From: a virus
DNA: 64,000 nt
IMG/VR virus record: IMGVR_UViG_3300046616_000188
Direction: 5' to 3' (one strand)
The notes beneath the pieces are model-generated. The model saw only the letters and a list, made by a program, of their open reading frames with translations, had not been told where the DNA came from and did not search any database. The translations under genes and the position numbers were made by a program. Position 1 is the first letter of the stretch. Each line of letters starts with the position of its first letter. Below, one piece after another: positions 1 to 64,000 of this stretch.

Positions 1-68
1 AGTTATGAACAACGGTTTCCTAAGAATGTTGAAACAGCGAAAAAATCGAGTTAGCGTTAAATAGGGGC

Positions 69-97
69 TTGACAAAGCGATTTAGTTATGTTAAGCT
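69..97 (+). promoter_or_regulatory. sigma70-type promoter
   Basis: TTGACA-N17-TAAGCT upstream of ORF 131. Confidence 0.7.
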
Positions 98-130
98 GCG
101 TTTTTAATTGAGCTGTTAAGAGTAAATACA

Positions 131-1051
131 ATGACAAGAATTAAGCACGAATTACGCTGTGTCGCGCCGGGATGTGGCAAAGTTTTTCTCGCCTCCAAAC
201 CCAATAAAGAGACGTGTAGCACCACGTGTCACATGCGATTGACACGCTTGAGGACCAAACCTTCAGCCGCTAAAACGAAGTGTCTCCTGCCTCGCTGTGA
301 AGAAATCATCTCTGCCAAGATCAAAAAAGGTAGACCTAAACTTTATTGCTGCGACGACCACATGCGTCGTCATTATTACGATCAGAAATTTGGTATGACC
401 GATAAAGAGAAAATTGCGGTCTGTCCCAATCCCTATTGCGATGTACAGAATTTCGTTAAACATCACGGAAGGCAAATTTATTGCACCGATGATTGCCGAA
501 GGGAACATGCTAAGATCAAGAGACTTCCTGCCGTGACGGAAGAACCGAAAAAGTTGCCTCACTTAATGGCGTGTCATTACTGTGGCACCGAGTATAGATC
601 GGCCCGCACCTCGTCCAAGTTCTGCTCCACCAGTTGCCGTGTCACGTTCTATGTCCAGAACAGGATGGTAGAATGGGTCAATAGAAGGCGGACCTATACC
701 GAAGAAGATTATATGGAAGATGTGCTCGATGGAGAAGTCTATATCGAGTGTGAATTCAATGACGTTGATTTTTCCGGCAAGAGTATGACCAAGGCTAAAT
801 TCATAAATTGCGTCATTAATAATTGCTGCTTCGATAAGACATTCTTTGACGGCGTCGAATTAATCGATACCGATTTCGAAGGCCATAACACCTTTAACGG
901 CGCGATGATTCGCTTCACCAAGTTCCCCGCCCTAATCGAAGAAGTCCTTGACCTACGTGGCGCTATTGTGTCTAAAATGCTGCGCCGCGATCTTCTCGCC
1001 ATGCATCGTGACAAGTTAGAGAACAGAAAGCTAACTCATTATGGATACTAA
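131..1051 (+). CDS. Four Cys-rich Zn-finger-like repeats fused to a C-terminal pentapeptide-repeat domain
   Basis: Repeats Cx2-4C...CSTTC/CCDDH/CTDDC/CSTSC; then FNDVD FSGKS MTKAK FINCV INNCC FDKTF periodicity. Confidence 0.75.
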   Translation: MTRIKHELRCVAPGCGKVFLASKPNKETCSTTCHMRLTRLRTKPSAAKTKCLLPRCEEIISAKIKKGRPKLYCCDDHMRRHYYDQKFGMTDKEKIAVCPNPYCDVQNFVKHHGRQIYCTDDCRREHAKIKRLPAVTEEPKKLPHLMACHYCGTEYRSARTSSKFCSTSCRVTFYVQNRMVEWVNRRRTYTEEDYMEDVLDGEVYIECEFNDVDFSGKSMTKAKFINCVINNCCFDKTFFDGVELIDTDFEGHNTFNGAMIRFTKFPALIEEVLDLRGAIVSKMLRRDLLAMHRDKLENRKLTHYGY

Positions 1052-1625
1052 GTACCAAGTCCTGAGTGGCAATGAATATCTTAAAACGGGGCAGATCGTA
1101 GCCCCGTTCAATATCACTAGCCGTGGCGCTTACATCGATAATTGCGACATCATTGTTACGATGCGCCATTTAAGGCCATTAGGTGAGGGAGATAAGTTAT
1201 GGTCCGTGAGCCAATGTTTGACCGAGTTTTATAAGAATTGGAACCTTGGACCACTTCTAAACTATGCCAAATATAGTACCATAGATGGTGCAGACTTGAC
1301 CGGAACTAGGCAACACGACGTGAGGATGAAAGGTGTAATCTATAATAATTGTAACCTGAATGATGTATCGTTCCACGGCGGAACATTGAACAAAGTCGTG
1401 TTTCTCAACTGCGACATTGATATTCTTGACCTGAGACACGCCGCCCTTATCGATGTCCTGTTCCTACATTGCAACAAGACTTATGGCATTAAATTAGACA
1501 ACGTAAAACCGAGGCGGGTCATCTTTAAAAAGACCAGCCACCCTAAAGATTTAAAAAGTTTAGGTTTTACCATGGTAAAAAATGAGTCACAAGATTATTT
1601 CTGGCTCAAGAAGGAATACCGGTAA
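1041..1625 (+). CDS. Pentapeptide-repeat protein
   Basis: IDGAD LTGTR...YNNCN LNDVS FHGGT LNKVV FLNCD periodicity; overlaps upstream stop. Confidence 0.7.
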   Translation: MDTKYQVLSGNEYLKTGQIVAPFNITSRGAYIDNCDIIVTMRHLRPLGEGDKLWSVSQCLTEFYKNWNLGPLLNYAKYSTIDGADLTGTRQHDVRMKGVIYNNCNLNDVSFHGGTLNKVVFLNCDIDILDLRHAALIDVLFLHCNKTYGIKLDNVKPRRVIFKKTSHPKDLKSLGFTMVKNESQDYFWLKKEYR

Positions 1626-1822
1626 TACCAAAACCCGTTCAGCACAACCACATCACTGATACAGCCGCCCATCTCATCCACCGTTCTATAGAACCGATCT
1701 ATCTCGGCGGCATAGAAGAGTGGATAGGTGCGGCACCAGTTCCGGTTCAAGGTGAGGCTGACACTGACACGACTATTCCTCTCATTGGCTCGAATCAGTG
1801 TGAACCTTGCGCCATGTCTCAT
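1595..1822 (-). CDS. Hypothetical protein
   Basis: ATGA overlap with upstream ORF. Confidence 0.55.
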   Translation of the reverse strand: MRHGARFTLIRANERNSRVSVSLTLNRNWCRTYPLFYAAEIDRFYRTVDEMGGCISDVVVLNGFWYYRYSFLSQK

Positions 1823-2031
1823 GACTTATTTCCTCTGGCATACTCATCCCTTGTGACGCAGCGGGTATACATTCCTGTATTCTTGCCTTGCTCCATCAGT
1901 GTCTTATTCAACTCGGCGCTAAGTGTCAAACACTGCGCCATCGAGTCAAGCTCTACGTGGTGCACCTCGTGGGCCGGGTCCATCCCAAGAAACGAGACGA
2001 AGACGAGATAAGCCCCAATCATGTTAAGCAT
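1819..2031 (-). CDS. Small protein with hydrophobic N-terminus
   Basis: Start trimmed to MLNMIG after AGGAG. Confidence 0.6.
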   Translation of the reverse strand: MLNMIGAYLVFVSFLGMDPAHEVHHVELDSMAQCLTLSAELNKTLMEQGKNTGMYTRCVTRDEYARGNKS

Positions 2032-2035
2032 TGTG

Positions 2036-2371
2036 TTACTCCTTCTCAAACATAAAAACGAGGCGAGGATACGCCTCGTCATGAATATCAGCCGCGATAT
2101 GTTTAAATGTATACCTTGCCCCATCCTTCAAGACCACGACCTTTTTAATAAATTCCATCTCATCCGTATCAATAGATTCCCTATCGACATGGAGATTTAG
2201 GTTGTTATAGTATTGTGTCATATCGTTCAGCCTGAAACGGCCCAAGGCTTCCTCGATATAGAACAAGACAGGCGCGACATATCCCAGCCGATGCTTTTGT
2301 CTGAAGTTCTTTTCCTTATTAGCTTCGTACCATTCCGACGTGACGTGGTCTAAATTGATAACTAGGCTCAT
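2036..2371 (-). CDS. Hypothetical protein
   Basis: GGAGG RBS before MSLVINL. Confidence 0.6.
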   Translation of the reverse strand: MSLVINLDHVTSEWYEANKEKNFRQKHRLGYVAPVLFYIEEALGRFRLNDMTQYYNNLNLHVDRESIDTDEMEFIKKVVVLKDGARYTFKHIAADIHDEAYPRLVFMFEKE

Positions 2372-2544
2372 ATCTATTCCTCCACATATCCATAACGAGA
2401 CATGGTTTGGTCCGTTTCGATCCAAGTAAAGGCATGAACCGATTTGGCGAAGCTGATCGGCACCCTGATCCAGAATATCAAGGCGTAGCGCTTCTCCACC
2501 ATGTAAGTCTCATCACGGCGCATCGTAACTCTGTATCTGCTCAT

Positions 2545-2805
2545 TTACTTAATCCTCCCCGTTGTGAAATACTCCAATTCATTAGCGATTTGCAACAGGT
2601 GAGCCGCGTTATACAACTGCTCCCCACCACTCTGAACATCGTGGTCCGCGACATATCGTAACGCTTCTATCGCCCTGCCGAGACAATCATTGGGCCACTT
2701 AAACGATTCGATATGGCGTGCCGCAGCTTCCAAGCCCTTCTCAATCCCAGCTTCATACGCGGCCCAATCAGACAGACCATGACACGATAACGTCGAATAT
2801 GTCAC
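2545..2805 (-). CDS. Hypothetical protein
   Basis: Co-oriented packed ORF. Confidence 0.6.
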   Translation of the reverse strand: MTYSTLSCHGLSDWAAYEAGIEKGLEAAARHIESFKWPNDCLGRAIEALRYVADHDVQSGGEQLYNAAHLLQIANELEYFTTGRIK

Positions 2806-2844
2806 GTCAAGGTTGCGAATCTATTACCCTGATTGTTTCCAATG

Positions 2845-3048
2845 TCAATCCTCCTTATCTAGCAATGTACCACCTATAGGTGGTTCCGTGTTCCTTATCT
2901 TGAGACAGAGATTGAAACCCTGCCTCGTCAATGTTTCTAGATCGGCGGCGCGGTTCGGATTTCTATCCCCCGCCGCAGCGGCGATTCTGCCGAACAAGCT
3001 CTGACAATCTCCTAGCGCGATAAGGAGTTGCTTCCTAGTGTATTTCAT
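2845..3048 (-). CDS. Hypothetical protein
   Basis: GGAGG RBS before MKYTRK. Confidence 0.6.
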   Translation of the reverse strand: MKYTRKQLLIALGDCQSLFGRIAAAAGDRNPNRAADLETLTRQGFNLCLKIRNTEPPIGGTLLDKED

Positions 3049-3290
3049 CGTGACGGCCTCCACGCCTCAATAGCTTCGCGCCAACGGTTAACCTCATTCA
3101 TAAGGTCAAGCATGGGCGACACGGTAGAGACGATGTCCACGTTAGCGATATGATCGGCAAAGACATGGATGCGAAACGTTGTACCATCTCGGTTCATCAT
3201 GGCCGTGCCATAAAAATTTTTGTGACGGTTCAGATGCTCGAAATACTGATGCACGTTAAGTGAATAAGTCGATCCATTACTGAGAGACAT
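3045..3290 (-). CDS. Hypothetical protein
   Basis: RBS; first gene after promoter 3333-3361. Confidence 0.65.
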   Translation of the reverse strand: MSLSNGSTYSLNVHQYFEHLNRHKNFYGTAMMNRDGTTFRIHVFADHIANVDIVSTVSPMLDLMNEVNRWREAIEAWRPSR

Positions 3291-3332
3291 GACGTTCTCC
3301 TATGTTGAGGAATAATGTTTTTCTATTATCTT

Positions 3333-3361
3333 TTCTTACATCCAAATTAAAACAAAGTCAA
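3333..3361 (-). promoter_or_regulatory. Repeated early-type promoter
   Basis: TTGACT-N13-GATG-TAAGAA. Confidence 0.75.
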
Positions 3362-3363
3362 CA

Positions 3364-3606
3364 TTAAAAACGCTTCATCGCGTAACTAATCATTCCAGCC
3401 ATGGAATGCCTGCCACGGTCATAATCATCTAGTATAGGAATGGTTCTCATCTCATCCATGAGTCTGACCACGTCGGCCCGACTCAGATTATTCTCCTCGA
3501 TAATCTTAATCACACGTTTCGCCGTGACATACTTACCGATATTGAAAGGTTCCGAGGAATATATGCTGCAAACGTCGTCTCTAATTTTTTCAATAATTTT
3601 AATCAC
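3364..3606 (-). CDS. Hypothetical protein
   Basis: GTG start right after upstream stop. Confidence 0.55.
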   Translation of the reverse strand: MIKIIEKIRDDVCSIYSSEPFNIGKYVTAKRVIKIIEENNLSRADVVRLMDEMRTIPILDDYDRGRHSMAGMISYAMKRF

Positions 3607-3607
3607 G

Positions 3608-3811
3608 TCAAACCCCCAAAATTTCTTTACGCGCCGCGAGATAGCCCCCGACATAGCTGGCTCTATACTTCGCGAAAATGATTTGAGCATCATCAGGACC
3701 AGCCAAGTGGACCAAGTCACTTAACATGTCTCCATGTCGTTCCCTTAATTCATCCATCTTAGGCACGAACACTGTGTCAAAGTCACGACCAATTTCTTCC
3801 AACGATTTCAT
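3608..3811 (-). CDS. Hypothetical protein
   Basis: Start trimmed to MKSLEE. Confidence 0.55.
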   Translation of the reverse strand: MKSLEEIGRDFDTVFVPKMDELRERHGDMLSDLVHLAGPDDAQIIFAKYRASYVGGYLAARKEILGV

Positions 3812-3973
3812 CTCAGCTCTCCCCCGGCAAACGTTGTTCCGCAATCCTAATAATATCTTTGGCATAATCCATGATCCGCACCGCGTCATAGATAATATCC
3901 TGAGCCCAATTACGATCAGACATATTCTCGGCCAAAGCAGCGATGAGGTCAGCCATTGGATCAATCGATTCTC

Positions 3974-4372
3974 TCATACCTTATTACCCTTCTCCACGTT
4001 ACAGGTGAAACACATGGTTTGGTAGTTATCCATATGATTAGCTCCACCCTTCGACTTAGGAATGATATGATCCTTCGTGATCATAACCTCTTCCCCGTCA
4101 CTATTCATGCCGTAAAGATTAAAGTGAAAACCTTTCGACATAGGAGTAATGCTGCCATCCGGCCTGCGTTTCACAGTCCGTTCCATGGCGTAATACAGAC
4201 CAGCCGTGCCACAACTGACGCAGCACCTATTCTTGGCAAAAAGCTTATATCTGTCACTACCAGTTTTCACTGTTGCGCCATCTAGCACAACTTTTTTATC
4301 GGGGTTGTCATAGGCAATCAGTGAAGTGACATGCTCAACACTATATGTCCCGCGCCGTTCATACATTCTCAT
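3974..4372 (-). CDS. HNH endonuclease
   Basis: C..CG plus TKDHIIPKSKGGANHMDNYQTMCFTCNVEKGN. Confidence 0.85.
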   Translation of the reverse strand: MRMYERRGTYSVEHVTSLIAYDNPDKKVVLDGATVKTGSDRYKLFAKNRCCVSCGTAGLYYAMERTVKRRPDGSITPMSKGFHFNLYGMNSDGEEVMITKDHIIPKSKGGANHMDNYQTMCFTCNVEKGNKV

Positions 4373-4667
4373 TCTCAGTAACCTTTACATTATTTAAAAA
4401 TTTGGAAAACATCTCGGTACGAATTTGATCCAAAGGTTTAAAGTTCAAATGATTATAACTAGCAAAAGGATTTTTACCAATCTCCGCAAGGCTGAGATAG
4501 ATATGACCCATATGCACCCCACCAGTACCCGGATTGATCGCATTAATGGTGTAGATTTTATTTATTACCGGAACGTCAGCACCAGTCTTCCTAGCTATAT
4601 CATATGTCTCTTCGTCAAAATGTTTGACATATACCACTTTCTGACCCACCACAAATTTACAATCCAT
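4359..4667 (-). CDS. Phage protein, paralog of 7206-7517
   Basis: F.VGQKVV...P.INKIYTI...L.EI...FKPL pattern. Confidence 0.7.
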   Translation of the reverse strand: MDCKFVVGQKVVYVKHFDEETYDIARKTGADVPVINKIYTINAINPGTGGVHMGHIYLSLAEIGKNPFASYNHLNFKPLDQIRTEMFSKFLNNVKVTENENV

Positions 4668-4672
4668 GACAC

Positions 4673-4849
4673 TTAATCCTCTATCTTAACCGTGACAGCT
4701 TTTTCTGTAGCGCTGTAGAACCTAATCCCGCCGATATCAATCAGGCCATCGATCAGATTATCAACGACTGTAACAGCCATTTCCCTCGTGTCACAAACTT
4801 CGTGACACATCGCGCCGCTGCTTTCACGCCACGTAACGATGTAAACCAT
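4673..4849 (-). CDS. Hypothetical protein
   Basis: Start trimmed to MVYIVTW after GGAAG. Confidence 0.55.
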   Translation of the reverse strand: MVYIVTWRESSGAMCHEVCDTREMAVTVVDNLIDGLIDIGGIRFYSATEKAVTVKIED

Positions 4850-4850
4850 A

Positions 4851-5093
4851 CTACTTCCGCCTCCCGTCAAAACCCATTTCCTGAGCCCAACGAACCACGA
4901 CGTAATGAAATCCGCGATGCAGGCTGTCAACAGCTGGTTGCATATTAGCCTTCTCCTTATCAGAGAGGTCGCGCCACGCATCATCGAAGTGCCTCGACGG
5001 GTCACAAACGTTTTGGTTCCGAAGATTGTGAAGGTCCAACTTGTCAAGCAGGGATTGGTACTCAGCCTCAGTGATTACGTATTGTCTCGCCAT
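4851..5093 (-). CDS. Hypothetical protein
   Basis: RBS, packed. Confidence 0.65.
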   Translation of the reverse strand: MARQYVITEAEYQSLLDKLDLHNLRNQNVCDPSRHFDDAWRDLSDKEKANMQPAVDSLHRGFHYVVVRWAQEMGFDGRRK

Positions 5094-5097
5094 TACA

Positions 5098-5469
5098 TTA
5101 CTTCTCCCAATACGGCTTCAGCAGATTACCGGCACTATCCAGAACGTCACGAAGATCATAGAGCTTGTCAATAATCGGCTGAGCCTCTTCTTTCATCCTA
5201 ATTTCGAGTCGGCGCTGCACCTCGGCCTCAATGTCTTTATAATTTTCTCTGATCTCACTCTCAAGACTTTTATAAACATCCTGAAAATAATTTTCAACAA
5301 TGTCGAACCGAAGCTCTACCCCGTTAACAGTCACTTTAGCAGTGAGGCTTTTGTTATTTACCCAATCAGGAGTATTGCCGATAGCTTCAGCCGCGTCATT
5401 GTCACACAGCATCCAATGGTTAATGATCTTATCCCGATCATCAAGGCTAAATTTAAGCTCTTTCGCCAT
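5098..5469 (-). CDS. Hypothetical protein with coiled-coil C-terminus
   Basis: GGGAG RBS before MAKELK. Confidence 0.65.
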   Translation of the reverse strand: MAKELKFSLDDRDKIINHWMLCDNDAAEAIGNTPDWVNNKSLTAKVTVNGVELRFDIVENYFQDVYKSLESEIRENYKDIEAEVQRRLEIRMKEEAQPIIDKLYDLRDVLDSAGNLLKPYWEK

Positions 5470-5510
5470 GTTACTTCTCTCCCGTACTGTACGATGTTTC
5501 ATTGAAGAAC

Positions 5511-5539
5511 TTTGTACAACCTAAATCACTTAGTGTCAA
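5511..5539 (-). promoter_or_regulatory. sigma70-type promoter
   Basis: TTGACA-N17-TACAAA; AAGTGATT in spacer. Confidence 0.65.
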
Positions 5540-5742
5540 TCACTATCTGTTTCGATCCAATGCGTAGCCTCGCCATAAATCGAATTCATCGTTTCGCATT
5601 GCTTCTCGGCCCACGCCTCCCGATCCACAGTGGCATGAAATTCATAGTTGACGATTTCCTGCCTCCCTGACGGGAGAGTATATCGCCCCGCCATCACAGG
5701 AATATCGCCCCAGCACAGATAATATTTGATGTTGAAGTTCAA
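5536..5742 (-). CDS. Hypothetical protein
   Basis: Start overlaps upstream stop. Confidence 0.6.
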   Translation of the reverse strand: MNFNIKYYLCWGDIPVMAGRYTLPSGRQEIVNYEFHATVDREAWAEKQCETMNSIYGEATHWIETDSD

Positions 5743-6143
5743 TGTTTCATCCCCGCTTCTAACTCATCCGCCAGCGGTTGGAGCACTTTGTCCCAAATCT
5801 CTTCACCAATCTTATTGGCGATATAATCCGACACAACGTCATGGCCATCATTGCCATAGATCATGCGGAACCAGCACACATATTGATTCTTATCGTTCAT
5901 GACATAGACCACATCTTCATCCGTGCTAAACATCGCGGCGAGGATAGCTACCTTATCACCAGAGTTATCGATGGCAAGCGCTCCACCATCATCGATGGTA
6001 ACGAGATAGCCGCGATCCAAAATTGCTTGGATCAGCGCGTCAGCCATTTTGCCTTCGACCCGGATACGCTCAGCCGTACCATTATCGCCACGTTTCGTTG
6101 CTTCGCGTGCCGCTTTGTTGAATGGGTTAACTGACTTAGCCAT
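5739..6143 (-). CDS. Hypothetical protein
   Basis: AAGGAG RBS, follows promoter. Confidence 0.7.
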   Translation of the reverse strand: MAKSVNPFNKAAREATKRGDNGTAERIRVEGKMADALIQAILDRGYLVTIDDGGALAIDNSGDKVAILAAMFSTDEDVVYVMNDKNQYVCWFRMIYGNDGHDVVSDYIANKIGEEIWDKVLQPLADELEAGMKH

Positions 6144-6175
6144 GTCGTTCTCCTTTTAATCAGTGACTATATCTT

Positions 6176-6204
6176 TTCTTACATCTGTTTCAAGACAATG
6201 TCAA
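6176..6204 (-). promoter_or_regulatory. Repeated early-type promoter
   Basis: TTGACA-N13-GATG-TAAGAA. Confidence 0.75.
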
Positions 6205-6605
6205 GCCCCACTCCTATCCATTTCTTTCCACCAAAGCGGATAGCCATTATATTCACTCATATCGATTTCAAGAAGATCGATGTACCACGAATAACTGGAC
6301 GAACTGCCAGTGACGCGGCCAAAATCTCTGGTTGAATATCGATTCACGCCCATTTGATCCTCGATAGTCTCATAGATAGTGCCTTCGTTATGAATTTGAA
6401 TTATTGTAACCATGGTCCCGTTAAGGAGTTTATAGCTCTGACCCAACTTGAACGGAGAGGGTAAGAGACAGGCAGAAAGAAAATTACGAAGATCGCTCCT
6501 CGCCTTCTTCACCGTGGCGTGGTTATGATCGAAAAGAGTGTGAAGCTTGACCAAATCATTACTCAATTCAGCAAATCTCGACTTCTGTTCCTCAATGTTT
6601 AGCAC
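6201..6605 (-). CDS. Hypothetical protein
   Basis: TAAGGAG RBS before GTG. Confidence 0.6.
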   Translation of the reverse strand: MLNIEEQKSRFAELSNDLVKLHTLFDHNHATVKKARSDLRNFLSACLLPSPFKLGQSYKLLNGTMVTIIQIHNEGTIYETIEDQMGVNRYSTRDFGRVTGSSSSYSWYIDLLEIDMSEYNGYPLWWKEMDRSGA

Positions 6606-6634
6606 GTTGTTCTCCTTATTGTTAGGAACTATGT

Positions 6635-6841
6635 TTAACAATTCATATCGACTTGAGCCATTTCGGTCATCACTTCGTCCCAGCTTAGAACCGTGTCAAC
6701 GTTCCAGCCCCGAACCACAAAGCCATTGCTAGGCCCAAGTTCAGCGAGCCGCTTCACGTCTTCTTCTGACTTGACCGCGAAGGTAAGTAAATTGGGATAG
6801 CCATCATACATGATTCGAACGGCGTAGAATTTGTCAGTCAT
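6635..6841 (-). CDS. Hypothetical protein
   Basis: Start trimmed to MTDKFY. Confidence 0.6.
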   Translation of the reverse strand: MTDKFYAVRIMYDGYPNLLTFAVKSEEDVKRLAELGPSNGFVVRGWNVDTVLSWDEVMTEMAQVDMNC

Positions 6842-6842
6842 T

Positions 6843-7148
6843 TTACTTTTCCCTTCCAATGTTTGGATGATCCGCGAGCCATTGTGTCCAATGCTCAGGC
6901 TTTTCACTGCTGCGATCCGTGACACGATGGCCCGCCGATTCGTAGGCCCGGTTATAGCCCTTGCTATAGAGCCACGGCTTGCGACGGTTGTAACACGCAT
7001 CGGCGCACATGTCGCACTGCTTGTGATACGCGGAGCGAGGATTGTTATTGGCATAGGCGCTGAGCCAAACCATCTGCTCCGTCTCTTCCACCAATTCATT
7101 GTCCGTCATGGCTTTCAGCTTCGTGGCGTATTCGTTAAAATCGGTCAT
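6843..7148 (-). CDS. Hypothetical protein
   Basis: AGGAGG RBS before MTDFNE. Confidence 0.65.
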   Translation of the reverse strand: MTDFNEYATKLKAMTDNELVEETEQMVWLSAYANNNPRSAYHKQCDMCADACYNRRKPWLYSKGYNRAYESAGHRVTDRSSEKPEHWTQWLADHPNIGREK

Positions 7149-7180
7149 ATCAACCCTCCTTAAAATCACTTGAGGACTTA

Positions 7181-7209
7181 TTCTTACATCCACACCATTT
7201 CGAAGTCAA
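7181..7209 (-). promoter_or_regulatory. Repeated early-type promoter
   Basis: TTGACT-N13-GATG-TAAGAA. Confidence 0.75.
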
Positions 7210-7517
7210 GCATCAAGTGTCACAAATTCTTTCCGAAACTCCGACACGTCCCACTTTTGAAGCGGCTTGAACCTAGAAATACGAAACGCCTGTTCCGATT
7301 CACCCATAACTCTGTATATAATAAGTGGGTTAGTGATTTCCATCAATTTTATACAAGCATGCCAGCCTAGCTCGCCGGTGTACCATTCAAGAATTTCTCT
7401 TACGGTATAGACAATCCCCCTGACGGGGAAGACCACTCCTCTATCCGCAGTCACCAAGGCTCTGCCGCTGTCCCAACCAGAATCATTTATAAGTTTAACG
7501 TGTTGACCTATTTGCAT
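7206..7517 (-). CDS. Phage protein, paralog of 4359-4667
   Basis: IGQHVKLI...FPVRGIVYTVREI...L.EI.NP...RFKPL. Confidence 0.7.
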   Translation of the reverse strand: MQIGQHVKLINDSGWDSGRALVTADRGVVFPVRGIVYTVREILEWYTGELGWHACIKLMEITNPLIIYRVMGESEQAFRISRFKPLQKWDVSEFRKEFVTLDA

Positions 7518-7533
7518 CAGTCATAACCTCCTG

Positions 7534-7722
7534 TCAAGGGATAATAATTTCATCCCTAAGCTCTTCATAGGCCTTTAACGCAGCTTTATAGAGTCGTTCA
7601 CGTTCAGGCCGTGCCGGTGCATCTGTGTCGCACCAAGCCAAGTCATACAAAGTATCATCTACCTCTGACGCGGCTTGATCCAGCCTCTTAATTTTTTCTA
7701 TCAACCCACCTAAAGTGATCAT
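7534..7722 (-). CDS. Hypothetical protein
   Basis: AAGGAG RBS. Confidence 0.6.
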   Translation of the reverse strand: MITLGGLIEKIKRLDQAASEVDDTLYDLAWCDTDAPARPERERLYKAALKAYEELRDEIIIP

Positions 7723-7895
7723 GTCAGTTCTCCTTAACAGGACGTGGAATAATACCCTTTTGGATCAATTTGTTCCACGCCATACGTTCATAGACATAGC
7801 CGATGACGAAGCCGATACTGAACGTGGCGATGAAGAAAATAGTGACAAAAAGAATTTCCACGTCACAACCCCCACTTTTCCATGACACCAATCAT

Positions 7896-8084
7896 TTAAA
7901 TCTCCAATTTCCCCATTGAACTTAAAGAGAAGGCCCACGCCGTAGGTCCCTCCCGCATCTCTTTAAACATTTCCGCCGCGATTCTGTCAATATTATCCGG
8001 TGTCAATGTTTCACCACAATGACAAATAAGGATGTGACGAATCGTAAATTCTTGTGTCGCGGCGCGGTTATTCTGATCAGCCAT
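7896..8084 (-). CDS. Hypothetical protein
   Basis: TAATG coupling. Confidence 0.6.
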   Translation of the reverse strand: MADQNNRAATQEFTIRHILICHCGETLTPDNIDRIAAEMFKEMREGPTAWAFSLSSMGKLEI

Positions 8085-8311
8085 TAATTATCCTCCTCGA
8101 TATTATTTTTATCAAACTTAGGATCGGGACGACGGCCCGGTGCGAATCGTGGATGTGTCACATAATCCGAAACCGGGCCGAAATAGTATTGAGGCACGGC
8201 GTTGTTATAATAGACACGGCTGAGCCAGAAACCCATATAGCGAGTCCCAAGCACCAAACCTTTCCGCCGAAGCCTTTTGCAACTTTTGCAATTGCAGAAC
8301 CTACCACTCAT
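8084..8311 (-). CDS. Basic Cys-rich hypothetical protein
   Basis: FCNCKSC motif; AGGAG RBS. Confidence 0.55.
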   Translation of the reverse strand: MSGRFCNCKSCKRLRRKGLVLGTRYMGFWLSRVYYNNAVPQYYFGPVSDYVTHPRFAPGRRPDPKFDKNNIEEDN

Positions 8312-8329
8312 CAGAAGTTCTCCTACAAA

Positions 8330-8821
8330 TCAATCATAATCGTCATAGTCATCGTCAATATCACTAAACATTTCTGTGAATCTGGCGTGCCACTCCCTAA
8401 CGCTCTGGATATAGCGCTCATCATTCTTCAACTCATCGCTGTAACGCATCGCGATCATCTTGTTAGTGAAAGCGTAATGGCACGCATCGGCTGAGCTTTC
8501 GATGTTATAACTCCCAAGAAGCTCACCCTCTGCATTTTTGCGCCCCGGTCCCGTTCCATCATATTCACTGATAGTATTCGTGACGCAATAAAACTCAGGA
8601 CCGGAACACAGCACGGCGTAGTCGCGGCGAAGAACTTTTGGCTCGCGCAACACGGATTTCGAAGTGATAAGGAAAGAGGAAAGATAACCACTCTGTGTCA
8701 CGGTCCAGATACGAACCGGTTCCATCTTAGCCTCTTCGATGAGATGGATAATTTCGGCCCGATACTTGATTGAACCGGCAGGTGCGGGAGCATCGCTACG
8801 GTCGGCGCGGTACTGAGTCAT
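8330..8821 (-). CDS. Hypothetical protein
   Basis: AAGGAG RBS, follows promoter. Confidence 0.7.
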   Translation of the reverse strand: MTQYRADRSDAPAPAGSIKYRAEIIHLIEEAKMEPVRIWTVTQSGYLSSFLITSKSVLREPKVLRRDYAVLCSGPEFYCVTNTISEYDGTGPGRKNAEGELLGSYNIESSADACHYAFTNKMIAMRYSDELKNDERYIQSVREWHARFTEMFSDIDDDYDDYD

Positions 8822-8857
8822 TTTAAATCTCCTTAATCAGTTGATCTTATGAGTATT

Positions 8858-8886
8858 TTATTACATCTAAAATTGTCACGTGTCAA
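8858..8886 (-). promoter_or_regulatory. Repeated early-type promoter
   Basis: TTGACA-N13-GATG-TAATAA. Confidence 0.75.
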
Positions 8887-9085
8887 TCACTTGTTTCAGA
8901 ATTTAAATCACGGCCCTGAACATAAGCCTCTATAGCTGCATCAACCGCTTTTCTAAGCGCTAAGGCAGAATACCTATAATCAGCTGGAACAGCTGCTTCA
9001 TAAGCTGCTACGGCGGTGTCATGCACCCTCTGGTTACTCTACCGGATCGTTAATTACTCTCTCACTCATTAATTTTCCTCCTAGG

Positions 9086-9271
9086 TCACGACTCAGAATT
9101 TAAATGATAAGCCCTATTGATCAACATCGAAAGCTGAAAAGCGCTTAGACCAAACATGTGAGCAATTTCAGCCTCAGTTCTACCGAGACGGAGCGCCGCT
9201 CTAAAACCTTTCATCCTCGCGTCAAGAAAGTCGGACCACCACGTCATTGATTCTGCTTCTTCACGAGTCAT
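9086..9271 (-). CDS. Small protein, possible HTH
   Basis: GRTEAEIAHMFGLSAFQLSMLI resembles sigma r4/HTH. Confidence 0.45.
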   Translation of the reverse strand: MTREEAESMTWWSDFLDARMKGFRAALRLGRTEAEIAHMFGLSAFQLSMLINRAYHLNSES

Positions 9272-9664
9272 TCTGACACCTCTGCCGTTACGTCTTGACC
9301 AATAACGATATCGCCATAACCGTAGATTGCGCTGGTATGAAGTGTGACCTTCTTCATCATAGGATATCTTTCAACCAGTGAAGCAAGGATCACCTCTTTG
9401 ATTTCCTGAGCCGTTAGTTCAATTTTTAAACGAGCCATTACTGCGCATCCCTCACTTCAACAACGGCGTGCTTGATTTGGACCGCAATCCCTTTGGTCCA
9501 ATCCACCGTAGCACTAGTGTTACACACTAAGCAAATGACATAAATGAAAATTCCGAATCCTAAAACATTTCTAATCATATAAAACTCCTTAAATTATCAC
9601 GAGCCAAAGGACGTAAAGAAAAATCCCTAGTGCTAAAACGCTTCCAAGCATAACAATCCCTTCT

Positions 9665-10141
9665 CTAATATTGATACCAGATCATACCATAATCAATGAC
9701 ATAATCAATCCAGAATTGCTCCATCAGCGGCAAAATCTTGGCCGTTTTCGTCTCGAATTCACTTAGAGCTAGGTCCTTAACCGTTAAAATTTCGGTAAAA
9801 GTGATTATGTCACAACGTTCACCTATTTTCAAGGCGTAATTTGAATGATAATTCGGGAGAAGCAGCTGCTCGGAGTGATGCTCAGGACTGAAAAGAGTAT
9901 CTTCAAGGTCGTAGTTTTTCGTCTCAGAGAGAATGTGCCACAAGATATGCTGAGCCGATTCGATATTTTTTGTCACAGTATCAGGAATTTCCGACACAGT
10001 GCCGCCGCATGTCTCACAATATTTCCCGAGTCGAGACGTATCGCAACGGGCGCAGATTCGCCTAACCCCCTTTTCTGTCACGGTGAGCGGGCCGGTGAGA
10101 CGGAGATAAGGACCGATATAGGTATAAGTGCTATGGCCCAT
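9665..10141 (-). CDS. Zn-ribbon-containing hypothetical protein
   Basis: CARC...YCETCG; GGAGG RBS before MGHST. Confidence 0.6.
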   Translation of the reverse strand: MGHSTYTYIGPYLRLTGPLTVTEKGVRRICARCDTSRLGKYCETCGGTVSEIPDTVTKNIESAQHILWHILSETKNYDLEDTLFSPEHHSEQLLLPNYHSNYALKIGERCDIITFTEILTVKDLALSEFETKTAKILPLMEQFWIDYVIDYGMIWYQY

Positions 10142-10142
10142 C

Positions 10143-10391
10143 TCAATACTCCTCCACTTCAATCTCAATCGCTGGCTGATGAGCATTGAATCTTGCCACC
10201 AACCTCCAATCATCTTCATCAACATTTTCGAATAGTGTGAAGTATGAATATGTTCCGAACAAGGCTCTAACAATTTCTAGAGCTTTAGTTCTGGCTTGGT
10301 CCACATCTGAAGCGTTACAGACAACGTCAAGAACCGGCTTAGTGATGTTGCCTTGGGCACGCAAAATGAATTCTTTCATACCTACTCTCAT
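10143..10391 (-). CDS. Hypothetical protein
   Basis: AGGAG RBS. Confidence 0.6.
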   Translation of the reverse strand: MRVGMKEFILRAQGNITKPVLDVVCNASDVDQARTKALEIVRALFGTYSYFTLFENVDEDDWRLVARFNAHQPAIEIEVEEY

Positions 10392-10392
10392 G

Positions 10393-10815
10393 TCAAATCT
10401 CCTTTGATTTAAGAACAACCCTGTATTGCTTCAACCAGCCATTATCGTTACGCATCTCATTGATTGTAACAATCCTATCTCCATATAGAGCGAAAAGGGT
10501 GTCACAGTCTTGATAGCTAGTATCGGTATAATCGAAATAGAGGATTTCACCGTCTACCGGCGTTTCCAAATTGTCGCTCAGTGTGCGTGCCACGTCACGA
10601 GCAATGGCGGCGATATGATCCACATCAAATGCATCATTATCTTTCCATGCCCGTAGAATCCGGTACACATCGGCAGGATTGACCACGGCATGTTTCATCT
10701 CGCCCCAGCGAGACAGATTGCGATTTGGTGCTACTGGTTCCATATCTTTACAGTCACAGAGTTTTATTGGTGAGTGTGAGAAATTACATCCCGGTTTGTG
10801 GTAGCTGTTCGCCAT
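10393..10815 (-). CDS. Hypothetical protein
   Basis: N-terminal HKPGC...CDC; RBS. Confidence 0.65.
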   Translation of the reverse strand: MANSYHKPGCNFSHSPIKLCDCKDMEPVAPNRNLSRWGEMKHAVVNPADVYRILRAWKDNDAFDVDHIAAIARDVARTLSDNLETPVDGEILYFDYTDTSYQDCDTLFALYGDRIVTINEMRNDNGWLKQYRVVLKSKEI

Positions 10816-10816
10816 T

Positions 10817-11077
10817 TCAATCCCTCCTTACCACTGCGCCGTCGATTTGGCGGAAATATGTATTTTGAACCGGAACCCAATCTTCAGGATTATTAAAGGG
10901 CCATGAAGAGTGTAGCGTAACTTCGCTAATCATCATGCGTCGGTCGTACATATCTGTAAATGTTGCAGAGATATACTTCTCAGCCGCCTCAAAATTATCG
11001 AAATAACCATGGGCACCGGGAAGCATGACGTAACCATACTGATCCACTTCACACACTGCGAAAATTCTCTGAGACAT
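10817..11077 (-). CDS. Hypothetical protein
   Basis: GGAGG RBS before MSQRIF. Confidence 0.65.
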   Translation of the reverse strand: MSQRIFAVCEVDQYGYVMLPGAHGYFDNFEAAEKYISATFTDMYDRRMMISEVTLHSSWPFNNPEDWVPVQNTYFRQIDGAVVRRD

Positions 11078-11111
11078 ATTAACCTCCTTCAAAACCTCTT
11101 TTGATGACTTA

Positions 11112-11140
11112 TTATTACATCAGCATTGTGCCAGTGTCAA
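11112..11140 (-). promoter_or_regulatory. Repeated early-type promoter
   Basis: TTGACA-N13-GATG-TAATAA. Confidence 0.75.
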
Positions 11141-11406
11141 TGCTTTAAATAATCTTGATACACCTCTGGAAAAACTGGCCAAGATTCTTCTAACGCATTG
11201 ATTTTACGAGTCAAATATTCAAGGATGATGCGTTTTTCAGAGTTGGCGACATGAGGTTTTCCAAATTCATTAAATTTAAACAGCCGCCTCAGTCGAATAT
11301 ATTCTCTAAAATTTGAATGCATTTCTTCTATTCCGACAGGCCCGAAATACTCCCGCACCGGTTCCGGTTCACGTTCGAAATTTTTAAATTTGGACCAATC
11401 AATCAT
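11137..11406 (-). CDS. Hypothetical protein
   Basis: Packed, overlapping start/stop. Confidence 0.6.
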   Translation of the reverse strand: MIDWSKFKNFEREPEPVREYFGPVGIEEMHSNFREYIRLRRLFKFNEFGKPHVANSEKRIILEYLTRKINALEESWPVFPEVYQDYLKH

Positions 11407-11632
11407 GCTCTACGTCCCTCGTATGTTTAAAATAAAACATGACCCATTTATGCCGGTCCCATGGATCACCGTCATAATCTCCCGTCACATATCCGCACCG
11501 GCTATGCCTGACATAGACTTGATCGGTGATAATATTGTAACCGGTAGGGGCGTATCCCATACCAGTATCAGCGATGTACAAAAACTTAAAATTCTTTTTG
11601 AATCTGTACCAGAACAGGATTCTTTCTATCAT
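11399..11632 (-). CDS. Hypothetical protein
   Basis: ATGA overlap. Confidence 0.6.
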   Translation of the reverse strand: MIERILFWYRFKKNFKFLYIADTGMGYAPTGYNIITDQVYVRHSRCGYVTGDYDGDPWDRHKWVMFYFKHTRDVEHD

Positions 11633-12030
11633 GTCAACCCAAGCCTCTTTCCCATTCTCTTTTTCCACGCCAGATAGACCTCGCGGCCCCTTTGAGTCAC
11701 TGTGATACGAGTCCTATTGATGGTAGGGTTTCCGCCATGAACATTATTATGACTCTGATACCTTGACAGTGTAACTTCACCATCTCTGATCATTTTCTTA
11801 ACAACGGTGTCGAGTCCGAAACCGCCTTCGCAGTTCAATGCAGCCTGCCCCGTTCCGCCACGCCTCGTGCCACGATACGAAGACCATGACGGGTAGTCGT
11901 CAAAGCCTTCGATCATGAACATTAGCATGTACATCCGCTTCGGCACGAGAGTTCTGATCCTGCTCCACCGGTTCAGAAATTCATCATATTGATTCGGCTT
12001 CGTTGTTATGACTTTTCTGAAATAGACCAT
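11629..12030 (-). CDS. Hypothetical protein
   Basis: Start trimmed to MVYFRK. Confidence 0.6.
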   Translation of the reverse strand: MVYFRKVITTKPNQYDEFLNRWSRIRTLVPKRMYMLMFMIEGFDDYPSWSSYRGTRRGGTGQAALNCEGGFGLDTVVKKMIRDGEVTLSRYQSHNNVHGGNPTINRTRITVTQRGREVYLAWKKRMGKRLGLT

Positions 12031-12031
12031 A

Positions 12032-12277
12032 TCAATCCCTTTCAAAAGCTTGGCGAAACTCATTCCTTACACTAATGAGTGTGTCTACCTCTTCCATCGT
12101 GAAGCGAACGATGAGAACTTTGTGAGAAGGAGTATCCTCATCATCAGACGGAACAGGTATCGTAACGCTGAAGTGCTGATTCCTAGGCAGTCCCGGCACG
12201 GCATAATCACCCATGCCAAAGCTAGGATCGCCAAGTGCCAACATCTTTTTCGAACCTGTCTTATGTATCACAGCCAT
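12032..12277 (-). CDS. Hypothetical protein
   Basis: AAGGAG RBS. Confidence 0.6.
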   Translation of the reverse strand: MAVIHKTGSKKMLALGDPSFGMGDYAVPGLPRNQHFSVTIPVPSDDEDTPSHKVLIVRFTMEEVDTLISVRNEFRQAFERD

Positions 12278-12291
12278 TTCGTTTCTCCTTT

Positions 12292-12909
12292 TTAACAGAA
12301 TTTATAAATTCCTTGATGCAGTTCCATTAACTCATCCAGCATATTTCGCCGCGCCTGTCGCTCCCATACCGGATGGTTCCAATAAATCTGAGGTGCATCG
12401 AGCATCCCTTTGAGGAACTTGGTCCGACCCTCAACGAATTGATCCAGTGACACAAAAGGTTTATATTCTTCCCAAATCTTCTTCCCATTATCTCGATAAT
12501 TTAAACCGGCAAGGCCGGATAAGTCATAGTCAAGGAAATTTTTGGCCCAATGGGGAAGGGCGTCGTTAGACATGGCACAATGATTCTTTGACGCCTTGAT
12601 AGCTTCAAATATATGTTCTTCGGCAGGACTGTGATAACCGTCACCGCCAACGCTCTGACTCCAATACACGTCAGCGCTTAGCTCTTCGTTATACCGACAA
12701 ACGGGGTAGTACACAATGTCGTGGAACAGGATCGCCGTCATAATCGGATCGGTGATCCCATAACCATGATGCATCGCTATAGCGATCAAGTCTTCGATAT
12801 GATCAATGTTGTGATACTTGCGATGCGGCTCGCTATAAAGATCGATGATCATATCGATGCAATGAGAGAAACCATTCTGTTCCGCGATTTTCTTGATTAG
12901 TTCTGACAT
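12292..12909 (-). CDS. HD-superfamily metal-dependent phosphohydrolase
   Basis: YSEPHRKYHNIDHI, LFHDIVY, NEELSA, LDYDLSGL motifs. Confidence 0.85.
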   Translation of the reverse strand: MSELIKKIAEQNGFSHCIDMIIDLYSEPHRKYHNIDHIEDLIAIAMHHGYGITDPIMTAILFHDIVYYPVCRYNEELSADVYWSQSVGGDGYHSPAEEHIFEAIKASKNHCAMSNDALPHWAKNFLDYDLSGLAGLNYRDNGKKIWEEYKPFVSLDQFVEGRTKFLKGMLDAPQIYWNHPVWERQARRNMLDELMELHQGIYKFC

Positions 12910-13107
12910 TCACTGACTCCTCAAATATTTGACCATAGCATCGATCAGTTCATTCTCTTCCGGCGTATTGCTGACATTCTTGCAATCTTGTTCCAATCGA
13001 TCAGCAACGATATAGACATTTTCGCTACTATACATACTCCCTAGGGCGAAGAACCGCGTGGCGCAGTCGTAGAGCACAGCGCTTTCGAACGTGATAGGAT
13101 AATTCAT
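12910..13107 (-). CDS. Hypothetical protein
   Basis: Follows promoter, RBS. Confidence 0.55.
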   Translation of the reverse strand: MNYPITFESAVLYDCATRFFALGSMYSSENVYIVADRLEQDCKNVSNTPEENELIDAMVKYLRSQ

Positions 13108-13147
13108 TTTGAAACCCTTCTCCCTCCTTATAATTTCTTTTTACTTT

Positions 13148-13173
13148 TTATTACATCGTGATCAATGTGTCAA
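13148..13173 (-). promoter_or_regulatory. Early-type promoter variant with short spacer
   Basis: TTGACA-N10-GATG-TAATAA (14-nt spacer). Confidence 0.45.
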
Positions 13174-13195
13174 GTGATTTTAGCACGCAGCCTTA

Positions 13196-13522
13196 TCATG
13201 CCGCAGGATTATGGTTGAGCCTTATCATGCACCAAGGATATTCTCGATTAACAACGACATAGCCTCGACGTTCCAGATAAGGCACAAGCCTATTGTTAAA
13301 AATGTTCTCGACATAGAAAATGTGATCCGGTTCGTACCGATCCAAAAATTTAGTCAATGCGCCGCGCCCCGGAACATCAGCCGTTATGTTAGCCAGATCG
13401 ATGGTGTCGCAATTTTCTATCCGCCACGTCTTCCTGACATAGATATGCAGTCCCGGTTCTTCGATCCAGTAATTAGGCCAAGGACTGGCTAGGAATTTTT
13501 CAAACGATAGTTGTCCCATCAC
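13196..13522 (-). CDS. GNAT-like acetyltransferase-fold protein
   Basis: IDLANI.A..PGRGAL..FL...YVENIFN.RL..YLERRGY. Confidence 0.5.
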   Translation of the reverse strand: MMGQLSFEKFLASPWPNYWIEEPGLHIYVRKTWRIENCDTIDLANITADVPGRGALTKFLDRYEPDHIFYVENIFNNRLVPYLERRGYVVVNREYPWCMIRLNHNPAA

Positions 13523-13809
13523 CCTCCTCCCTTCTTCCTAACAACACGTACCGGCTTCAACTCGAAACCCAACATCCTATAAGCCATCTGCATCGTCACG
13601 CCTTGCGGTCTCCTAGTCTTACCGTCAATGATATGTTTAATCGTGGCTGGTGCCAGCCCTGAACTATTCGCCTTGGCGTGATACGTGCGTTTATCCATGA
13701 CAAGCGCGGCGCGCAACTCGGAAAGCAGTGGATCAACATCAGGCCTCTTGGGCCGATCCTTGGACCAGAGCACTCTTTTGATTTTGCGGGGTTTGTTAGC
13801 CATGTCCAT
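13519..13809 (-). CDS. XRE/Cro-like HTH regulator
   Basis: TYHAKANSSGLAPATIKHIIDGKTRRPQ...LGFEL. Confidence 0.7.
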   Translation of the reverse strand: MDMANKPRKIKRVLWSKDRPKRPDVDPLLSELRAALVMDKRTYHAKANSSGLAPATIKHIIDGKTRRPQGVTMQMAYRMLGFELKPVRVVRKKGGG

Positions 13810-13810
13810 A

Positions 13811-14188
13811 TCACCTGTCTCCGACTTGGTGGCCCAATACGATAACGACGTTTTGCAGCGAATCTATCTTGGTATGAGCGTCTTCCAACTTGGCCAGCAG
13901 TTCGTCCCTGACCGAGAGGAGGGCCAAGACCTCAGCCCTAGCATCCCCTAGTTCGTCTCGGACCAATGCTTTACCATTAGCGATATGAGGAGTGACGGTA
14001 TCGCCCCCGCCCCTCTTGGCCCTAGGCCTTGCCCCGCCAAATTTGTCGTGATACTGCTTCACCCAATATCCAATAGTGCTGGCTGGAAGGCCAAGTTGTT
14101 CCGCGTATTTCTCTTGACTCATGTCTGACTCGATCTGAGCCTTGGCATGTCTCATCCTCTCTTCAAAGGGTAGACTGGTTCGTGCCAT
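13811..14188 (-). CDS. HTH protein with coiled-coil C-terminus
   Basis: SQEKYAEQLGLPASTIGYWVKQY; heptad tail. Confidence 0.65.
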   Translation of the reverse strand: MARTSLPFEERMRHAKAQIESDMSQEKYAEQLGLPASTIGYWVKQYHDKFGGARPRAKRGGGDTVTPHIANGKALVRDELGDARAEVLALLSVRDELLAKLEDAHTKIDSLQNVVIVLGHQVGDR

Positions 14189-14195
14189 ATTTCAA

Positions 14196-14252
14196 ACTCC
14201 TAAGACTCTGGTTACGAGTCCTAGGAGTATAGCAAGACCAAGAGTTATGCAA
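14196..14252 (-). promoter_or_regulatory. RBS-sequestering hairpin with overlapping extended -10 promoter
   Basis: 13-bp RNA stem 14196-14228 covering AGGAG; TG-C-TATACT at 14226-14234. Confidence 0.6.
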
Positions 14253-14259
14253 GCCCCTG

Positions 14260-14442
14260 CTATTTCAGGTGATCCCTCAGACTGTTACTAGTGGTGTAGA
14301 ACAACAGAAACCCAATGGCGTAATCTATCCGCGACGTACCATGATTTGCATACGCGGCGATGTCACAGACGGCGAGGACGATCCACGAAACTATCATAGC
14401 CATGACAAATATAAAAACTTCTCTTAAAATAGTTTTTAGCAC
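14260..14442 (-). CDS. Small two-TM membrane protein
   Basis: Two hydrophobic segments. Confidence 0.6.
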   Translation of the reverse strand: MLKTILREVFIFVMAMIVSWIVLAVCDIAAYANHGTSRIDYAIGFLLFYTTSNSLRDHLK

Positions 14443-14455
14443 TTCAATTCCCCTC

Positions 14456-14659
14456 CTACTTCTTCTCCATCAGCCCTTCATCAAGAAAGTCATCATCGAT
14501 TTCTGCCCCGATATCGGTCAGCACATCAACCATTTCGAGAATCAGCAAGCGGCGAGCGTTGTGCTCTTCAGCGCTGAGACTGTCATCGTGAATCGATTCG
14601 CAGCAGTAGCGAAAATCGCTGAGCGTGTTGCGGAACTTACAATAAGACATGTTAGCCAT
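14456..14659 (-). CDS. Hypothetical protein
   Basis: MANMSYCKFRNTLSD; GGGAG RBS. Confidence 0.65.
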   Translation of the reverse strand: MANMSYCKFRNTLSDFRYCCESIHDDSLSAEEHNARRLLILEMVDVLTDIGAEIDDDFLDEGLMEKK

Positions 14660-14660
14660 G

Positions 14661-15047
14661 TTACTCTCCCTTCTCCCAAACCACTTCACCAGTTTCGATC
14701 AAGCGGTTCAGCGTGTCAATCGCTTCAGCCCTTGTAATATCCTTCCAAGATTTATGGCTTGGGTAAAAAAGATCATAGGAAAGCGTAGTATCGGTTACGA
14801 GCCCCATGAAAGCTCTTGCGACATCAAATCCACAAGGTTCTGGATCATTGCCGCTAAGATATGTGGCCCAACCGCTGATGCAGGCCGGGGTGCCACAATT
14901 TGGAACAGCGATAGTCCCGAACGCTTCTTCCCAAAGCTCCATATCTCCTCCGAAAGGCTTTGGATAAACATAATCCGTAACCATTGAGAAAAAATTCTCT
15001 TCATCCGCAATAGCAGCAATAACCTTTTTGATATTTTCGATGTTCAT
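14661..15047 (-). CDS. Phage protein of CGTxAC family
   Basis: CGTPACISGWA...LFYP...ITRAEAI..L. Confidence 0.7.
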   Translation of the reverse strand: MNIENIKKVIAAIADEENFFSMVTDYVYPKPFGGDMELWEEAFGTIAVPNCGTPACISGWATYLSGNDPEPCGFDVARAFMGLVTDTTLSYDLFYPSHKSWKDITRAEAIDTLNRLIETGEVVWEKGE

Positions 15048-15078
15048 GTCATAACCTCCTTCAAAATTTCATAATCTT

Positions 15079-15107
15079 TTATTACATCAATGAAGACAAT
15101 GTGTCAA
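15079..15107 (-). promoter_or_regulatory. Repeated early-type promoter
   Basis: TTGACA-N13-GATG-TAATAA. Confidence 0.75.
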
Positions 15108-15445
15108 TAATTATCTTCAAAATACTTAATACCCTTATCGGCGCGAATCGTGTCAAATTCGGCACGGCTTCCATGCGTAACACTGGCTAGGCCGCGCTGC
15201 GCCTCGGCCAGAACATCGAACCATTTATCATGCTGTGTCCCACCATAACTCAGAAGTAGCGCAACAGCGACTTGCATCTCAAGAGCTTTCTGGCGAATCT
15301 TTTCGCCTTCATCTGCGACAGTGGCGAGCCTGACCAACTCTTGCCGTGCCATGTCCTGACCTTCGCCAGTGCCGTTTTCTAGCGCGATAAGGATGAGAGG
15401 CATGACGCCTTTCCAAGTGATCTTGACATCGATAGGCTCGTTCAT
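15104..15445 (-). CDS. Hypothetical protein
   Basis: AGGAG RBS before MNEPID. Confidence 0.65.
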   Translation of the reverse strand: MNEPIDVKITWKGVMPLILIALENGTGEGQDMARQELVRLATVADEGEKIRQKALEMQVAVALLLSYGGTQHDKWFDVLAEAQRGLASVTHGSRAEFDTIRADKGIKYFEDNY

Positions 15446-15476
15446 TTGAAATCTCCTCTTAATTGAACTAAGTATT

Positions 15477-15505
15477 TTCTTACATCTACGCCAAGCCCTT
15501 GTCAA
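15477..15505 (-). promoter_or_regulatory. Repeated early-type promoter
   Basis: TTGACA-N13-GATG-TAAGAA. Confidence 0.75.
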
Positions 15506-15514
15506 GCGGGGGCG

Positions 15515-15745
15515 TTATTTCCCGCCCGCAGCTAGTCGTTCGTCCCATATATCGAACATGTGTTGAACATATTCCTGAGAAATGTTTGAACCATTCTCGG
15601 CAAAGACGTAATCCCCGGTATCGAAATCAACGGTACAGGAGATTACATTTTTGGAAAATGGTGATGTTACTTCGGCATAACCATCTTCCTCGGAATTGGC
15701 TTTGCAGATAAGATCGATGGCTTTAAAGTTCTTTACGTAACGCAT
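15515..15745 (-). CDS. Acidic hypothetical protein
   Basis: GGAGGAG RBS. Confidence 0.6.
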   Translation of the reverse strand: MRYVKNFKAIDLICKANSEEDGYAEVTSPFSKNVISCTVDFDTGDYVFAENGSNISQEYVQHMFDIWDERLAAGGK

Positions 15746-15971
15746 CTTCGATTCTCCTCCTCATACTCGGATGAGCTATTATGCCATAACGTGTTTGGTA
15801 CATGCAAGGAACTTTTTTGAATTCAGAGCCAAATCGCTTAATTAACTTTTTATAAATTCTCTTGGACCTGTGACGACTTGTTGGGAAATTACGTACCTCT
15901 GTGTCTTCCATGGCGTGGTCAGAAAAAGTAATTTTCAGGCCATTGAATGTATTTGGATAGGTATTAAACAC
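15723..15971 (-). CDS. Basic hypothetical protein
   Basis: RHRSKRIYKKLIKRFG...IIAHP. Confidence 0.65.
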   Translation of the reverse strand: MFNTYPNTFNGLKITFSDHAMEDTEVRNFPTSRHRSKRIYKKLIKRFGSEFKKVPCMYQTRYGIIAHPSMRRRIEDALRKEL

Positions 15972-16440
15972 TCTTCACCTTCCCGTTCCAAAAATCTATC
16001 AATTCAGTTACCTTGGTACGCCTAATTGAACTATTAATCATGCCACAGCATCTCAAATACCACGACTCAGCGCTCATTGGAGGTGCGCCGACCCAACTCC
16101 CGACAAACTGAAGCTCAGGAGATTTTTTGCAAAACGGGCATGGCAAGACTTCATAACCTGCGACCTCGATGCAGGCATAATCCCTAGTCCCTAGTTTTCT
16201 GTCCCGTTCGCCCAAGCTTAATATTTTGTATCGTACATCTTTTGGAACCGTGACCCGAAATCCGTCCCAATGATCAAACTCAGGGCTGAGTACATTCGCA
16301 TATCCAGCCCCTCTGACGCGATTCTTGGCCAAGAACGACAGGTTGCCGATGTTCCAACGATAAACGCCTTCAGGGAGAGAATTTACGCCTTGATAGGGGA
16401 GGTAATCATCCATTCGCGGCACACTCTGCCTTAACTTCAT
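15964..16440 (-). CDS. Protein with C-terminal Lar-like (restriction alleviation) Zn-ribbon
   Basis: LPCPFC...WYLRCCG...ELIDFWN. Confidence 0.55.
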   Translation of the reverse strand: MKLRQSVPRMDDYLPYQGVNSLPEGVYRWNIGNLSFLAKNRVRGAGYANVLSPEFDHWDGFRVTVPKDVRYKILSLGERDRKLGTRDYACIEVAGYEVLPCPFCKKSPELQFVGSWVGAPPMSAESWYLRCCGMINSSIRRTKVTELIDFWNGKVKSV

Positions 16441-16696
16441 CGAACAACGGCCCGCCGATGAGATGGACCGTTGTCCCGCCGTGGGCAAAGCCACTACTCG
16501 TAGCGTCGGACGAAACAAATTCGTAACCCCAACTATCTACGACTAGGTCATCCTCTTCCTGTGTCACGCCTAGGGCACACTGAATCGAGATACACTGAGC
16601 CCATGACACAGTCCTATCGTGAGCCTCGGAAGAATATAGGCCGGGGAAAACGAAACGGTTTCCCCTCTTATCAACGAACACTGGAAATTTGAACAT
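16406..16696 (-). CDS. Hypothetical protein
   Basis: Packed ORF. Confidence 0.6.
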   Translation of the reverse strand: MFKFPVFVDKRGNRFVFPGLYSSEAHDRTVSWAQCISIQCALGVTQEEDDLVVDSWGYEFVSSDATSSGFAHGGTTVHLIGGPLFDEVKAECAANG

Positions 16697-16960
16697 TCAA
16701 AACCCTTTCTCTTTAAGTGAGTCTCTTACCGCCTCAACCAACGTATCACCTATTCCTAATTGGTTCAGGTGTTTCGCCGTAACTACGAATTGATCCTGCT
16801 CCTCCCATATCACGAAGGAGCCTTGATCTTGGCTTAACTCAACGATGCAGCCGTTGACAACATCTAGATTGACATACTTCCCGAACATGTTATCCCGCGC
16901 TTCTTCATACACCGATTCGACCATTTCTGGTACGGTTACATAAGAATCATTGTTCCGCAT
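16697..16960 (-). CDS. Acidic hypothetical protein
   Basis: AGGAG RBS. Confidence 0.65.
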   Translation of the reverse strand: MRNNDSYVTVPEMVESVYEEARDNMFGKYVNLDVVNGCIVELSQDQGSFVIWEEQDQFVVTAKHLNQLGIGDTLVEAVRDSLKEKGF

Positions 16961-16978
16961 CTCGTAGCACTCCTCTAG

Positions 16979-17194
16979 CTATTCGAGACTGTACCAACCA
17001 TTACGTTCAACCAACGTTCCGTAGCGGCCAAGGTTCCACTCATAGTGGCCAATATCTATCAGGACCGGATCGGGAAGATCATCGACGGTGAGACCAGCCC
17101 TCCCCAAATCAGCCATGAATTGAAGGTTCGAGTGCAGCCCCGATTTGTTCCTGATGCTGATGAATTTTTTAATTTTTGCGGTAGAAATTGACAT
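16979..17194 (-). CDS. Hypothetical protein
   Basis: TAATG coupling. Confidence 0.6.
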   Translation of the reverse strand: MSISTAKIKKFISIRNKSGLHSNLQFMADLGRAGLTVDDLPDPVLIDIGHYEWNLGRYGTLVERNGWYSLE

Positions 17195-17529
17195 TACGCC
17201 GCTCCCTTTGCGTTATCCAATGCCTCGAAAATTTCATCCATCTGCCTCTCGAAATGCTCACCATCGAACGCGTCGATCAATGTATCAAGATCACTATCAA
17301 CCGACTCCATGTCATTGATAGAATTTTGAGACGCTTCGCCCCGTTCACTGTTTTGCAGGCTTTCGGGCATATTATTGTATGCCTCACTCTCAGCGTCATT
17401 AATTTCTTGAAGCTCTGTCCTGATTTCATCCAACTCATCGTGGATGAAAGTGATATGATCTACGTGTTCTTTCAGCGCAGCGATGCGATCCTGAAGTTTA
17501 TCCAGTGCGGCGCGACGTTCCTTGTTCAT
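17194..17529 (-). CDS. Acidic coiled-coil phage protein
   Basis: ESEAYNNMPESLQNSERGE motif, heptads. Confidence 0.7.
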   Translation of the reverse strand: MNKERRAALDKLQDRIAALKEHVDHITFIHDELDEIRTELQEINDAESEAYNNMPESLQNSERGEASQNSINDMESVDSDLDTLIDAFDGEHFERQMDEIFEALDNAKGAA

Positions 17530-17583
17530 AACAATCTCCTTCATATTGATGATGAAATCAATTTATCTCAATGTAAGGAAATG

Positions 17584-18192
17584 TCAAGTCCAAAGAGAGG
17601 TTCTTATTTTAACAAGACGAATAAGCATTTCATCCTCTTCTCTGTTAATTTTCTCTTCCAGAACGCCAAGTTCCTTATACAATTCCTCAACGTTATTCGT
17701 TCCGGTATAAGGAGAAAGACGCATCACATGCCCCTCTGTCTCAAATTTTCGCTTGCCGTAAATTTCGCTCATAAGCTCTTCGCGGCGCTTATGATCAGCT
17801 GGTCTAACTTCGTTCCACCAACGATACAACGTAGCAGCTTCAAACTCAGATTTACCCTGACCTGTCTCAACACCCAAGTCATCGGCCCAACGCTCAAGAT
17901 CATCCACACCGTCACGCTCCTCATCAACATATCGATCAAGGAGCTTGAACATGCCATGAAGCATGACTGTGTCAATATCGTAATATCCCGGCGCTAGATC
18001 GGTTCTGATCATGTGATATTGATGCCCGCTGTCGTAGCGATACCTGACCCACCACTTGGCACGATGCAAGATACGGTAAAATTTCCAACCCGGAACTATC
18101 AGGAATTTGTGCCACCATTTATCCCTGTTCTCACCATAAATCGAAACCCCGAAAAAACAGGACATAGAGCCGGTACAATTAAACCACATCAA
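17584..18192 (-). CDS. Hypothetical protein
   Basis: Long packed ORF. Confidence 0.7.
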   Translation of the reverse strand: MMWFNCTGSMSCFFGVSIYGENRDKWWHKFLIVPGWKFYRILHRAKWWVRYRYDSGHQYHMIRTDLAPGYYDIDTVMLHGMFKLLDRYVDEERDGVDDLERWADDLGVETGQGKSEFEAATLYRWWNEVRPADHKRREELMSEIYGKRKFETEGHVMRLSPYTGTNNVEELYKELGVLEEKINREEDEMLIRLVKIRTSLWT

Positions 18193-18400
18193 ATTTCACC
18201 TCCGCTACCTGCCTAGCCAATTGCTTCACCGCTGTCATGAATTCGTTCCGCTGCTCATCCCTGCCATGACTGAATTCCGTGTCAATGGTATGGCAAAAAT
18301 CTTCAACACTGAGACTACCATCCCCGATCCGACGCAACTCATCGCTGATCCATTGGCTCAAGGCGTGGCCCCATGGAACAAGATTTTCAGTTGATGCCAT
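18179..18400 (-). CDS. Hypothetical protein
   Basis: Packed ORF. Confidence 0.6.
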   Translation of the reverse strand: MASTENLVPWGHALSQWISDELRRIGDGSLSVEDFCHTIDTEFSHGRDEQRNEFMTAVKQLARQVAEVKFDVV

Positions 18401-27018: not shown

Positions 27019-27438
27019 TCAGCCACTGACTATCTCCTTCACAACTTTCGACGCCGTTTTGCCGTCATATGTGCCAGCGTAATTATCCTTAAGATACTTC
27101 ATCATGGCACCCATGTTCTTATCTGTACCACTTTGCGTGATAATGTCAAGGATTTCCTGCTCCGTGAGTTGCTTCGGCAGGAAAGATTCGATGATTTCTT
27201 TCTCCTTAAGCGATTTAGCACTATCTGGAACGATGTTCAAAAATTCCACGGTCTTCTTTTCAAAAGACTTTAAAACTTTAACAACGTCTTCCTCTGTCAC
27301 GACCTTCATCCCGTCAACCATCTTAGCGTTAGATTCGATTTCGCCAATGATGGTGGAAAGAAACGCGGCTGTTTCAGTGTCGCGGGCCTTGCGACGGTCC
27401 AAAAATTCGATACGAAGTTTGGTCAATGTCTCGCTCAT
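27019..27438 (-). CDS. GatB/YqeY domain protein
   Basis: RKARD...L..IIGEI...FLPKQLTEQEI...NMGAMMKYLK..Y.G..DGK.AS. Confidence 0.85.
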   Translation of the reverse strand: MSETLTKLRIEFLDRRKARDTETAAFLSTIIGEIESNAKMVDGMKVVTEEDVVKVLKSFEKKTVEFLNIVPDSAKSLKEKEIIESFLPKQLTEQEILDIITQSGTDKNMGAMMKYLKDNYAGTYDGKTASKVVKEIVSG

Positions 27439-27632
27439 GATTCGTCCTTCCTAATTGTGTTTAAGTCTTTTAGATATTCGATAGCTAACCTCATTTTCTT
27501 TTGGTAGTCATAGGTTCTGTCGAAATCTTGATAAATATCCGGCTCAGAACCAGCATCGAAACCGAAAACGGCCCGCCACGTGTCTTCCAAGTCATTGATT
27601 GCGGTTTCTAAAGTCATTTTGTCATTACCCAT
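27435..27632 (-). CDS. Hypothetical protein
   Basis: Start trimmed to MGNDK. Confidence 0.55.
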   Translation of the reverse strand: MGNDKMTLETAINDLEDTWRAVFGFDAGSEPDIYQDFDRTYDYQKKMRLAIEYLKDLNTIRKDES

Positions 27633-27846
27633 AACGTTGCGCCAGCTTCTTAATGATCCAGAACACGCCGGTAAATGGCCCAAGCATGGCACACATAAAA
27701 GCGGGCATTATATAAAACAAGATGATTGCTGGACCTTCGGCGTGATGTGACGGCTCACCAACAAGCCAGAAGAAAATACCCATACCACTGCCACACCAAA
27801 AGACTAGCACAAAACTTAGAAAAATTTGGTACAAAAAATCCATCAT
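27625..27846 (-). CDS. Small two-TM membrane protein
   Basis: ATGA overlap; two hydrophobic helices. Confidence 0.65.
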   Translation of the reverse strand: MMDFLYQIFLSFVLVFWCGSGMGIFFWLVGEPSHHAEGPAIILFYIMPAFMCAMLGPFTGVFWIIKKLAQRYG

Positions 27847-28589
27847 TTCAAATCCTCTCCATTTATGGGCTGGCACGACGCGCTCAGCAGATGTGGGTAG
27901 ATTTCCCAATTCCGCATCAAAAGCTTCAGCCTGAAACCGTATGACGTGGTTCGGCACTGGTTAAGGCCGGGAGGCACCGTAGCGCTTACGTAATCACTAT
28001 AGAACAGACCGTGGCCGTGCATCAAGCTCCACAAGTGATTGAAAGCAGTGCTCTCGACGCGGAAGTATATGCTATCCTCTTCGTCAAGCGGGAGACGTGT
28101 CGCGCCTTGGATCGAATGGACATTATTTTCAGAATCAATTTCCTGAGAATTGTGTAAATAAATAATTTCATCCACTTTAGCCGTGAGGGCGTAACTAGTC
28201 ACTTCACCGACGAACACCAACGAAGGCATTAGCAAGAACCAGAGAAAAACCACTGTGGCGGTTAGGAAAGCCCCGCCCCTCACTTTTGAGAAGCGAAGAT
28301 TCTCAAACTCATCACGTCGGTACACGACAAGGCTCCAAAGGCGTCTGTAACCGCCAAAGAGCTTCCAGAACGGCCATCGCACAACTTTCCATGTCGGAAT
28401 ACCAACATTGACAAAGCTCCACTGTGACGCTGCTATGACCTGAAGAATGAACCTGTGGAACATGGTAACATCTTCAGACATACGCGTGACGCGGGACTCG
28501 GATTTGACTTTGGCCCTGTCACGTTCGATTTTTTCTTGGACCTCGCGGGCCTGTTTAATTTTCTTTAAAAGATCATCTTCCATATCCAT
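27843..28589 (-). CDS. Single-pass membrane protein with DUF1523-like periplasmic domain
   Basis: TM about aa 105-130; C....YG.R....Y..L...C.P tail like ORF 60205; TAATG coupling to the Clp gene. Confidence 0.6.
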   Translation of the reverse strand: MDMEDDLLKKIKQAREVQEKIERDRAKVKSESRVTRMSEDVTMFHRFILQVIAASQWSFVNVGIPTWKVVRWPFWKLFGGYRRLWSLVVYRRDEFENLRFSKVRGGAFLTATVVFLWFLLMPSLVFVGEVTSYALTAKVDEIIYLHNSQEIDSENNVHSIQGATRLPLDEEDSIYFRVESTAFNHLWSLMHGHGLFYSDYVSATVPPGLNQCRTTSYGFRLKLLMRNWEIYPHLLSASCQPINGEDLK

Positions 28590-30580
28590 TACTCCACAAA
28601 AAACTGTTTCAGAGAAGGATTGTATTTAATCTGCACCGTCCCGGTAAATCCGTCTAGGACACGATCAGCTAGGATAGGCTCAAGGTTTGCAGTGATATAA
28701 CCGGGAAGGCCGCGAGCACCCGTTCTAGGATCATAGACCGCAGCGACGAAAGACTTTATTTCTTCCTGAGACATTGTGACATTTAGACCGTTATCGTGAT
28801 ACGCTTCATCTAGCGTGATCATTTCACGAGTCACGATTTTCTCAATTGAGTCAAGGCCTAGGCTCTTGAAGAACACGATGTTTTCACGACCTGCGAAACG
28901 ATTAAGAAATTCTGGACGATACGTAGCTATCAAATCTTCCATCGCGAGAGCTTCAGCCTCTTCGAAGGAAATATCGTTACGAAGGAAATGAGGCTGGCCA
29001 ATATTCGAAGTGAATATTAGAATCGTATCGTTGAAGGAAACTTCACGACCAACGTTATCAGTCAATCGGCTATCGCTTAGGATCGATAGGAAAATATCGT
29101 AGATGGATTCATGGGCCTTTTCGATTTCATCGAACAGGATAACCCTATTCCGATTCTTCAGCATCATATTTGTAAGAATACCACCAGCCTCATACCCTTC
29201 ATAGCCGGGAGGCGCACCACACAGCAAAGCCGTGGCGTGCTTTTCCTTATATTGGGCCATATCGAACCGTGTCAAAGCCTTGTCGCTGCCTAGAAGCTCC
29301 CAAGCCAGACCTTTAGCGATTTCAGTTTTACCTACACCGCTCGGCCCTAGGAACATCATAGCAGCCTGTGGCTGATCCTTCTTTCTCTTAATGACGCGAG
29401 CCGTCTTAACCGCGTTTGCCAAACGCTTCGTAGCATTAGGCTGCCCAAATACTCGACCGTTCAATGCGTCTTCCAAGTTTCTAAGCTTTTCACGCTCGTC
29501 TTGGTTAAGTGTATCGAGTGAAATGCCGCTAATTTTAGAAAATTCAGCTTCAACCAGTTCTTTGGTCAATACCAATCCGGCATTAACCACAGCGGTCGTT
29601 TCGTTAAAAGCCTTGCGATTTTCAGCTACAAGTTCTTTATACTTTTGAATCTTTGATTTGTTTTCAATAACGGTTTGCGGCTCCATAAGTTTGAAGTCGC
29701 TGTTTTCCTTACGCTTTGCCTGTTCTTCCAGAATAACTTCGTTTTGTTCTTCCAGTTCAGCAATGGCAATTTCACCGTCTCTCTGGTTACGGTAAAAATC
29801 CCTAAGCTTGACCGAAACTTCTTCTGGAATTTCTCTGTGCGCCGCGAGACGATAAGACGCAAGGGCACGATCAAGAAGCGTAGCGCTGCGCTCAGGCTGA
29901 GCACGGCTAAGACCCGGATCGTTGACTCGGTATTTATTTGTCAGTTCGATGGCCTTGGCCACCGCGTCATCATCGATCTTAATTCCATGATGAAGCGACA
30001 GGCCTAAAGCACCTTGGGAGACAATGTTTGACAAAACATCGTGTTCCGGCTCAAGGACATGCAGCAACGTGAAGTGTTCTCGTACATCGCTATGCATTTT
30101 CAGCACAAGATCAAGGTCATCGTCACGTGTTTCAAAAATGACTTGGTTCAATCCATTCTTGACCGTTGCCATAAGATCGTTGATGAAATGAGTGCTGCCG
30201 CTGTTGCGGCACGCCTCGATAAAGTCGCGAGTGTCTTCGATCATCAGAACCGAGTCTGGCGTAGCTTCGAGTCGATCAGTGATCTTTTTGAAATTTTTAT
30301 TAAGTTCAGATGTATCACCGTTAGAGAACAGACCATCAACATCGAGCCAAAACAGCTTCTTCGCTACGATATCGAACGGCGCGTCAACTTTCGCCTTGAG
30401 CGCCTGTAGTCCGTGAAGGATGGATGTGACACCAACACCACCGGCCCCTACCAGAATAACGGAATTTGCCTCTTTGCGCATGAGAATCGAGCTTAACCGC
30501 TCAAGATAATCATCGCGACCCACAAGCTTGAAATTGGGATTTGCACTGAGATAGACCGAACCGCGAATCAGATGATCCAA
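28589..30580 (-). CDS. ClpB-like Hsp100 AAA+ ATPase, no N-domain, degenerate first ATPase
   Basis: D2: GPSGVGKT, GYEGY, ILFDEIEKAH, RPEFLNR, GAR; D1: GAGGVGVT and MIED; coiled-coil middle. Confidence 0.85.
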   Translation of the reverse strand: MDHLIRGSVYLSANPNFKLVGRDDYLERLSSILMRKEANSVILVGAGGVGVTSILHGLQALKAKVDAPFDIVAKKLFWLDVDGLFSNGDTSELNKNFKKITDRLEATPDSVLMIEDTRDFIEACRNSGSTHFINDLMATVKNGLNQVIFETRDDDLDLVLKMHSDVREHFTLLHVLEPEHDVLSNIVSQGALGLSLHHGIKIDDDAVAKAIELTNKYRVNDPGLSRAQPERSATLLDRALASYRLAAHREIPEEVSVKLRDFYRNQRDGEIAIAELEEQNEVILEEQAKRKENSDFKLMEPQTVIENKSKIQKYKELVAENRKAFNETTAVVNAGLVLTKELVEAEFSKISGISLDTLNQDEREKLRNLEDALNGRVFGQPNATKRLANAVKTARVIKRKKDQPQAAMMFLGPSGVGKTEIAKGLAWELLGSDKALTRFDMAQYKEKHATALLCGAPPGYEGYEAGGILTNMMLKNRNRVILFDEIEKAHESIYDIFLSILSDSRLTDNVGREVSFNDTILIFTSNIGQPHFLRNDISFEEAEALAMEDLIATYRPEFLNRFAGRENIVFFKSLGLDSIEKIVTREMITLDEAYHDNGLNVTMSQEEIKSFVAAVYDPRTGARGLPGYITANLEPILADRVLDGFTGTVQIKYNPSLKQFFVE

Positions 30581-30603
30581 AACTTTTCTCCTTTGATATG
30601 AAT

Positions 30604-30640
30604 AAGGCGCTATTTAAAGCGCCTTAAGTTACTTTGTCAA
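30604..30640 (-). promoter_or_regulatory. Promoter overlapped by 8-bp hairpin between coiled-coil and Clp genes
   Basis: TTGACA 30640-30635; AAGGCGCT/AGCGCCTT inverted repeat. Confidence 0.5.
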
Positions 30641-30651
30641 GCGTTTTAAGA

Positions 30652-32319
30652 TTAAATCTTGAACGGGTTGTTACCACTCGGCGTCACTACAGGCGTCCCG
30701 GCTTGTTCAGCAGCAGAATTTGCTTCTGAGTAAATCGCGCCTTGAGTTTTAAGATCATCTTGGAGCGAGGTAGCAATTTCCTTGAGTTGATCAAGACCGG
30801 CACGCATTTCAGCGACACTTTCACGTGTCACGTCAGTTGCGGCGCGAGTGACTTCCCCATAAGCTGCAAGGTCTTCCATGGCCTTCTGAATGTCGCTATT
30901 GATTTGCGTAGTTCCGAAAGCCACTCTCATAGACTCCTTCATCGCGATTTCATTCGTTTTATCATTCATCGATAGAATGGTTTCGCGAGCGATTTCACTA
31001 GATTCTCCGATAGCTGCGGCACCTACGGCCTGAAGCATGACGCTTAGACGATCCGCCGTACCAGCCACACCAGCCGTTGCCAGCTTCTGAACCTTATCCA
31101 TTTGGTTCTTATTGCTGTCCTTCATCGTTTTGATACGTGAAGACTGGCTGCTAAGATCGGCGTAAGTCAGTTCGGTATCAGCCGCGCTAGCAGCTAGCAT
31201 TGAGGTATGCTCATCAATGGTGCGAATCACATCGTCACGCTGCATCTTAGCGATCATGGATTCACCTTCGATGGACTTGACAACATCGTTACGCTTAGCG
31301 ACAATTTCGCCTTCAGCTTCTTTCATACCTTCACCAAGAATTGCATAAGCCGTGATCATGGTGTGATTAGCGTCAGTGAGATTGTCGATCTGACCGTTCA
31401 GGCCAGTGAGATGGCCCTTGATATCGTTAATACTGGTCTTAGAGGTTTTAACAAATTCAAGAGCTTTATCGACCGTCTTCTTCTGATTTTCCTTGTGCTG
31501 ATCCGAAGCAAGATCAAGCATCTTTCGGATCGTCTTCTTAGCCTCAACGTATTCCGCCGCACCCTCTTCAGCAGCGGCAGAAGTTGAAGTAAGGGTTTCA
31601 AGTTTTACCTGAAGATCGCTAAGCTCAGCCTTGGCCTTCTCAATTTCCATGTTGTTCACATTGATTTGCTGTTGCGCCTCTTTCTTGATCCCGCCAAAAC
31701 CAAATAGAGACTTTTCTTCCGCGAGGTTGGCATTGTCGTAGTTCAAATTGTCGATGCGAAGCTGTGCCGTCTTGAACGCGGATTCAATTTCTGCTCTCTG
31801 TGCATTCAAAGCCTCTTCGTTGCGCCGGTCGTTGCGAATATCGGAGAAGACATCAGCTGTCTTACCCTCTTTGCGTACCGTATTCATAGCGTCAACGATG
31901 TCTAGAATAGGCTGAAGCGCCTCGTTGAATTCCAGCATCCCGTTGTTCATGCTGGTATAAACTTGCTGGAGCCGAGCCATCGTGTCAGTATCGGTCAAAG
32001 CAATGATTTTGCTCGCCATGTTCTCACGCTGAAGCTGAAGATATTCCTTAATATTTTCAAGCTCTTGGACCCTGATACGGTTCTCTTCCTTGGTACTGAT
32101 AGCTGCCAGTTTCTGAGCAACTTCCTTCTGCTTCTGATCCGGTGTCAAATTTGGATCAAAAATAATTTTGTAAAAAGTGTTTGACGAAATATTGGCGTCA
32201 CGCTTTTCTTCAACTTCTGCCTTCTGAGCCGTGGTGGCCTTAGCCTTGGTGCCAATGATTTCAGACAGTCGGCTCGACGTGGCCTGCTTCAGCTTTGCGC
32301 CATTTTCATAATCACTCAT
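30652..32319 (-). CDS. 555-aa coiled-coil protein
   Basis: Long A/E/K/Q-rich heptads, no TM, one SLFGFGG loop. Confidence 0.75.
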   Translation of the reverse strand: MSDYENGAKLKQATSSRLSEIIGTKAKATTAQKAEVEEKRDANISSNTFYKIIFDPNLTPDQKQKEVAQKLAAISTKEENRIRVQELENIKEYLQLQRENMASKIIALTDTDTMARLQQVYTSMNNGMLEFNEALQPILDIVDAMNTVRKEGKTADVFSDIRNDRRNEEALNAQRAEIESAFKTAQLRIDNLNYDNANLAEEKSLFGFGGIKKEAQQQINVNNMEIEKAKAELSDLQVKLETLTSTSAAAEEGAAEYVEAKKTIRKMLDLASDQHKENQKKTVDKALEFVKTSKTSINDIKGHLTGLNGQIDNLTDANHTMITAYAILGEGMKEAEGEIVAKRNDVVKSIEGESMIAKMQRDDVIRTIDEHTSMLAASAADTELTYADLSSQSSRIKTMKDSNKNQMDKVQKLATAGVAGTADRLSVMLQAVGAAAIGESSEIARETILSMNDKTNEIAMKESMRVAFGTTQINSDIQKAMEDLAAYGEVTRAATDVTRESVAEMRAGLDQLKEIATSLQDDLKTQGAIYSEANSAAEQAGTPVVTPSGNNPFKI

Positions 32320-32632
32320 AAATTTTCTCCTTTTCAGTTACTACATTTCTAGCGGCTCGAACGAGCCGATTCCAATGATCGACTCCTACCGCAATTTGAT
32401 CCTCTTGTGAAGAGCTTTTCACCTTATCGAAAAATTTAACTGCTTTGGCTAATTCATCGATATCGACTTCTATCTTTTTTGCCTCGACGTACTGGAACCA
32501 AAGCTCATTAAGCAACTCACTAATATCATTGAAGTTACATTTTTCGTTGCATTGAAACACTCTTTGTTCCAAGTCCCATTCTTCAACGGACTCCCATTTG
32601 ACAGGGACGCGTTTAGTGTGTATACTTGCCAC
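32312..32632 (-). CDS. Hypothetical protein
   Basis: AAGGAG RBS. Confidence 0.6.
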   Translation of the reverse strand: MASIHTKRVPVKWESVEEWDLEQRVFQCNEKCNFNDISELLNELWFQYVEAKKIEVDIDELAKAVKFFDKVKSSSQEDQIAVGVDHWNRLVRAARNVVTEKEKIYE

Positions 32633-32643
32633 GACACATCTCC

Positions 32644-32961
32644 TTATTCGTCACCAAATTTCCATCTCATATAAGCCATGAGGTAGTTATGAATATTAGC
32701 CCCGCCGACAGGGTTTTGACTATGAATGAACCACTGGAAGTCAACATTGACGATGCCGCCGCGCTCCTGATCAAGATCAACGAGATATTTGGCGCAGTCA
32801 TAGCCGTCCAAACTGTCATCACCTAGATCGTGATCGAAACTGATAAAATTGATATCTTCCGTGGTATAGAGTACCGTATCGACAAATTCACTATAATTTC
32901 TTACAACGACAAAGTCAAGGTAGTTGATCGGAATTCTTTCGTCATCGAGAAAAATGTTCAT
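32644..32961 (-). CDS. Cyclic-phosphate-processing receiver (cREC) family protein
   Basis: IFLDDER, ISFDHDLG, GYDCAK, IHSQNPVG. Confidence 0.8.
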   Translation of the reverse strand: MNIFLDDERIPINYLDFVVVRNYSEFVDTVLYTTEDINFISFDHDLGDDSLDGYDCAKYLVDLDQERGGIVNVDFQWFIHSQNPVGGANIHNYLMAYMRWKFGDE

Positions 32962-33149
32962 CAAAATACCATAAAATAAATGAGCCAAGAGATTAATGAA
33001 ACTATTGTAGCAGCACCGATCCCTAATAGTGCAAATAGACTACCAACGAAAGGATCATCATCGGTCCCGAAATAGATTGCCGTGCCGTAACCGAGAATTG
33101 TTATGAAAGTAGGAATTAGCCAATATCCAAATGTAATTGTAAACGTCAT
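32961..33149 (-). CDS. Small membrane protein
   Basis: Two TM segments. Confidence 0.6.
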   Translation of the reverse strand: MTFTITFGYWLIPTFITILGYGTAIYFGTDDDPFVGSLFALLGIGAATIVSLISWLIYFMVF

Positions 33150-33358
33150 TTCAAATTTTCCCTTTTCAACCACTTCTTAAATTCTTTTTTATAAGATTCA
33201 GGAACAATGGCAACCATCATCCCTCTACCGTCTCTGAACAACTCATCCAACTTATTATTCTGAAAAACTTCGGCATGGCTGATGTTTTCGCCTTTGGTCC
33301 GTTGCAGCGAGACGACATTGTCTTCGTCATCTACGATCCACATGTATTCAACTGTCAC
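33146..33358 (-). CDS. Hypothetical protein
   Basis: Overlapping start/stop. Confidence 0.6.
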   Translation of the reverse strand: MTVEYMWIVDDEDNVVSLQRTKGENISHAEVFQNNKLDELFRDGRGMMVAIVPESYKKEFKKWLKRENLK

Positions 33359-33729
33359 GGTTTTACCTCAATTATGCTGATCAGTCTAAGATAAGGTTCT
33401 TCTTTTTGTTTCTTCTCAAAGACGGCCATGGCGCGAGATTGAGATTCGAAGACAGGGGAATCAAAATACTGCGAATCCAAATTTCCGTCATAGATAAGAT
33501 TGACATAGCCCCTGACGGGGCGTTCCACTTCGACAATCAGCCCACGTTCATAATCTTCATCTCTCAAGTAAGCCGTACCGATGGCGGGAGTCTCATCATG
33601 ATTTTTATAGTGATGGACCGCTACGCCGCCGTTTTCATAGCGGGCCAAACAATGTACCAAATATTTTTCATTTTTGGCATAGGTGTAAGATTTACCCGGT
33701 GAAATCTTTTTTGTCATGAAAAACTCCAT
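33355..33729 (-). CDS. Hypothetical protein
   Basis: Packed ORF. Confidence 0.6.
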   Translation of the reverse strand: MEFFMTKKISPGKSYTYAKNEKYLVHCLARYENGGVAVHHYKNHDETPAIGTAYLRDEDYERGLIVEVERPVRGYVNLIYDGNLDSQYFDSPVFESQSRAMAVFEKKQKEEPYLRLISIIEVKP

Positions 33730-33773
33730 TCATTAACTTAGATATGACCTTCTTAGTTTCGCCGCGCCATTGC

Positions 33774-34349
33774 TCATGTTTGATTTGGTAGACCATTTAC
33801 TCCACCTCCGTTAAGATTTATGGGTCGATCCAGTATAGCTTTTAAGCCTTCAACAGTGACTTTGTCATTACGCTCCCAACCTTCTTCTAGAGCGAGAATG
33901 TATAGGGAAAGTTTAAGATTCTTTGCCAAGATTTCTTCCATTGCAGCAATATCACCGTCTAGAGCGCTTAGCTTTCTGAAGTAATTCTTGCCGGGGATGG
34001 GAGGTGGAATTTTACCACCATTTTCAATTATTTTAGCTTTGAATTTTTCAAAATTTTCGTTGCCTCGGCGCTGGTTACAAGCCCAATGACTGAGGGGAAC
34101 ATTCTCCTTAGCACTAGAACCGCCTTTAGATTTGAGGTGTACATGCTCAAATGTGGCATTACTTTTAGGCGTTTTGCTTTTTTGCTTCCCAACGCTGATC
34201 GTCATAGGTTTGCCACACAAGCAGCACACCCCATCCTGTTGCTTGAACAGCATTACCTTTTTTCTATGCTGTTTCCTTACCCACGCCTCTGGAATGGTAG
34301 GAATGATAGCTTCGTATACGATAAGCTGTTGTTGCTGTTCCGGCGTCAT
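33774..34349 (-). CDS. HNH endonuclease
   Basis: CCLCG...ATFEHVHLKSKGG...N...SHWACNQRRGN. Confidence 0.85.
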   Translation of the reverse strand: MTPEQQQQLIVYEAIIPTIPEAWVRKQHRKKVMLFKQQDGVCCLCGKPMTISVGKQKSKTPKSNATFEHVHLKSKGGSSAKENVPLSHWACNQRRGNENFEKFKAKIIENGGKIPPPIPGKNYFRKLSALDGDIAAMEEILAKNLKLSLYILALEEGWERNDKVTVEGLKAILDRPINLNGGGVNGLPNQT

Positions 34350-34359
34350 GACACTCCTT

Positions 34360-35004
34360 TTATATCTCGTCAGCTTCTGCAAATTTTCTAGTCCTGAGCG
34401 ACTGGCAAACACCTTCAGTGATTTGCCTACCCGTCGCGCCTAGAATCAATCTCTCAGTCAATTTAGCCATATTATCTCTGGACATATAAGGCAAGCTCAA
34501 TTTTTGACAAAGTTCTACTAATTCGGCGCGCCACAACAAATTTAACATAGCTCTGGTGCATGGCGTGTCATAAAGTGACTTAAATTTCCAAGTCTGATCC
34601 ATATATTTATTGGCATTTTTCTTTGGCTCGGGATAGGTCCAAACATTGTTGCGAATCTGAGGGCTGGTGAAAACACTTGATAGGAATTCGGTCGGCTCGT
34701 AGCGCACCCCTGCCCCGTTGGCGTATTCTTTTTCGATAAAGAATTTCCGATCAAGCACGAGAAATGTCTGATGCGAGCACGCATTGAAAGCCTTCCACTG
34801 ATGCTCCAAACGTTTCAGTACGTCCCGTTCGCTCTTAATTTCAAATAGTAAAATTTCAGCTGGTCCAACAACGGCTAGATCGGCGCGCGGGCTTCCGGTC
34901 CCTGCCGTGTTCAACTCGTGAATGATTCGTGATCCGGGTCTAAATTGTCTAACCTTATCAATAACTGTATTTCTAATTTCGCGCTCTACTGAACTGCCTG
35001 CCAT
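34360..35004 (-). CDS. PD-(D/E)XK nuclease-fold protein (sce7726/MmcB-like)
   Basis: IIHEL...RADLAVV...FEIKSERD.L.RL..Q. Confidence 0.75.
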   Translation of the reverse strand: MAGSSVEREIRNTVIDKVRQFRPGSRIIHELNTAGTGSPRADLAVVGPAEILLFEIKSERDVLKRLEHQWKAFNACSHQTFLVLDRKFFIEKEYANGAGVRYEPTEFLSSVFTSPQIRNNVWTYPEPKKNANKYMDQTWKFKSLYDTPCTRAMLNLLWRAELVELCQKLSLPYMSRDNMAKLTERLILGATGRQITEGVCQSLRTRKFAEADEI

Positions 35005-35227
35005 ATCGGGGATAAATCTCGTTTTTGTGTTTCGAATAAATATTCATAATATTGTGTAAAGTGATTGATGCTGTGTCAATGTCACAAATACTTAGCCATG
35101 TGGCTAAGTGACGACCTGTCTCGTAACGAGGCCCTGTAAAATAATCATAATTATCAATTTGGGACGGTAAATCACTTAGTTTGTCGCTGAAGCCGTTTAA
35201 CATTGCTTCATAAACGGAATGTGTCAT
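34973..35227 (-). CDS. Hypothetical protein
   Basis: First gene of the left-going block. Confidence 0.5.
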   Translation of the reverse strand: MTHSVYEAMLNGFSDKLSDLPSQIDNYDYFTGPRYETGRHLATWLSICDIDTASITLHNIMNIYSKHKNEIYPRYGRQFSRARN

Positions 35228-35238
35228 TAAATATCCTA

Positions 35239-35287
35239 TTGACTTATCGAATTTTGGTGGTATAAACGAACCTTCTTAAAAAGTCAA
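35239..35287. promoter_or_regulatory. Bidirectional promoter at strand switch
   Basis: + TTGACT-N16-TATAAA; - TTGACT-N17-TATACC; overlapping -10 boxes. Confidence 0.65.
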
Positions 35288-35318
35288 GCTCCTTTAAATC
35301 ACTTAACACGGAGATAAA

Positions 35319-35519
35319 ATGACCGCTATAACGGCTAGACATAAATTTAAAGAAGTACATGTCGATGGAGAAAGATATATCAGCGATGACATTGAGAGCC
35401 AGATTAAGTGGCTCCAACTCCGAAGCGAAGAGCTTTATATAGAATCGCTTTTTGATACCAAAGCCGCTTTCATTAAATTATATCAGATCATAGGGATGAT
35501 TTCAGTTGAAAATAATTAA
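35319..35519 (+). CDS. Hypothetical protein
   Basis: GGAG RBS. Confidence 0.6.
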   Translation: MTAITARHKFKEVHVDGERYISDDIESQIKWLQLRSEELYIESLFDTKAAFIKLYQIIGMISVENN

Positions 35520-35805
35520 TTACTTTTGTTACGCCATCACTTTGGCGATCCTAGGCGTTCTCGTTTATAACTACGACCTAGTTTTTATCGCCCTGCTGTA
35601 TATTTTCAATCCAAGTTCGTGACATGACAAAATTGCGATTCATGAAATCGAGCCCTCCCGGCTATGTCGAGGTCCGTTGGGGCAGCATTTTGCTTTATTC
35701 TAATAAAGAATCTGAAAAAGCGTTAAATTGGGTCAAGTTGCATTATAAGTTGACAGACACGCAATTGGATGCCATATATTCCGAATTCGAAAAGGAGGGC
35801 TAGCC

Positions 35806-36075
35806 ATGAACGAAGAGCTAACATTGGATCGTTATGAGATTCTAGAAGATTATGCCATTCCTCATCCGACAGGTAAATTAGTCCTGTTTGCCGATGTCGC
35901 TGTCTTGGTCGAACGATTGTGTAAAGTGATTGAGGCACATAATGGTGCCGCTAACAGTCCAGCAAATTCAGTATTCATGAATTCGCCTCCTGAAGTTTGG
36001 GACGCCGTTGTGGACCGTGACTTAGCCATTTCGGCAGAGGTTTGGGCCGAATTCGCCGCAGCCAACGGCCTTTGA
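35806..36075 (+). CDS. Hypothetical protein
   Basis: AGGAGG RBS. Confidence 0.65.
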   Translation: MNEELTLDRYEILEDYAIPHPTGKLVLFADVAVLVERLCKVIEAHNGAANSPANSVFMNSPPEVWDAVVDRDLAISAEVWAEFAAANGL

Positions 36076-36085
36076 GACTTTCGGC

Positions 36086-36427
36086 ATGACTAAAAATTTA
36101 TCAAGATTGGATCGCGCATTCGTAAGAATTTATCGCGAAGAGGCTTTGATTGAGCAAAATAAAAAGTGCTGCTACTGTCATGAGCCATTAACATTTAAAA
36201 GCGTCACGGCTGAGCATAAGAAGCCGCGAAGCAAAAATGGCTCCGACGCTAAGGAAAACATCGCAGGCTCTTGTAGGCCATGCAATGAGGCAAAGGGCAC
36301 CATCTCAGACGCCAAGTTCAAGAAACTTATTAAAAGTTTCCCTTCCGGCATGAGTTACAAAATTATTTTATCTTGGTCCAGACGTAGGATCAATTTGGCG
36401 CTGGAGAGATTTGAAAAGGGATGGTAG
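36086..36427 (+). CDS. HNH endonuclease
   Basis: CCYC...TAEHKKPRSKNG...NIAGSCRPCNEAKG. Confidence 0.85.
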   Translation: MTKNLSRLDRAFVRIYREEALIEQNKKCCYCHEPLTFKSVTAEHKKPRSKNGSDAKENIAGSCRPCNEAKGTISDAKFKKLIKSFPSGMSYKIILSWSRRRINLALERFEKGW

Positions 36428-36765
36428 GATTTCGGAATAAAACTATCAAAACTGAAATGCCTCTATTCCCGAAACGACACATCATCGGACCTTATGCCGT
36501 TGGGATAGAGCCGTACCACAATCCTTATTATAGGAGAATAATCATGCCCGGTAAACCCCCGTCAGAAGGGCTAAGCTCTTCAAAAGGTAAAGAATTCAGG
36601 ATCGTCCCGAAATGGCCGTGGTACGAGGTTCAGCGCAGAACAATGTTTTTCTTTTGGCGTAAGCTTCACAGTGCTGTCGATCTAGGTACGGCGGAACAGT
36701 TTATTCAGAATTTAAAAGATGAAAGAAAGCTGGCAGCACTAGATACAGAGATAAGGTATTATTAA
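36421..36765 (+). CDS. Hypothetical protein
   Basis: Overlapping start/stop. Confidence 0.6.
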   Translation: MVGFRNKTIKTEMPLFPKRHIIGPYAVGIEPYHNPYYRRIIMPGKPPSEGLSSSKGKEFRIVPKWPWYEVQRRTMFFFWRKLHSAVDLGTAEQFIQNLKDERKLAALDTEIRYY

Positions 36766-36767
36766 AA

Positions 36768-36974
36768 ATGGAAATTCAATTCAATTACGTGATCGGTAAG
36801 TTTTGGAACACAGATTCTGATCAAATTGGATGCTACACCTATGGCAACGAAGTTAAATATGGGACAATGGAAGACGCATTGGGCTTCCTAGACTATGTCA
36901 AGAGCCAAAACCCCGACACAGCGTATCATATTTTCCGTATCGACGTAGATAAGGATTTGGCACATGGCCGCTAA
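36768..36974 (+). CDS. Hypothetical protein
   Basis: Packed ORF. Confidence 0.6.
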   Translation: MEIQFNYVIGKFWNTDSDQIGCYTYGNEVKYGTMEDALGFLDYVKSQNPDTAYHIFRIDVDKDLAHGR

Positions 36975-37797
36975 GTGGCTCATCGATTCATATATGTTTG
37001 ATAACAATCCGTTGTATCACACAATTCCTGAAAATTTAAAAAGTTTGGGAATTGACCATCACGTGACAAAATATGTCCCGTTCGCTACGGAGCAAGATTA
37101 TGGTCCATATCTAGACGGTGACAACGTCATCCTCTATGGCACCATTGGCTATATCAAGAAGTGCAAGAAGATTTTCACGCCGGGAGCTTATGGATTTACC
37201 TCGAACCGGCAGTGCAACGTCTATATGACGAAGATTCCTCATCATTGGTTCCTCAACTCAGATTATATCATGCTGACGTGGGGTGACCTAAAAGCGAGAT
37301 GGCGCTCGATCTACGAACTGCTTGGAGCGTATGAAATTTTCATCAGGCCAATGTCTGGCGACAAGAGTTTCACAGGCCAAGCCATCTTCTACAGCGATTT
37401 CGAATATGAGGCCAATTCGACGCAGCAGCTGACATCTGTCACGGACGAGACCATCGTCATGATTGCTAGGTCGAAGAAGCATGACATTAAAGGCGAATTC
37501 CGATTCATCATAGGCGCTGGCGAAGTTATTGCTGGTTCTGAGTACAGATGGGATAACAAGCTCGACGTTCGCCGGGACTGGCCCCTTGAGTGTGAAGAAG
37601 TTGCTACAGCTGTTGCGAAACTTCCGTGGCAGCTAGACACTGTCTACAGCTGTGACGTTGCGTTGATGGCTGATGGTACGCCCAAGATAGTCGAATTGAA
37701 TTCCTTTGCCTCATGTGGCTGGTACGCCTGTGATCAGAAGAAAATTTTGACTAGGGTTACAGAAATTGCAGAGGCTGAGCATAATGAGAATTTATAA
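36964..37797 (+). CDS. ATP-grasp protein (R2K/DUF4343-like clade)
   Basis: IFIRP..GDKSFTG, GEFRFII, YSCDVA, IVELNSF..CGWY. Confidence 0.8.
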   Translation: MAAKWLIDSYMFDNNPLYHTIPENLKSLGIDHHVTKYVPFATEQDYGPYLDGDNVILYGTIGYIKKCKKIFTPGAYGFTSNRQCNVYMTKIPHHWFLNSDYIMLTWGDLKARWRSIYELLGAYEIFIRPMSGDKSFTGQAIFYSDFEYEANSTQQLTSVTDETIVMIARSKKHDIKGEFRFIIGAGEVIAGSEYRWDNKLDVRRDWPLECEEVATAVAKLPWQLDTVYSCDVALMADGTPKIVELNSFASCGWYACDQKKILTRVTEIAEAEHNENL

Positions 37798-38032
37798 AGA
37801 GAATTACAGCGGCAGGTATGTGTCAGAACTGAGTGTAGCAGCTGCGGCACGCTCCATGGTTGAGGATTGCTACGATCCTTATAAGAAGCCTGAGAGCGTA
37901 ACGCATGACCAGATAGAACAGCTGACTGAACTGGTTGCATTCCTTTATCAAAAGCTGGATGAGAAACACGTGTTGAACCGGTACGATATAAAAGAAATAT
38001 TCACAATGGGTTTTAGGATTGAAGATGAATAG
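37787..38032 (+). CDS. Hypothetical protein
   Basis: Packed ORF. Confidence 0.6.
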   Translation, partial: RIYKENYSGRYVSELSVAAAARSMVEDCYDPYKKPESVTHDQIEQLTELVAFLYQKLDEKHVLNRYDIKEIFTMGFRIEDE

Positions 38033-38103
38033 CAGACCTAGACCGGCACCTCCCGGCATGAGAGGTCTCGACAATATTTTTATGATTTTATGGAGAAAAG
38101 TGC

Positions 38104-38364
38104 ATGGCCTATTCCGTTGATTTTCCCGGTTCGAATCTCAGACTCGGTCCTCCTGAAGGGATGACAGAGGAAGAGGTTTATAGCATGCATGTCCATTACG
38201 CCAATGGGCATTTCATCTCGTGCTGGCTCCTATCAGATGAAGAGATAGAAAAAATCGTTGAAACTAGGTGCGTCTGGCAAGCTCTTATGGGAAACGGGGC
38301 TCAACCTAGTTTCATCAGTGGCGATCTAGAATCAGTAATTGGGTTGGTTTATGGCGAAAAATAG
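38104..38364 (+). CDS. Conserved phage hypothetical protein
   Basis: F.GSN..L.PPEG...ISCW.LS.EE...I..T..VW pattern. Confidence 0.65.
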   Translation: MAYSVDFPGSNLRLGPPEGMTEEEVYSMHVHYANGHFISCWLLSDEEIEKIVETRCVWQALMGNGAQPSFISGDLESVIGLVYGEK

Positions 38365-38544
38365 GCACTAATAATGTAGCGTAGGCTATGTAGATAAAAT
38401 AAATCTGTTTGTTTTCAACGACTTATAAGAAAATAATCAAAATAGGTTACTATCACGGAACCTTTCTCTTATGTTATGCATTATCTCGTCAGACAAACGC
38501 ATGGGGCGGTGGTCAATCGAGTAACGGAAAACAGGAGAACGATA

Positions 38545-38976
38545 ATGGCTAACACTAACGAACTTGGCACTATCAAGGTAAACGAAATCAACTGGAGCGG
38601 TCGTGCCGCTGCCGCATTGAAGAACGGCGGTCTTCTGGATAAGACCCTTGCCGATCTTGAAAACATGAAGGATGACGAACTTCTGTCCGTTAATCGGATG
38701 GGACGTGGTTCGCTGGGTGAGATTCGACAGAAGATTGTTCAAAGCGCGGCACGCCTTCGTGAAGAAAAGATGAGGCAGGATATGGAGCGCCGAGCCGCTT
38801 CTGTCAAGGCACCGACGAACGAAGTAACGAATACTTCTTTCGAGGATCGCGGCGCGATCAGGATGCGCGAAAATCAAAGGTCGGTAGAGGATAAGGTCAT
38901 GGAATTCGCTAAAACGCATCCTTCCATCATCTCCTCCATTATGAATGAGGAAGTTATTCTGGTTCCCAAACTGTAA
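38545..38976 (+). CDS. RNA polymerase alpha-subunit CTD-like domain plus coiled-coil
   Basis: VNEINWSGRAAAALKNGG...TLADL...DDELLSVNRMGRGSLGEI; CAGGAG RBS. Confidence 0.75.
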   Translation: MANTNELGTIKVNEINWSGRAAAALKNGGLLDKTLADLENMKDDELLSVNRMGRGSLGEIRQKIVQSAARLREEKMRQDMERRAASVKAPTNEVTNTSFEDRGAIRMRENQRSVEDKVMEFAKTHPSIISSIMNEEVILVPKL

Positions 38977-38983
38977 TTTCTCA

Positions 38984-39041
38984 TTGACATTCACGTAATG
39001 TTCTGATACAAACCTCCCCATATTGCTATGGGGAGGTTTTT
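38984..39041 (+). terminator. Intrinsic terminator overlapped by promoter and RBS
   Basis: 13-bp stem 39010-39039 plus T tract; TTGACA-N17-TACAAA 38984-39012; GGAGG in 3' arm. Confidence 0.7.
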
Positions 39042-39043
39042 CT

Positions 39044-39352
39044 TTGGCCAAAAAATTCTTTTTCAAAAATCTTCCGGCTTACCAAGAAGGGCATTTCGCC
39101 CTCATCAAAAGTCCAGATGACGGATTGTGGTATAATTATCACATACAGTCACAGTTGAAGGCGATGTGGATCATTGCCCCTTTCAAACAAAAAAGAGATG
39201 CGTTAGCCTTTGCTAAATCTCTGAACGATGCAGAGATCGATTGGGATGTCAATAGTGACATTCAACTACTTGAGAAAAACGATGCGAATCATGTACACAC
39301 AATTATGTCGCGAATTTCTCGCGCCGTGAGACTTGGCTTGGATGCGGATTAA
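39044..39352 (+). CDS. Hypothetical protein
   Basis: TTG start 7 nt after GGAGG. Confidence 0.6.
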   Translation: MAKKFFFKNLPAYQEGHFALIKSPDDGLWYNYHIQSQLKAMWIIAPFKQKRDALAFAKSLNDAEIDWDVNSDIQLLEKNDANHVHTIMSRISRAVRLGLDAD

Positions 39353-39384
39353 CAACTAGTACAACAACGGGGGTTTTTACCTAA

Positions 39385-39621
39385 ATGGCGCGATTTACTA
39401 TTTTTGTTACCTACAAAAAGACTGACGACGTTAATGGCGATATTGTTATAGACTATGACGAGGATGGGCAACTAAGCGAAGAACTAGAGCGCAGACACAT
39501 TAGTCTTTTCAATATTGTTGGAGAGATGAGACTGAGATACAACGGGCACATGGGCCAGCCAATTTCAATGGCTCAGTGCTTCGCAGAAGGCGATTTCGGG
39601 CCAACGGGTGTGATGCATTAA
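39385..39621 (+). CDS. Hypothetical protein
   Basis: Co-oriented ORF. Confidence 0.6.
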   Translation: MARFTIFVTYKKTDDVNGDIVIDYDEDGQLSEELERRHISLFNIVGEMRLRYNGHMGQPISMAQCFAEGDFGPTGVMH

Positions 39622-39633
39622 GAATTCAGTTTG

Positions 39634-39673
39634 CCCTCTCCTCGCCACTGTACTTAGAGGAGAGGGTCTTTTC
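39634..39673 (+). terminator. Intrinsic terminator
   Basis: CCCTCTCCTC/GAGGAGAGGG stem then TCTTTT. Confidence 0.6.
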
Positions 39674-39693
39674 ATTTTAAAGGATAACATTTT

Positions 39694-40095
39694 ATGAATA
39701 TGATTAATAATAGTGAATGGCTTTGGCACGGCGCGCTTCATGCAAAAGCAGTGGTTGATGATGAAGGCACGATTCATCTCACCATGACAGGCGGCTACGA
39801 TCCGACTGATCCAGCTACCAGAATTGGCGATACTTGGACTTGGCTAGGCGATCAAGAATCATTCCTGCTAGATTGGGTTTTTGTCAAAGAACTTGAGCCA
39901 GATGTCGTTGAAGTGCCGCTTACAACGACGTGGCTCCTTGTCGTTAAATTCCCTGATGGCTCTATCGACTATCACGCCGATTTTTTTACGACTAGGGAAG
40001 AAGCGCTACAAGCGTTTCAGGCAGAACCTGACTGCGTCATCACTGGCGAGCCATGTGAACTGATTGACGTGATGGAAGTGTCTTATTATGGCTAA
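39694..40095 (+). CDS. Acidic hypothetical protein
   Basis: AAGGA RBS. Confidence 0.65.
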   Translation: MNMINNSEWLWHGALHAKAVVDDEGTIHLTMTGGYDPTDPATRIGDTWTWLGDQESFLLDWVFVKELEPDVVEVPLTTTWLLVVKFPDGSIDYHADFFTTREEALQAFQAEPDCVITGEPCELIDVMEVSYYG

Positions 40096-40732
40096 GACTT
40101 TGACCCGCGTAATTGGTGACGTGCATGGAAAATTCGACCAGTACAAAAAGATCATAAAGGGAGCGGAACGCTCTATTCAGGTCGGTGATCTAGGCGTTGG
40201 CTTCAAGAAATTGAATTATGAAGGAGAATTGGTATGGAGTACCAATCCTCCTCATAAGGAAATGGTGAAGCACTCGGCCAAATTTCTACGTGGAAATCAC
40301 GACAACCCTGACGTGTGCCGTAAACATTCTCAGTGGATCGCAGATGGCACGGTTGAAAACGACGTGATGTTTGTTGGCGGCGCGACTTCTATCGATAGAG
40401 CTTATAGGATCGAAGGCCAGTCGTGGTGGGCCGATGAAGAGTGCAGCCTGTCTCAGCTAAGACATTTCGTTGATCTTTATGCTGATATCAAACCGCGTGT
40501 CATGATCACTCATGAAGTGCCTGAATCTATCGCTGATGGAATATTGGCCGCAGTGAATCGAACGAAACTTGACGACCCGAGCCGCACCCGGCAAGCGCTT
40601 CAAGCCATGCTTGAGATTCATCGCCCCGAGATATGGATTGCGGGACATTGGCACGTCAACATCGATCAACAGTATCAAGGCATGCGCCTCATTGTTTTAA
40701 ACGAATTAGAATATGTAGATTTGGAGCTTTGA
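40088..40732 (+). CDS. Calcineurin-like metallophosphoesterase
   Basis: GDVHG, GDLG, RGNHD, THE, GHWH. Confidence 0.9.
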   Translation: MAKTLTRVIGDVHGKFDQYKKIIKGAERSIQVGDLGVGFKKLNYEGELVWSTNPPHKEMVKHSAKFLRGNHDNPDVCRKHSQWIADGTVENDVMFVGGATSIDRAYRIEGQSWWADEECSLSQLRHFVDLYADIKPRVMITHEVPESIADGILAAVNRTKLDDPSRTRQALQAMLEIHRPEIWIAGHWHVNIDQQYQGMRLIVLNELEYVDLEL

Positions 40733-40935
40733 TGACAGGCGTTACAGAAGTTAAGATTTCATTTTTTAAACCTACCGGATATGAAGACACATACCATGTA
40801 GCCACGACCGATAGAGGCGCAGCGGCTAAGAAGGTCATGGAAAGGTGTGAATTCGAACTTCCTCGTTTGAATTACATATTAACCAGAATCGTGGATGAGA
40901 GATACGTACCCGAAAATTCTATATTGGAACTATAA
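40732..40935 (+). CDS. Hypothetical protein
   Basis: TGATG coupling. Confidence 0.6.
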   Translation: MTGVTEVKISFFKPTGYEDTYHVATTDRGAAAKKVMERCEFELPRLNYILTRIVDERYVPENSILEL

Positions 40936-41162
40936 TGACTAAAATAGTAGATTTTAATCTTTTTAAAGCTAAGGCGGAAACGAACCCCAAACTTTATAAC
41001 AGGGAAACGAACGAGTTCTGTTACGCCGTCGAATACTACCACGACGGCAAAAGATATTGTATGGACCTATGGGCCAAGACATGGACCGATGCGGAACTTA
41101 AATTAAAATCAGTCCAAGACACAGCGGTTGTGGTAGGAAAATTGGTTGAAAAAGAGGATTGA
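40935..41162 (+). CDS. Hypothetical protein
   Basis: TAATG coupling. Confidence 0.6.
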   Translation: MTKIVDFNLFKAKAETNPKLYNRETNEFCYAVEYYHDGKRYCMDLWAKTWTDAELKLKSVQDTAVVVGKLVEKED

Positions 41163-41187
41163 CAACCTGCCATAATCACTTTATTAA
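41159..41187 (+). promoter_or_regulatory. Promoter of pnuC-nadR block
   Basis: TTGACA-N17-TATTAA; AATCACTT in spacer. Confidence 0.6.
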
Positions 41188-41226
41188 TCGTCATAGTGAT
41201 TTTGTTGATCATAAGGAGATAATTAA

Positions 41227-41871
41227 GTGAATAAGTATAACGCAAGTTTTGTTTTCGGCACAGCCCTCACCGCTGTAACTTATGCCATCGGCGCTGTAGC
41301 GGGTTGGGTCGATCCTCACAACATCAATTGGATCGAATTCTTCGCGGTCTGGACCAGCTATGTCTGCACTCTGATGTGCGTGTATCAGACCCGTTGGAAT
41401 TATCCAATCGGCGCTGTTTCGACCATCCTTTCCGCCATTTTGTTCTACAAAATAGACTTACCAGCTATCGGACTTTTCAATATCCTCCTTTCGATTAATT
41501 TGATCTATGGCTGGTTCCGCTGGCGCGACGATGAAGACACCCGCCCCGTCACTAATCCATCACTGATTTGGTGGGTCGGATATGTAGGCATAGCCGCCGC
41601 AACATATGCCCTAATTACTGTGGTTAACAACTATTACGGCTATAGCCAGACTTGGATCGATATCACAACTGCGGTAGTCTATGCCGTGGCCCAAGCCATG
41701 CTAGACAATAAGCACCGCACCAATTGGGCCGTGTTTTTCGTGCTGAATGTTCTCTCGATCTATCTGTTCTTCAAGCAGGAACTGTATTTCGTGGCACTTC
41801 AATATCTGTATTTCCTCGGAAATACTGCCTATGGACATGTATCGTGGCGCATAGAACCTCGCACCGCTTAA
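41227..41871 (+). CDS. pnuC: Nicotinamide riboside transporter PnuC
   Basis: Multi-TM; NYPIG, YGW..W, W.D..T...YAVAQ.ML..K...NW, LF..Q.LY. Confidence 0.85.
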   Translation: MNKYNASFVFGTALTAVTYAIGAVAGWVDPHNINWIEFFAVWTSYVCTLMCVYQTRWNYPIGAVSTILSAILFYKIDLPAIGLFNILLSINLIYGWFRWRDDEDTRPVTNPSLIWWVGYVGIAAATYALITVVNNYYGYSQTWIDITTAVVYAVAQAMLDNKHRTNWAVFFVLNVLSIYLFFKQELYFVALQYLYFLGNTAYGHVSWRIEPRTA

Positions 41872-41883
41872 GGAGGAAGTGAT

Positions 41884-42093
41884 ATGAAATTTCTCATAGT
41901 TTACGTCTTGATCGCAGTCGGAACAGGCTCTGGATATGATAAAATTTACAGAGAACATTGCCCGAATGACAAGTTCACTTTCGGCCCTATCTTGGCCGGA
42001 ATGGTGTGGCCCATTTTCGCTGGCCTAGCTATTTCCAAAATCACTTCAGGTGAAACATCTGTGAGCGATGTTGAGTGCGGTAATAAATTTTAA
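41884..42093 (+). CDS. Small membrane protein
   Basis: Hydrophobic; G.VWPI motif. Confidence 0.6.
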   Translation: MKFLIVYVLIAVGTGSGYDKIYREHCPNDKFTFGPILAGMVWPIFAGLAISKITSGETSVSDVECGNKF

Positions 42094-42106
42094 ATAGGAG
42101 GAAATC

Positions 42107-42319
42107 ATGAGACTGAACAAGCGTTGGACCACGGCTCATCTCATGAATGAAGCCTTTAAGCACAAAGATAAATTTTATGAAATTAACGTTGGCGAAGAAA
42201 CCCTTAGCTGCGAACTTCATCCAAACACTTTGGATGTGACGTGGCGGCATAATTATAGATATGCCGATGAGGGTGAAATCGCTAACGTGCTGGCTCGTTG
42301 GGCCGTAGAGGGAGTTTGA
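42107..42319 (+). CDS. Hypothetical protein
   Basis: AGGAGG RBS. Confidence 0.6.
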   Translation: MRLNKRWTTAHLMNEAFKHKDKFYEINVGEETLSCELHPNTLDVTWRHNYRYADEGEIANVLARWAVEGV

Positions 42320-42320
42320 C

Positions 42321-42524
42321 TTGAACAGGGAAGAACTTAGAGCAAAGCTTGAAGAGGTTTTGTACGACAATGTCTCATCGTCCTATGACTGCGACCGGGT
42401 TTGGTCCGCATGGAGCTATGGCACGATGAGAAGCAGCGATTTCTACCCTCTTGAAGATAGGGTGCCAGAGATTGTTGAGGCAATGCTTATCGCCGTGTTA
42501 GGAGAAAGTAATGCCAAGCTATAA
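42321..42524 (+). CDS. Hypothetical protein
   Basis: CDRVWSAWSYGTM motif; packed. Confidence 0.6.
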   Translation: MNREELRAKLEEVLYDNVSSSYDCDRVWSAWSYGTMRSSDFYPLEDRVPEIVEAMLIAVLGESNAKL

Positions 42525-42777
42525 GCCTGTGGTACGGGGTAAAGCCTCGGTCTGTAATTGGGATTTGAGGGTCAGGTTCCGCACCAAGGAACAAGTCAAG
42601 AAAGCGATCCACTACCTCCTTGAAATGGATATAGATATTGACTTTTCCCTCACATTTGAGCTAGGTGACAGCGACACGGCTAATACTTACATAATTGATA
42701 TAGACAGCATGTCGTGGGCCAATAATCTAATTGATGTTGCCAAAATCTTTAAAAAAGTTGATTACCAATACGATTGA
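42511..42777 (+). CDS. Hypothetical protein
   Basis: AGGAG RBS. Confidence 0.6.
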   Translation: MPSYKPVVRGKASVCNWDLRVRFRTKEQVKKAIHYLLEMDIDIDFSLTFELGDSDTANTYIIDIDSMSWANNLIDVAKIFKKVDYQYD

Positions 42778-43805
42778 GAGAGGTTTACGTGGCAAAAACG
42801 ACTGGACTTATTGTAATTTCTGGACTTCTACCGACACGTGGCCATCAGTATCTCATTGATTTCGCATCTAATTTTGCTGATCAACTTCACGTCATTGTCT
42901 GCATCAGGTCATTTGAACCTGCCCTAACCCTTGACAGGGCAGAAGTCTTGGCACGGCATTACGCCAGAACCAATGTCACGGTGCATGAGCATTACGCCGA
43001 TGACGCGCCACAGAACGATGACGGCACGCCAGAATTTTGGGCCTATTGGTCGAATCTTGTAGACCGTGCCATCACTAAGCGGACCAAGATCGACTATCTG
43101 TTTGCCTCTGAGCATTACGGCGCTAGGTTTGCCGAAGCGCTTGGCGTCACGTTTATTCCAGTCGATATCGGCAGGGAAATTCTTAGTGTCACAGGGACAA
43201 GTGTGAGACGAAATCTGGCTGAGAATTTTAAATATATTCTGCCAGAATATCAGACTAAACTGTCCAAAACTATCTGCATGTTCGGCCAAGAGAGTGTGGG
43301 TAAAACCACTATGGCGAAATGGCTCGCCGCTAAGCTGGAAGGCCGTTGGATTCATGAATGGGCTAGGCCGTATCTCGAAGAAATCGGCGCTGAAGTCACT
43401 GACGAAAAAATGTTAAACATTGTTCGTGGCCAATTCGCAGCCATGGTTTCTGCTCCTAAATCCCTGTTTAATATAAGAGATACCGATCTCTTGTCCACAA
43501 TCGGTTACTACAAAATTTATGGCGGTAAGGTTCCTAAAGAACTTTATGAAAATTTTAACTTGACAAAGAGCGATCTTTATGTCATGTTAAATGACAATAT
43601 CCCATTCGAAGCTGATCCTTTGAGATATGGCGGCGATAAGAGGGAAAGTACGATGCAGTTCTGGATCGATCTACTCGATGAGTATGACTGCAAATATCAT
43701 GTCGTAGAAAATACAGACATTTTGAAACAGCGAAAAGAAGTTGTCGAAGCTGTTTATGATTTTTTCACCGATCTTCGTGAAATAGAAGAATTCGTTCGAG
43801 ATTAA
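42774..43805 (+). CDS. nadR: NadR-like NMN adenylyltransferase / ribosylnicotinamide kinase
   Basis: PTRGH (HxGH-like), FASEHYG, GQESVGKTT, EWARPY, DTDLLST, PFEADPLR. Confidence 0.85.
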   Translation: MREVYVAKTTGLIVISGLLPTRGHQYLIDFASNFADQLHVIVCIRSFEPALTLDRAEVLARHYARTNVTVHEHYADDAPQNDDGTPEFWAYWSNLVDRAITKRTKIDYLFASEHYGARFAEALGVTFIPVDIGREILSVTGTSVRRNLAENFKYILPEYQTKLSKTICMFGQESVGKTTMAKWLAAKLEGRWIHEWARPYLEEIGAEVTDEKMLNIVRGQFAAMVSAPKSLFNIRDTDLLSTIGYYKIYGGKVPKELYENFNLTKSDLYVMLNDNIPFEADPLRYGGDKRESTMQFWIDLLDEYDCKYHVVENTDILKQRKEVVEAVYDFFTDLREIEEFVRD

Positions 43806-43814
43806 GGGACTAGA

Positions 43815-44003
43815 ATGTCTAACTATGCACTTTTCTTCATGTGGCTGAAAATGTTCTTCACCGATTTGGTGTGGCTATTCGGCCTGTCTTACGGGCTGTA
43901 TTTTTTGGCCAGCATCTTCCATCCCGGAATTTTAATTTTTGTCGCGTCGGTTTTTATAGCGTCGGCGGCATACAGTTCCGTAACACGGTTCTATCAACAC
44001 TAA
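43815..44003 (+). CDS. Small membrane protein
   Basis: Two TM segments. Confidence 0.6.
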   Translation: MSNYALFFMWLKMFFTDLVWLFGLSYGLYFLASIFHPGILIFVASVFIASAAYSSVTRFYQH

Positions 44004-44012
44004 GGAACTAAA

Positions 44013-44429
44013 ATGACTATCAACTACAAATGGCTGACGTTTAATTGCGTTTCACTATTCGTCTTGGCCTTTCTGGTCAATTACTATGACGCAGCTACGT
44101 TCATTTGGACCAAGGATAAAACGCATATCACCCTAGTAATTCTGTCTCTCTATGCAGCTTGTTCAGCCTATCTAGGCTACAAGGGCGGCGAGCCGGAAGC
44201 CATGAAAAAGGTTAGGTTCCACCTGAATCGTTTCACTATGCTAGGACTTATGGGCACGATGGCTGGCCTAATCCTGATGTTCTTCGGCGCATCCGACTTG
44301 GACGCTTTCAGGCAGAATATTCTTTCTGAGGTTGGCCCGGTATTCCTCACTGGCTTGTTCGGCATTTCCGCGAGCTACATCCTCGATTATCAAATCGCGC
44401 TATGCTTTGGTAATTACGACGAAGCGTAA
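44013..44429 (+). CDS. MotA/TolQ/ExbB proton-channel family protein (minimal)
   Basis: 4 TM; LGLMGTMAGL and GPVFLTGLFG motifs. Confidence 0.75.
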   Translation: MTINYKWLTFNCVSLFVLAFLVNYYDAATFIWTKDKTHITLVILSLYAACSAYLGYKGGEPEAMKKVRFHLNRFTMLGLMGTMAGLILMFFGASDLDAFRQNILSEVGPVFLTGLFGISASYILDYQIALCFGNYDEA

Positions 44430-44449
44430 CTTTTGAAAGGAAGAGCCTA

Positions 44450-45037
44450 ATGAAAGGCCCTGTCAAAATCGCATACATTGACGTTCTATCATGCCTAGTA
44501 GTAGTGCTCTTAGTAGTGGTTATCTTCTCCACACCAAAAAAAGAAGAATCTAAAGGAAATATCATCGATCCGAGTCAGTACCTAATCGAAATGACTTGGA
44601 CCGACGATTCGCCTAATGATATTGATTTGTGGGTCGCCAATCCCAATAATCAAATTGCCTATTTCGGAACTAGAGAAATTGGCGGCATGACACTGGACAC
44701 AGACAATTTAGGCATCGGAAACACTTATATCACCGATAGCGCCGGTAACACCGTCGTTAATAAGACTAGAAGAGAAGTTGCAAGTATTAGAACGCCTATC
44801 GCTGGAACTTACACAGTTAATGTTTTGCTTTACGGAAATCGTAACAACAAGCCAGAAACTATTAGAGTAAGAGTTTTCAAACTTAATCCTTATAAAGATG
44901 TAATTGAAAAGGAAGTAATTTTGGAAACTCAGATGCAGGAAACCACGATAGTCCAATTCGATATTGACAAAGATGGTAAATTCCTGAGCAAGTCTGAAAG
45001 TGAACAAGTTTCTCTAATGGCAAAGTTAAAACCATGA
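44450..45037 (+). CDS. MotB/ExbD-like TM anchor fused to YfaP/DUF2135-like domain
   Basis: AYIDVL (intramembrane Asp); DIDLWV.NP...LD.D...GTYTVNV..Y. Confidence 0.7.
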   Translation: MKGPVKIAYIDVLSCLVVVLLVVVIFSTPKKEESKGNIIDPSQYLIEMTWTDDSPNDIDLWVANPNNQIAYFGTREIGGMTLDTDNLGIGNTYITDSAGNTVVNKTRREVASIRTPIAGTYTVNVLLYGNRNNKPETIRVRVFKLNPYKDVIEKEVILETQMQETTIVQFDIDKDGKFLSKSESEQVSLMAKLKP

Positions 45038-45510
45038 TCATTACCTTTATTATCGCTTTAGGTCTAGTTCTTCTCACGATCTTTGTAGGTTTCCGGTATA
45101 GTTGGAAAGCCTCACTAGCCGTTCTAATTCCTCTGCTTTATGTAGGGTATTGGACCTTATCTATTCAAGTTCCTAAATATTTTGGCTATGCCCTGCCCCT
45201 CAATTTTGCCGAATTAAACAATCAAGCAAGATTTATTAGCGGCTTTGAAGGAAAAGATGCAATTTACATCCTCCTGCTAGAGAAGGGTGACACTCAGCCT
45301 AGACTGATCAGCATCCCTAACACGGCGAAGAATAAACAAACTTTTTATGACCTTCAAAAACAGTCCAAGGCCGGTAAAAGTGCAGTGCTCCGCAAATCTA
45401 AAAAGACAGGCGCGACGGACAGAGAAGGTCAAGGTCCTGACTCAGAAAGCGATATTGAAGGCGTCGAGCTTAAAGACCAAGACATCATTCAGAAAGGCGC
45501 TGATCAGTGA
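45034..45510 (+). CDS. Membrane-anchored third component of the MotA/ExbB-type triad
   Basis: Two N-terminal TMs; IYILL...PRLISIP; ATGA overlap. Confidence 0.65.
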   Translation: MIITFIIALGLVLLTIFVGFRYSWKASLAVLIPLLYVGYWTLSIQVPKYFGYALPLNFAELNNQARFISGFEGKDAIYILLLEKGDTQPRLISIPNTAKNKQTFYDLQKQSKAGKSAVLRKSKKTGATDREGQGPDSESDIEGVELKDQDIIQKGADQ

Positions 45511-45728
45511 AACCACCTTATTTTGAAATTGAAAATTGTAAGTGCGAAGCCTATGTCCAAGAAATTGCAATTTGTTTTTTCTGGCGCAGATGGTACTGGA
45601 AGGCTAAGTTTTATTACGAAGGTGAATGCACTCCGTATGACATTTTCGATGGAACGGAAATGACTGAGGCAGAAGCCCTTGCCGCGATCCACGATAAATA
45701 TTCGGAGTTGTTTCCCGCAGATGACTAA
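45507..45728 (+). CDS. Hypothetical protein
   Basis: GTGA overlap. Confidence 0.6.
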   Translation: MKPPYFEIENCKCEAYVQEIAICFFWRRWYWKAKFYYEGECTPYDIFDGTEMTEAEALAAIHDKYSELFPADD

Positions 45729-45951
45729 GCCCGTAGTAGTTTACCAAGCCGGTGATGAGAAATATAGTATTCAAGTCGCCCTGAGCCGCCGTGACGGCAA
45801 GACATTCATCAGAGAATTTAAGCGCCATACCAGATTTGGCTCTAAGTGGGACGGCTGGCGTGAGACTTCCTTTCCCGAAGTCATTGCAATCGGTTTTTCC
45901 GAATTTAAACGAGTAGATAAGGAAGTGAAAATTGTATTACCTTCTTCCTAG
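45721..45951 (+). CDS. Hypothetical protein
   Basis: Start trimmed to MTKPVV. Confidence 0.6.
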   Translation: MTKPVVVYQAGDEKYSIQVALSRRDGKTFIREFKRHTRFGSKWDGWRETSFPEVIAIGFSEFKRVDKEVKIVLPSS

Positions 45952-46207
45952 CCTCGCAGTTAATGGTTTATTTTTAATTTTCCTGATCGCAATAGCGGCC
46001 CGCAAGATGGGCAGCACACCATTGAACAAGGTGAGACACAAAGTTCGTGGCACAACATATGAAATTATCGGTTTCGCCACGGTCCAGACCGCAGATTCTT
46101 TAAAAGATGATGACAGGGTTTTTGTTTATCGCGACGTTGACGATGACGAGATGTATGTCAGACTGGACCGAGAATTTGCCGATGGAAGATTTGAAAAGGT
46201 AGATTGA
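45932..46207 (+). CDS. DUF1653-like SH3-fold protein with N-terminal TM
   Basis: RHK..G..YEII..A...VYR...MYVR...EF.DGRF. Confidence 0.65.
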   Translation: MYYLLPSLAVNGLFLIFLIAIAARKMGSTPLNKVRHKVRGTTYEIIGFATVQTADSLKDDDRVFVYRDVDDDEMYVRLDREFADGRFEKVD

Positions 46208-46701
46208 TGCCAAGTGTTACAAAAACTGGAATTTTAGTCAAAGCCGCTTTATCCGGCCAACGTGATAAAATGGGTGTCTCTAAACATGCTCATTGTGTCA
46301 GGGTTTACCACAACGCATTAAGACTTATTAAAGATTATAACATCACGGATGAAAAGATTATCGGTGACATCAAGCTTGTCGCATTGCTCCACGACATTCT
46401 TGAGGATAGCGATCTTACATCGAATGATCTTCATGTCTTCGGATATAGCAACGCTGTAATTGATGCGGTAGAGCTTGTTACGCATGAAACCGCTAAACAG
46501 ACTTATCCTCTGTATATCGATGATCTATGTGCCGCTGGCAATGTCGTTGCCCTTATTGCTAAACTGGCTGACAATCTAGATAATACGTCTGAGGAAAGAA
46601 GCGCTATGCTGCAACAACGATTTAGGGATTATCTTAACCGGAAGTATGCCGGGGTGAGACAGAAACTAGAAGCCGCGATTGAGAAAGCTTTAGATGTCTA
46701 A
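46204..46701 (+). CDS. SpoT/Mesh1-like HD hydrolase (small alarmone hydrolase-like)
   Basis: H..RV, ALLHDILED, AVELVTH, KLADNLDN. Confidence 0.8.
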   Translation: MMPSVTKTGILVKAALSGQRDKMGVSKHAHCVRVYHNALRLIKDYNITDEKIIGDIKLVALLHDILEDSDLTSNDLHVFGYSNAVIDAVELVTHETAKQTYPLYIDDLCAAGNVVALIAKLADNLDNTSEERSAMLQQRFRDYLNRKYAGVRQKLEAAIEKALDV

Positions 46702-46891
46702 GGAAATTTCAAAAGAACTGGTAGAATATTTTCTGAGCCACGGTCCACTCAGCCCTTCTACCATACTTAAAATTTTTACTGATTTAAAATTTAATAAGAA
46801 ATTCGTTCAAACCTGTTTGCACATGGGACTTGATGCTGGTTACTGGCACTTAGACGAAAATATGCACCTAAAATTAGGTCCTTACGATTGA
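46694..46891 (+). CDS. Small winged-helix-like protein
   Basis: Helical N-terminus, W.LD..M.L.L hairpin. Confidence 0.45.
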   Translation: MSKEISKELVEYFLSHGPLSPSTILKIFTDLKFNKKFVQTCLHMGLDAGYWHLDENMHLKLGPYD

Positions 46892-46906
46892 AAAAAGGAA
46901 ATAAAA

Positions 46907-47116
46907 ATGAACACTAATTCAAATAATAGTTCTACCAGATCAGGTGGAATAGGCTTTTTTGGCCTTCTCACTCTCCTATTCATCGCCCTTAAACTAACCG
47001 GTTCCATTACTTGGTCTTGGTTTTGGGTCCTGTCACCGCTATTTTTTGGCTTCGGCCTAGTTGCTGTGATTTTCGTGGTCGCATTTATTGCAGCGCTTGT
47101 CATAGTGAGCCGATAA
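46907..47116 (+). CDS. Small phage membrane protein
   Basis: GGIGFFGLL..LFI.LKLTG.I.WSW.WVLSP. Confidence 0.75.
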   Translation: MNTNSNNSSTRSGGIGFFGLLTLLFIALKLTGSITWSWFWVLSPLFFGFGLVAVIFVVAFIAALVIVSR

Positions 47117-47445
47117 TGGACGTTAAAACACTGAGAGCTGAATGGGTCGCGGCGCTCCGATCCGGTGAGTATCATCAAGGAATTGGCGCGCTCTATAACC
47201 CTGAAACTGGCGGACATTGCTGCCTCGGCGTTGCGGGCAGGGTGATTGGAAAAAATGAAGTAAACCTTGTCATGGGTTCCGGTGAGTCCTACGCAGATAT
47301 TGCTAAGGCCTATGGCCTACGTAACGAATTGGGCCGTTATAATGAGGGCGAAGCGCTTTATATTCATAATGATGTTTACGGCTTGACTTTTTCGCAAATA
47401 GCGGATATTATCGAATCAGAACCTGAAGGTTTGTTTATCGATTAA
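47116..47445 (+). CDS. Conserved phage hypothetical protein
   Basis: WVAALRSGEY.QG.GAL...CCLGV...ND...TF.QIAD.IE. Confidence 0.7.
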   Translation: MDVKTLRAEWVAALRSGEYHQGIGALYNPETGGHCCLGVAGRVIGKNEVNLVMGSGESYADIAKAYGLRNELGRYNEGEALYIHNDVYGLTFSQIADIIESEPEGLFID

Positions 47446-47457
47446 AAGGAGGCTGTC

Positions 47458-47685
47458 ATGATCGTTACCGCTCTTATCCTCTCTGCCAATATTCTTTTTG
47501 TCCACAACGGCGAAGTTAAGGTTGGTGAAGTGGTCAAAAGGTCCGGCTCCATCACTTATGTCAAGGATTGTGAAAATGAGTCCGCGATCTATAGAATGCC
47601 GGTCCCACGTGGTGAGATTGTTGGGGCGTATCGCGGCACTTGTGCCGACTTCCGAGAATTGAAGAGAGAGGTTGACCGAAGGTGA
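47458..47685 (+). CDS. Hypothetical exported protein
   Basis: GGAGG RBS; signal-like N-terminus. Confidence 0.6.
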   Translation: MIVTALILSANILFVHNGEVKVGEVVKRSGSITYVKDCENESAIYRMPVPRGEIVGAYRGTCADFRELKREVDRR

Positions 47686-47903
47686 GTATTGAATTTTGGA
47701 GCCTTTTTGGCTGGTGGGTCTTTGTTGGTTTTTGTGAATATATCACCCTAGTATTGTTTGCTTTCATCGGATTTCCCCTTGGAGAAAAGTATTTCGGCCT
47801 AGGCGGCGTCATCGTAGCCGGTAATATTATTTATGTTTTATTGTTTGCCCTGCCAATTGCTTGGCTAATTTATGGCGGATATTTAATTGGTACTCAATTT
47901 TAA
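47682..47903 (+). CDS. Small membrane protein
   Basis: Two TM segments. Confidence 0.6.
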   Translation: MSIEFWSLFGWWVFVGFCEYITLVLFAFIGFPLGEKYFGLGGVIVAGNIIYVLLFALPIAWLIYGGYLIGTQF

Positions 47904-48072
47904 CCTGAGACTAAGGCTTCGCATCTTTGTCAGCAAATGGGCGTACCCGTATTATGATTGTGAAGATTGCATAGGAATGATTCAACACGGCTGCTATTGT
48001 AACTATTACGCGGCTTATTCTCCCGGCCAAGGTCATATTCCTTGGTGGATCAAAATTCTAAGAAAGATTTAA
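47887..48072 (+). CDS. Cys-rich hypothetical protein
   Basis: CEDC...GCYC. Confidence 0.55.
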   Translation: MVLNFNLRLRLRIFVSKWAYPYYDCEDCIGMIQHGCYCNYYAAYSPGQGHIPWWIKILRKI

Positions 48073-48077
48073 AAGTT

Positions 48078-48305
48078 ATGGAAATTATAATTGTTGACGC
48101 AGATGATTGGCAAGGCCTATACATCAACGGCGTCTTGACCTGTCAAGGCCATAGCATCACTGCGGCTGATGTCGCGGAAGAGATTATCGAGAGACTTCCT
48201 CGCCTCAATATGACATTTGACGTTAAAGAAGTAAATTCTAAGTGGATGGAAAACCGATCCGACTTGCCCACAGAACTTGAGAAGGTTAAATTTTTAAATG
48301 ATTGA
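48078..48305 (+). CDS. Hypothetical protein
   Basis: DDWQGLYING motif. Confidence 0.65.
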   Translation: MEIIIVDADDWQGLYINGVLTCQGHSITAADVAEEIIERLPRLNMTFDVKEVNSKWMENRSDLPTELEKVKFLND

Positions 48306-48645
48306 ACTTATTAATGAAATTGATCGACTAAGTTACGAACTTACCAAGGCGCAGCGAGAGCTAAACGCAAAGGCTAGGGAAGAAAATATTACCGGCGTGC
48401 TGGATAATGTAACGTTCCAACTCAGCAAGTATGACGCTCGTTATCCGAACCTAGCTGGTGCGATCCGTTACGACCGCAAGGGAAGATTTTACCCCGGCGA
48501 TCCAATCTCCACGAGCCGATTGAAGAGCGTTTATGTCAAGGATGGCAGAACGTATGCTCAAACAACATATTCACTTTATGAATTGATTGGCTTCGATCCT
48601 AGCGATATTCCAGAGGATTTTAAGTATGCCTTCGAAGACGTTTGA
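48298..48645 (+). CDS. Conserved phage hypothetical protein
   Basis: G.I.YD.KGRF..G..I.TS...T.YS.Y.L. Confidence 0.65.
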   Translation: MIELINEIDRLSYELTKAQRELNAKAREENITGVLDNVTFQLSKYDARYPNLAGAIRYDRKGRFYPGDPISTSRLKSVYVKDGRTYAQTTYSLYELIGFDPSDIPEDFKYAFEDV

Positions 48646-48916
48646 TAAGGAAGAATTAAGACTGGTGATTTGGGAAGATTCTGAATCACTCGAACTGATC
48701 GAAGACAATATTAGTGATACGGGTCGTTGGTCCGTACATCATGAAATGGTGTTTCGAGACACGGAAGATGGTAGATTTTATCGGACCCATTATTCAGTAG
48801 GTGCGACGGAGCAGCAAGACGAATACCCGTTCGAATATGACGGCGATGAAATCAGCTGTGTCGAGGTCGAGCCTGTAGAAGTTAAAGTTATTTCGTATGA
48901 GAAAGTAAAGGATTAA
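48626..48916 (+). CDS. Acidic conserved phage protein
   Basis: RWS.HH..VF...DG.FY...YS.GATE.QDE.PF. Confidence 0.7.
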   Translation: MPSKTFDKEELRLVIWEDSESLELIEDNISDTGRWSVHHEMVFRDTEDGRFYRTHYSVGATEQQDEYPFEYDGDEISCVEVEPVEVKVISYEKVKD

Positions 48917-49272
48917 AAATGTCTAAAATTAACGAAACCCGCACTGAGAAAATGAAGAAGAAGTCAACTGAAGAGCTTAAGGCAATTATTCAGAGCGGCA
49001 GTCTAAGTTCGGCTGCGGCTGAATATGAAATGCAACGTAGAATGAAGGGCGGGAAATAATTCCCTCACTGACACATTAAACAACTGAAAAGGAATTTGAA
49101 ATGTTTACACTGATTTTTGATCTTGCCATCCTCGCCGCACTCGGTTATGCTGGCTATACCGCTTATACCACCTATGTAGAACGCGGCAATTCTGTCTCCC
49201 CTCTCGATGAATACTTCGGGGCTTTCTGGAAGAAGCTTCTCCGTAAGTAATTAAATCGCTGATATTACTTAT

Positions 49273-49310
49273 AAAAGTCCTGTCAAGCCATTGTCAGGAC
49301 TTTTTATTTT
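49273..49310 (+). terminator. Intrinsic terminator
   Basis: AAAAGTCCTG/CAGGACTTTT stem plus T tract. Confidence 0.7.
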
Positions 49311-49332
49311 TTTAAAATGGATCACGAAAGTA

Positions 49333-49361
49333 TTGACTTTCTTGGTTTTTTGTGCCATATA
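49333..49361 (+). promoter_or_regulatory. Promoter of primase-helicase
   Basis: TTGACT-N17-CATATA. Confidence 0.55.
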
Positions 49362-49384
49362 ACAAGCATGTGAAAAAAGGCATA

Positions 49385-52300
49385 ATGATGAAGATTACTG
49401 AAGACGAGCTTGAAAGGCTTGTTGCTGGTTTATTTGGTGACGGTCTTACTCAAGGCAATATTGAATTCTTTAATGAAAAAGACGACGTTTTACAGACCCG
49501 CGATCTAGATGAAGTTATTGACTTCGATCCCACGCACATCAGCTTAGAAACGACAGATGGTGAGCTTGTAGGCTTTGGCCTTCCCGTAGATGAGGTTCCG
49601 GCCCACTATCCCGCGCCTTCGGCACAAGGCGGCGGCTTGAAGCTGTGGTTCTATGAAAGCCCGGTTGATTGCGACCTCCTGCCCCAATATGGAAATCCCA
49701 TTGTTGAAATTCCTTTGATTTCATATCAGATCAATGGGGATAATTTCTACGAGACGTTTGATTTTGACGAAGTGAGTGAAACATCAACTCTCGTGTCTAG
49801 AATCGACAGGACAAGGCCTGTAACCTTCGCCATGGCTCCGCAAGCCGCGATGAAAAAGGGCGGCTGGAAGAACGTCGAAGGTACGCTCGGTGACGTAATC
49901 GATATGCTTACGCTGCACCAAGAAGGCAAGAAGGATGGAGCTTGCTTTGTTCAGGGTGAATTAGCCGGTGCGGATCGTGCCGCTAAAGCCATGATCAAAA
50001 ATTATCTAATTGGCTTCGACCTAGATACTGGCGAAACTGCGGAAGAAATTGACGCGAGACTTGCCGAAACAGGACTGGCATATGTCAGATATACGACTCA
50101 TTCTCATATGAAAGATACGTCTGAAATAAAGCGTGATGCTTATTTTAGATGGAGTGAAAGAGACGCGTCTAAGAACGTAGATGTAAACCTCCTGAGAAAA
50201 TACTTGATCTCGGATCGTGGATTCATCCCTCGTGTCGTGGAAAAACTTGAAATTTTAGAAGATGCAAAAGTTTCTGAGGAAGGAACTATTACGCTTATCA
50301 GGCATCAACAAATGCCTAAGCATCGTATCATTTTCTTTCTCTCAGAACCTTTCGTGTTTCAGGGCCAAGCTAATCAGAACGTCGAGATTAAGGCGTGGAA
50401 AGAGCATTACCACGGCCTAGGCATTGAGCTAGGCTTCGTCTACGACCCTTCTTGTACCGATCCGGCCCGTTTGTTCTACCTCCCGCGCCACGCCAAGGAT
50501 GCGCCTTTTGAAACCCGTTTCGTAGACGGAGATTATGTTGATCTTCGAACCTACGCTCGTGCCGAAATCAAACGCAGAGATAAGGCTAAAGAAGGCAATC
50601 AATTTCAAGACGCGGGTAAATCTCTAGGTGCCACGAGTGAAGGCCTTTTCGTAAATGGTTACAATCTCAAGCGTTGGGTAGTGACCCGCGACTGTGAAAT
50701 TGTCGATCTCATCGAAGAGTTTTATCCAGATGCGATCAGAACGCCTCGTACCAATGGCCCCGGTTTCCATATCGAATGCCCATTCGAAGATGAGCATACC
50801 AAGGCTGGCGGCTTAGGCACTTATGCCATCAATGCATCTGACGGGGATAAAGGATTCCACGTTCATTGTACTCACAATTCTTGCCATGGTCGTAATAAAT
50901 TAGAATATGTCCAGAGAATGGTTGAACTGGAATGGTTCACCGTTGATGATATTCAGGACGAACGCTTCTGCCCAAGTCTTATCAAAGAAGATGAGGATGA
51001 AGATGAAGCCCCGGCTGAAAAGAAGTACGAAAAATTTGACATTAATGAATTGATTGACTCTTTGTCACAGAAAAGTGATAAGGATGATGTAATTGATGCT
51101 GTCAGAAAGATCGGTAAGACCGAAAATTTAGATGAAGATGATTTTGAAGCTTATGTCGCGAGAATAGCTCGAAAGACAAAGGTTCCGAAGAAAATTCTCA
51201 TGAAAAACGCTCCATCTAAATTTGAAGGAAGTGCGGAAGACAAAAATAAAAAACTTGACGAACTGGATAAAAGACTGCATAAATATAACGAAAGATACGC
51301 AATGGTGGATACTGGTTCAAAAGTAGTTATAATGGATTCTCATAAAAAAGATATGACATTTACAGGCCGTGACGACTGGAGAGCCTTGAAAGCCAATGAG
51401 AAGGTCTTGGTTCATGAAGGTAACGGCGAACCTAAGTTGGAACAAGTCTCCAAACTTTGGCTCGAATGGGAGCAGCGCCGCACCTACGAAGGCGTAACAT
51501 TTGACCCTCGCCCAACACCCGATCCGACAAAGTTTAATCTTTTCAATGGCTTCCATACCATTCCGAGAAAAGGCAATTGGGACAAACTTAAGCAGCACAT
51601 CTTCGAAGTCATGTGCCACAATAATGAAGAGCACTATTTGTGGATCATTACATGGCTGGCTCATATCGTGCAATTTCCTTGGGAAAAGAAGGGCTCAGCC
51701 ATTGTTGTTCGCGGCCTAAAAGGCGTCGGCAAGTCCATTGTTTTCACCATCTTCCAAGACATTATGGGCAAGTATGGTATGAGTTCGGCCAACGCATCTC
51801 ACATCACTGGCCAATTTAACTGGCACTTCAGAGACAAGCTTTTCATGATCGCTGAAGAAGGTTTGTTCGCCGGTAATTCCAGAGAAGATTCCATCCTAAA
51901 AGAACTGATCACCGGCTCATCACTGCTTATGGAACCTAAAGGCATTGATGCGTTCCAGATGGAAAACTACCTCAGAATCGTTATTATTTCTAACGAAGAA
52001 TGGGTCGTTAACGCTTCATCGGATGAGCGTCGTTACTTCGTAACGGAAGCCTCTTCCAAATATAAAGACAATATCGCTTATTTCAAGTCGATCATTGAGC
52101 AGATGGAAAGTGGCGGTAAAGAAGCGATGATGTACGATCTACTTCATTTCGAGCCTACGGCGGCTGAAGGTTGGGACATTCTGAGACGCCCTCCTAAGAC
52201 CGAAGCTTTGAGCCAGCAAGTCACTCAGTCAACTCCTGTGTGGGAAAAGTTCTTCATCAATCTCATTGAAAATATGGGCGTGGATGAAGCTGCGGGCGAC

Positions 52301-52582
52301 CTTGATAAGGTTGAACTGGATTACGGCGTAGAAAATTGGATCGATCCTAAAGTCTTGAGGCAGCATTATTATAACAGCCTGAAGACTTCTACTTCTAGAT
52401 ACAAGGCTGATCCCAAGACGTTCCAGAAACTGGCAGATACTTACTTGATGGCGAAATGGGTGAAAAGGAAGAGACAAGGCGGCGAGTTGTGGATGAAAGT
52501 ACCGCCGTTGGAAGATATTATAGACAACGTTAGAAATAAACTTAAAATTAAACTCGATATGATTAACATTACGGAAGAATAA
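49385..52582 (+). CDS. Primase-polymerase (AEP-like) fused to SF3/D5-like helicase
   Basis: DLD, YTTHSH, HRI, DPSCTDPARLFYLP; CPF..H...HC.H.SC Zn site; GLKGVGKS Walker A, FMIAEE Walker B. Confidence 0.85.
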   Translation: MMKITEDELERLVAGLFGDGLTQGNIEFFNEKDDVLQTRDLDEVIDFDPTHISLETTDGELVGFGLPVDEVPAHYPAPSAQGGGLKLWFYESPVDCDLLPQYGNPIVEIPLISYQINGDNFYETFDFDEVSETSTLVSRIDRTRPVTFAMAPQAAMKKGGWKNVEGTLGDVIDMLTLHQEGKKDGACFVQGELAGADRAAKAMIKNYLIGFDLDTGETAEEIDARLAETGLAYVRYTTHSHMKDTSEIKRDAYFRWSERDASKNVDVNLLRKYLISDRGFIPRVVEKLEILEDAKVSEEGTITLIRHQQMPKHRIIFFLSEPFVFQGQANQNVEIKAWKEHYHGLGIELGFVYDPSCTDPARLFYLPRHAKDAPFETRFVDGDYVDLRTYARAEIKRRDKAKEGNQFQDAGKSLGATSEGLFVNGYNLKRWVVTRDCEIVDLIEEFYPDAIRTPRTNGPGFHIECPFEDEHTKAGGLGTYAINASDGDKGFHVHCTHNSCHGRNKLEYVQRMVELEWFTVDDIQDERFCPSLIKEDEDEDEAPAEKKYEKFDINELIDSLSQKSDKDDVIDAVRKIGKTENLDEDDFEAYVARIARKTKVPKKILMKNAPSKFEGSAEDKNKKLDELDKRLHKYNERYAMVDTGSKVVIMDSHKKDMTFTGRDDWRALKANEKVLVHEGNGEPKLEQVSKLWLEWEQRRTYEGVTFDPRPTPDPTKFNLFNGFHTIPRKGNWDKLKQHIFEVMCHNNEEHYLWIITWLAHIVQFPWEKKGSAIVVRGLKGVGKSIVFTIFQDIMGKYGMSSANASHITGQFNWHFRDKLFMIAEEGLFAGNSREDSILKELITGSSLLMEPKGIDAFQMENYLRIVIISNEEWVVNASSDERRYFVTEASSKYKDNIAYFKSIIEQMESGGKEAMMYDLLHFEPTAAEGWDILRRPPKTEALSQQVTQSTPVWEKFFINLIENMGVDEAAGDLDKVELDYGVENWIDPKVLRQHYYNSLKTSTSRYKADPKTFQKLADTYLMAKWVKRKRQGGELWMKVPPLEDIIDNVRNKLKIKLDMINITEE

Positions 52583-52587
52583 TAGAA

Positions 52588-52839
52588 ATGCGCAGCGATT
52601 TATTTAAGCAATACATTATTGAAAATCTTGACGACATGGCGGAAGCCCTTGAAGCTTATGAAGTTGACGAATTTTATGTATCAATCGACCATGACAGGGA
52701 AGAGGGTTACAGGGCTTACTTTTTCCTAAACTCGGACGGCGAACAGCTTGCCGAGACAGAAGGTTGGGGCAAAGACAAGGCTCAACTAGTTAATGACATT
52801 ATTTCTGTATTCGGTGAAGACGTAGATATTGTGCTTTAA
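52588..52839 (+). CDS. Acidic protein, possible paralog of 25982-26248
   Basis: NLDDMAEAL...VSID...K.QLVND. Confidence 0.6.
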   Translation: MRSDLFKQYIIENLDDMAEALEAYEVDEFYVSIDHDREEGYRAYFFLNSDGEQLAETEGWGKDKAQLVNDIISVFGEDVDIVL

Positions 52840-52851
52840 ATTTTGTACAAT

Positions 52852-52891
52852 GAAGATTCCACTTGACAAAAGTGGAATCTTCTGTTACAAG
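52852..52891 (+). promoter_or_regulatory. Promoter of NAD salvage operon inside a 13-bp inverted repeat
   Basis: GAAGATTCCACTT-gacaa-AAGTGGAATCTTC; TTGACA-N17-TACAAG with TG extension. Confidence 0.7.
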
Positions 52892-52928
52892 ACACGTGTA
52901 AATGAAAGGGCAAGCGAAGGAGTTTCTA

Positions 52929-53993
52929 ATGCCGGATATTAAGTATGACTACGGCTGTTTTATTGGCCGATTTGCCCCTGTCCACGATGGCCATGTCAAA
53001 GTGATGATGGAGGCGTTAGAACAATGCGATTATCTTATCGTTGTTGTTGGTTCCGACAATTTGGCTCGGAACACTCGAACCCCCTTTACAGCCCCTGAAC
53101 GTCAGCAAATGATTCGTTTAGCCACGAATTATGATGATAGGATTCTGCTAACTAGTGTTGGTGATTATCCTTATAATGACAGTCTATGGCTCGCGGATGT
53201 TCAGGGCGCAGTTTATTCCACAATCACTGGTCATGAAGCTAACGCGAAATATACTGACAAGGGTTGGAAAGATTACAATCATTCCATTGCTCTTGCCGGA
53301 ATGTCGAAAGATGAGTCAAGTTTCTATTTGAAGCTTTTCCCGCAATTCGCATCTATCGCTGTCAGCCCCGCCGACTATGCCGGTGAAGTTCTGAGCGCAA
53401 CGGCGATTCGTGAGTTCCTGTTTAACGGAGATATTGCGAGTGCTGCTCATTTAAATCCTAGAGTCCAAGCCTTTATTCAAGGCAACATGACCGCAAATAT
53501 AACTGTTTGGGACGGACTACGTTCTGATTGGGCATATGAAAAGGGTTATGAGGCTCAATGGGGTCGTGGACCACATACCACGGTTGATTCTTGCGTAATT
53601 CAGGCTGGCCACGTGCTTCTGATCAAACGCGGAAACGAATACGGTAGAGATTTGTGGGCCATGCCGGGAGGTTTCGTGAATCGTGAAAGACTCGTTCACG
53701 CCGCAGTTAGAGAGTTGCGCGAAGAGACTAGGCTGAAAGTTCCTGAAAAGGTCCTGTTTGGCTCAGTGACAGCGACTAAGGTTTATGATAACCCTTACCG
53801 CAGCAACCGCAGCCACATCATTTCTCATTGCTTCAAATTTGAGTTAGAGAACGTTAAAGCTGGTTTGCCAGAAGTTAAAGGCTCTGACGACGCGAAGCAT
53901 GCGGAGTGGATTCCTATTTCAAAGATTAGCTCAATGAAAGGGCAATTCTTCGAAGATCATGAGCAAATTTTGCTTGATATAATACACGCATAA
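52929..53993 (+). CDS. nadM: Bifunctional NMN adenylyltransferase / Nudix hydrolase (NadM-Nudix)
   Basis: GRFAPVHDGH; PF...ER; SATAIRE; Nudix GGF......AA.RELREET. Confidence 0.92.
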   Translation: MPDIKYDYGCFIGRFAPVHDGHVKVMMEALEQCDYLIVVVGSDNLARNTRTPFTAPERQQMIRLATNYDDRILLTSVGDYPYNDSLWLADVQGAVYSTITGHEANAKYTDKGWKDYNHSIALAGMSKDESSFYLKLFPQFASIAVSPADYAGEVLSATAIREFLFNGDIASAAHLNPRVQAFIQGNMTANITVWDGLRSDWAYEKGYEAQWGRGPHTTVDSCVIQAGHVLLIKRGNEYGRDLWAMPGGFVNRERLVHAAVRELREETRLKVPEKVLFGSVTATKVYDNPYRSNRSHIISHCFKFELENVKAGLPEVKGSDDAKHAEWIPISKISSMKGQFFEDHEQILLDIIHA

Positions 53994-54011
53994 AGAGAAG
54001 GAGTTTCGAAT

Positions 54012-55433
54012 ATGCTACTTAGAAATATTATTACTTCCAGTGACGCTTACAAGTTCAGCCATCCCTTTGTTGTTCGAAATGACATTGATCGGGCCACGTC
54101 TTATATCGAGGCGAGAAAGACGGCTTACACCGACGAAATCGTTTTCTTTGGCCTACAGGCTTACATCAAGGAATATCTGGCGAAGCAGCTAACTATGGCT
54201 GACATTGACACGGCGGAACGTTATGCCAAGTCGGCTATGATTCCATTCGCTAGGGCTGTGTGGGAGCGTGTTGTCAATGAGTTTGACGGCTACGTTCCTG
54301 TGGCTATTGAAGCTCTTGCTGAAGGCACTGTGGTTCGTCCCGGCGTTGTCGTGGTCCAAGTCACTTCCTATAAGATGCCAGAAATTGTGGCAGATATTGA
54401 GACTTCTCTTTTACGTGGCATTTGGTATCCGTCTACCGTTGCAACACTTAGCCGTGCGATCAAGAAGAATATTGCTAATGCGTATAACGTAACGTCTGAT
54501 CTTGACATTACAGCGCCGATGACTTTGGCCTGTGCTCTCAATGATTTCGGCGCACGTGGTTGCAGCAGTGGTGAAACCGCTGCGCTAGGTGGTTTGGCCC
54601 ACGCAGTTAATTTCCTTGGTTCTGACACGATTGAAGCCATTGAAGCTGCGGTCACATATTACAATCACGATCTTGACACTGATGGTCCTGTCGTTATTTC
54701 TGTCCCAGCCACGGAACACAGCGTAACCACTATGAATGGTGAAGATGGCGAGTGCGACTTTGTCGGCAAAGTAATTGACACATTCACTGAGATGGGCTTC
54801 CCCATTGTCTCCATCGTCGCAGATAGTTATGATCTTGACCGTTTCGTCACTGAATATGTCGGTACGACGCATAAGGAAAAGATTGAGGCTCGCGACGGCT
54901 GGATCGTGGTTCGCCCCGATAGCGGTACGCCGCATTTTATTGTTCCTCATGTTCTGAAGCTTCTCGACGCCAAGTTTGGCAGCACGATAAATTCTAAGGG
55001 TTTTAAAGTTTTAAATCCAAAAGTTCGTGTTATTCAAGGCGATGGTGTAAACCTAGAGTCGATAAACAACATCCTTTCAGCCGTCAAGTGGTCTGGCTTC
55101 TCAGTCGAGAACGTCGTGTTCGGCATGGGAGGACAACTTTTACAGGCACCCATGAGAGATGATTTTAGTTGGGCCATGAAGACTAACGAAATCGTTGTTG
55201 ACGGTGAATATATCGATGTTCAGAAGAAGCCTAAGACTGACCTGAAGAAGTCGAGCAAGGGTGGCAGGCAAGCCGTGGTTTATAATGGCGAACACTTTGC
55301 CTCTGTCAAACTTCGTGACCTACTCAGCGCGAGCCACGGCACAAAGAACTATCTTGAATGGGTTTGGGACACAGGTAAATTCCTTAAACCAGAGATAACG
55401 TTCAAGGAAATTCGAGCCAACGCTTCGATCTAA
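54012..55433 (+). CDS. nadV: Nicotinamide phosphoribosyltransferase (NAMPT/NadV)
   Basis: DAYKFSH, FFGLQ, DFGARG, PATEHS, SIVADSYD, RPDSG, IQGDG, FGMGG.LLQ. Confidence 0.93.
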   Translation: MLLRNIITSSDAYKFSHPFVVRNDIDRATSYIEARKTAYTDEIVFFGLQAYIKEYLAKQLTMADIDTAERYAKSAMIPFARAVWERVVNEFDGYVPVAIEALAEGTVVRPGVVVVQVTSYKMPEIVADIETSLLRGIWYPSTVATLSRAIKKNIANAYNVTSDLDITAPMTLACALNDFGARGCSSGETAALGGLAHAVNFLGSDTIEAIEAAVTYYNHDLDTDGPVVISVPATEHSVTTMNGEDGECDFVGKVIDTFTEMGFPIVSIVADSYDLDRFVTEYVGTTHKEKIEARDGWIVVRPDSGTPHFIVPHVLKLLDAKFGSTINSKGFKVLNPKVRVIQGDGVNLESINNILSAVKWSGFSVENVVFGMGGQLLQAPMRDDFSWAMKTNEIVVDGEYIDVQKKPKTDLKKSSKGGRQAVVYNGEHFASVKLRDLLSASHGTKNYLEWVWDTGKFLKPEITFKEIRANASI

Positions 55434-55437
55434 AACT

Positions 55438-55460
55438 AGCCCGCTTCGGCGGGCTTTTTA
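55438..55460 (+). terminator. Intrinsic terminator
   Basis: AGCCCGC-TTCG-GCGGGCT-TTTT. Confidence 0.9.
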
Positions 55461-55477
55461 TTGTCCTCATATCAAGT

Positions 55478-55506
55478 CAAAAGAAAAGGCCCGCTAACGC
55501 GGGCCT
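55478..55506 (-). terminator. Intrinsic terminator (convergent)
   Basis: AGGCCCGC-GTTA-GCGGGCCT-TTTCTTTT on minus strand. Confidence 0.85.
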
Positions 55507-55790
55507 ATACTGTTACAATGATTTAAGCGGCTCTTACCACTCTTCATTTGTCTCTCTGTCACGCCGTGCCATCCAGTCATAATTCTCATCGTCTTCTGGA
55601 TTATTCAACTCCTGCATAATCTCGGCATATTCGTCAAGAATGTCAGATTCACGCTTCGTTACTGGATTAGCCATTTACTTCGTTCTCCTTGATTAAGTCT
55701 TTCAGTTCTTTTTGGTAAACTTCGTTGCCAGTCGTGTCATACATGTGGCAAAGAAAATCTATAATACTTTCAAGTTGGTCTTTTTCTGCG

Positions 55791-56180
55791 TTATCCATAA
55801 ACTTCTACTAGGTTCCTGATTGCTGTTTTGATGTAGTTGTCGATCTTTGGGGCACGTTCCGGTAATTCGGAGAGGCCAGTGCCGAGGCCGTCGAGAGGGA
55901 TGATCAGTATGCCGTCAAGCGCGAGATGCTTGTAGACCGGCTCCATATCGACAAGATAATGATCTTCAAACAGGTCGAAATCATCATCGCAGAAATAGCT
56001 GTTTTCGTATTGAGATGGGAGTTTCTTTGTCGCGATGCCAACGGCGTTTGGTTCGCCGCGCATTTCTTTGGCCTGCCCGCCTAAGCCTTGGCGCTTCAGG
56101 TTATCTCCGAAGAGATATAAGATGTGAGGATTGGCTTGTAGATCGACGCGGTAAATAAATTTCTGGTATATTACAGGCAT
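55791..56180 (-). CDS. Conserved phage protein, probable macrodomain-like fold
   Basis: LFGDN...G.GGQA..RG.PNA.GI.TK...GLGTGL. Confidence 0.6.
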   Translation of the reverse strand: MPVIYQKFIYRVDLQANPHILYLFGDNLKRQGLGGQAKEMRGEPNAVGIATKKLPSQYENSYFCDDDFDLFEDHYLVDMEPVYKHLALDGILIIPLDGLGTGLSELPERAPKIDNYIKTAIRNLVEVYG

Positions 56181-56522
56181 TTAGACATTTCTCTCATCAT
56201 TGTTTCGGCCAAACCATCCAGTTGAACTTTACTGAGGTTCTTTTTCTGATCCGCCGCGAAGTGTTTACAGACGGTTTGAATGTCCAATTTAAAAATGTCG
56301 TCCTTACTTTTCTGTGTCAGCATTATTATCCTCTAATCGTTTAAAGCCATGAACGGCACAATCTTTGTGATACCGTGCCACTATCTTACCGTCTGGTCTA
56401 ATGAAGTCAATAGCCTCAGTCGCTTTAATGTTGCTTTGAATAGGGTCACAGGTGCAAATTTTTTCTTCAGTCATTATGTTCTTTTTCTTATCACACTTTC
56501 TCGAATTAATTCGAAAAAGGTG

Positions 56523-56574
56523 TTGACAAAGTGATTATGACGTGATATTTAGCACACTTATTAACGAAAGTCAA
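56523..56574. promoter_or_regulatory. Bidirectional promoter sharing one -10 hexamer
   Basis: + TTGACA-N17-TATTTA; - TTGACT-N17-TAAATA; both use 56546-56551. Confidence 0.65.
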
Positions 56575-56581
56575 GAGTTAA

Positions 56582-56806
56582 GTGATTATAATTTATAATA
56601 ATTTTGAGTGGGCCTATTTCCAAGAGCAGTTCGATTACTACATTGTCTCAGGTTACGTCATGACTTGTCCCTGCCCCGTCACTGGCGATCCAATTGTCCA
56701 CGACGTTAAAATTGAAGAGATTTGGGACGTGGAACAAAATAAGAACTTGACAAATGTGATTGGGCATGATTGGATAGCCTCGAATTTAGATAATCGCATA
56801 TATTAA
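56582..56806 (+). CDS. Hypothetical protein
   Basis: GTG start after promoter. Confidence 0.45.
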   Translation: MIIIYNNFEWAYFQEQFDYYIVSGYVMTCPCPVTGDPIVHDVKIEEIWDVEQNKNLTNVIGHDWIASNLDNRIY

Positions 56807-56819
56807 TTAGGTATTTTTA

Positions 56820-58943
56820 ATGAAATCAAATAACGCATTAGCTTCTGATGTGACGGTACACGGCGCTCAGGAATCGGGCAATTTTACCATTGACGCAAAT
56901 GGTAAAGCTTTTAAAATTCTAATCGACGGACTATATTCGAACAAAATCCAAGCCATTGTCAGAGAGCTTTCATCGAACGCTTACGACGCGCAGATAGCAG
57001 CCGGTCGTAGTGATTTTGCCTTCGATATTCAACTCCCCAATCTCCTTGATCCGATCTTCTCAGTCAGAGACTATGGAACTTCTTTGATCCACGAAGATAT
57101 TATGGGCCTATATACCACGGTCTTCAGGAGCACTAAGGAGAACACGAATCTAGCCATCGGCAAGTTCGGCCTAGGTTCTAAAACGCCTTTCGCCTATACC
57201 GATAGCTTCACCGTAACCGCGTTTCTACGCGGCACGAAGCGTATCTATGGCGCTTACATCAATCCTAACGGCATTCCTCAAATCTCTCTCATGATGTCGG
57301 AAGACACGGACGAGCTAGACGGCTTGATGGTTTCGTTCCCCGTCAATTCAAAGGACTGCGAACGCTTCAGGTCTGAGACGGAAAAGGTCTTGGAAGGTTT
57401 TGACGTTATGCCGAACGTCAGAGGCGGCGAAGTCACGGTAGAAAAATATGCAATTGTCCATACCGGTTCTAATTTTAAAATTCTCACCAATGGTGGGGCA
57501 AGAGCTAAACAAGGCTGTGTGATTTACCCCCTTGATAAGGGTGCGTTAGGCTCCCTGACCAAGGCCCAACTGGATATTTTAAATTCGAACATCTTGATCG
57601 ATTTCCCGGTGGGGCAATTGGACATTACTCCGAGCCGTGAATCACTGAGCTACGATGACAATACTATTAAAAATATTATTGACATGGTCGATAAGATTCA
57701 CGAAGAACTTGTCCGAGACATTGCAGCCTTGTTCGCCAAGGTTAGAACGATGCACGAGGCGCGCTGTTTCGTTGCTCTGCATAAAACTTCTCCTATTAAA
57801 GCAATCAGTAACTATGCCGCTCACCTTAGATTTAATAATAAACCAGTCTATCCCGCGACATCTATGGCAAGGGATAAATTACGCCAAGTCTACGGTGTCG
57901 GTATTACTCAGATCAGTGATCATAACATTAGACATGAAAAGCCTATCAGGTTCAATGATAAAGAGTACGCCACGAAGTGGGAAGTAGACGAAGACACGAT
58001 GTTCTTGGTCGAGGATTACACCAAGGACAAACACGTCAAATTAATTAAAGCTAGAATTCACAATAATTTAGGGCGTCACAAGAATATTGTTTGGGTAAGA
58101 GATTACGAACGTGATCCGAAAAAATGGAGAAGCTTTCTCAGACTACTCGGATTCCCGCCGAAGTTCTATAAGCTGGAAGATTTCGTCCTGCCAGAACGGG
58201 AAAAACTGGATCGTGCCACTTTCGCGCCAAGAATAAAGAAGAACGAAGTCAGGATTATTCGATTTGATCGATACGAAGATGTGGTTGATTTAAATACATT
58301 ACCTAGTAATACTCGCTACGTCATCTCACATAACGGCACGCTATGGGTAGACGAGAATTATGATAATTATGTCTACGAGCAGACCGTTAGGAACCTATTC
58401 GAAGACACTTCAAATATCTTAGTGGTGAAACAGAAGTCACTCAATAAAGTTAAGGCGGCGGGCGTGACTAACGCATTGACGGAACGCCGAGACGACTTAG
58501 CCAGAGATTTAGATTTCGAATCATTCGTTGCAAAAAGCAATTTGGAGAAATATTTAAACCACTGGATCAAAGATTATGCCAGTGAGTTAAGTACATTAGA
58601 ATACGAAAGTGACACTTCGTTTAAAAAAGTCCTTGACTTTATGCGAAAATATGTTAAGACGGAAAGCACTGAACAAAGTGAGAACGCAGCCAACATTATG
58701 TTGTGGCAAAAACTTGTTACGTCAACCGTCTTCTATGCGAAGCAAAACGAATTCACAATTCCTAAACCGGAAGACGATGAAACCCTTAGTTATTGGGTCG
58801 GTAAGATCGTAGAAGAATATCCCTTGACAAAGAAATATATCGGTAAGCATTGGGACGACGGCACTTTCTCATCCGATCTGGAACATATTTTTAATTATAT
58901 TAAAATGGTAGATAAGTTCAATGCCGAAAATTGTGTATCATGA
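56820..58943 (+). CDS. rIIA: rIIA-like protein (GHKL N-terminus)
   Basis: LYSNKIQAIVRELSSNAYDA, DYGT, GKFGLGSK.PFAYTD.F.V. Confidence 0.9.
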   Translation: MKSNNALASDVTVHGAQESGNFTIDANGKAFKILIDGLYSNKIQAIVRELSSNAYDAQIAAGRSDFAFDIQLPNLLDPIFSVRDYGTSLIHEDIMGLYTTVFRSTKENTNLAIGKFGLGSKTPFAYTDSFTVTAFLRGTKRIYGAYINPNGIPQISLMMSEDTDELDGLMVSFPVNSKDCERFRSETEKVLEGFDVMPNVRGGEVTVEKYAIVHTGSNFKILTNGGARAKQGCVIYPLDKGALGSLTKAQLDILNSNILIDFPVGQLDITPSRESLSYDDNTIKNIIDMVDKIHEELVRDIAALFAKVRTMHEARCFVALHKTSPIKAISNYAAHLRFNNKPVYPATSMARDKLRQVYGVGITQISDHNIRHEKPIRFNDKEYATKWEVDEDTMFLVEDYTKDKHVKLIKARIHNNLGRHKNIVWVRDYERDPKKWRSFLRLLGFPPKFYKLEDFVLPEREKLDRATFAPRIKKNEVRIIRFDRYEDVVDLNTLPSNTRYVISHNGTLWVDENYDNYVYEQTVRNLFEDTSNILVVKQKSLNKVKAAGVTNALTERRDDLARDLDFESFVAKSNLEKYLNHWIKDYASELSTLEYESDTSFKKVLDFMRKYVKTESTEQSENAANIMLWQKLVTSTVFYAKQNEFTIPKPEDDETLSYWVGKIVEEYPLTKKYIGKHWDDGTFSSDLEHIFNYIKMVDKFNAENCVS

Positions 58944-59250
58944 TACTTGGGGATCGTTCTGGATTCCCGAAGAAATTTTCAGACGTTATTGTGAATTAAA
59001 AAATTTGGAATTTGAAGTAAAGCAAGGCCCTTGCGGCAGGGAATTATACATAAACGGCGAATGGCAGGATGAGGATGATGACCCGATTGAGCGAAGCGAT
59101 TGGGCCTATGTCCAAGCCGTGGAAGAATTTCCCGATTATGGTCTAGCTGTGACTGATGAAATCCCAAGTGGTACTAGATACAGAATTGAACATTACGACG
59201 GTAAAGAAACCGTTATCACTTTAGACGAAATTAATTGGAGAATTGCATAA
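58921..59250 (+). CDS. Conserved phage protein
   Basis: KIV....G.F...R.D...VQAVEE...EIP....Y.I..YDG.E. Confidence 0.7.
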   Translation: MPKIVYHDTWGSFWIPEEIFRRYCELKNLEFEVKQGPCGRELYINGEWQDEDDDPIERSDWAYVQAVEEFPDYGLAVTDEIPSGTRYRIEHYDGKETVITLDEINWRIA

Positions 59251-60221
59251 TGGAAAATATCGGTTTTATTCTAACCGGCAATGGTGTCACACTATTTTTT
59301 GATGGAAAGTCGGTCCCGGTAGACAAGACTCATCTCTATTTCAATGAGATTGTCGAAGAATTGAAGAAGGGTTACGACAACTTTGACGTGGCTCGGATCA
59401 AGGAGCTTTCAAACATTCCTGAAGCTATTAAGGGCAAGCTGTATGGCGATGTCACTGTTGCTGATGGTCTGATTTATTATAAGAATAAGCTGGTCCACAA
59501 CACCCTGACGAACAAGATGATCGAAGTGATGAAGGAAGGTTGGGACATTGCTATCTGGGCCAACTTCCTGAATAACGTGATGAAAAACCCTTCACAAACT
59601 GCGATTGACGAACTATATCTGTTCCTTGAAGCGTCACAGATGCCGATCACGCCAGATGGTTATTTTCTAGCATTCAAGAAGGTAAAAAATGACTATACCA
59701 GTATTTACGACGGCAAGACAGATAACAGTATTGGCTCAAAGCCTTCTATGCCTCGTGAGAAAGTGGACCCCAATCGCAATTCTACTTGCAGCCGTGGTCT
59801 TCATTTCTGTGCTCATAGTTACCTGACCCATTTCGGACATTCTTCAGATTCCCGCGTCGTGATTGTTAAAATCAATCCAGCCGATGTTGTCGCGATCCCC
59901 TCTGATTACTCTAATGCTAAAGGCAGGGCTTGGACCTACGAAGTCGTTGGCGAAATTGCTAATCCCGGCGATGGCGAGCGTGAAAAGCGTTTCGATAAGG
60001 TCGTGGATGATAGCTGGGACGCTCCTGAAGTCGAAGAAAACGTCGTAGAAGAACAAGGTGAACTTCTCTTCGGTGACATTTACACCGCGAAGGAAATTCT
60101 TGACAAAGTGAATGAAGTAGGTTCTATCAGAGCCGCTGGACGCGCCCTTGGCATTGCTAAATCGACGTTCGGTGATTGGGTCAAGAAGGCAAAGGAGTTG
60201 GTTGATGAAGATGAAGACTAA
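59250..60221 (+). CDS. rIIB: rIIB-like protein with C-terminal HTH
   Basis: PITPDG.FLAFKKV, MPR..VD.N...CSRGLH, INPADVV.IP.DY. Confidence 0.9.
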   Translation: MENIGFILTGNGVTLFFDGKSVPVDKTHLYFNEIVEELKKGYDNFDVARIKELSNIPEAIKGKLYGDVTVADGLIYYKNKLVHNTLTNKMIEVMKEGWDIAIWANFLNNVMKNPSQTAIDELYLFLEASQMPITPDGYFLAFKKVKNDYTSIYDGKTDNSIGSKPSMPREKVDPNRNSTCSRGLHFCAHSYLTHFGHSSDSRVVIVKINPADVVAIPSDYSNAKGRAWTYEVVGEIANPGDGEREKRFDKVVDDSWDAPEVEENVVEEQGELLFGDIYTAKEILDKVNEVGSIRAAGRALGIAKSTFGDWVKKAKELVDEDED

Positions 60222-60549
60222 GATTATTCTAGGTGTGGCGGCTGTCATGGCCGTCACCTATGGCATTCGTTACACCTTTGTCGCAGCGACAACTGAAACT
60301 GTTACGGAGCGTTTTATTCGAGACAGTGAACGTGTCTGTGCTCAGAATAATGAGTGTAAATATCTCGCCTTTGGCGAAACTGAAACTTTCGAAAACACAG
60401 ATACTTGGGCCTTTCTCAAGTTTAATAGCTCAGATGTGAATCGCTCTCTGGTAAAAGATAATGTATGCCGGATGCAGGTTTACGGAATTCGTTGGGGCTT
60501 CATGTCTTGGTATCGCAACATTGTAAAGGTTTACGAGTGCAAACCATAA
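60205..60549 (+). CDS. DUF1523-like exported protein
   Basis: N-terminal TM; ETFENTD...KFNSSD...VYG.R..FMS.YRNI. Confidence 0.75.
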   Translation: MKMKTKIILGVAAVMAVTYGIRYTFVAATTETVTERFIRDSERVCAQNNECKYLAFGETETFENTDTWAFLKFNSSDVNRSLVKDNVCRMQVYGIRWGFMSWYRNIVKVYECKP

Positions 60550-61682
60550 TTTATAAAACTTTATTTCACCTAGACAATAATGACAATATTCGCGAATGGT
60601 TCATGGAGCAAGACGGCTCAAGGTATCGAACCAATTCAGGCATTAGAGGTGGCAAGATCGTCACTTCTGATTGGAAGCAAGCCAGCGCGAAGAACGTGGG
60701 CAAAACAAACGCTACGACGGATGAAGCTCAAGCCACGGCAGAAATCGAAGCTATCTATCAGAAAAAGTTGGACCGCAAATACAGCTTAACCGCTGATACG
60801 GCGCAGCGTTCCAACTTCCTTCAGCCAATGCTTGCCGCGACTTATGATGAGGCGAAGACGCTTAAGAAGAAAAAGCGTTGGTACTCTCAGCCAAAACTCG
60901 ACGGACTACGTTGTGTCATGGATGATTCCGGTGGCACATCTAGGGCCGGAAAGCCTTTCCACACCGTGGCACATCTTGTTGACGAGCTTGAAACAGCGTC
61001 AGAAAAATACAACGTCACATTTGACGGTGAGCTATATAATCACGGACTGAAACATGATTTCGAAAAGATTGTTTCACTCGTTAAAAAGCAAAAACTCTCC
61101 AGTCTCACCGAAGAAGAATTAGTCGAAATCGCGGCCAAGGTCGAATTTCATATCTATGACGTAATTTTTTGGGACGATCTTGAGCGACGTTACGAAGATC
61201 GTCTCAGTTTCCTCACAGAAATCTTTGACGAAGACTTCGCTGACGTTGTAATGCTTAAGTTTGTTCCGGCCAAGCTTCATGACAATTTGACGCATGAAGA
61301 AGCGGTGGCGGAACACGACTATTGGTTCGAGCGGGGCTATGAAGGCTTAATGCTTAGAGATGCAGATGCCCCGTATGAGAATAAGCGTTCCAAAGGCCTT
61401 GTAAAATTTAAAGATTTCGATGAAGCAGAATTTAAGATTGTAGGCTTTGTCGAAGGCCAAGGAAATTGGGCCGGTGCGTTGAAAGCAGTTGAGGTTGAAG
61501 TTCCAAGCGGCACTTCTGAAGCTGGCGTGGCTGGGCCTTACGAACTTAACGCTCAGCGATTGATAGAGGCTGAAGAGTACCTTGGCGGCGATGCGACGAT
61601 TAAGCACAAGGGCTGGACCAAAGACGGAAAGCTCCGTCACGGCGTGGCAAAGGCGCTGCACAAAGGTAAGAGAGATTATTAA
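60537..61682 (+). CDS. lig: ATP-dependent DNA ligase
   Basis: PMLA, QPKLDGLRC, FDGELY, EGLMLR, KRSK.L.K.K. Confidence 0.93.
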   Translation: MQTIIYKTLFHLDNNDNIREWFMEQDGSRYRTNSGIRGGKIVTSDWKQASAKNVGKTNATTDEAQATAEIEAIYQKKLDRKYSLTADTAQRSNFLQPMLAATYDEAKTLKKKKRWYSQPKLDGLRCVMDDSGGTSRAGKPFHTVAHLVDELETASEKYNVTFDGELYNHGLKHDFEKIVSLVKKQKLSSLTEEELVEIAAKVEFHIYDVIFWDDLERRYEDRLSFLTEIFDEDFADVVMLKFVPAKLHDNLTHEEAVAEHDYWFERGYEGLMLRDADAPYENKRSKGLVKFKDFDEAEFKIVGFVEGQGNWAGALKAVEVEVPSGTSEAGVAGPYELNAQRLIEAEEYLGGDATIKHKGWTKDGKLRHGVAKALHKGKRDY

Positions 61683-61683
61683 A

Positions 61684-61887
61684 ATGAATAATATTTATGC
61701 ATTTACACCAGCTGGCATCTATCCAGAATTCATTTCCGTCAACGTTGAGGATGACTTAGTAAGTTTCACGGTTCGTAGCCCTCCTAAACGCTTTGCGTTG
61801 GGCTTGGATATTGGCGAAATTGCTGCGATCCGTCTCAGCCGTGACGAAGCCAGACAGATGGCGGAAAATATTTTAAAGGCTCTATGA
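61684..61887 (+). CDS. Hypothetical protein
   Basis: Start trimmed to MNNIYAF. Confidence 0.65.
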   Translation: MNNIYAFTPAGIYPEFISVNVEDDLVSFTVRSPPKRFALGLDIGEIAAIRLSRDEARQMAENILKAL

Positions 61888-62210
61888 TGTATCGCGAACC
61901 AGAAATTAAAATCCCTCAATATCAGTGGGACAGAATTAACCGACGACTCGCAAAGCTTCAAGCGCTTGAAGATCACGGTGTTCAGTATTGGGCCATGCAT
62001 GACACTGCATTGAGAGAGTGGCAAAAGAAAGTAGACATCGAAGATTCGGTGCAAGAAATGATTGACGATATCAATGATATTCTCACTGAAGCAGATATTG
62101 ACCAACCAGCTGGTCCCGGCTGCGGCTACGCAATTTCATTTGATGAAAAAGAAATGGCAAAGCGGCTAGAGGAATTTTACGAGCGCCATAACAAGTTGAG
62201 ATTACTATGA
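61884..62210 (+). CDS. Hypothetical protein
   Basis: L..LE..GV..W..Y/H motif. Confidence 0.65.
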   Translation: MMYREPEIKIPQYQWDRINRRLAKLQALEDHGVQYWAMHDTALREWQKKVDIEDSVQEMIDDINDILTEADIDQPAGPGCGYAISFDEKEMAKRLEEFYERHNKLRLL

Positions 62211-62695
62211 CAATTCAATATTATGCCGGAATAGGCTCGCGTCAAACACCCGACGAAGTAATGGCTGAGATGAGGATGATTGCCGCTATCTTGAGAGAGA
62301 ATGGTTACGTCCTTAATTCAGGTGGCGCGGATGGGGCAGATACCGCGTTTGAAGAAGGTGCTGGTGATTTGAAACAAATTTTCCTGCCATGGGAAGGCTT
62401 TAACGGTAGGACAGATGGAATTATTGCCGGTGGCAAGACAGCGGCGAAGAAAATCGCTATGAGGGTGCATCCTTATTGGGACAACCTGACACAGGGTGGC
62501 AAGAAGCTCCATACCAGAAATGCTTGTCAAGTTCTAGGCGCTGATCTAAAGACACATGTTGATTTTGTTATATGCTGGACCCCCGATGGCAAGCCTAGCG
62601 GCGGAACCAGAACAGCGATCATCATTGCGGAACAGAATGGAATTCCGGTTTATAATTTAAAGAGCGCGAAATTCCCTATTGACAATTTCCTGTGA
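62207..62695 (+). CDS. SLOG superfamily (DprA/Smf-like) protein
   Basis: YAGIGSR, SGGADGAD.AFE, RN..QVLG, GGT..AI..A....IPV.NL. Confidence 0.85.
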   Translation: MTIQYYAGIGSRQTPDEVMAEMRMIAAILRENGYVLNSGGADGADTAFEEGAGDLKQIFLPWEGFNGRTDGIIAGGKTAAKKIAMRVHPYWDNLTQGGKKLHTRNACQVLGADLKTHVDFVICWTPDGKPSGGTRTAIIIAEQNGIPVYNLKSAKFPIDNFL

Positions 62696-62706
62696 CGTGG
62701 TAACTT
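62679..62706 (+). promoter_or_regulatory. sigma70-type promoter
   Basis: TTGACA-N16-TAACTT. Confidence 0.5.
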
Positions 62707-62744
62707 TTCCTTACATTCACAAAACGAACTAAGGAGATTTTGTC

Positions 62745-63047
62745 ATGCAGGAAGTCACTTACCGCACCGCGCTCCGCAAGCTGATCCTCGCTGGCGGCAG
62801 CATCATGAGCGCAACCTTCGTCAAGCAAGATGGTGAAGTTCGTGAAATGAGGTTCCGTCGCAACGTTGCGACACAGGTCAAGAACAATCCAGACAACGCT
62901 AAGAACGATAGCCGCCAGCGCGTCAGACGTGGTTCGCTCATCACCGTGGTTGAAATGGATGGCGATCAAGATCGTAAATGGAAAACGATCAATCTTCGCA
63001 CCCTCAAAGAACTGCGTATTAGTAAAGAAAGTTATGTCATTAAATGA
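62745..63047 (+). CDS. WYL-like/SH3-barrel (DUF2693-like) protein
   Basis: F.K.DGE.R.M...W.TINL..L. Confidence 0.65.
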   Translation: MQEVTYRTALRKLILAGGSIMSATFVKQDGEVREMRFRRNVATQVKNNPDNAKNDSRQRVRRGSLITVVEMDGDQDRKWKTINLRTLKELRISKESYVIK

Positions 63048-63379
63048 ATCAAGAATTCGTTGATAATATTGTGGATCAAGTAAAAAATTTCTATTGCGAG
63101 GTCCAGTGGAACAGAGTGGTGGAACACTTTGGCGAAGAGGCTGCTAATGATCTTGATCTGCTGGATAGATTCGACTTTGCCGAAGTTTTTGAAAGAGGTG
63201 ACCTTAAGGAGTGCGAAATATTCTATAACATAGCCTTCATCCAGAAGGTTTTGATCAACGCGCTTTTCGATATTGGAAACAGTGAAGAGGCGCAGACAAC
63301 GTTCACTTATCTGGAATACTGGATATATAAATTATTTGATAGACACTCAGGCGTGGAAAAGGGTTTATGGCTTCAATGA
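63044..63379 (+). CDS. Acidic hypothetical protein
   Basis: Packed ORF. Confidence 0.6.
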   Translation: MNQEFVDNIVDQVKNFYCEVQWNRVVEHFGEEAANDLDLLDRFDFAEVFERGDLKECEIFYNIAFIQKVLINALFDIGNSEEAQTTFTYLEYWIYKLFDRHSGVEKGLWLQ

Positions 63380-63609
63380 TTAAAAAGACCGCAGTTGTTT
63401 GCGCAGACTTCGTGGAATTTGACGATGTGACAAAGTTCCGTCACAAAGTTGGAGTAGAGGAATACGTTCACGTAGGTTCTCTATCTGACCTAGAAAGCAT
63501 TGACATTCTTACAAATGTCATCTATCTTAAATCAGCAAAAGACTTGGAGGAGTTTACGCTGATCAAGACAGCAGTAAGTGAAAAAGGAGTGACGGAGCGA
63601 TGGCAGTAA
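63367..63609 (+). CDS. Hypothetical protein
   Basis: Packed ORF. Confidence 0.55.
   Translation: MASMIKKTAVVCADFVEFDDVTKFRHKVGVEEYVHVGSLSDLESIDILTNVIYLKSAKDLEEFTLIKTAVSEKGVTERWQ

Positions 63610-64000: not shown

Follow-up and report, generated by a model that had tools for sequence, protein, structure and literature searches.

Few Hsp100 motors are specialised for one dedicated client, and each has been informative; the textbook case is ClpV, whose two rings are both active and which uses an N-domain to recognise its client. In the peroxins Pex1/Pex6, only the D2 ring of a double-ring AAA+ motor is active, D1 being inactive, and the motor is held at the membrane by the single-pass protein Pex15/Pex26. 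In the PTEX complex of Plasmodium, the Hsp101 motor works on the EXP2 pore; Hsp101 has two active rings, and EXP2 has an amphipathic helix.

Genes for PspA/Snf7 proteins have been found linked either to a gene for Vps4 or to one for a classical AAA+ protein in tandem form, the N-terminal copy being inactive (Ravi et al. 2024; PMC11237479), and this arrangement, sometimes accompanied by a membrane-anchored third protein, was read as a system for ATP-dependent membrane remodelling. A phage-encoded Hsp100-like protein, gp492 of Agrobacterium phage Atu_ph07, has been annotated as ClpB and discussed as a chaperone (PMC6102473).

A three-gene locus in a jumbo phage

The window examined here is a 64,000 nucleotide stretch of viral DNA (IMG/VR record IMGVR_UViG_3300046616_000188) belonging to a jumbo phage from the rhizosphere that is related to Atu_ph07. 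A search of sequencing runs found this DNA in rhizosphere metagenomes only, with no RNA run among those listed, and no near-identical DNA was found in phage records. Three genes in the minus strand, encoding a helical protein (gene 1; coordinates 30652 to 32319), an ATPase (gene 2; 28589 to 30580) and a membrane protein (gene 3; 27843 to 28589), lie exactly where the initial annotation had placed them. The start of gene 3 overlaps the stop codon of the ATPase gene in the sequence gagTAATGgat, with a second ATG two codons further on, which bears out the TAATG coupling proposed for this pair, and the translational coupling suggests that the two products are made in matched amounts. The 71 nt that separate gene 1 from the ATPase gene include a 9 bp palindromic hairpin (30603 to 30626, no strand assigned) that may be an attenuator or an RNA-stability element.

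Distribution of the three genes

A synteny search had been put forward as the check on whether the three genes belong together, and they were found to be co-conserved in phages and in many bacterial chromosomes, where the flanking sequences are unrelated. Atu_ph07 carries all three, as gp493, gp492 and gp488, with three small genes between the ATPase gene and the third gene. Chromosomal copies are found in Alpha- and Gammaproteobacteria, Bdellovibrionota and Desulfovibrio, and the neighbours in every locus inspected are housekeeping genes, which differ from locus to locus. Among 89 loci, the ATPase gene is directly downstream of the helical protein gene at every one with enough flanking sequence, and with a profile of the gene 3 protein the third gene was detected further downstream, after the ATPase gene, at about 68 loci. 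The third gene is missing only in a Gilliamella clade, indicating that membrane tethering is not obligatory. Overall, the distribution is patchy and includes phages. As the three genes occur as a unit in a phage and in many chromosomes, and no description of them was found in full-text literature searches, the set appears to be a new machine dedicated to the remodelling of proteins at the cell membrane.

The ATPase has a dead first ring and an intact second ring

Gene 2 encodes a 663 aa Hsp100/ClpB-like double-ring AAA+ protein, identified from its open reading frame, its alignment and its Pfam matches (AAA_2, 2.3e-43; ClpB_D2-small, 3.5e-10; AAA_lid_9). The start codon is TTG, preceded by an AGGAG ribosome-binding site, and in the alignment the bacterial homologues have their N-termini at the corresponding position. 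Motifs were located by alignment with Thermus thermophilus ClpB (1qvr). Residue 19 of the ATPase corresponds to residue 172 of 1qvr, which is the start of D1, and there is no Clp_N match in Pfam; the protein thus begins where D1 begins and, as first reported, has no N-domain.

The initial annotation had described D1 as lacking the Walker A Lys and the pore Tyr and as having an inverted Walker B motif, and all three defects are seen in the alignment. The D1 Walker A motif, GAGGVGVT (aa 45–52; 30425 to 30448, minus strand), has Val where the 1qvr counterpart, GEPGVGKT, has Lys. The Walker B motif, LMIEDT (aa 112–117; 30230 to 30247, minus strand), reads LMIEDTR against LFIDELH, and SNGD-TSELNK, without a Tyr, stands in place of the pore loop AGAKYRGEFEE. 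The Arg fingers are also missing, with VREHFT aligned to LERRFQ (REH for ERR). The D1 Walker A Lys was present in none of 84 family ATPases, indicating that the dead D1 did not arise by chance, and the D2 Lys was present in all 84.

In contrast to D1, D2 is intact, again as originally described. It has a Walker A motif GPSGVGKT (aa 412–419; 29324 to 29347), a pore loop GAPPGYEGY (aa 455–463; 29192 to 29218) and a Walker B motif ILFDEIEK (aa 481–488; 29117 to 29140), all read in the minus strand, and also keeps RPEFLNR and GARGL. Between sensor 1 and the Arg finger, D2 fits ClpB without a ClpA-type insertion, and the IGF/IGL loop used for ClpP docking is therefore absent, in agreement with the earlier reading. 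It follows that the motor would remodel proteins and not feed a protease. The middle domain is present as a short helical insertion, and the phage version of it is shorter by ~50 aa than that of bacterial homologues. D2 alone would hydrolyse ATP and thread the substrate, and D1, which is predicted to be unable to hydrolyse ATP but is strongly conserved, probably has a structural or docking role.

An ordinary ClpB-type disaggregase that eases aggregation in the infected cell, with neighbours unrelated to its function, would accord with the closest sequence matches, which are ClpB and ClpC structures, and with the reading of Atu_ph07 gp492 as a ClpB chaperone (PMC6102473). However, the missing N-domain and a D1 that is dead by four criteria argue against this explanation, as does the NCBIfam score, which at 338.7 bits is about a quarter of the cut-off for the ClpB equivalog (TIGR03346; 1232.1 bits). 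The scores against the ClpA (338 bits; cut-off 993) and ClpV (295.4 bits; cut-off 884.95) equivalogs are likewise far below their cut-offs. In a phylogenetic tree, a long branch with 100% support unites the ATPases of the family and sets them apart from ClpA, ClpB and ClpV. Within the family, the phage copies form a clade that falls inside a larger one (95% support) shared with Dongia, Taklimakanibacter and Reyranella. The ATPase gene is furthermore linked to two specific genes across phyla, in genomes that already own a canonical ClpB as well as ClpA and ClpV. An ordinary disaggregase is therefore considered highly improbable.

PADLOC analysis matched D2 to the ClpB-like ATPases DolB (Dodola) and PDC-M37B over residues 276–534, which represents the generic AAA_2 only. 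Membership of the Dodola or PDC-M37 systems, which would also require the cognate partner gene, was rejected, as neither the gene 1 nor the gene 3 protein has a PADLOC match.

The helical protein

Gene 1 (30652 to 32319, minus strand) had been annotated as encoding a 555 aa coiled-coil protein ahead of the ATPase; the length is confirmed, and the AlphaFold2 model is all-helical (pLDDT 71). In the model, residues 1–39 are disordered and are followed by long helices and then by a disordered tail that ends in PFKI. There is no signal peptide and no membrane segment. Clustered at 50% identity, the family comprises 362 representatives at E≤1e-3 and at least 211 at the stricter E≤1e-30.

Three conserved features were identified, all in the minus strand. 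An FGFGG loop (aa 206–210; 31690 to 31704) forms the tip of a helical hairpin (H154–200/H213–248); F206 and G207 are nearly invariant, and the motif F[GAS]xGG occurs in 116 of 246 full-length family members. The most conserved stretch, GVAGTADRLS (aa 417–426; 31042 to 31071), has A422, D423 and L425 among the invariant residues, is found as a motif in 139 of the 246, and opens a helix that is rich in small residues and too weakly hydrophobic for a membrane segment (Kyte-Doolittle maximum 1.07). The C-terminal PFKI motif (30655 to 30666) follows a low-confidence linker in the model. F553 is invariant in the A1 alignment, PF is found within the last 12 residues in 162 of the 246 members, and PFKI is a candidate docking or threading tag.

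No family for the gene 1 protein was found in Pfam, PHROGs or NCBIfam, only chance-level matches were obtained when the family profile was compared with PDB sequences, and Foldseek returned nothing at E≤1e-3 with the model. The top VIA-align matches (Z 12) were designed or generic helical bundles, a level within the noise expected for helical proteins. Matches to the ESCRT-III fold, in which three more helices accompany a long alpha1-alpha2 hairpin, were confined to the hairpin and were likewise within this noise, both for CHMP4B (Z 9.1, rmsd 1.9, 78 aligned) and for Shrub (Z 10.1, rmsd 11.2).

Two named families were considered; TelA was rejected at the sequence level, and a link to PspA was not supported. 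A protein-atlas lead to TelA scored 0.88 only; the TelA model (PF05816) matched none of 49 family members, though it picks out genuine TelA genes elsewhere in two genomes carrying the three genes, and comparison of the family with 23 TelA sequences using hhalign gave a probability of 1.6%. For PspA (PF04012), the corresponding comparison with 27 sequences gave 17% over 56 columns, and PspA_IM30 and Snf7 were not among the 25 families listed of the 32 Pfam families matched by 49 gene 1 members at E≤0.05.

The fold lists for the helical protein include AhlC, ClyA and Cry6Aa, which raises the possibility of a conflict system, whether for defence, abortive infection or counter-defence, in which an effector of the alpha-pore-former type is restrained or armed by the ATPase. 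The PADLOC matches of D2, the patchy distribution and the presence in phages are consistent with such a role. However, the pore-former matches (Z 9–10) are within the noise for helical proteins, the PADLOC matches span only the generic AAA_2 and do not extend to the partners, and the inspected chromosomal contexts all consist of housekeeping genes and not of defence islands. A conflict system is thus very unlikely. In the explanation favoured here, the helical protein would be the likeliest client or partner dedicated to the motor, which could plausibly engage its disordered basic tail at the terminal PF-x-hydrophobic motif.

The membrane protein

Gene 3 (27843 to 28589, minus strand) encodes a 248 aa bitopic membrane protein, modelled with high confidence (pLDDT 93) as two long N-terminal helices, then a single membrane helix and, at the C-terminus, a beta domain. 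The membrane segment (aa 105–128; 28206 to 28277, minus strand) is preceded by a strongly basic stretch (aa 66–104), and application of the positive-inside rule predicts that the N-terminus is inside and the C-terminus outside. The single-pass topology originally assigned is upheld by one clear segment (Kyte-Doolittle 19-residue maximum 2.27, residues 109–127), a second being marginal (1.27, residues 47–65). The membrane helix is uniformly hydrophobic and not amphipathic. The beta domain (aa 131–244; 27858 to 28199, minus strand) is predicted to be periplasmic and is OB-fold-like in the model, the best fold matches being SSB-type OB folds (Z 7.4, rmsd 3.5, 90 aligned). In this domain C212 and C239 are nearly invariant, and a second Cys pair in the protein is kept by most bacterial members but lost in the phage clade that includes the window.

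The gene 3 protein also has no family in Pfam, PHROGs or NCBIfam, so that neither partner of the ATPase can be placed in a known family. It is matched, at E 4e-4 to 5e-3, by small proteins of viruses that likewise combine a membrane helix with a beta domain. A search of longer proteins for fused forms gave none, though this is weak evidence. The product had initially been called DUF1523-like, an assignment also suggested by a protein-atlas lead (0.82), but this was not established. Pfam DUF1523 (PF07509) was matched by none of 35 family members at E≤1, a genuine DUF1523 gene is located elsewhere in one of the genomes carrying the three genes, and hhalign gave a probability of 22% over a 32-column YGxR..YP stretch.

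The long cytoplasmic helices and single membrane helix of this protein, the translational coupling of its gene to that of the motor, and the disordered tail with its conserved terminal motif in the helical protein would all fit an Hsp100 translocon or inserter. In such an arrangement, the motor would dock by its exit face on the bitopic protein in oligomeric form and thread the helical protein tail-first into or across the inner membrane, as Hsp101 does on EXP2. However, an amphipathic helix would be expected in a protein-conducting pore, the helical protein has neither a signal peptide nor a membrane segment, and the Gilliamella clade does without the third gene. This arrangement is considered decidedly unlikely.

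The conserved Cys pairs in the periplasmic domain could instead point to a stress sensor of the Psp type, in which the OB domain senses the envelope, the helical protein is an adaptor or regulator of the ATPase, and other proteins are the true clients. The combination of a helical protein, an AAA+ protein and a small membrane sensor resembles PspA/PspF/PspBC (PMC11237479), and the housekeeping neighbours are compatible with this explanation. However, the ATPase is an Hsp100-class unfoldase and not a transcription activator, and the hhalign probability of the helical family against PspA is low. A Psp-type sensor is therefore unlikely.

Proposed role of the three-gene module

The explanation favoured here, though with only moderate confidence, is that a specialised Hsp100 unfoldase, tethered to the membrane and with the helical protein as its likely client, lies at the centre of a conserved three-gene module that had not been described before. 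The gene 3 protein, which has cytoplasmic helices, a membrane helix and an OB-like domain in the periplasm, would hold the machine at the inner membrane or couple it to that membrane. The initial annotation had proposed a membrane-associated three-part remodelling system, and of this, the co-conservation of the parts was observed and the membrane association fits the predicted topology of the gene 3 protein; the helical protein might form the filament or channel, recycled by the ATPase, that was also proposed.

A more specific possibility is that the module is the bacterial and phage counterpart of an ESCRT-III/Vps4-type remodelling machine or of a PTEX-type Hsp100 translocon, in which the helical protein assembles on, or threads into or across, the inner membrane, driven by a D2-only motor docked on the bitopic OB-domain protein, and that jumbo phages captured it to reshape or repair the host membrane. 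A counterpart of this kind appears unlikely. From the position of the phage copies among bacterial ones, the lineage that includes the phage in the window, Atu_ph07 and related contigs most likely took the module from alphaproteobacteria, and the phage may use it during infection, at the inner membrane of the host.

D1 was already dead, yet has been kept, before the family reached several bacterial phyla and jumbo phages, and the module offers a clean natural setting in which to ask what purpose is served by a D1 ring that does not hydrolyse ATP. Its study may also bring to light an ATP-driven process at the inner membrane that has yet to be described. Cultured carriers include Atu_ph07 with its Agrobacterium host, Mameliella alba, Pokkaliibacter and Motilimonas, and Gilliamella provides a natural two-gene variant.

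Comparison with known systems

The ATPase resembles ClpB and Hsp104 in being a two-ring Hsp100 with an AAA_2 D2 followed by ClpB_D2-small, a coiled-coil insertion in the small domain of D1 and no ClpP loop. However, it differs from them in lacking the N-domain, in the loss of D1 activity across the family and in the shortened middle domain of the phage copies, as well as in its score far below the equivalog cut-off, its separate clade and its linked partner genes. ClpV (TssH), which acts on the TssBC sheath of type VI secretion, was the parallel drawn in the initial annotation, as a specialised Hsp100 paralogue that dismantles one co-encoded helical assembly, but ClpV depends on an N-domain that the ATPase described here does not have. 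No type VI secretion genes were found at the inspected loci.

By analogy only, the PspA/Snf7 systems also place a helical protein beside a two-domain AAA+ protein with an inactive first domain. However, their ATPase belongs to the classical AAA clade whereas that of the module is an Hsp100, and the helical protein of the module, at ~555 aa, has no significant similarity to PspA. PTEX similarly brings together a ClpB-like Hsp100 and a single-helix membrane protein, but the membrane helix of the gene 3 protein is uniformly hydrophobic where that of EXP2 is amphipathic, and D1 of the module is dead. Although Pex1/Pex6 with Pex15/Pex26 is eukaryotic and of another AAA+ clade, it shares with the module the combination of a motor with a dead D1 and a live D2 and a single-pass membrane protein.

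Gene arrangement and phage setting

The three genes are arranged head to tail on the minus strand of the window and encode a helical protein of 555 aa (P0001; 30652–32319), an Hsp100/ClpB-like ATPase of 663 aa (P0002; 28589–30580) and a bitopic membrane protein of 248 aa (P0003; 27843–28589). The ATPase gene has a TTG start that is preceded by AGGAG and is in register with the N-termini of bacterial homologues in an alignment, and its stop codon overlaps the P0003 start in the sequence TAATG, the junction reported in the initial annotation. The 71 nt spacer between the P0001 and P0002 genes includes a perfect 9 bp hairpin (30603–30626) with a weak T-run downstream on the coding strand, and this hairpin might govern how much client is made relative to the motor. 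A 106 aa ORF (32312–32632) overlaps the start of the P0001 gene by 8 nt, and gp494 of Agrobacterium phage Atu_ph07 likewise overlaps gp493.

The window is phage DNA, and also codes for a primase, a DNA ligase, an RIIA-like protein (56820–58943) and an RIIB-like protein (59235–60221; profile match confined to the C-terminal part of the profile), and NAD+ salvage enzymes, namely a nicotinamide-nucleotide adenylyltransferase (42774–43805), a cytidyltransferase/NUDIX fusion (52902–53993) and a nicotinamide phosphoribosyltransferase (54012–55433). The stretch was found in rhizosphere metagenomes, and the closest cultured relative for the three genes is the 490 kb phage Atu_ph07, where they correspond to gp493, gp492 and gp488. 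In Atu_ph07, three small hypothetical genes, gp489–gp491 (6204–7656 of its locus, L001), are located between the ATPase and membrane protein genes, an insertion that is absent from the window. In the Atu_ph07 paper, gp492 was regarded as a general ClpB chaperone (PMC6102473).

Conservation of the gene set

It had been proposed that the three genes form a single remodelling system, and a synteny search in phages and bacteria bore out their co-conservation. A survey of species-representative genomes, together with viral contigs, identified 89 loci, which come from the Alphaproteobacteria, Gammaproteobacteria, Bdellovibrionota and Desulfovibrionaceae. At every locus with enough flanking sequence, the ATPase gene was directly downstream of the helical protein gene, and a profile of the third protein detected its gene after the ATPase gene at about 68 loci. 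The triad was found in identical order in two unrelated chromosomal contexts, and its neighbours are housekeeping genes that vary by lineage.

The third gene was missing solely in the Gilliamella clade and on contigs that end early. Gilliamella and a related Orbaceae genome (loci L052, L054–L059, L062, L067, L071, L077–L079) carry the helical protein and ATPase genes without a downstream third gene, and form a naturally occurring two-gene variant. The third protein of Orbus (L060) is short (188 aa). A divergent variant (locus L190; coordinates 7001–13125) encodes a 612 aa helical protein and a 906 aa ATPase, followed by 69 aa and 328 aa ORFs (weak LPD7 match) that replace the usual third gene, in a genome with many ankyrin-repeat genes.

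The ATPase

Pfam identified AAA_2, ClpB_D2-small and AAA_lid_9 domains in P0002 but no Clp_N, consistent with the absence of an N-domain noted originally. In an alignment to Thermus thermophilus ClpB, the first ring (D1) has GAGGVGVT opposite GEPGVGKT at Walker A, LMIEDTR opposite LFIDELH at Walker B, no Tyr in the pore loop, and REH instead of ERR at the Arg-finger pair. The second ring (D2) retains Walker A, Walker B, the GYEGY pore loop, sensor 1, RPEFLNR and GARGL. The initial annotation of a dead first ring and an intact second is therefore upheld, as is the lack of an IGF loop, since D2 matches ClpB, without insertion, at the site of the ClpP loop of ClpA.

Among 84 family members, none has K at the D1 Walker A position, which is occupied by C (38), V (30), A (5), I (4), L (3), T (2), R (1) or S (1), and all 84 have the D2 Lys. 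As the D1 Lys is missing throughout the family, the dead ring does not reflect decay of the phage copy. The rest of D1 is well conserved, and this sequence conservation argues for retention of the ring in a structural role.

Against the NCBIfam models for ClpB, ClpA and ClpV, P0002 reached about a quarter to a third of the cut-off scores, and genomes with a family ATPase also encode canonical ClpB and ClpA, and some ClpV. The middle domain is ~50 aa shorter in the phage copies. In a tree with ClpA, ClpB and ClpV as outgroup, the family formed a monophyletic group (100% support), separated from all three by a long branch. The window's ATPase grouped with two viral contigs (99% support), nested in a clade (95% support) that includes Dongia, Taklimakanibacter and Reyranella. 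This position suggests, as the simplest reading, that the phage gene was captured from alphaproteobacteria, the exact placement being unsure given the long branches.

The helical and membrane proteins

P0001 was assigned to no family in Pfam, PHROG, NCBIfam or PADLOC. In its AlphaFold2 model (pLDDT 71), which is all-helical, the helices are very long and both the N-terminus and the tail are disordered. The protein has no membrane segment, and fold searches with the model returned generic helical matches only. Conserved features are a hairpin tip (FGFGG), a helix rich in small residues (GVAGxADRLS), and a C-terminal PF-x-hydrophobic motif preceded by a low-complexity linker. When 1.8 billion cluster representatives were searched with a profile of the protein, 362 relatives were identified at E≤1e-3 (211 at E≤1e-30); the full-length relatives among 150 listed are nearly all 525–615 aa, and homologues with ~40% identity are numerous in bacterial chromosomes. 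A relationship with TelA was rejected at the sequence level, as the Pfam TelA model matched true TelA genes in triad genomes and not the triad gene, and hhalign gave 1.6% probability. The hhalign probability with PspA was 17%.

P0003 was likewise assigned to no family in Pfam, PHROG, NCBIfam or PADLOC. A confident model (pLDDT 93) opens with a pair of long N-terminal helices, followed by one membrane helix, as expected of the single-pass protein first described, and a C-terminal beta domain resembling OB folds (best Z 7.4). From a basic stretch upstream of the membrane helix and from the conserved Cys pairs beyond it, the N-terminus is predicted to be inside and the C-terminus periplasmic. The window's phage clade lacks the first Cys pair of the OB-like domain (GC...LPC to GA...LPL in alignment A4 of the family) and keeps C212 and C239. 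Four bacterial homologues weakly matched Pfam EI24/CysZ (best E 8.5e-6). The earlier DUF1523-like label may hold but is unproven: the DUF1523 HMM matched none of 35 family members, hhalign gave 22% probability, over a YGxR..YP stretch, and the P0003 model drew weak matches from small viral proteins that combine a membrane helix with a beta domain.

Proposed function and comparison with known systems

The best-supported reading is that the triad is a dedicated remodelling machine, which D2 alone would power, with P0001 as putative client or partner of the ATPase and P0003 as the likely link to the membrane. In a comparison with defence systems, DolB and PDC-M37B were matched through the generic AAA domain only. 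Full-text searches found no description of the triad in the literature. Among published systems, the nearest parallel is one in which PspA/Snf7 genes are linked to tandem classical AAA+ proteins that have an inactive first domain; it involves another ATPase clade and another helical family (PMC11237479).

Follow-up and report, generated by a model that had tools for sequence, protein, structure and literature searches.

The window, by which we mean the whole stretch of DNA analysed, is 64,000 nucleotides of a rhizosphere phage (IMG/VR record IMGVR_UViG_3300046616_000188). It carries three close-packed genes for membrane proteins on the + strand at positions 44013-45510, here called A, B and C. 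Gene A (44013..44429, + strand) encodes a 138 aa, four-helix protein, a probable channel subunit of the MotA/TolQ/ExbB/ZorA family. Gene B (44450..45037, + strand) encodes a protein of 195 aa in which an Asp-bearing N-terminal helix is joined to a YfaP/DUF2135-like beta-sandwich. Gene C (45034..45510, + strand) encodes a protein of 158 aa consisting of a two-helix membrane hairpin, a small alpha/beta domain, a linker and a terminal peptide. A trio of this kind had been proposed in a sequence-only reading of the window; all three ORFs are in place.

The genes are translationally coupled. The stop codon of A is TAA; a GGAAG-type ribosome-binding site comes next, 20 nt ahead of the start of B. 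The stop of B and the start of C overlap as ATGA; the proposed coupled third membrane protein is borne out. When close relatives are compared across A, B and C, pN is 0.03-0.43 and pS is 0.34-0.84; purifying selection acts on all three genes. A scan of the region for promoters and terminators found no more sites than in shuffled sequence. Two neighbouring genes were considered as further members and set aside: the ORF just after C (45507-45728), the conservation of which is limited to close relatives, and a metallophosphatase-like gene (252-263 aa) found 3' of the trio in phages of 68 kb. The latter is unrelated to the lipoprotein gene of some bacterial operons (see below) and to the Metallophos gene of the window (40088). 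The sequencing runs that match the stretch are all rhizosphere metagenome DNA, and several of them may be the source of the window; no RNA run is listed.

Probable channel subunit

Four hydrophobic segments are present in A (residues 8-26, 38-56, 73-92 and 106-127). Together with matches to channel-family profiles they bear out the proposal that A is a minimal four-TM MotA/TolQ/ExbB protein. The match of A itself to Pfam MotA_ExbB (PF01618) is weak (14.6 bits, E 0.028, below the cut-off of 22.9); homologues of A in two other phage loci (L004 and L008) have precomputed Pfam MotA_ExbB matches, bacterial homologues pass with 38.1 and 42.3 bits, and the Atlas neighbours of A are MotA_ExbB clusters. 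A matches the PADLOC ZorA2 model (3e-6). A profile of the A family searched against the PDB finds ZorA (1.6e-4), TolQ (6.5e-3) and, less strongly, MotA, PomA and ExbB (0.05-0.7).

Alignment of the A family with E. coli TolQ by hhalign (80% probability) places T82 on T145 and T113 on T178. G81, T82 and T113 are invariant in the alignment of phage and bacterial A proteins. In this family the last two helices carry conserved polar residues that line the channel (T145 and T178 in TolQ, T148 and T181 in ExbB); T82 and T113 are their counterparts in A.

A sizeable cytoplasmic domain was looked for in A; almost none is present. Helices 2 and 3 are only about 15 residues apart. The bacterial homologues are longer (179-281 aa); in the alignment they have an additional 40-100 residues at this position and a C-terminal tail. 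Judged by this alignment, phage A is a trimmed form from which the bacterial cytoplasmic insert and C-terminal tail are missing.

Probable aspartate-bearing partner

B has a single N-terminal helix (approximately residues 9-26) with the sequence KIAYIDV, and its gene lies directly 3' of the channel gene, as in a partner subunit of this family. A conserved intramembrane Asp had been claimed here as Asp10; the residue is conserved, but it is residue 11 when Met is counted. All 22 of the homologues compared have D11, and so do at least 90% of a diverse set of 46. The residues preceding the helix, summed over 22 sequences, include 35 K/R and 0 D/E; from this charge bias the N-terminus of B is predicted to be cytoplasmic.

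Similarity of B to known partner subunits is confined to the helix. The B profile matches the helices of MotB and ZorB weakly (E 0.08-0.35), 4 of 46 homologues weakly match Pfam MotB_plug, and two of the 46 show a weak ExbD match through the helix; there is otherwise no ExbD or OmpA domain. No similarity to TolR is detectable by hhalign (2% probability). What connects B with MotB and ExbD is consequently a short helix with its Asp, along with the order of the genes.

Helix and head are separated by a linker with a conserved KGN. The head (residues 43-185) is a beta-sandwich; the AlphaFold2 model of B has a pLDDT of 86.9. By fold (VIA-align) it is closest to TerD (2qz7_B, Z 9.2; 2kxt, Z 9.1; 132-135 residues), and the next best hit has a Z of 5.9. 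By sequence, no match to TerD was found in a profile search or among 46 homologues in Pfam. In sequence the head resembles YfaP, as the earlier reading had it: hhalign of the B family against E. coli YfaP gives 89% probability (E 2.2e-6, 78 columns), BLASTP gives 2e-5, and the motifs W..DxDL..P.G, LD.D, EV and G.Y.V.V.Y are common to both. One B homologue has been named YfaP/DUF2135 by JGI; none of the 46 matches Pfam DUF2135 at E 0.1. Conserved Asp residues form clusters in the head (D57, D59, D83 and D85). The modelled fold and these residues suggest that the head probably binds calcium.

The resemblance of A and B to known motors is weak; it is confined to some 55 residues of A and some 35 of B, and the cytoplasmic domain of A has been lost. 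This would be expected if the trio were no motor but a set of co-evolving membrane proteins with a remnant of the MotA/ExbB helices, acting as a static scaffold or receptor. Such a reading is quite improbable, given that the residues most conserved are those of ion transfer (D11 of B; G81-T82 and T113 of A) and that the order A then B, typical of known family members, is universal here. We consider a real MotA/ExbB-type A-B(-C) complex very likely.

Third membrane protein

C consists of a two-helix hairpin (residues 2-50), a small alpha/beta domain (65-121) and a disordered Gly/Lys-rich linker (123-139), and ends in a conserved C-terminal peptide which reaches to near K154. In an alignment of 19 homologues, G51 and G114 are invariant and K154 is nearly so. 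No Pfam, NCBIfam or PHROG family matches C, and an Atlas search returned viral hypothetical clusters only. The AlphaFold2 model has a pLDDT of 70.7. In a fold search with the whole model no hit reached a Z of 6 (none was above 5.9); the matches listed were mostly to generic helical hairpins, and most of them cover the hairpin only. The loop between the two helices has 36 K/R and 5 D/E, and the flank past helix 2 has 43 K/R and 70 D/E. By the positive-inside rule, the loop is predicted to be cytoplasmic and the C-terminal part periplasmic.

Gene context

Upstream of the trio, on the same strand, the window has pnuC (41227-41871) and nadR (42774-43805), with a 62-aa membrane ORF before A; the immediate neighbours are small phage ORFs. 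The proximity to pnuC and nadR, pointed out in the earlier reading, is real, and NadR-type genes also precede the trio in the closest relatives of the window (L010 and L011). It could mean that the trio powers the import of nicotinamide riboside or a related compound together with PnuC and NadR. PnuC is an inner-membrane facilitator, and needs no such motor. NadR-type neighbours occur at 3 of the 23 distinct loci, which are closely related to the window; the adjacency from which the link to uptake was drawn is seen in this lineage only. In other lineages the trio follows endonuclease I, lies near gyrase and a late sigma factor, or adjoins DNA polymerase. No gene for a TonB-like protein or an outer-membrane receptor was seen near the trio. 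A role in NAD salvage is thus hardly credible, even though phage 'ExbB' genes have been read, without tests, as uptake-related auxiliary genes (PMC11361711).

The general setting of the trio is one of early-type, replication and auxiliary-metabolism genes and not structural or lysis genes. Endolysin-type genes stand directly before it at two of the 23 distinct phage-type loci: a lysozyme with PG_binding_1 in L006 and a Peptidase_M15_3 in L008. It is known from MotB plug mutants that a MotAB-type channel without its plug leaks protons and stops growth. These two facts favour a controlled ion leak, in which the A-B channel would lower or sense the membrane potential, for example in pinholin-like timing of lysis or shutdown of host energy, with the head and C as a gate. 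However, the window and most other loci are replicative or metabolic in context, a leak would not seem to require a strongly conserved head of 150 residues and a third protein, and many bacteria carry the trio as a set of chromosomal genes. We regard a leak as highly doubtful.

Relatives in phages and bacteria

Compared as DNA with phage records, the region had no match; the relatives were found by protein searches alone. Synteny is strict: A is directly upstream of B at 49 of 49 loci, and a homologue of C follows B at 47 of the 49. Cultured Rhizobium phages belonging to two unrelated types carry the trio (RHph_N3_13, P10VF and RL2RES, among others), as do marine phage contigs, Azospirillum replicons and many bacteria; in Azospirillum brasilense there are two places per replicon. 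Searched with the B profile, proteins clustered at 50% identity yield 1,974 clusters of B, and a sample of 401 bacterial genomes from a single class has matches in 55. In the B tree, the protein of the window falls within an all-phage clade of 14 rows (support 100/99) which takes in phages of 68 kb and 154 kb as well as phages of the window type.

The trio had been presented as a phage energiser. As a statement of phage specificity this fails: the A-B-C module is also found on bacterial chromosomes, with a longer A, so it was not invented by phages. On sequence comparison the trio is a trimmed phage copy of an unnamed and unstudied bacterial A-B-C module. A subset of the bacterial operons has a lipoprotein gene added after C, which suggests an envelope-spanning system.

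The consistent loss of cytoplasmic parts from phage A, with retention of the B head and C, has another possible explanation. The trimmed module may guard the envelope of the infected cell against other phages or bacteriocins. It may also act on the motors of the host (its own A-B-C, Ton, Tol or Zorya-type), mixing with them or out-competing them as a decoy which binds the same periplasmic target, with no signal passed inwards. The position of the trio among early-type genes fits such exclusion or sabotage, as does its horizontal passage between unrelated phages, suggestive of a general benefit; the top PDB and PADLOC matches of A, moreover, are to ZorA, the motor of an anti-phage system. Against it, the bacterial operons examined adjoin housekeeping-type genes (CtaA, NYN and APH) and contain no effector genes, B and C match no PADLOC system model, and some bacterial A proteins are also short (173-187 aa). 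Exclusion or sabotage is unlikely to be the main role.

Searches of the literature for DUF2135, YfaP or TerD in connection with MotA/ExbB, and for phage ExbB, found no description of the module, and no paper on it came to light; the earlier description of the system as undescribed stands. The module has no name, and B and C have no Pfam family.

A model for the trio

The reading we prefer is that of a phage-carried, trimmed A-B-C inner-membrane module of the MotA/ExbB/TolQ/ZorA superfamily which supplies or overrides an envelope function of the host; taken as a whole, its chances are about even. By analogy with known members, A would form a ring-shaped channel, expected to be a pentamer, around the N-terminal helices of B. 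D11 of B would take up and release a proton or other ion opposite the threonines T82 and T113 of A, and B would be moved relative to A by the ion flow. The output would, like that of ExbBD-TonB and TolQR-TolA, act in the periplasm or at the outer membrane, and not on a cytoplasmic rotor (MotAB) or effector (Zorya). A periplasmic, Ton/Tol-like output is suggested because phage A has essentially no cytoplasmic domain and the B head and C arm are predicted to be periplasmic; provided that the A-B(-C) complex is real, we think such an output somewhat favoured.

The module was probably acquired from bacteria and has spread among unrelated phages. The trio would probably be made during infection, when it could supply or override the equivalent envelope function of the host in an unregulated form. 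The assignment as a substitute for a host function is tentative, and less likely than not. A more specific version, also possible but rather unlikely, sees in the trio a minimal ion-driven machine that is complete in itself, with an A smaller than any other known and free of a cytoplasmic domain, used by phages of Alphaproteobacteria for mechanical work in the periplasm by means of a calcium-binding head and a flexible arm. If this is true, the trio represents a new class of envelope energiser, one encoded by viruses but descended from a bacterial envelope system that is itself just as unstudied; candidate uses include the exclusion of rival phages and holding the envelope together until lysis.

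There are few ion-driven 5:2 motors (MotAB, ExbBD, TolQR, GldLM and ZorAB), and with each new type a new cell-envelope process has come to light. The phage form would be the barest version of such a motor; being a membrane core only, it is attractive for structural and biophysical work. With the module present in cultured Rhizobium phages and in Azospirillum replicons, laboratory tests of its function are already feasible. The module also raises the question of why viruses carry it.

Comparison with known systems

A phage-borne precedent in the literature is at the level of annotation: genes for a 'TonB-system energizer ExbB' are mentioned in a list of phage auxiliary metabolic genes (PMC11361711). 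They are phage-borne, as A is, and annotated as ExbB-type channels; no partner genes, structure or test are described there.

The head of B shares motifs with YfaP, and its modelled fold matches that of the TerD-family calcium-binding sandwiches. YfaP is secreted and its gene belongs to the yfaS alpha-2-macroglobulin operon, the TerD proteins are soluble, and both lack an Asp-bearing motor helix.

MotAB, ExbBD, TolQR and ZorAB complexes of 5:2 stoichiometry are ion-driven rotary motors. ZorA is the best-scoring relative of A among solved structures and in PADLOC, and the ZorB helix is among the weak matches of B. A scores 10.7 bits against NCBIfam ZorA models, the cut-offs of which are 100-700. 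Unlike Zorya, the trio has neither the long cytoplasmic tail of ZorA nor effector genes of the ZorC/D/E type, and the head of B is different. MotAB and PomAB share with the trio a four-helix A, and the KIAYIDV helix of B resembles that of MotB. They differ from it in that A has no cytoplasmic torque-generating loop, B has no OmpA-like peptidoglycan-binding domain, there is an extra protein C, and no flagellar genes are linked.

The Ton and Tol systems differ from the trio in several respects. A is a four-helix protein with hardly any cytoplasmic domain; the head of B is a TerD-fold, YfaP-like sandwich and not an ExbD/TolR domain; and no genes for TonB-dependent receptors, Pal or TolB are linked to the trio. 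TonB and TolA are held by one N-terminal anchor helix, from which a Pro- or Ala/Lys-rich spacer leads to a conserved globular domain at the C-terminus, whereas C has a two-helix hairpin, a Gly/Lys linker and a short end peptide in place of such a domain. ExbB-ExbD-TonB and TolQ-TolR-TolA nevertheless have the same overall plan. Each is a set of three genes, the first for a channel subunit with its GxxGT and T-containing helices, another for a partner whose one N-terminal helix bears the essential Asp, and the last for a protein anchored in the membrane and equipped with a flexible arm; for the trio, the periplasmic position of the arm and the periplasmic output are predictions.

Gene organisation and surroundings

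Genes A, B and C (44013-45510 of the window, + strand) encode conserved, coupled membrane proteins of 138, 195 and 158 aa. A GGAAG-type ribosome-binding site lies after the TAA stop of A, 20 nt before the ATG of B, and the stop of B overlaps the start of C as ATGA. Measured against close relatives, pN in the three genes (0.03-0.43) is far below pS (0.34-0.84), so each appears to be a functional coding gene.

The trio lies in an extended + strand gene series which also encodes a metallophosphatase, PnuC, NadR, a DUF5906 primase/helicase-type protein, NadM-Nudix, NAMPT and DNA ligase. The block is early/replication/auxiliary, not structural or lysis. In a scan of 41-47 kb, promoter-like and terminator-like sites were not enriched. 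The DUF5906 domain lies in a 1,076-aa protein (49352-52582, +), and the same block encodes an R2K-clade ATP-grasp protein (36964-37797, +). PnuC with NadR (41227-43805, +) and NadM-Nudix with NAMPT (52902-55433, +) give this one phage two routes of NAD salvage.

Between nadR and A, with a 9-nt gap on either side, lies a 62-aa ORF (43815-44003, +) that has two or three hydrophobic segments. What occupies this position varies between lineages: elsewhere it is an HNH gene, endonuclease I or an ORF of 86-139 aa. The 62-aa ORF was therefore left out of the module. Downstream, a 73-aa Cys/Trp-rich ORF (45507-45728, +) overlaps the TGA stop of C with its GTG start. It recurs at 42-78% identity only in the closest relatives, L010, L011 and L003; it is absent from the other trio-carrying phages. 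A calcineurin-like phosphoesterase (40088-40732, +) is encoded 3.3 kb upstream of the trio. The 68-kb Rhizobium-type phages encode a 252-263-aa protein just downstream (L004:5309-6097 and relatives), which is unrelated to it; a weak Metallophos match is precomputed for the L004 copy. The two placements are probably a coincidence.

The neighbours of the trio were scanned in 23 distinct phage-type loci (79 proteins). Endonuclease I and 5'-3' exonuclease recur most (six, one lineage), along with NadR-type AAA_28 (three), Metallophos (three), PhoH (two) and endonuclease VII (two). An unlikely rival reading makes the trio an NAD-uptake helper, and the sequence-only reading had tied it to pnuC-nadR; that tie is not general, as the three NadR-type neighbours come from the window and the two relatives closest to it. 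Only two loci have an endolysin-type gene next to the trio, so a link to lysis is not general either. At one, a lysozyme with PG_binding_1 (L006:1988-2818) is directly followed by the trio; at the other, a Peptidase_M15_3 gene (L008:3972-4442) comes after a 1,096-aa LysM protein and directly before the trio.

Protein A

Four segments of A are hydrophobic, and the protein carries the MotA/ExbB-family signature. The window protein alone falls below the Pfam MotA_ExbB threshold (E 0.028) and matches the PADLOC ZorA2 model at 3e-6. A profile built from ten homologues, searched against all PDB sequences, hit almost exclusively one superfamily: ZorA (1.6e-4), TolQ (6.5e-3), MotA, PomA and ExbB. Alignment with E. 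coli TolQ (hhalign, 80% probability) pairs the GLMGT/FLTGLFG helices of A with GLFGT/LIATAIG of TolQ, and places T82 on T145 and T113 on T178; neither T82 nor T113 varies among the phage and bacterial homologues. Homologues at other loci do match Pfam MotA_ExbB, the bacterial ones scoring 38-42 bits where the cut-off is 22.9. The Atlas neighbours of A are MotA_ExbB clusters, most of them viral.

A is trimmed in phages (135-187 aa, against 179-281 aa in bacteria): missing are the C-terminal tail of bacterial A and, between helices 2 and 3, a cytoplasmic insert of 40-100 residues. The A genes of the closely related phage contigs L010 (5573-5980) and L011 (5586-5996) are very different (pN 0.41); C is near-identical (pN 0.03) and B similar (pN 0.11). 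Recombination seems to have exchanged only the A gene.

Protein B

The N-terminal helix of B (KIAYIDV) contains a conserved Asp, D11: all of 22 homologues, down to 35% identity, have it, as do at least 90% of a diverse set of 46 relatives. MotB-type and ZorB helices were the only coherent PDB matches of the B profile (E 0.08-0.35), and four of the 46 members weakly match Pfam MotB_plug. The segment before the helix holds 35 K/R and no D/E in 22 sequences; this charge bias predicts a cytoplasmic N-terminus, the arrangement of MotB and ExbD. From its family, the module would form a 5:2 ring-and-axle assembly with ion-driven movement; the rivals here are a non-motor scaffold and a controlled ion leak.

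The head of B is a beta-sandwich (residues 43-185; AlphaFold2 model, pLDDT 86.9) with a TerD fold, and is YfaP-like. TerD proteins top an exhaustive structural search (Z 9.2 and 9.1 over 132-135 residues; next 5.9), and Foldseek agrees. The YfaP likeness, proposed from sequence, gained profile-level support (hhalign against E. coli YfaP, 89%, E 2.2e-6), with W..DxDL, LD.D, EV and G.Y.V.V.Y as common motifs. No match to Pfam DUF2135 or TerD was obtained. No OmpA-like domain was found, as the sequence-only reading had held; an ExbD-type domain is also absent, and hhalign against TolR gave nothing. Five acidic residues are invariant (D57, D59, D83, D85, E109), which suggests candidate TerD-type calcium sites.

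Protein C

C belongs to no Pfam, NCBIfam or PHROG family, and its fold search gave no match at Z 6 or above. The elements common to nineteen homologues are a hairpin of two helices, a G-Y motif with invariant G51, a small alpha/beta domain, a K-x-G motif with invariant G114, a linker rich in Gly and Lys, and a short C-terminal peptide that ends near a conserved Lys. The model (pLDDT 70.7) has exactly these elements, with the linker disordered. The inter-helix loop contains 36 K/R against 5 D/E, and the flank that follows helix 2 has more acidic than basic residues; by the positive-inside rule, the C-terminal 110 residues are predicted to be periplasmic.

Distribution and phylogeny

B belongs to a large family. 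Searched against 1.84 billion cluster representatives, the B profile gave 1,974 matches at E <=1e-3 and 399 at <=1e-30; almost all of the best 150 of the 1,974 are 180-230 aa. A and B are adjacent at 49 of 49 loci. C was detected at 47, and the other two have a C-like hairpin ORF at the same place. The only cultured phages matching are Rhizobium phages (24 records). In the 68-kb RHph_N3_13 group the trio follows endonuclease I; in the 154-kb Pootjesviridae (RHph_I46, P10VF, RL2RES and others) it lies between gyrase and a late sigma factor. Further lineages, from soil and the sea, are represented by phage contigs from metagenomes and IMG/VR.

Nor is the module exclusive to phages; it has a bacterial counterpart. 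The B profile matches 55 of 401 sampled genomes of one bacterial class (that of a MAG labelled Rhodovulum, presumably Alphaproteobacteria), inside chromosomes. A MotA_ExbB gene precedes B at 20 of 20 bacterial loci and a C homologue follows it at 18. Azospirillum megaplasmids also carry the module, at two places per record. In one bacterial clade C is directly followed by a fourth gene, absent from phages, for a predicted lipoprotein with an LSGC lipobox (257-264 aa; L038:7539-8333, L040:7828-8616, also L039, L033, L034 and L049, the last read as 371 aa). It has no Pfam family and may be the module's partner in the outer membrane. One 4.85-Mb bacterial replicon (G306) has two module copies (L041, L042), one per bacterial clade.

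A 40-row tree of B (ten duplicate loci left out) has two bacterial clades. One comes from large genomes and stands well apart; the other groups with phage sequences. Window B falls in a 14-row all-phage clade (support 100/99) uniting 68-kb, 154-kb and window-type phages. Such a clade fits an early capture with later exchange between unrelated phages. L009 is labelled as phage and falls among bacterial rows; its contig looks bacterial. Context and phylogeny together suggest a host-derived, unregulated version which the phage would express during infection; a rival use of the trio is as an exclusion or decoy device.

Comparison with known systems

Literature searches found no paper describing the A-B-C module. 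The nearest mention is a list of auxiliary metabolic genes that includes phage 'ExbB' genes but does not analyse them (PMC11361711). Assorted DUF appendages on non-flagellar B subunits are noted in a survey of MotAB homologues; the head of B is not among them (PMC12505986). B is predicted to resemble MotB and ExbD in the orientation of its N-terminus. The charge bias and the loss of domains suggest that output would pass to the periplasm through the B head and an arm formed by C; in this proposed delivery the module resembles the Ton and Tol systems.
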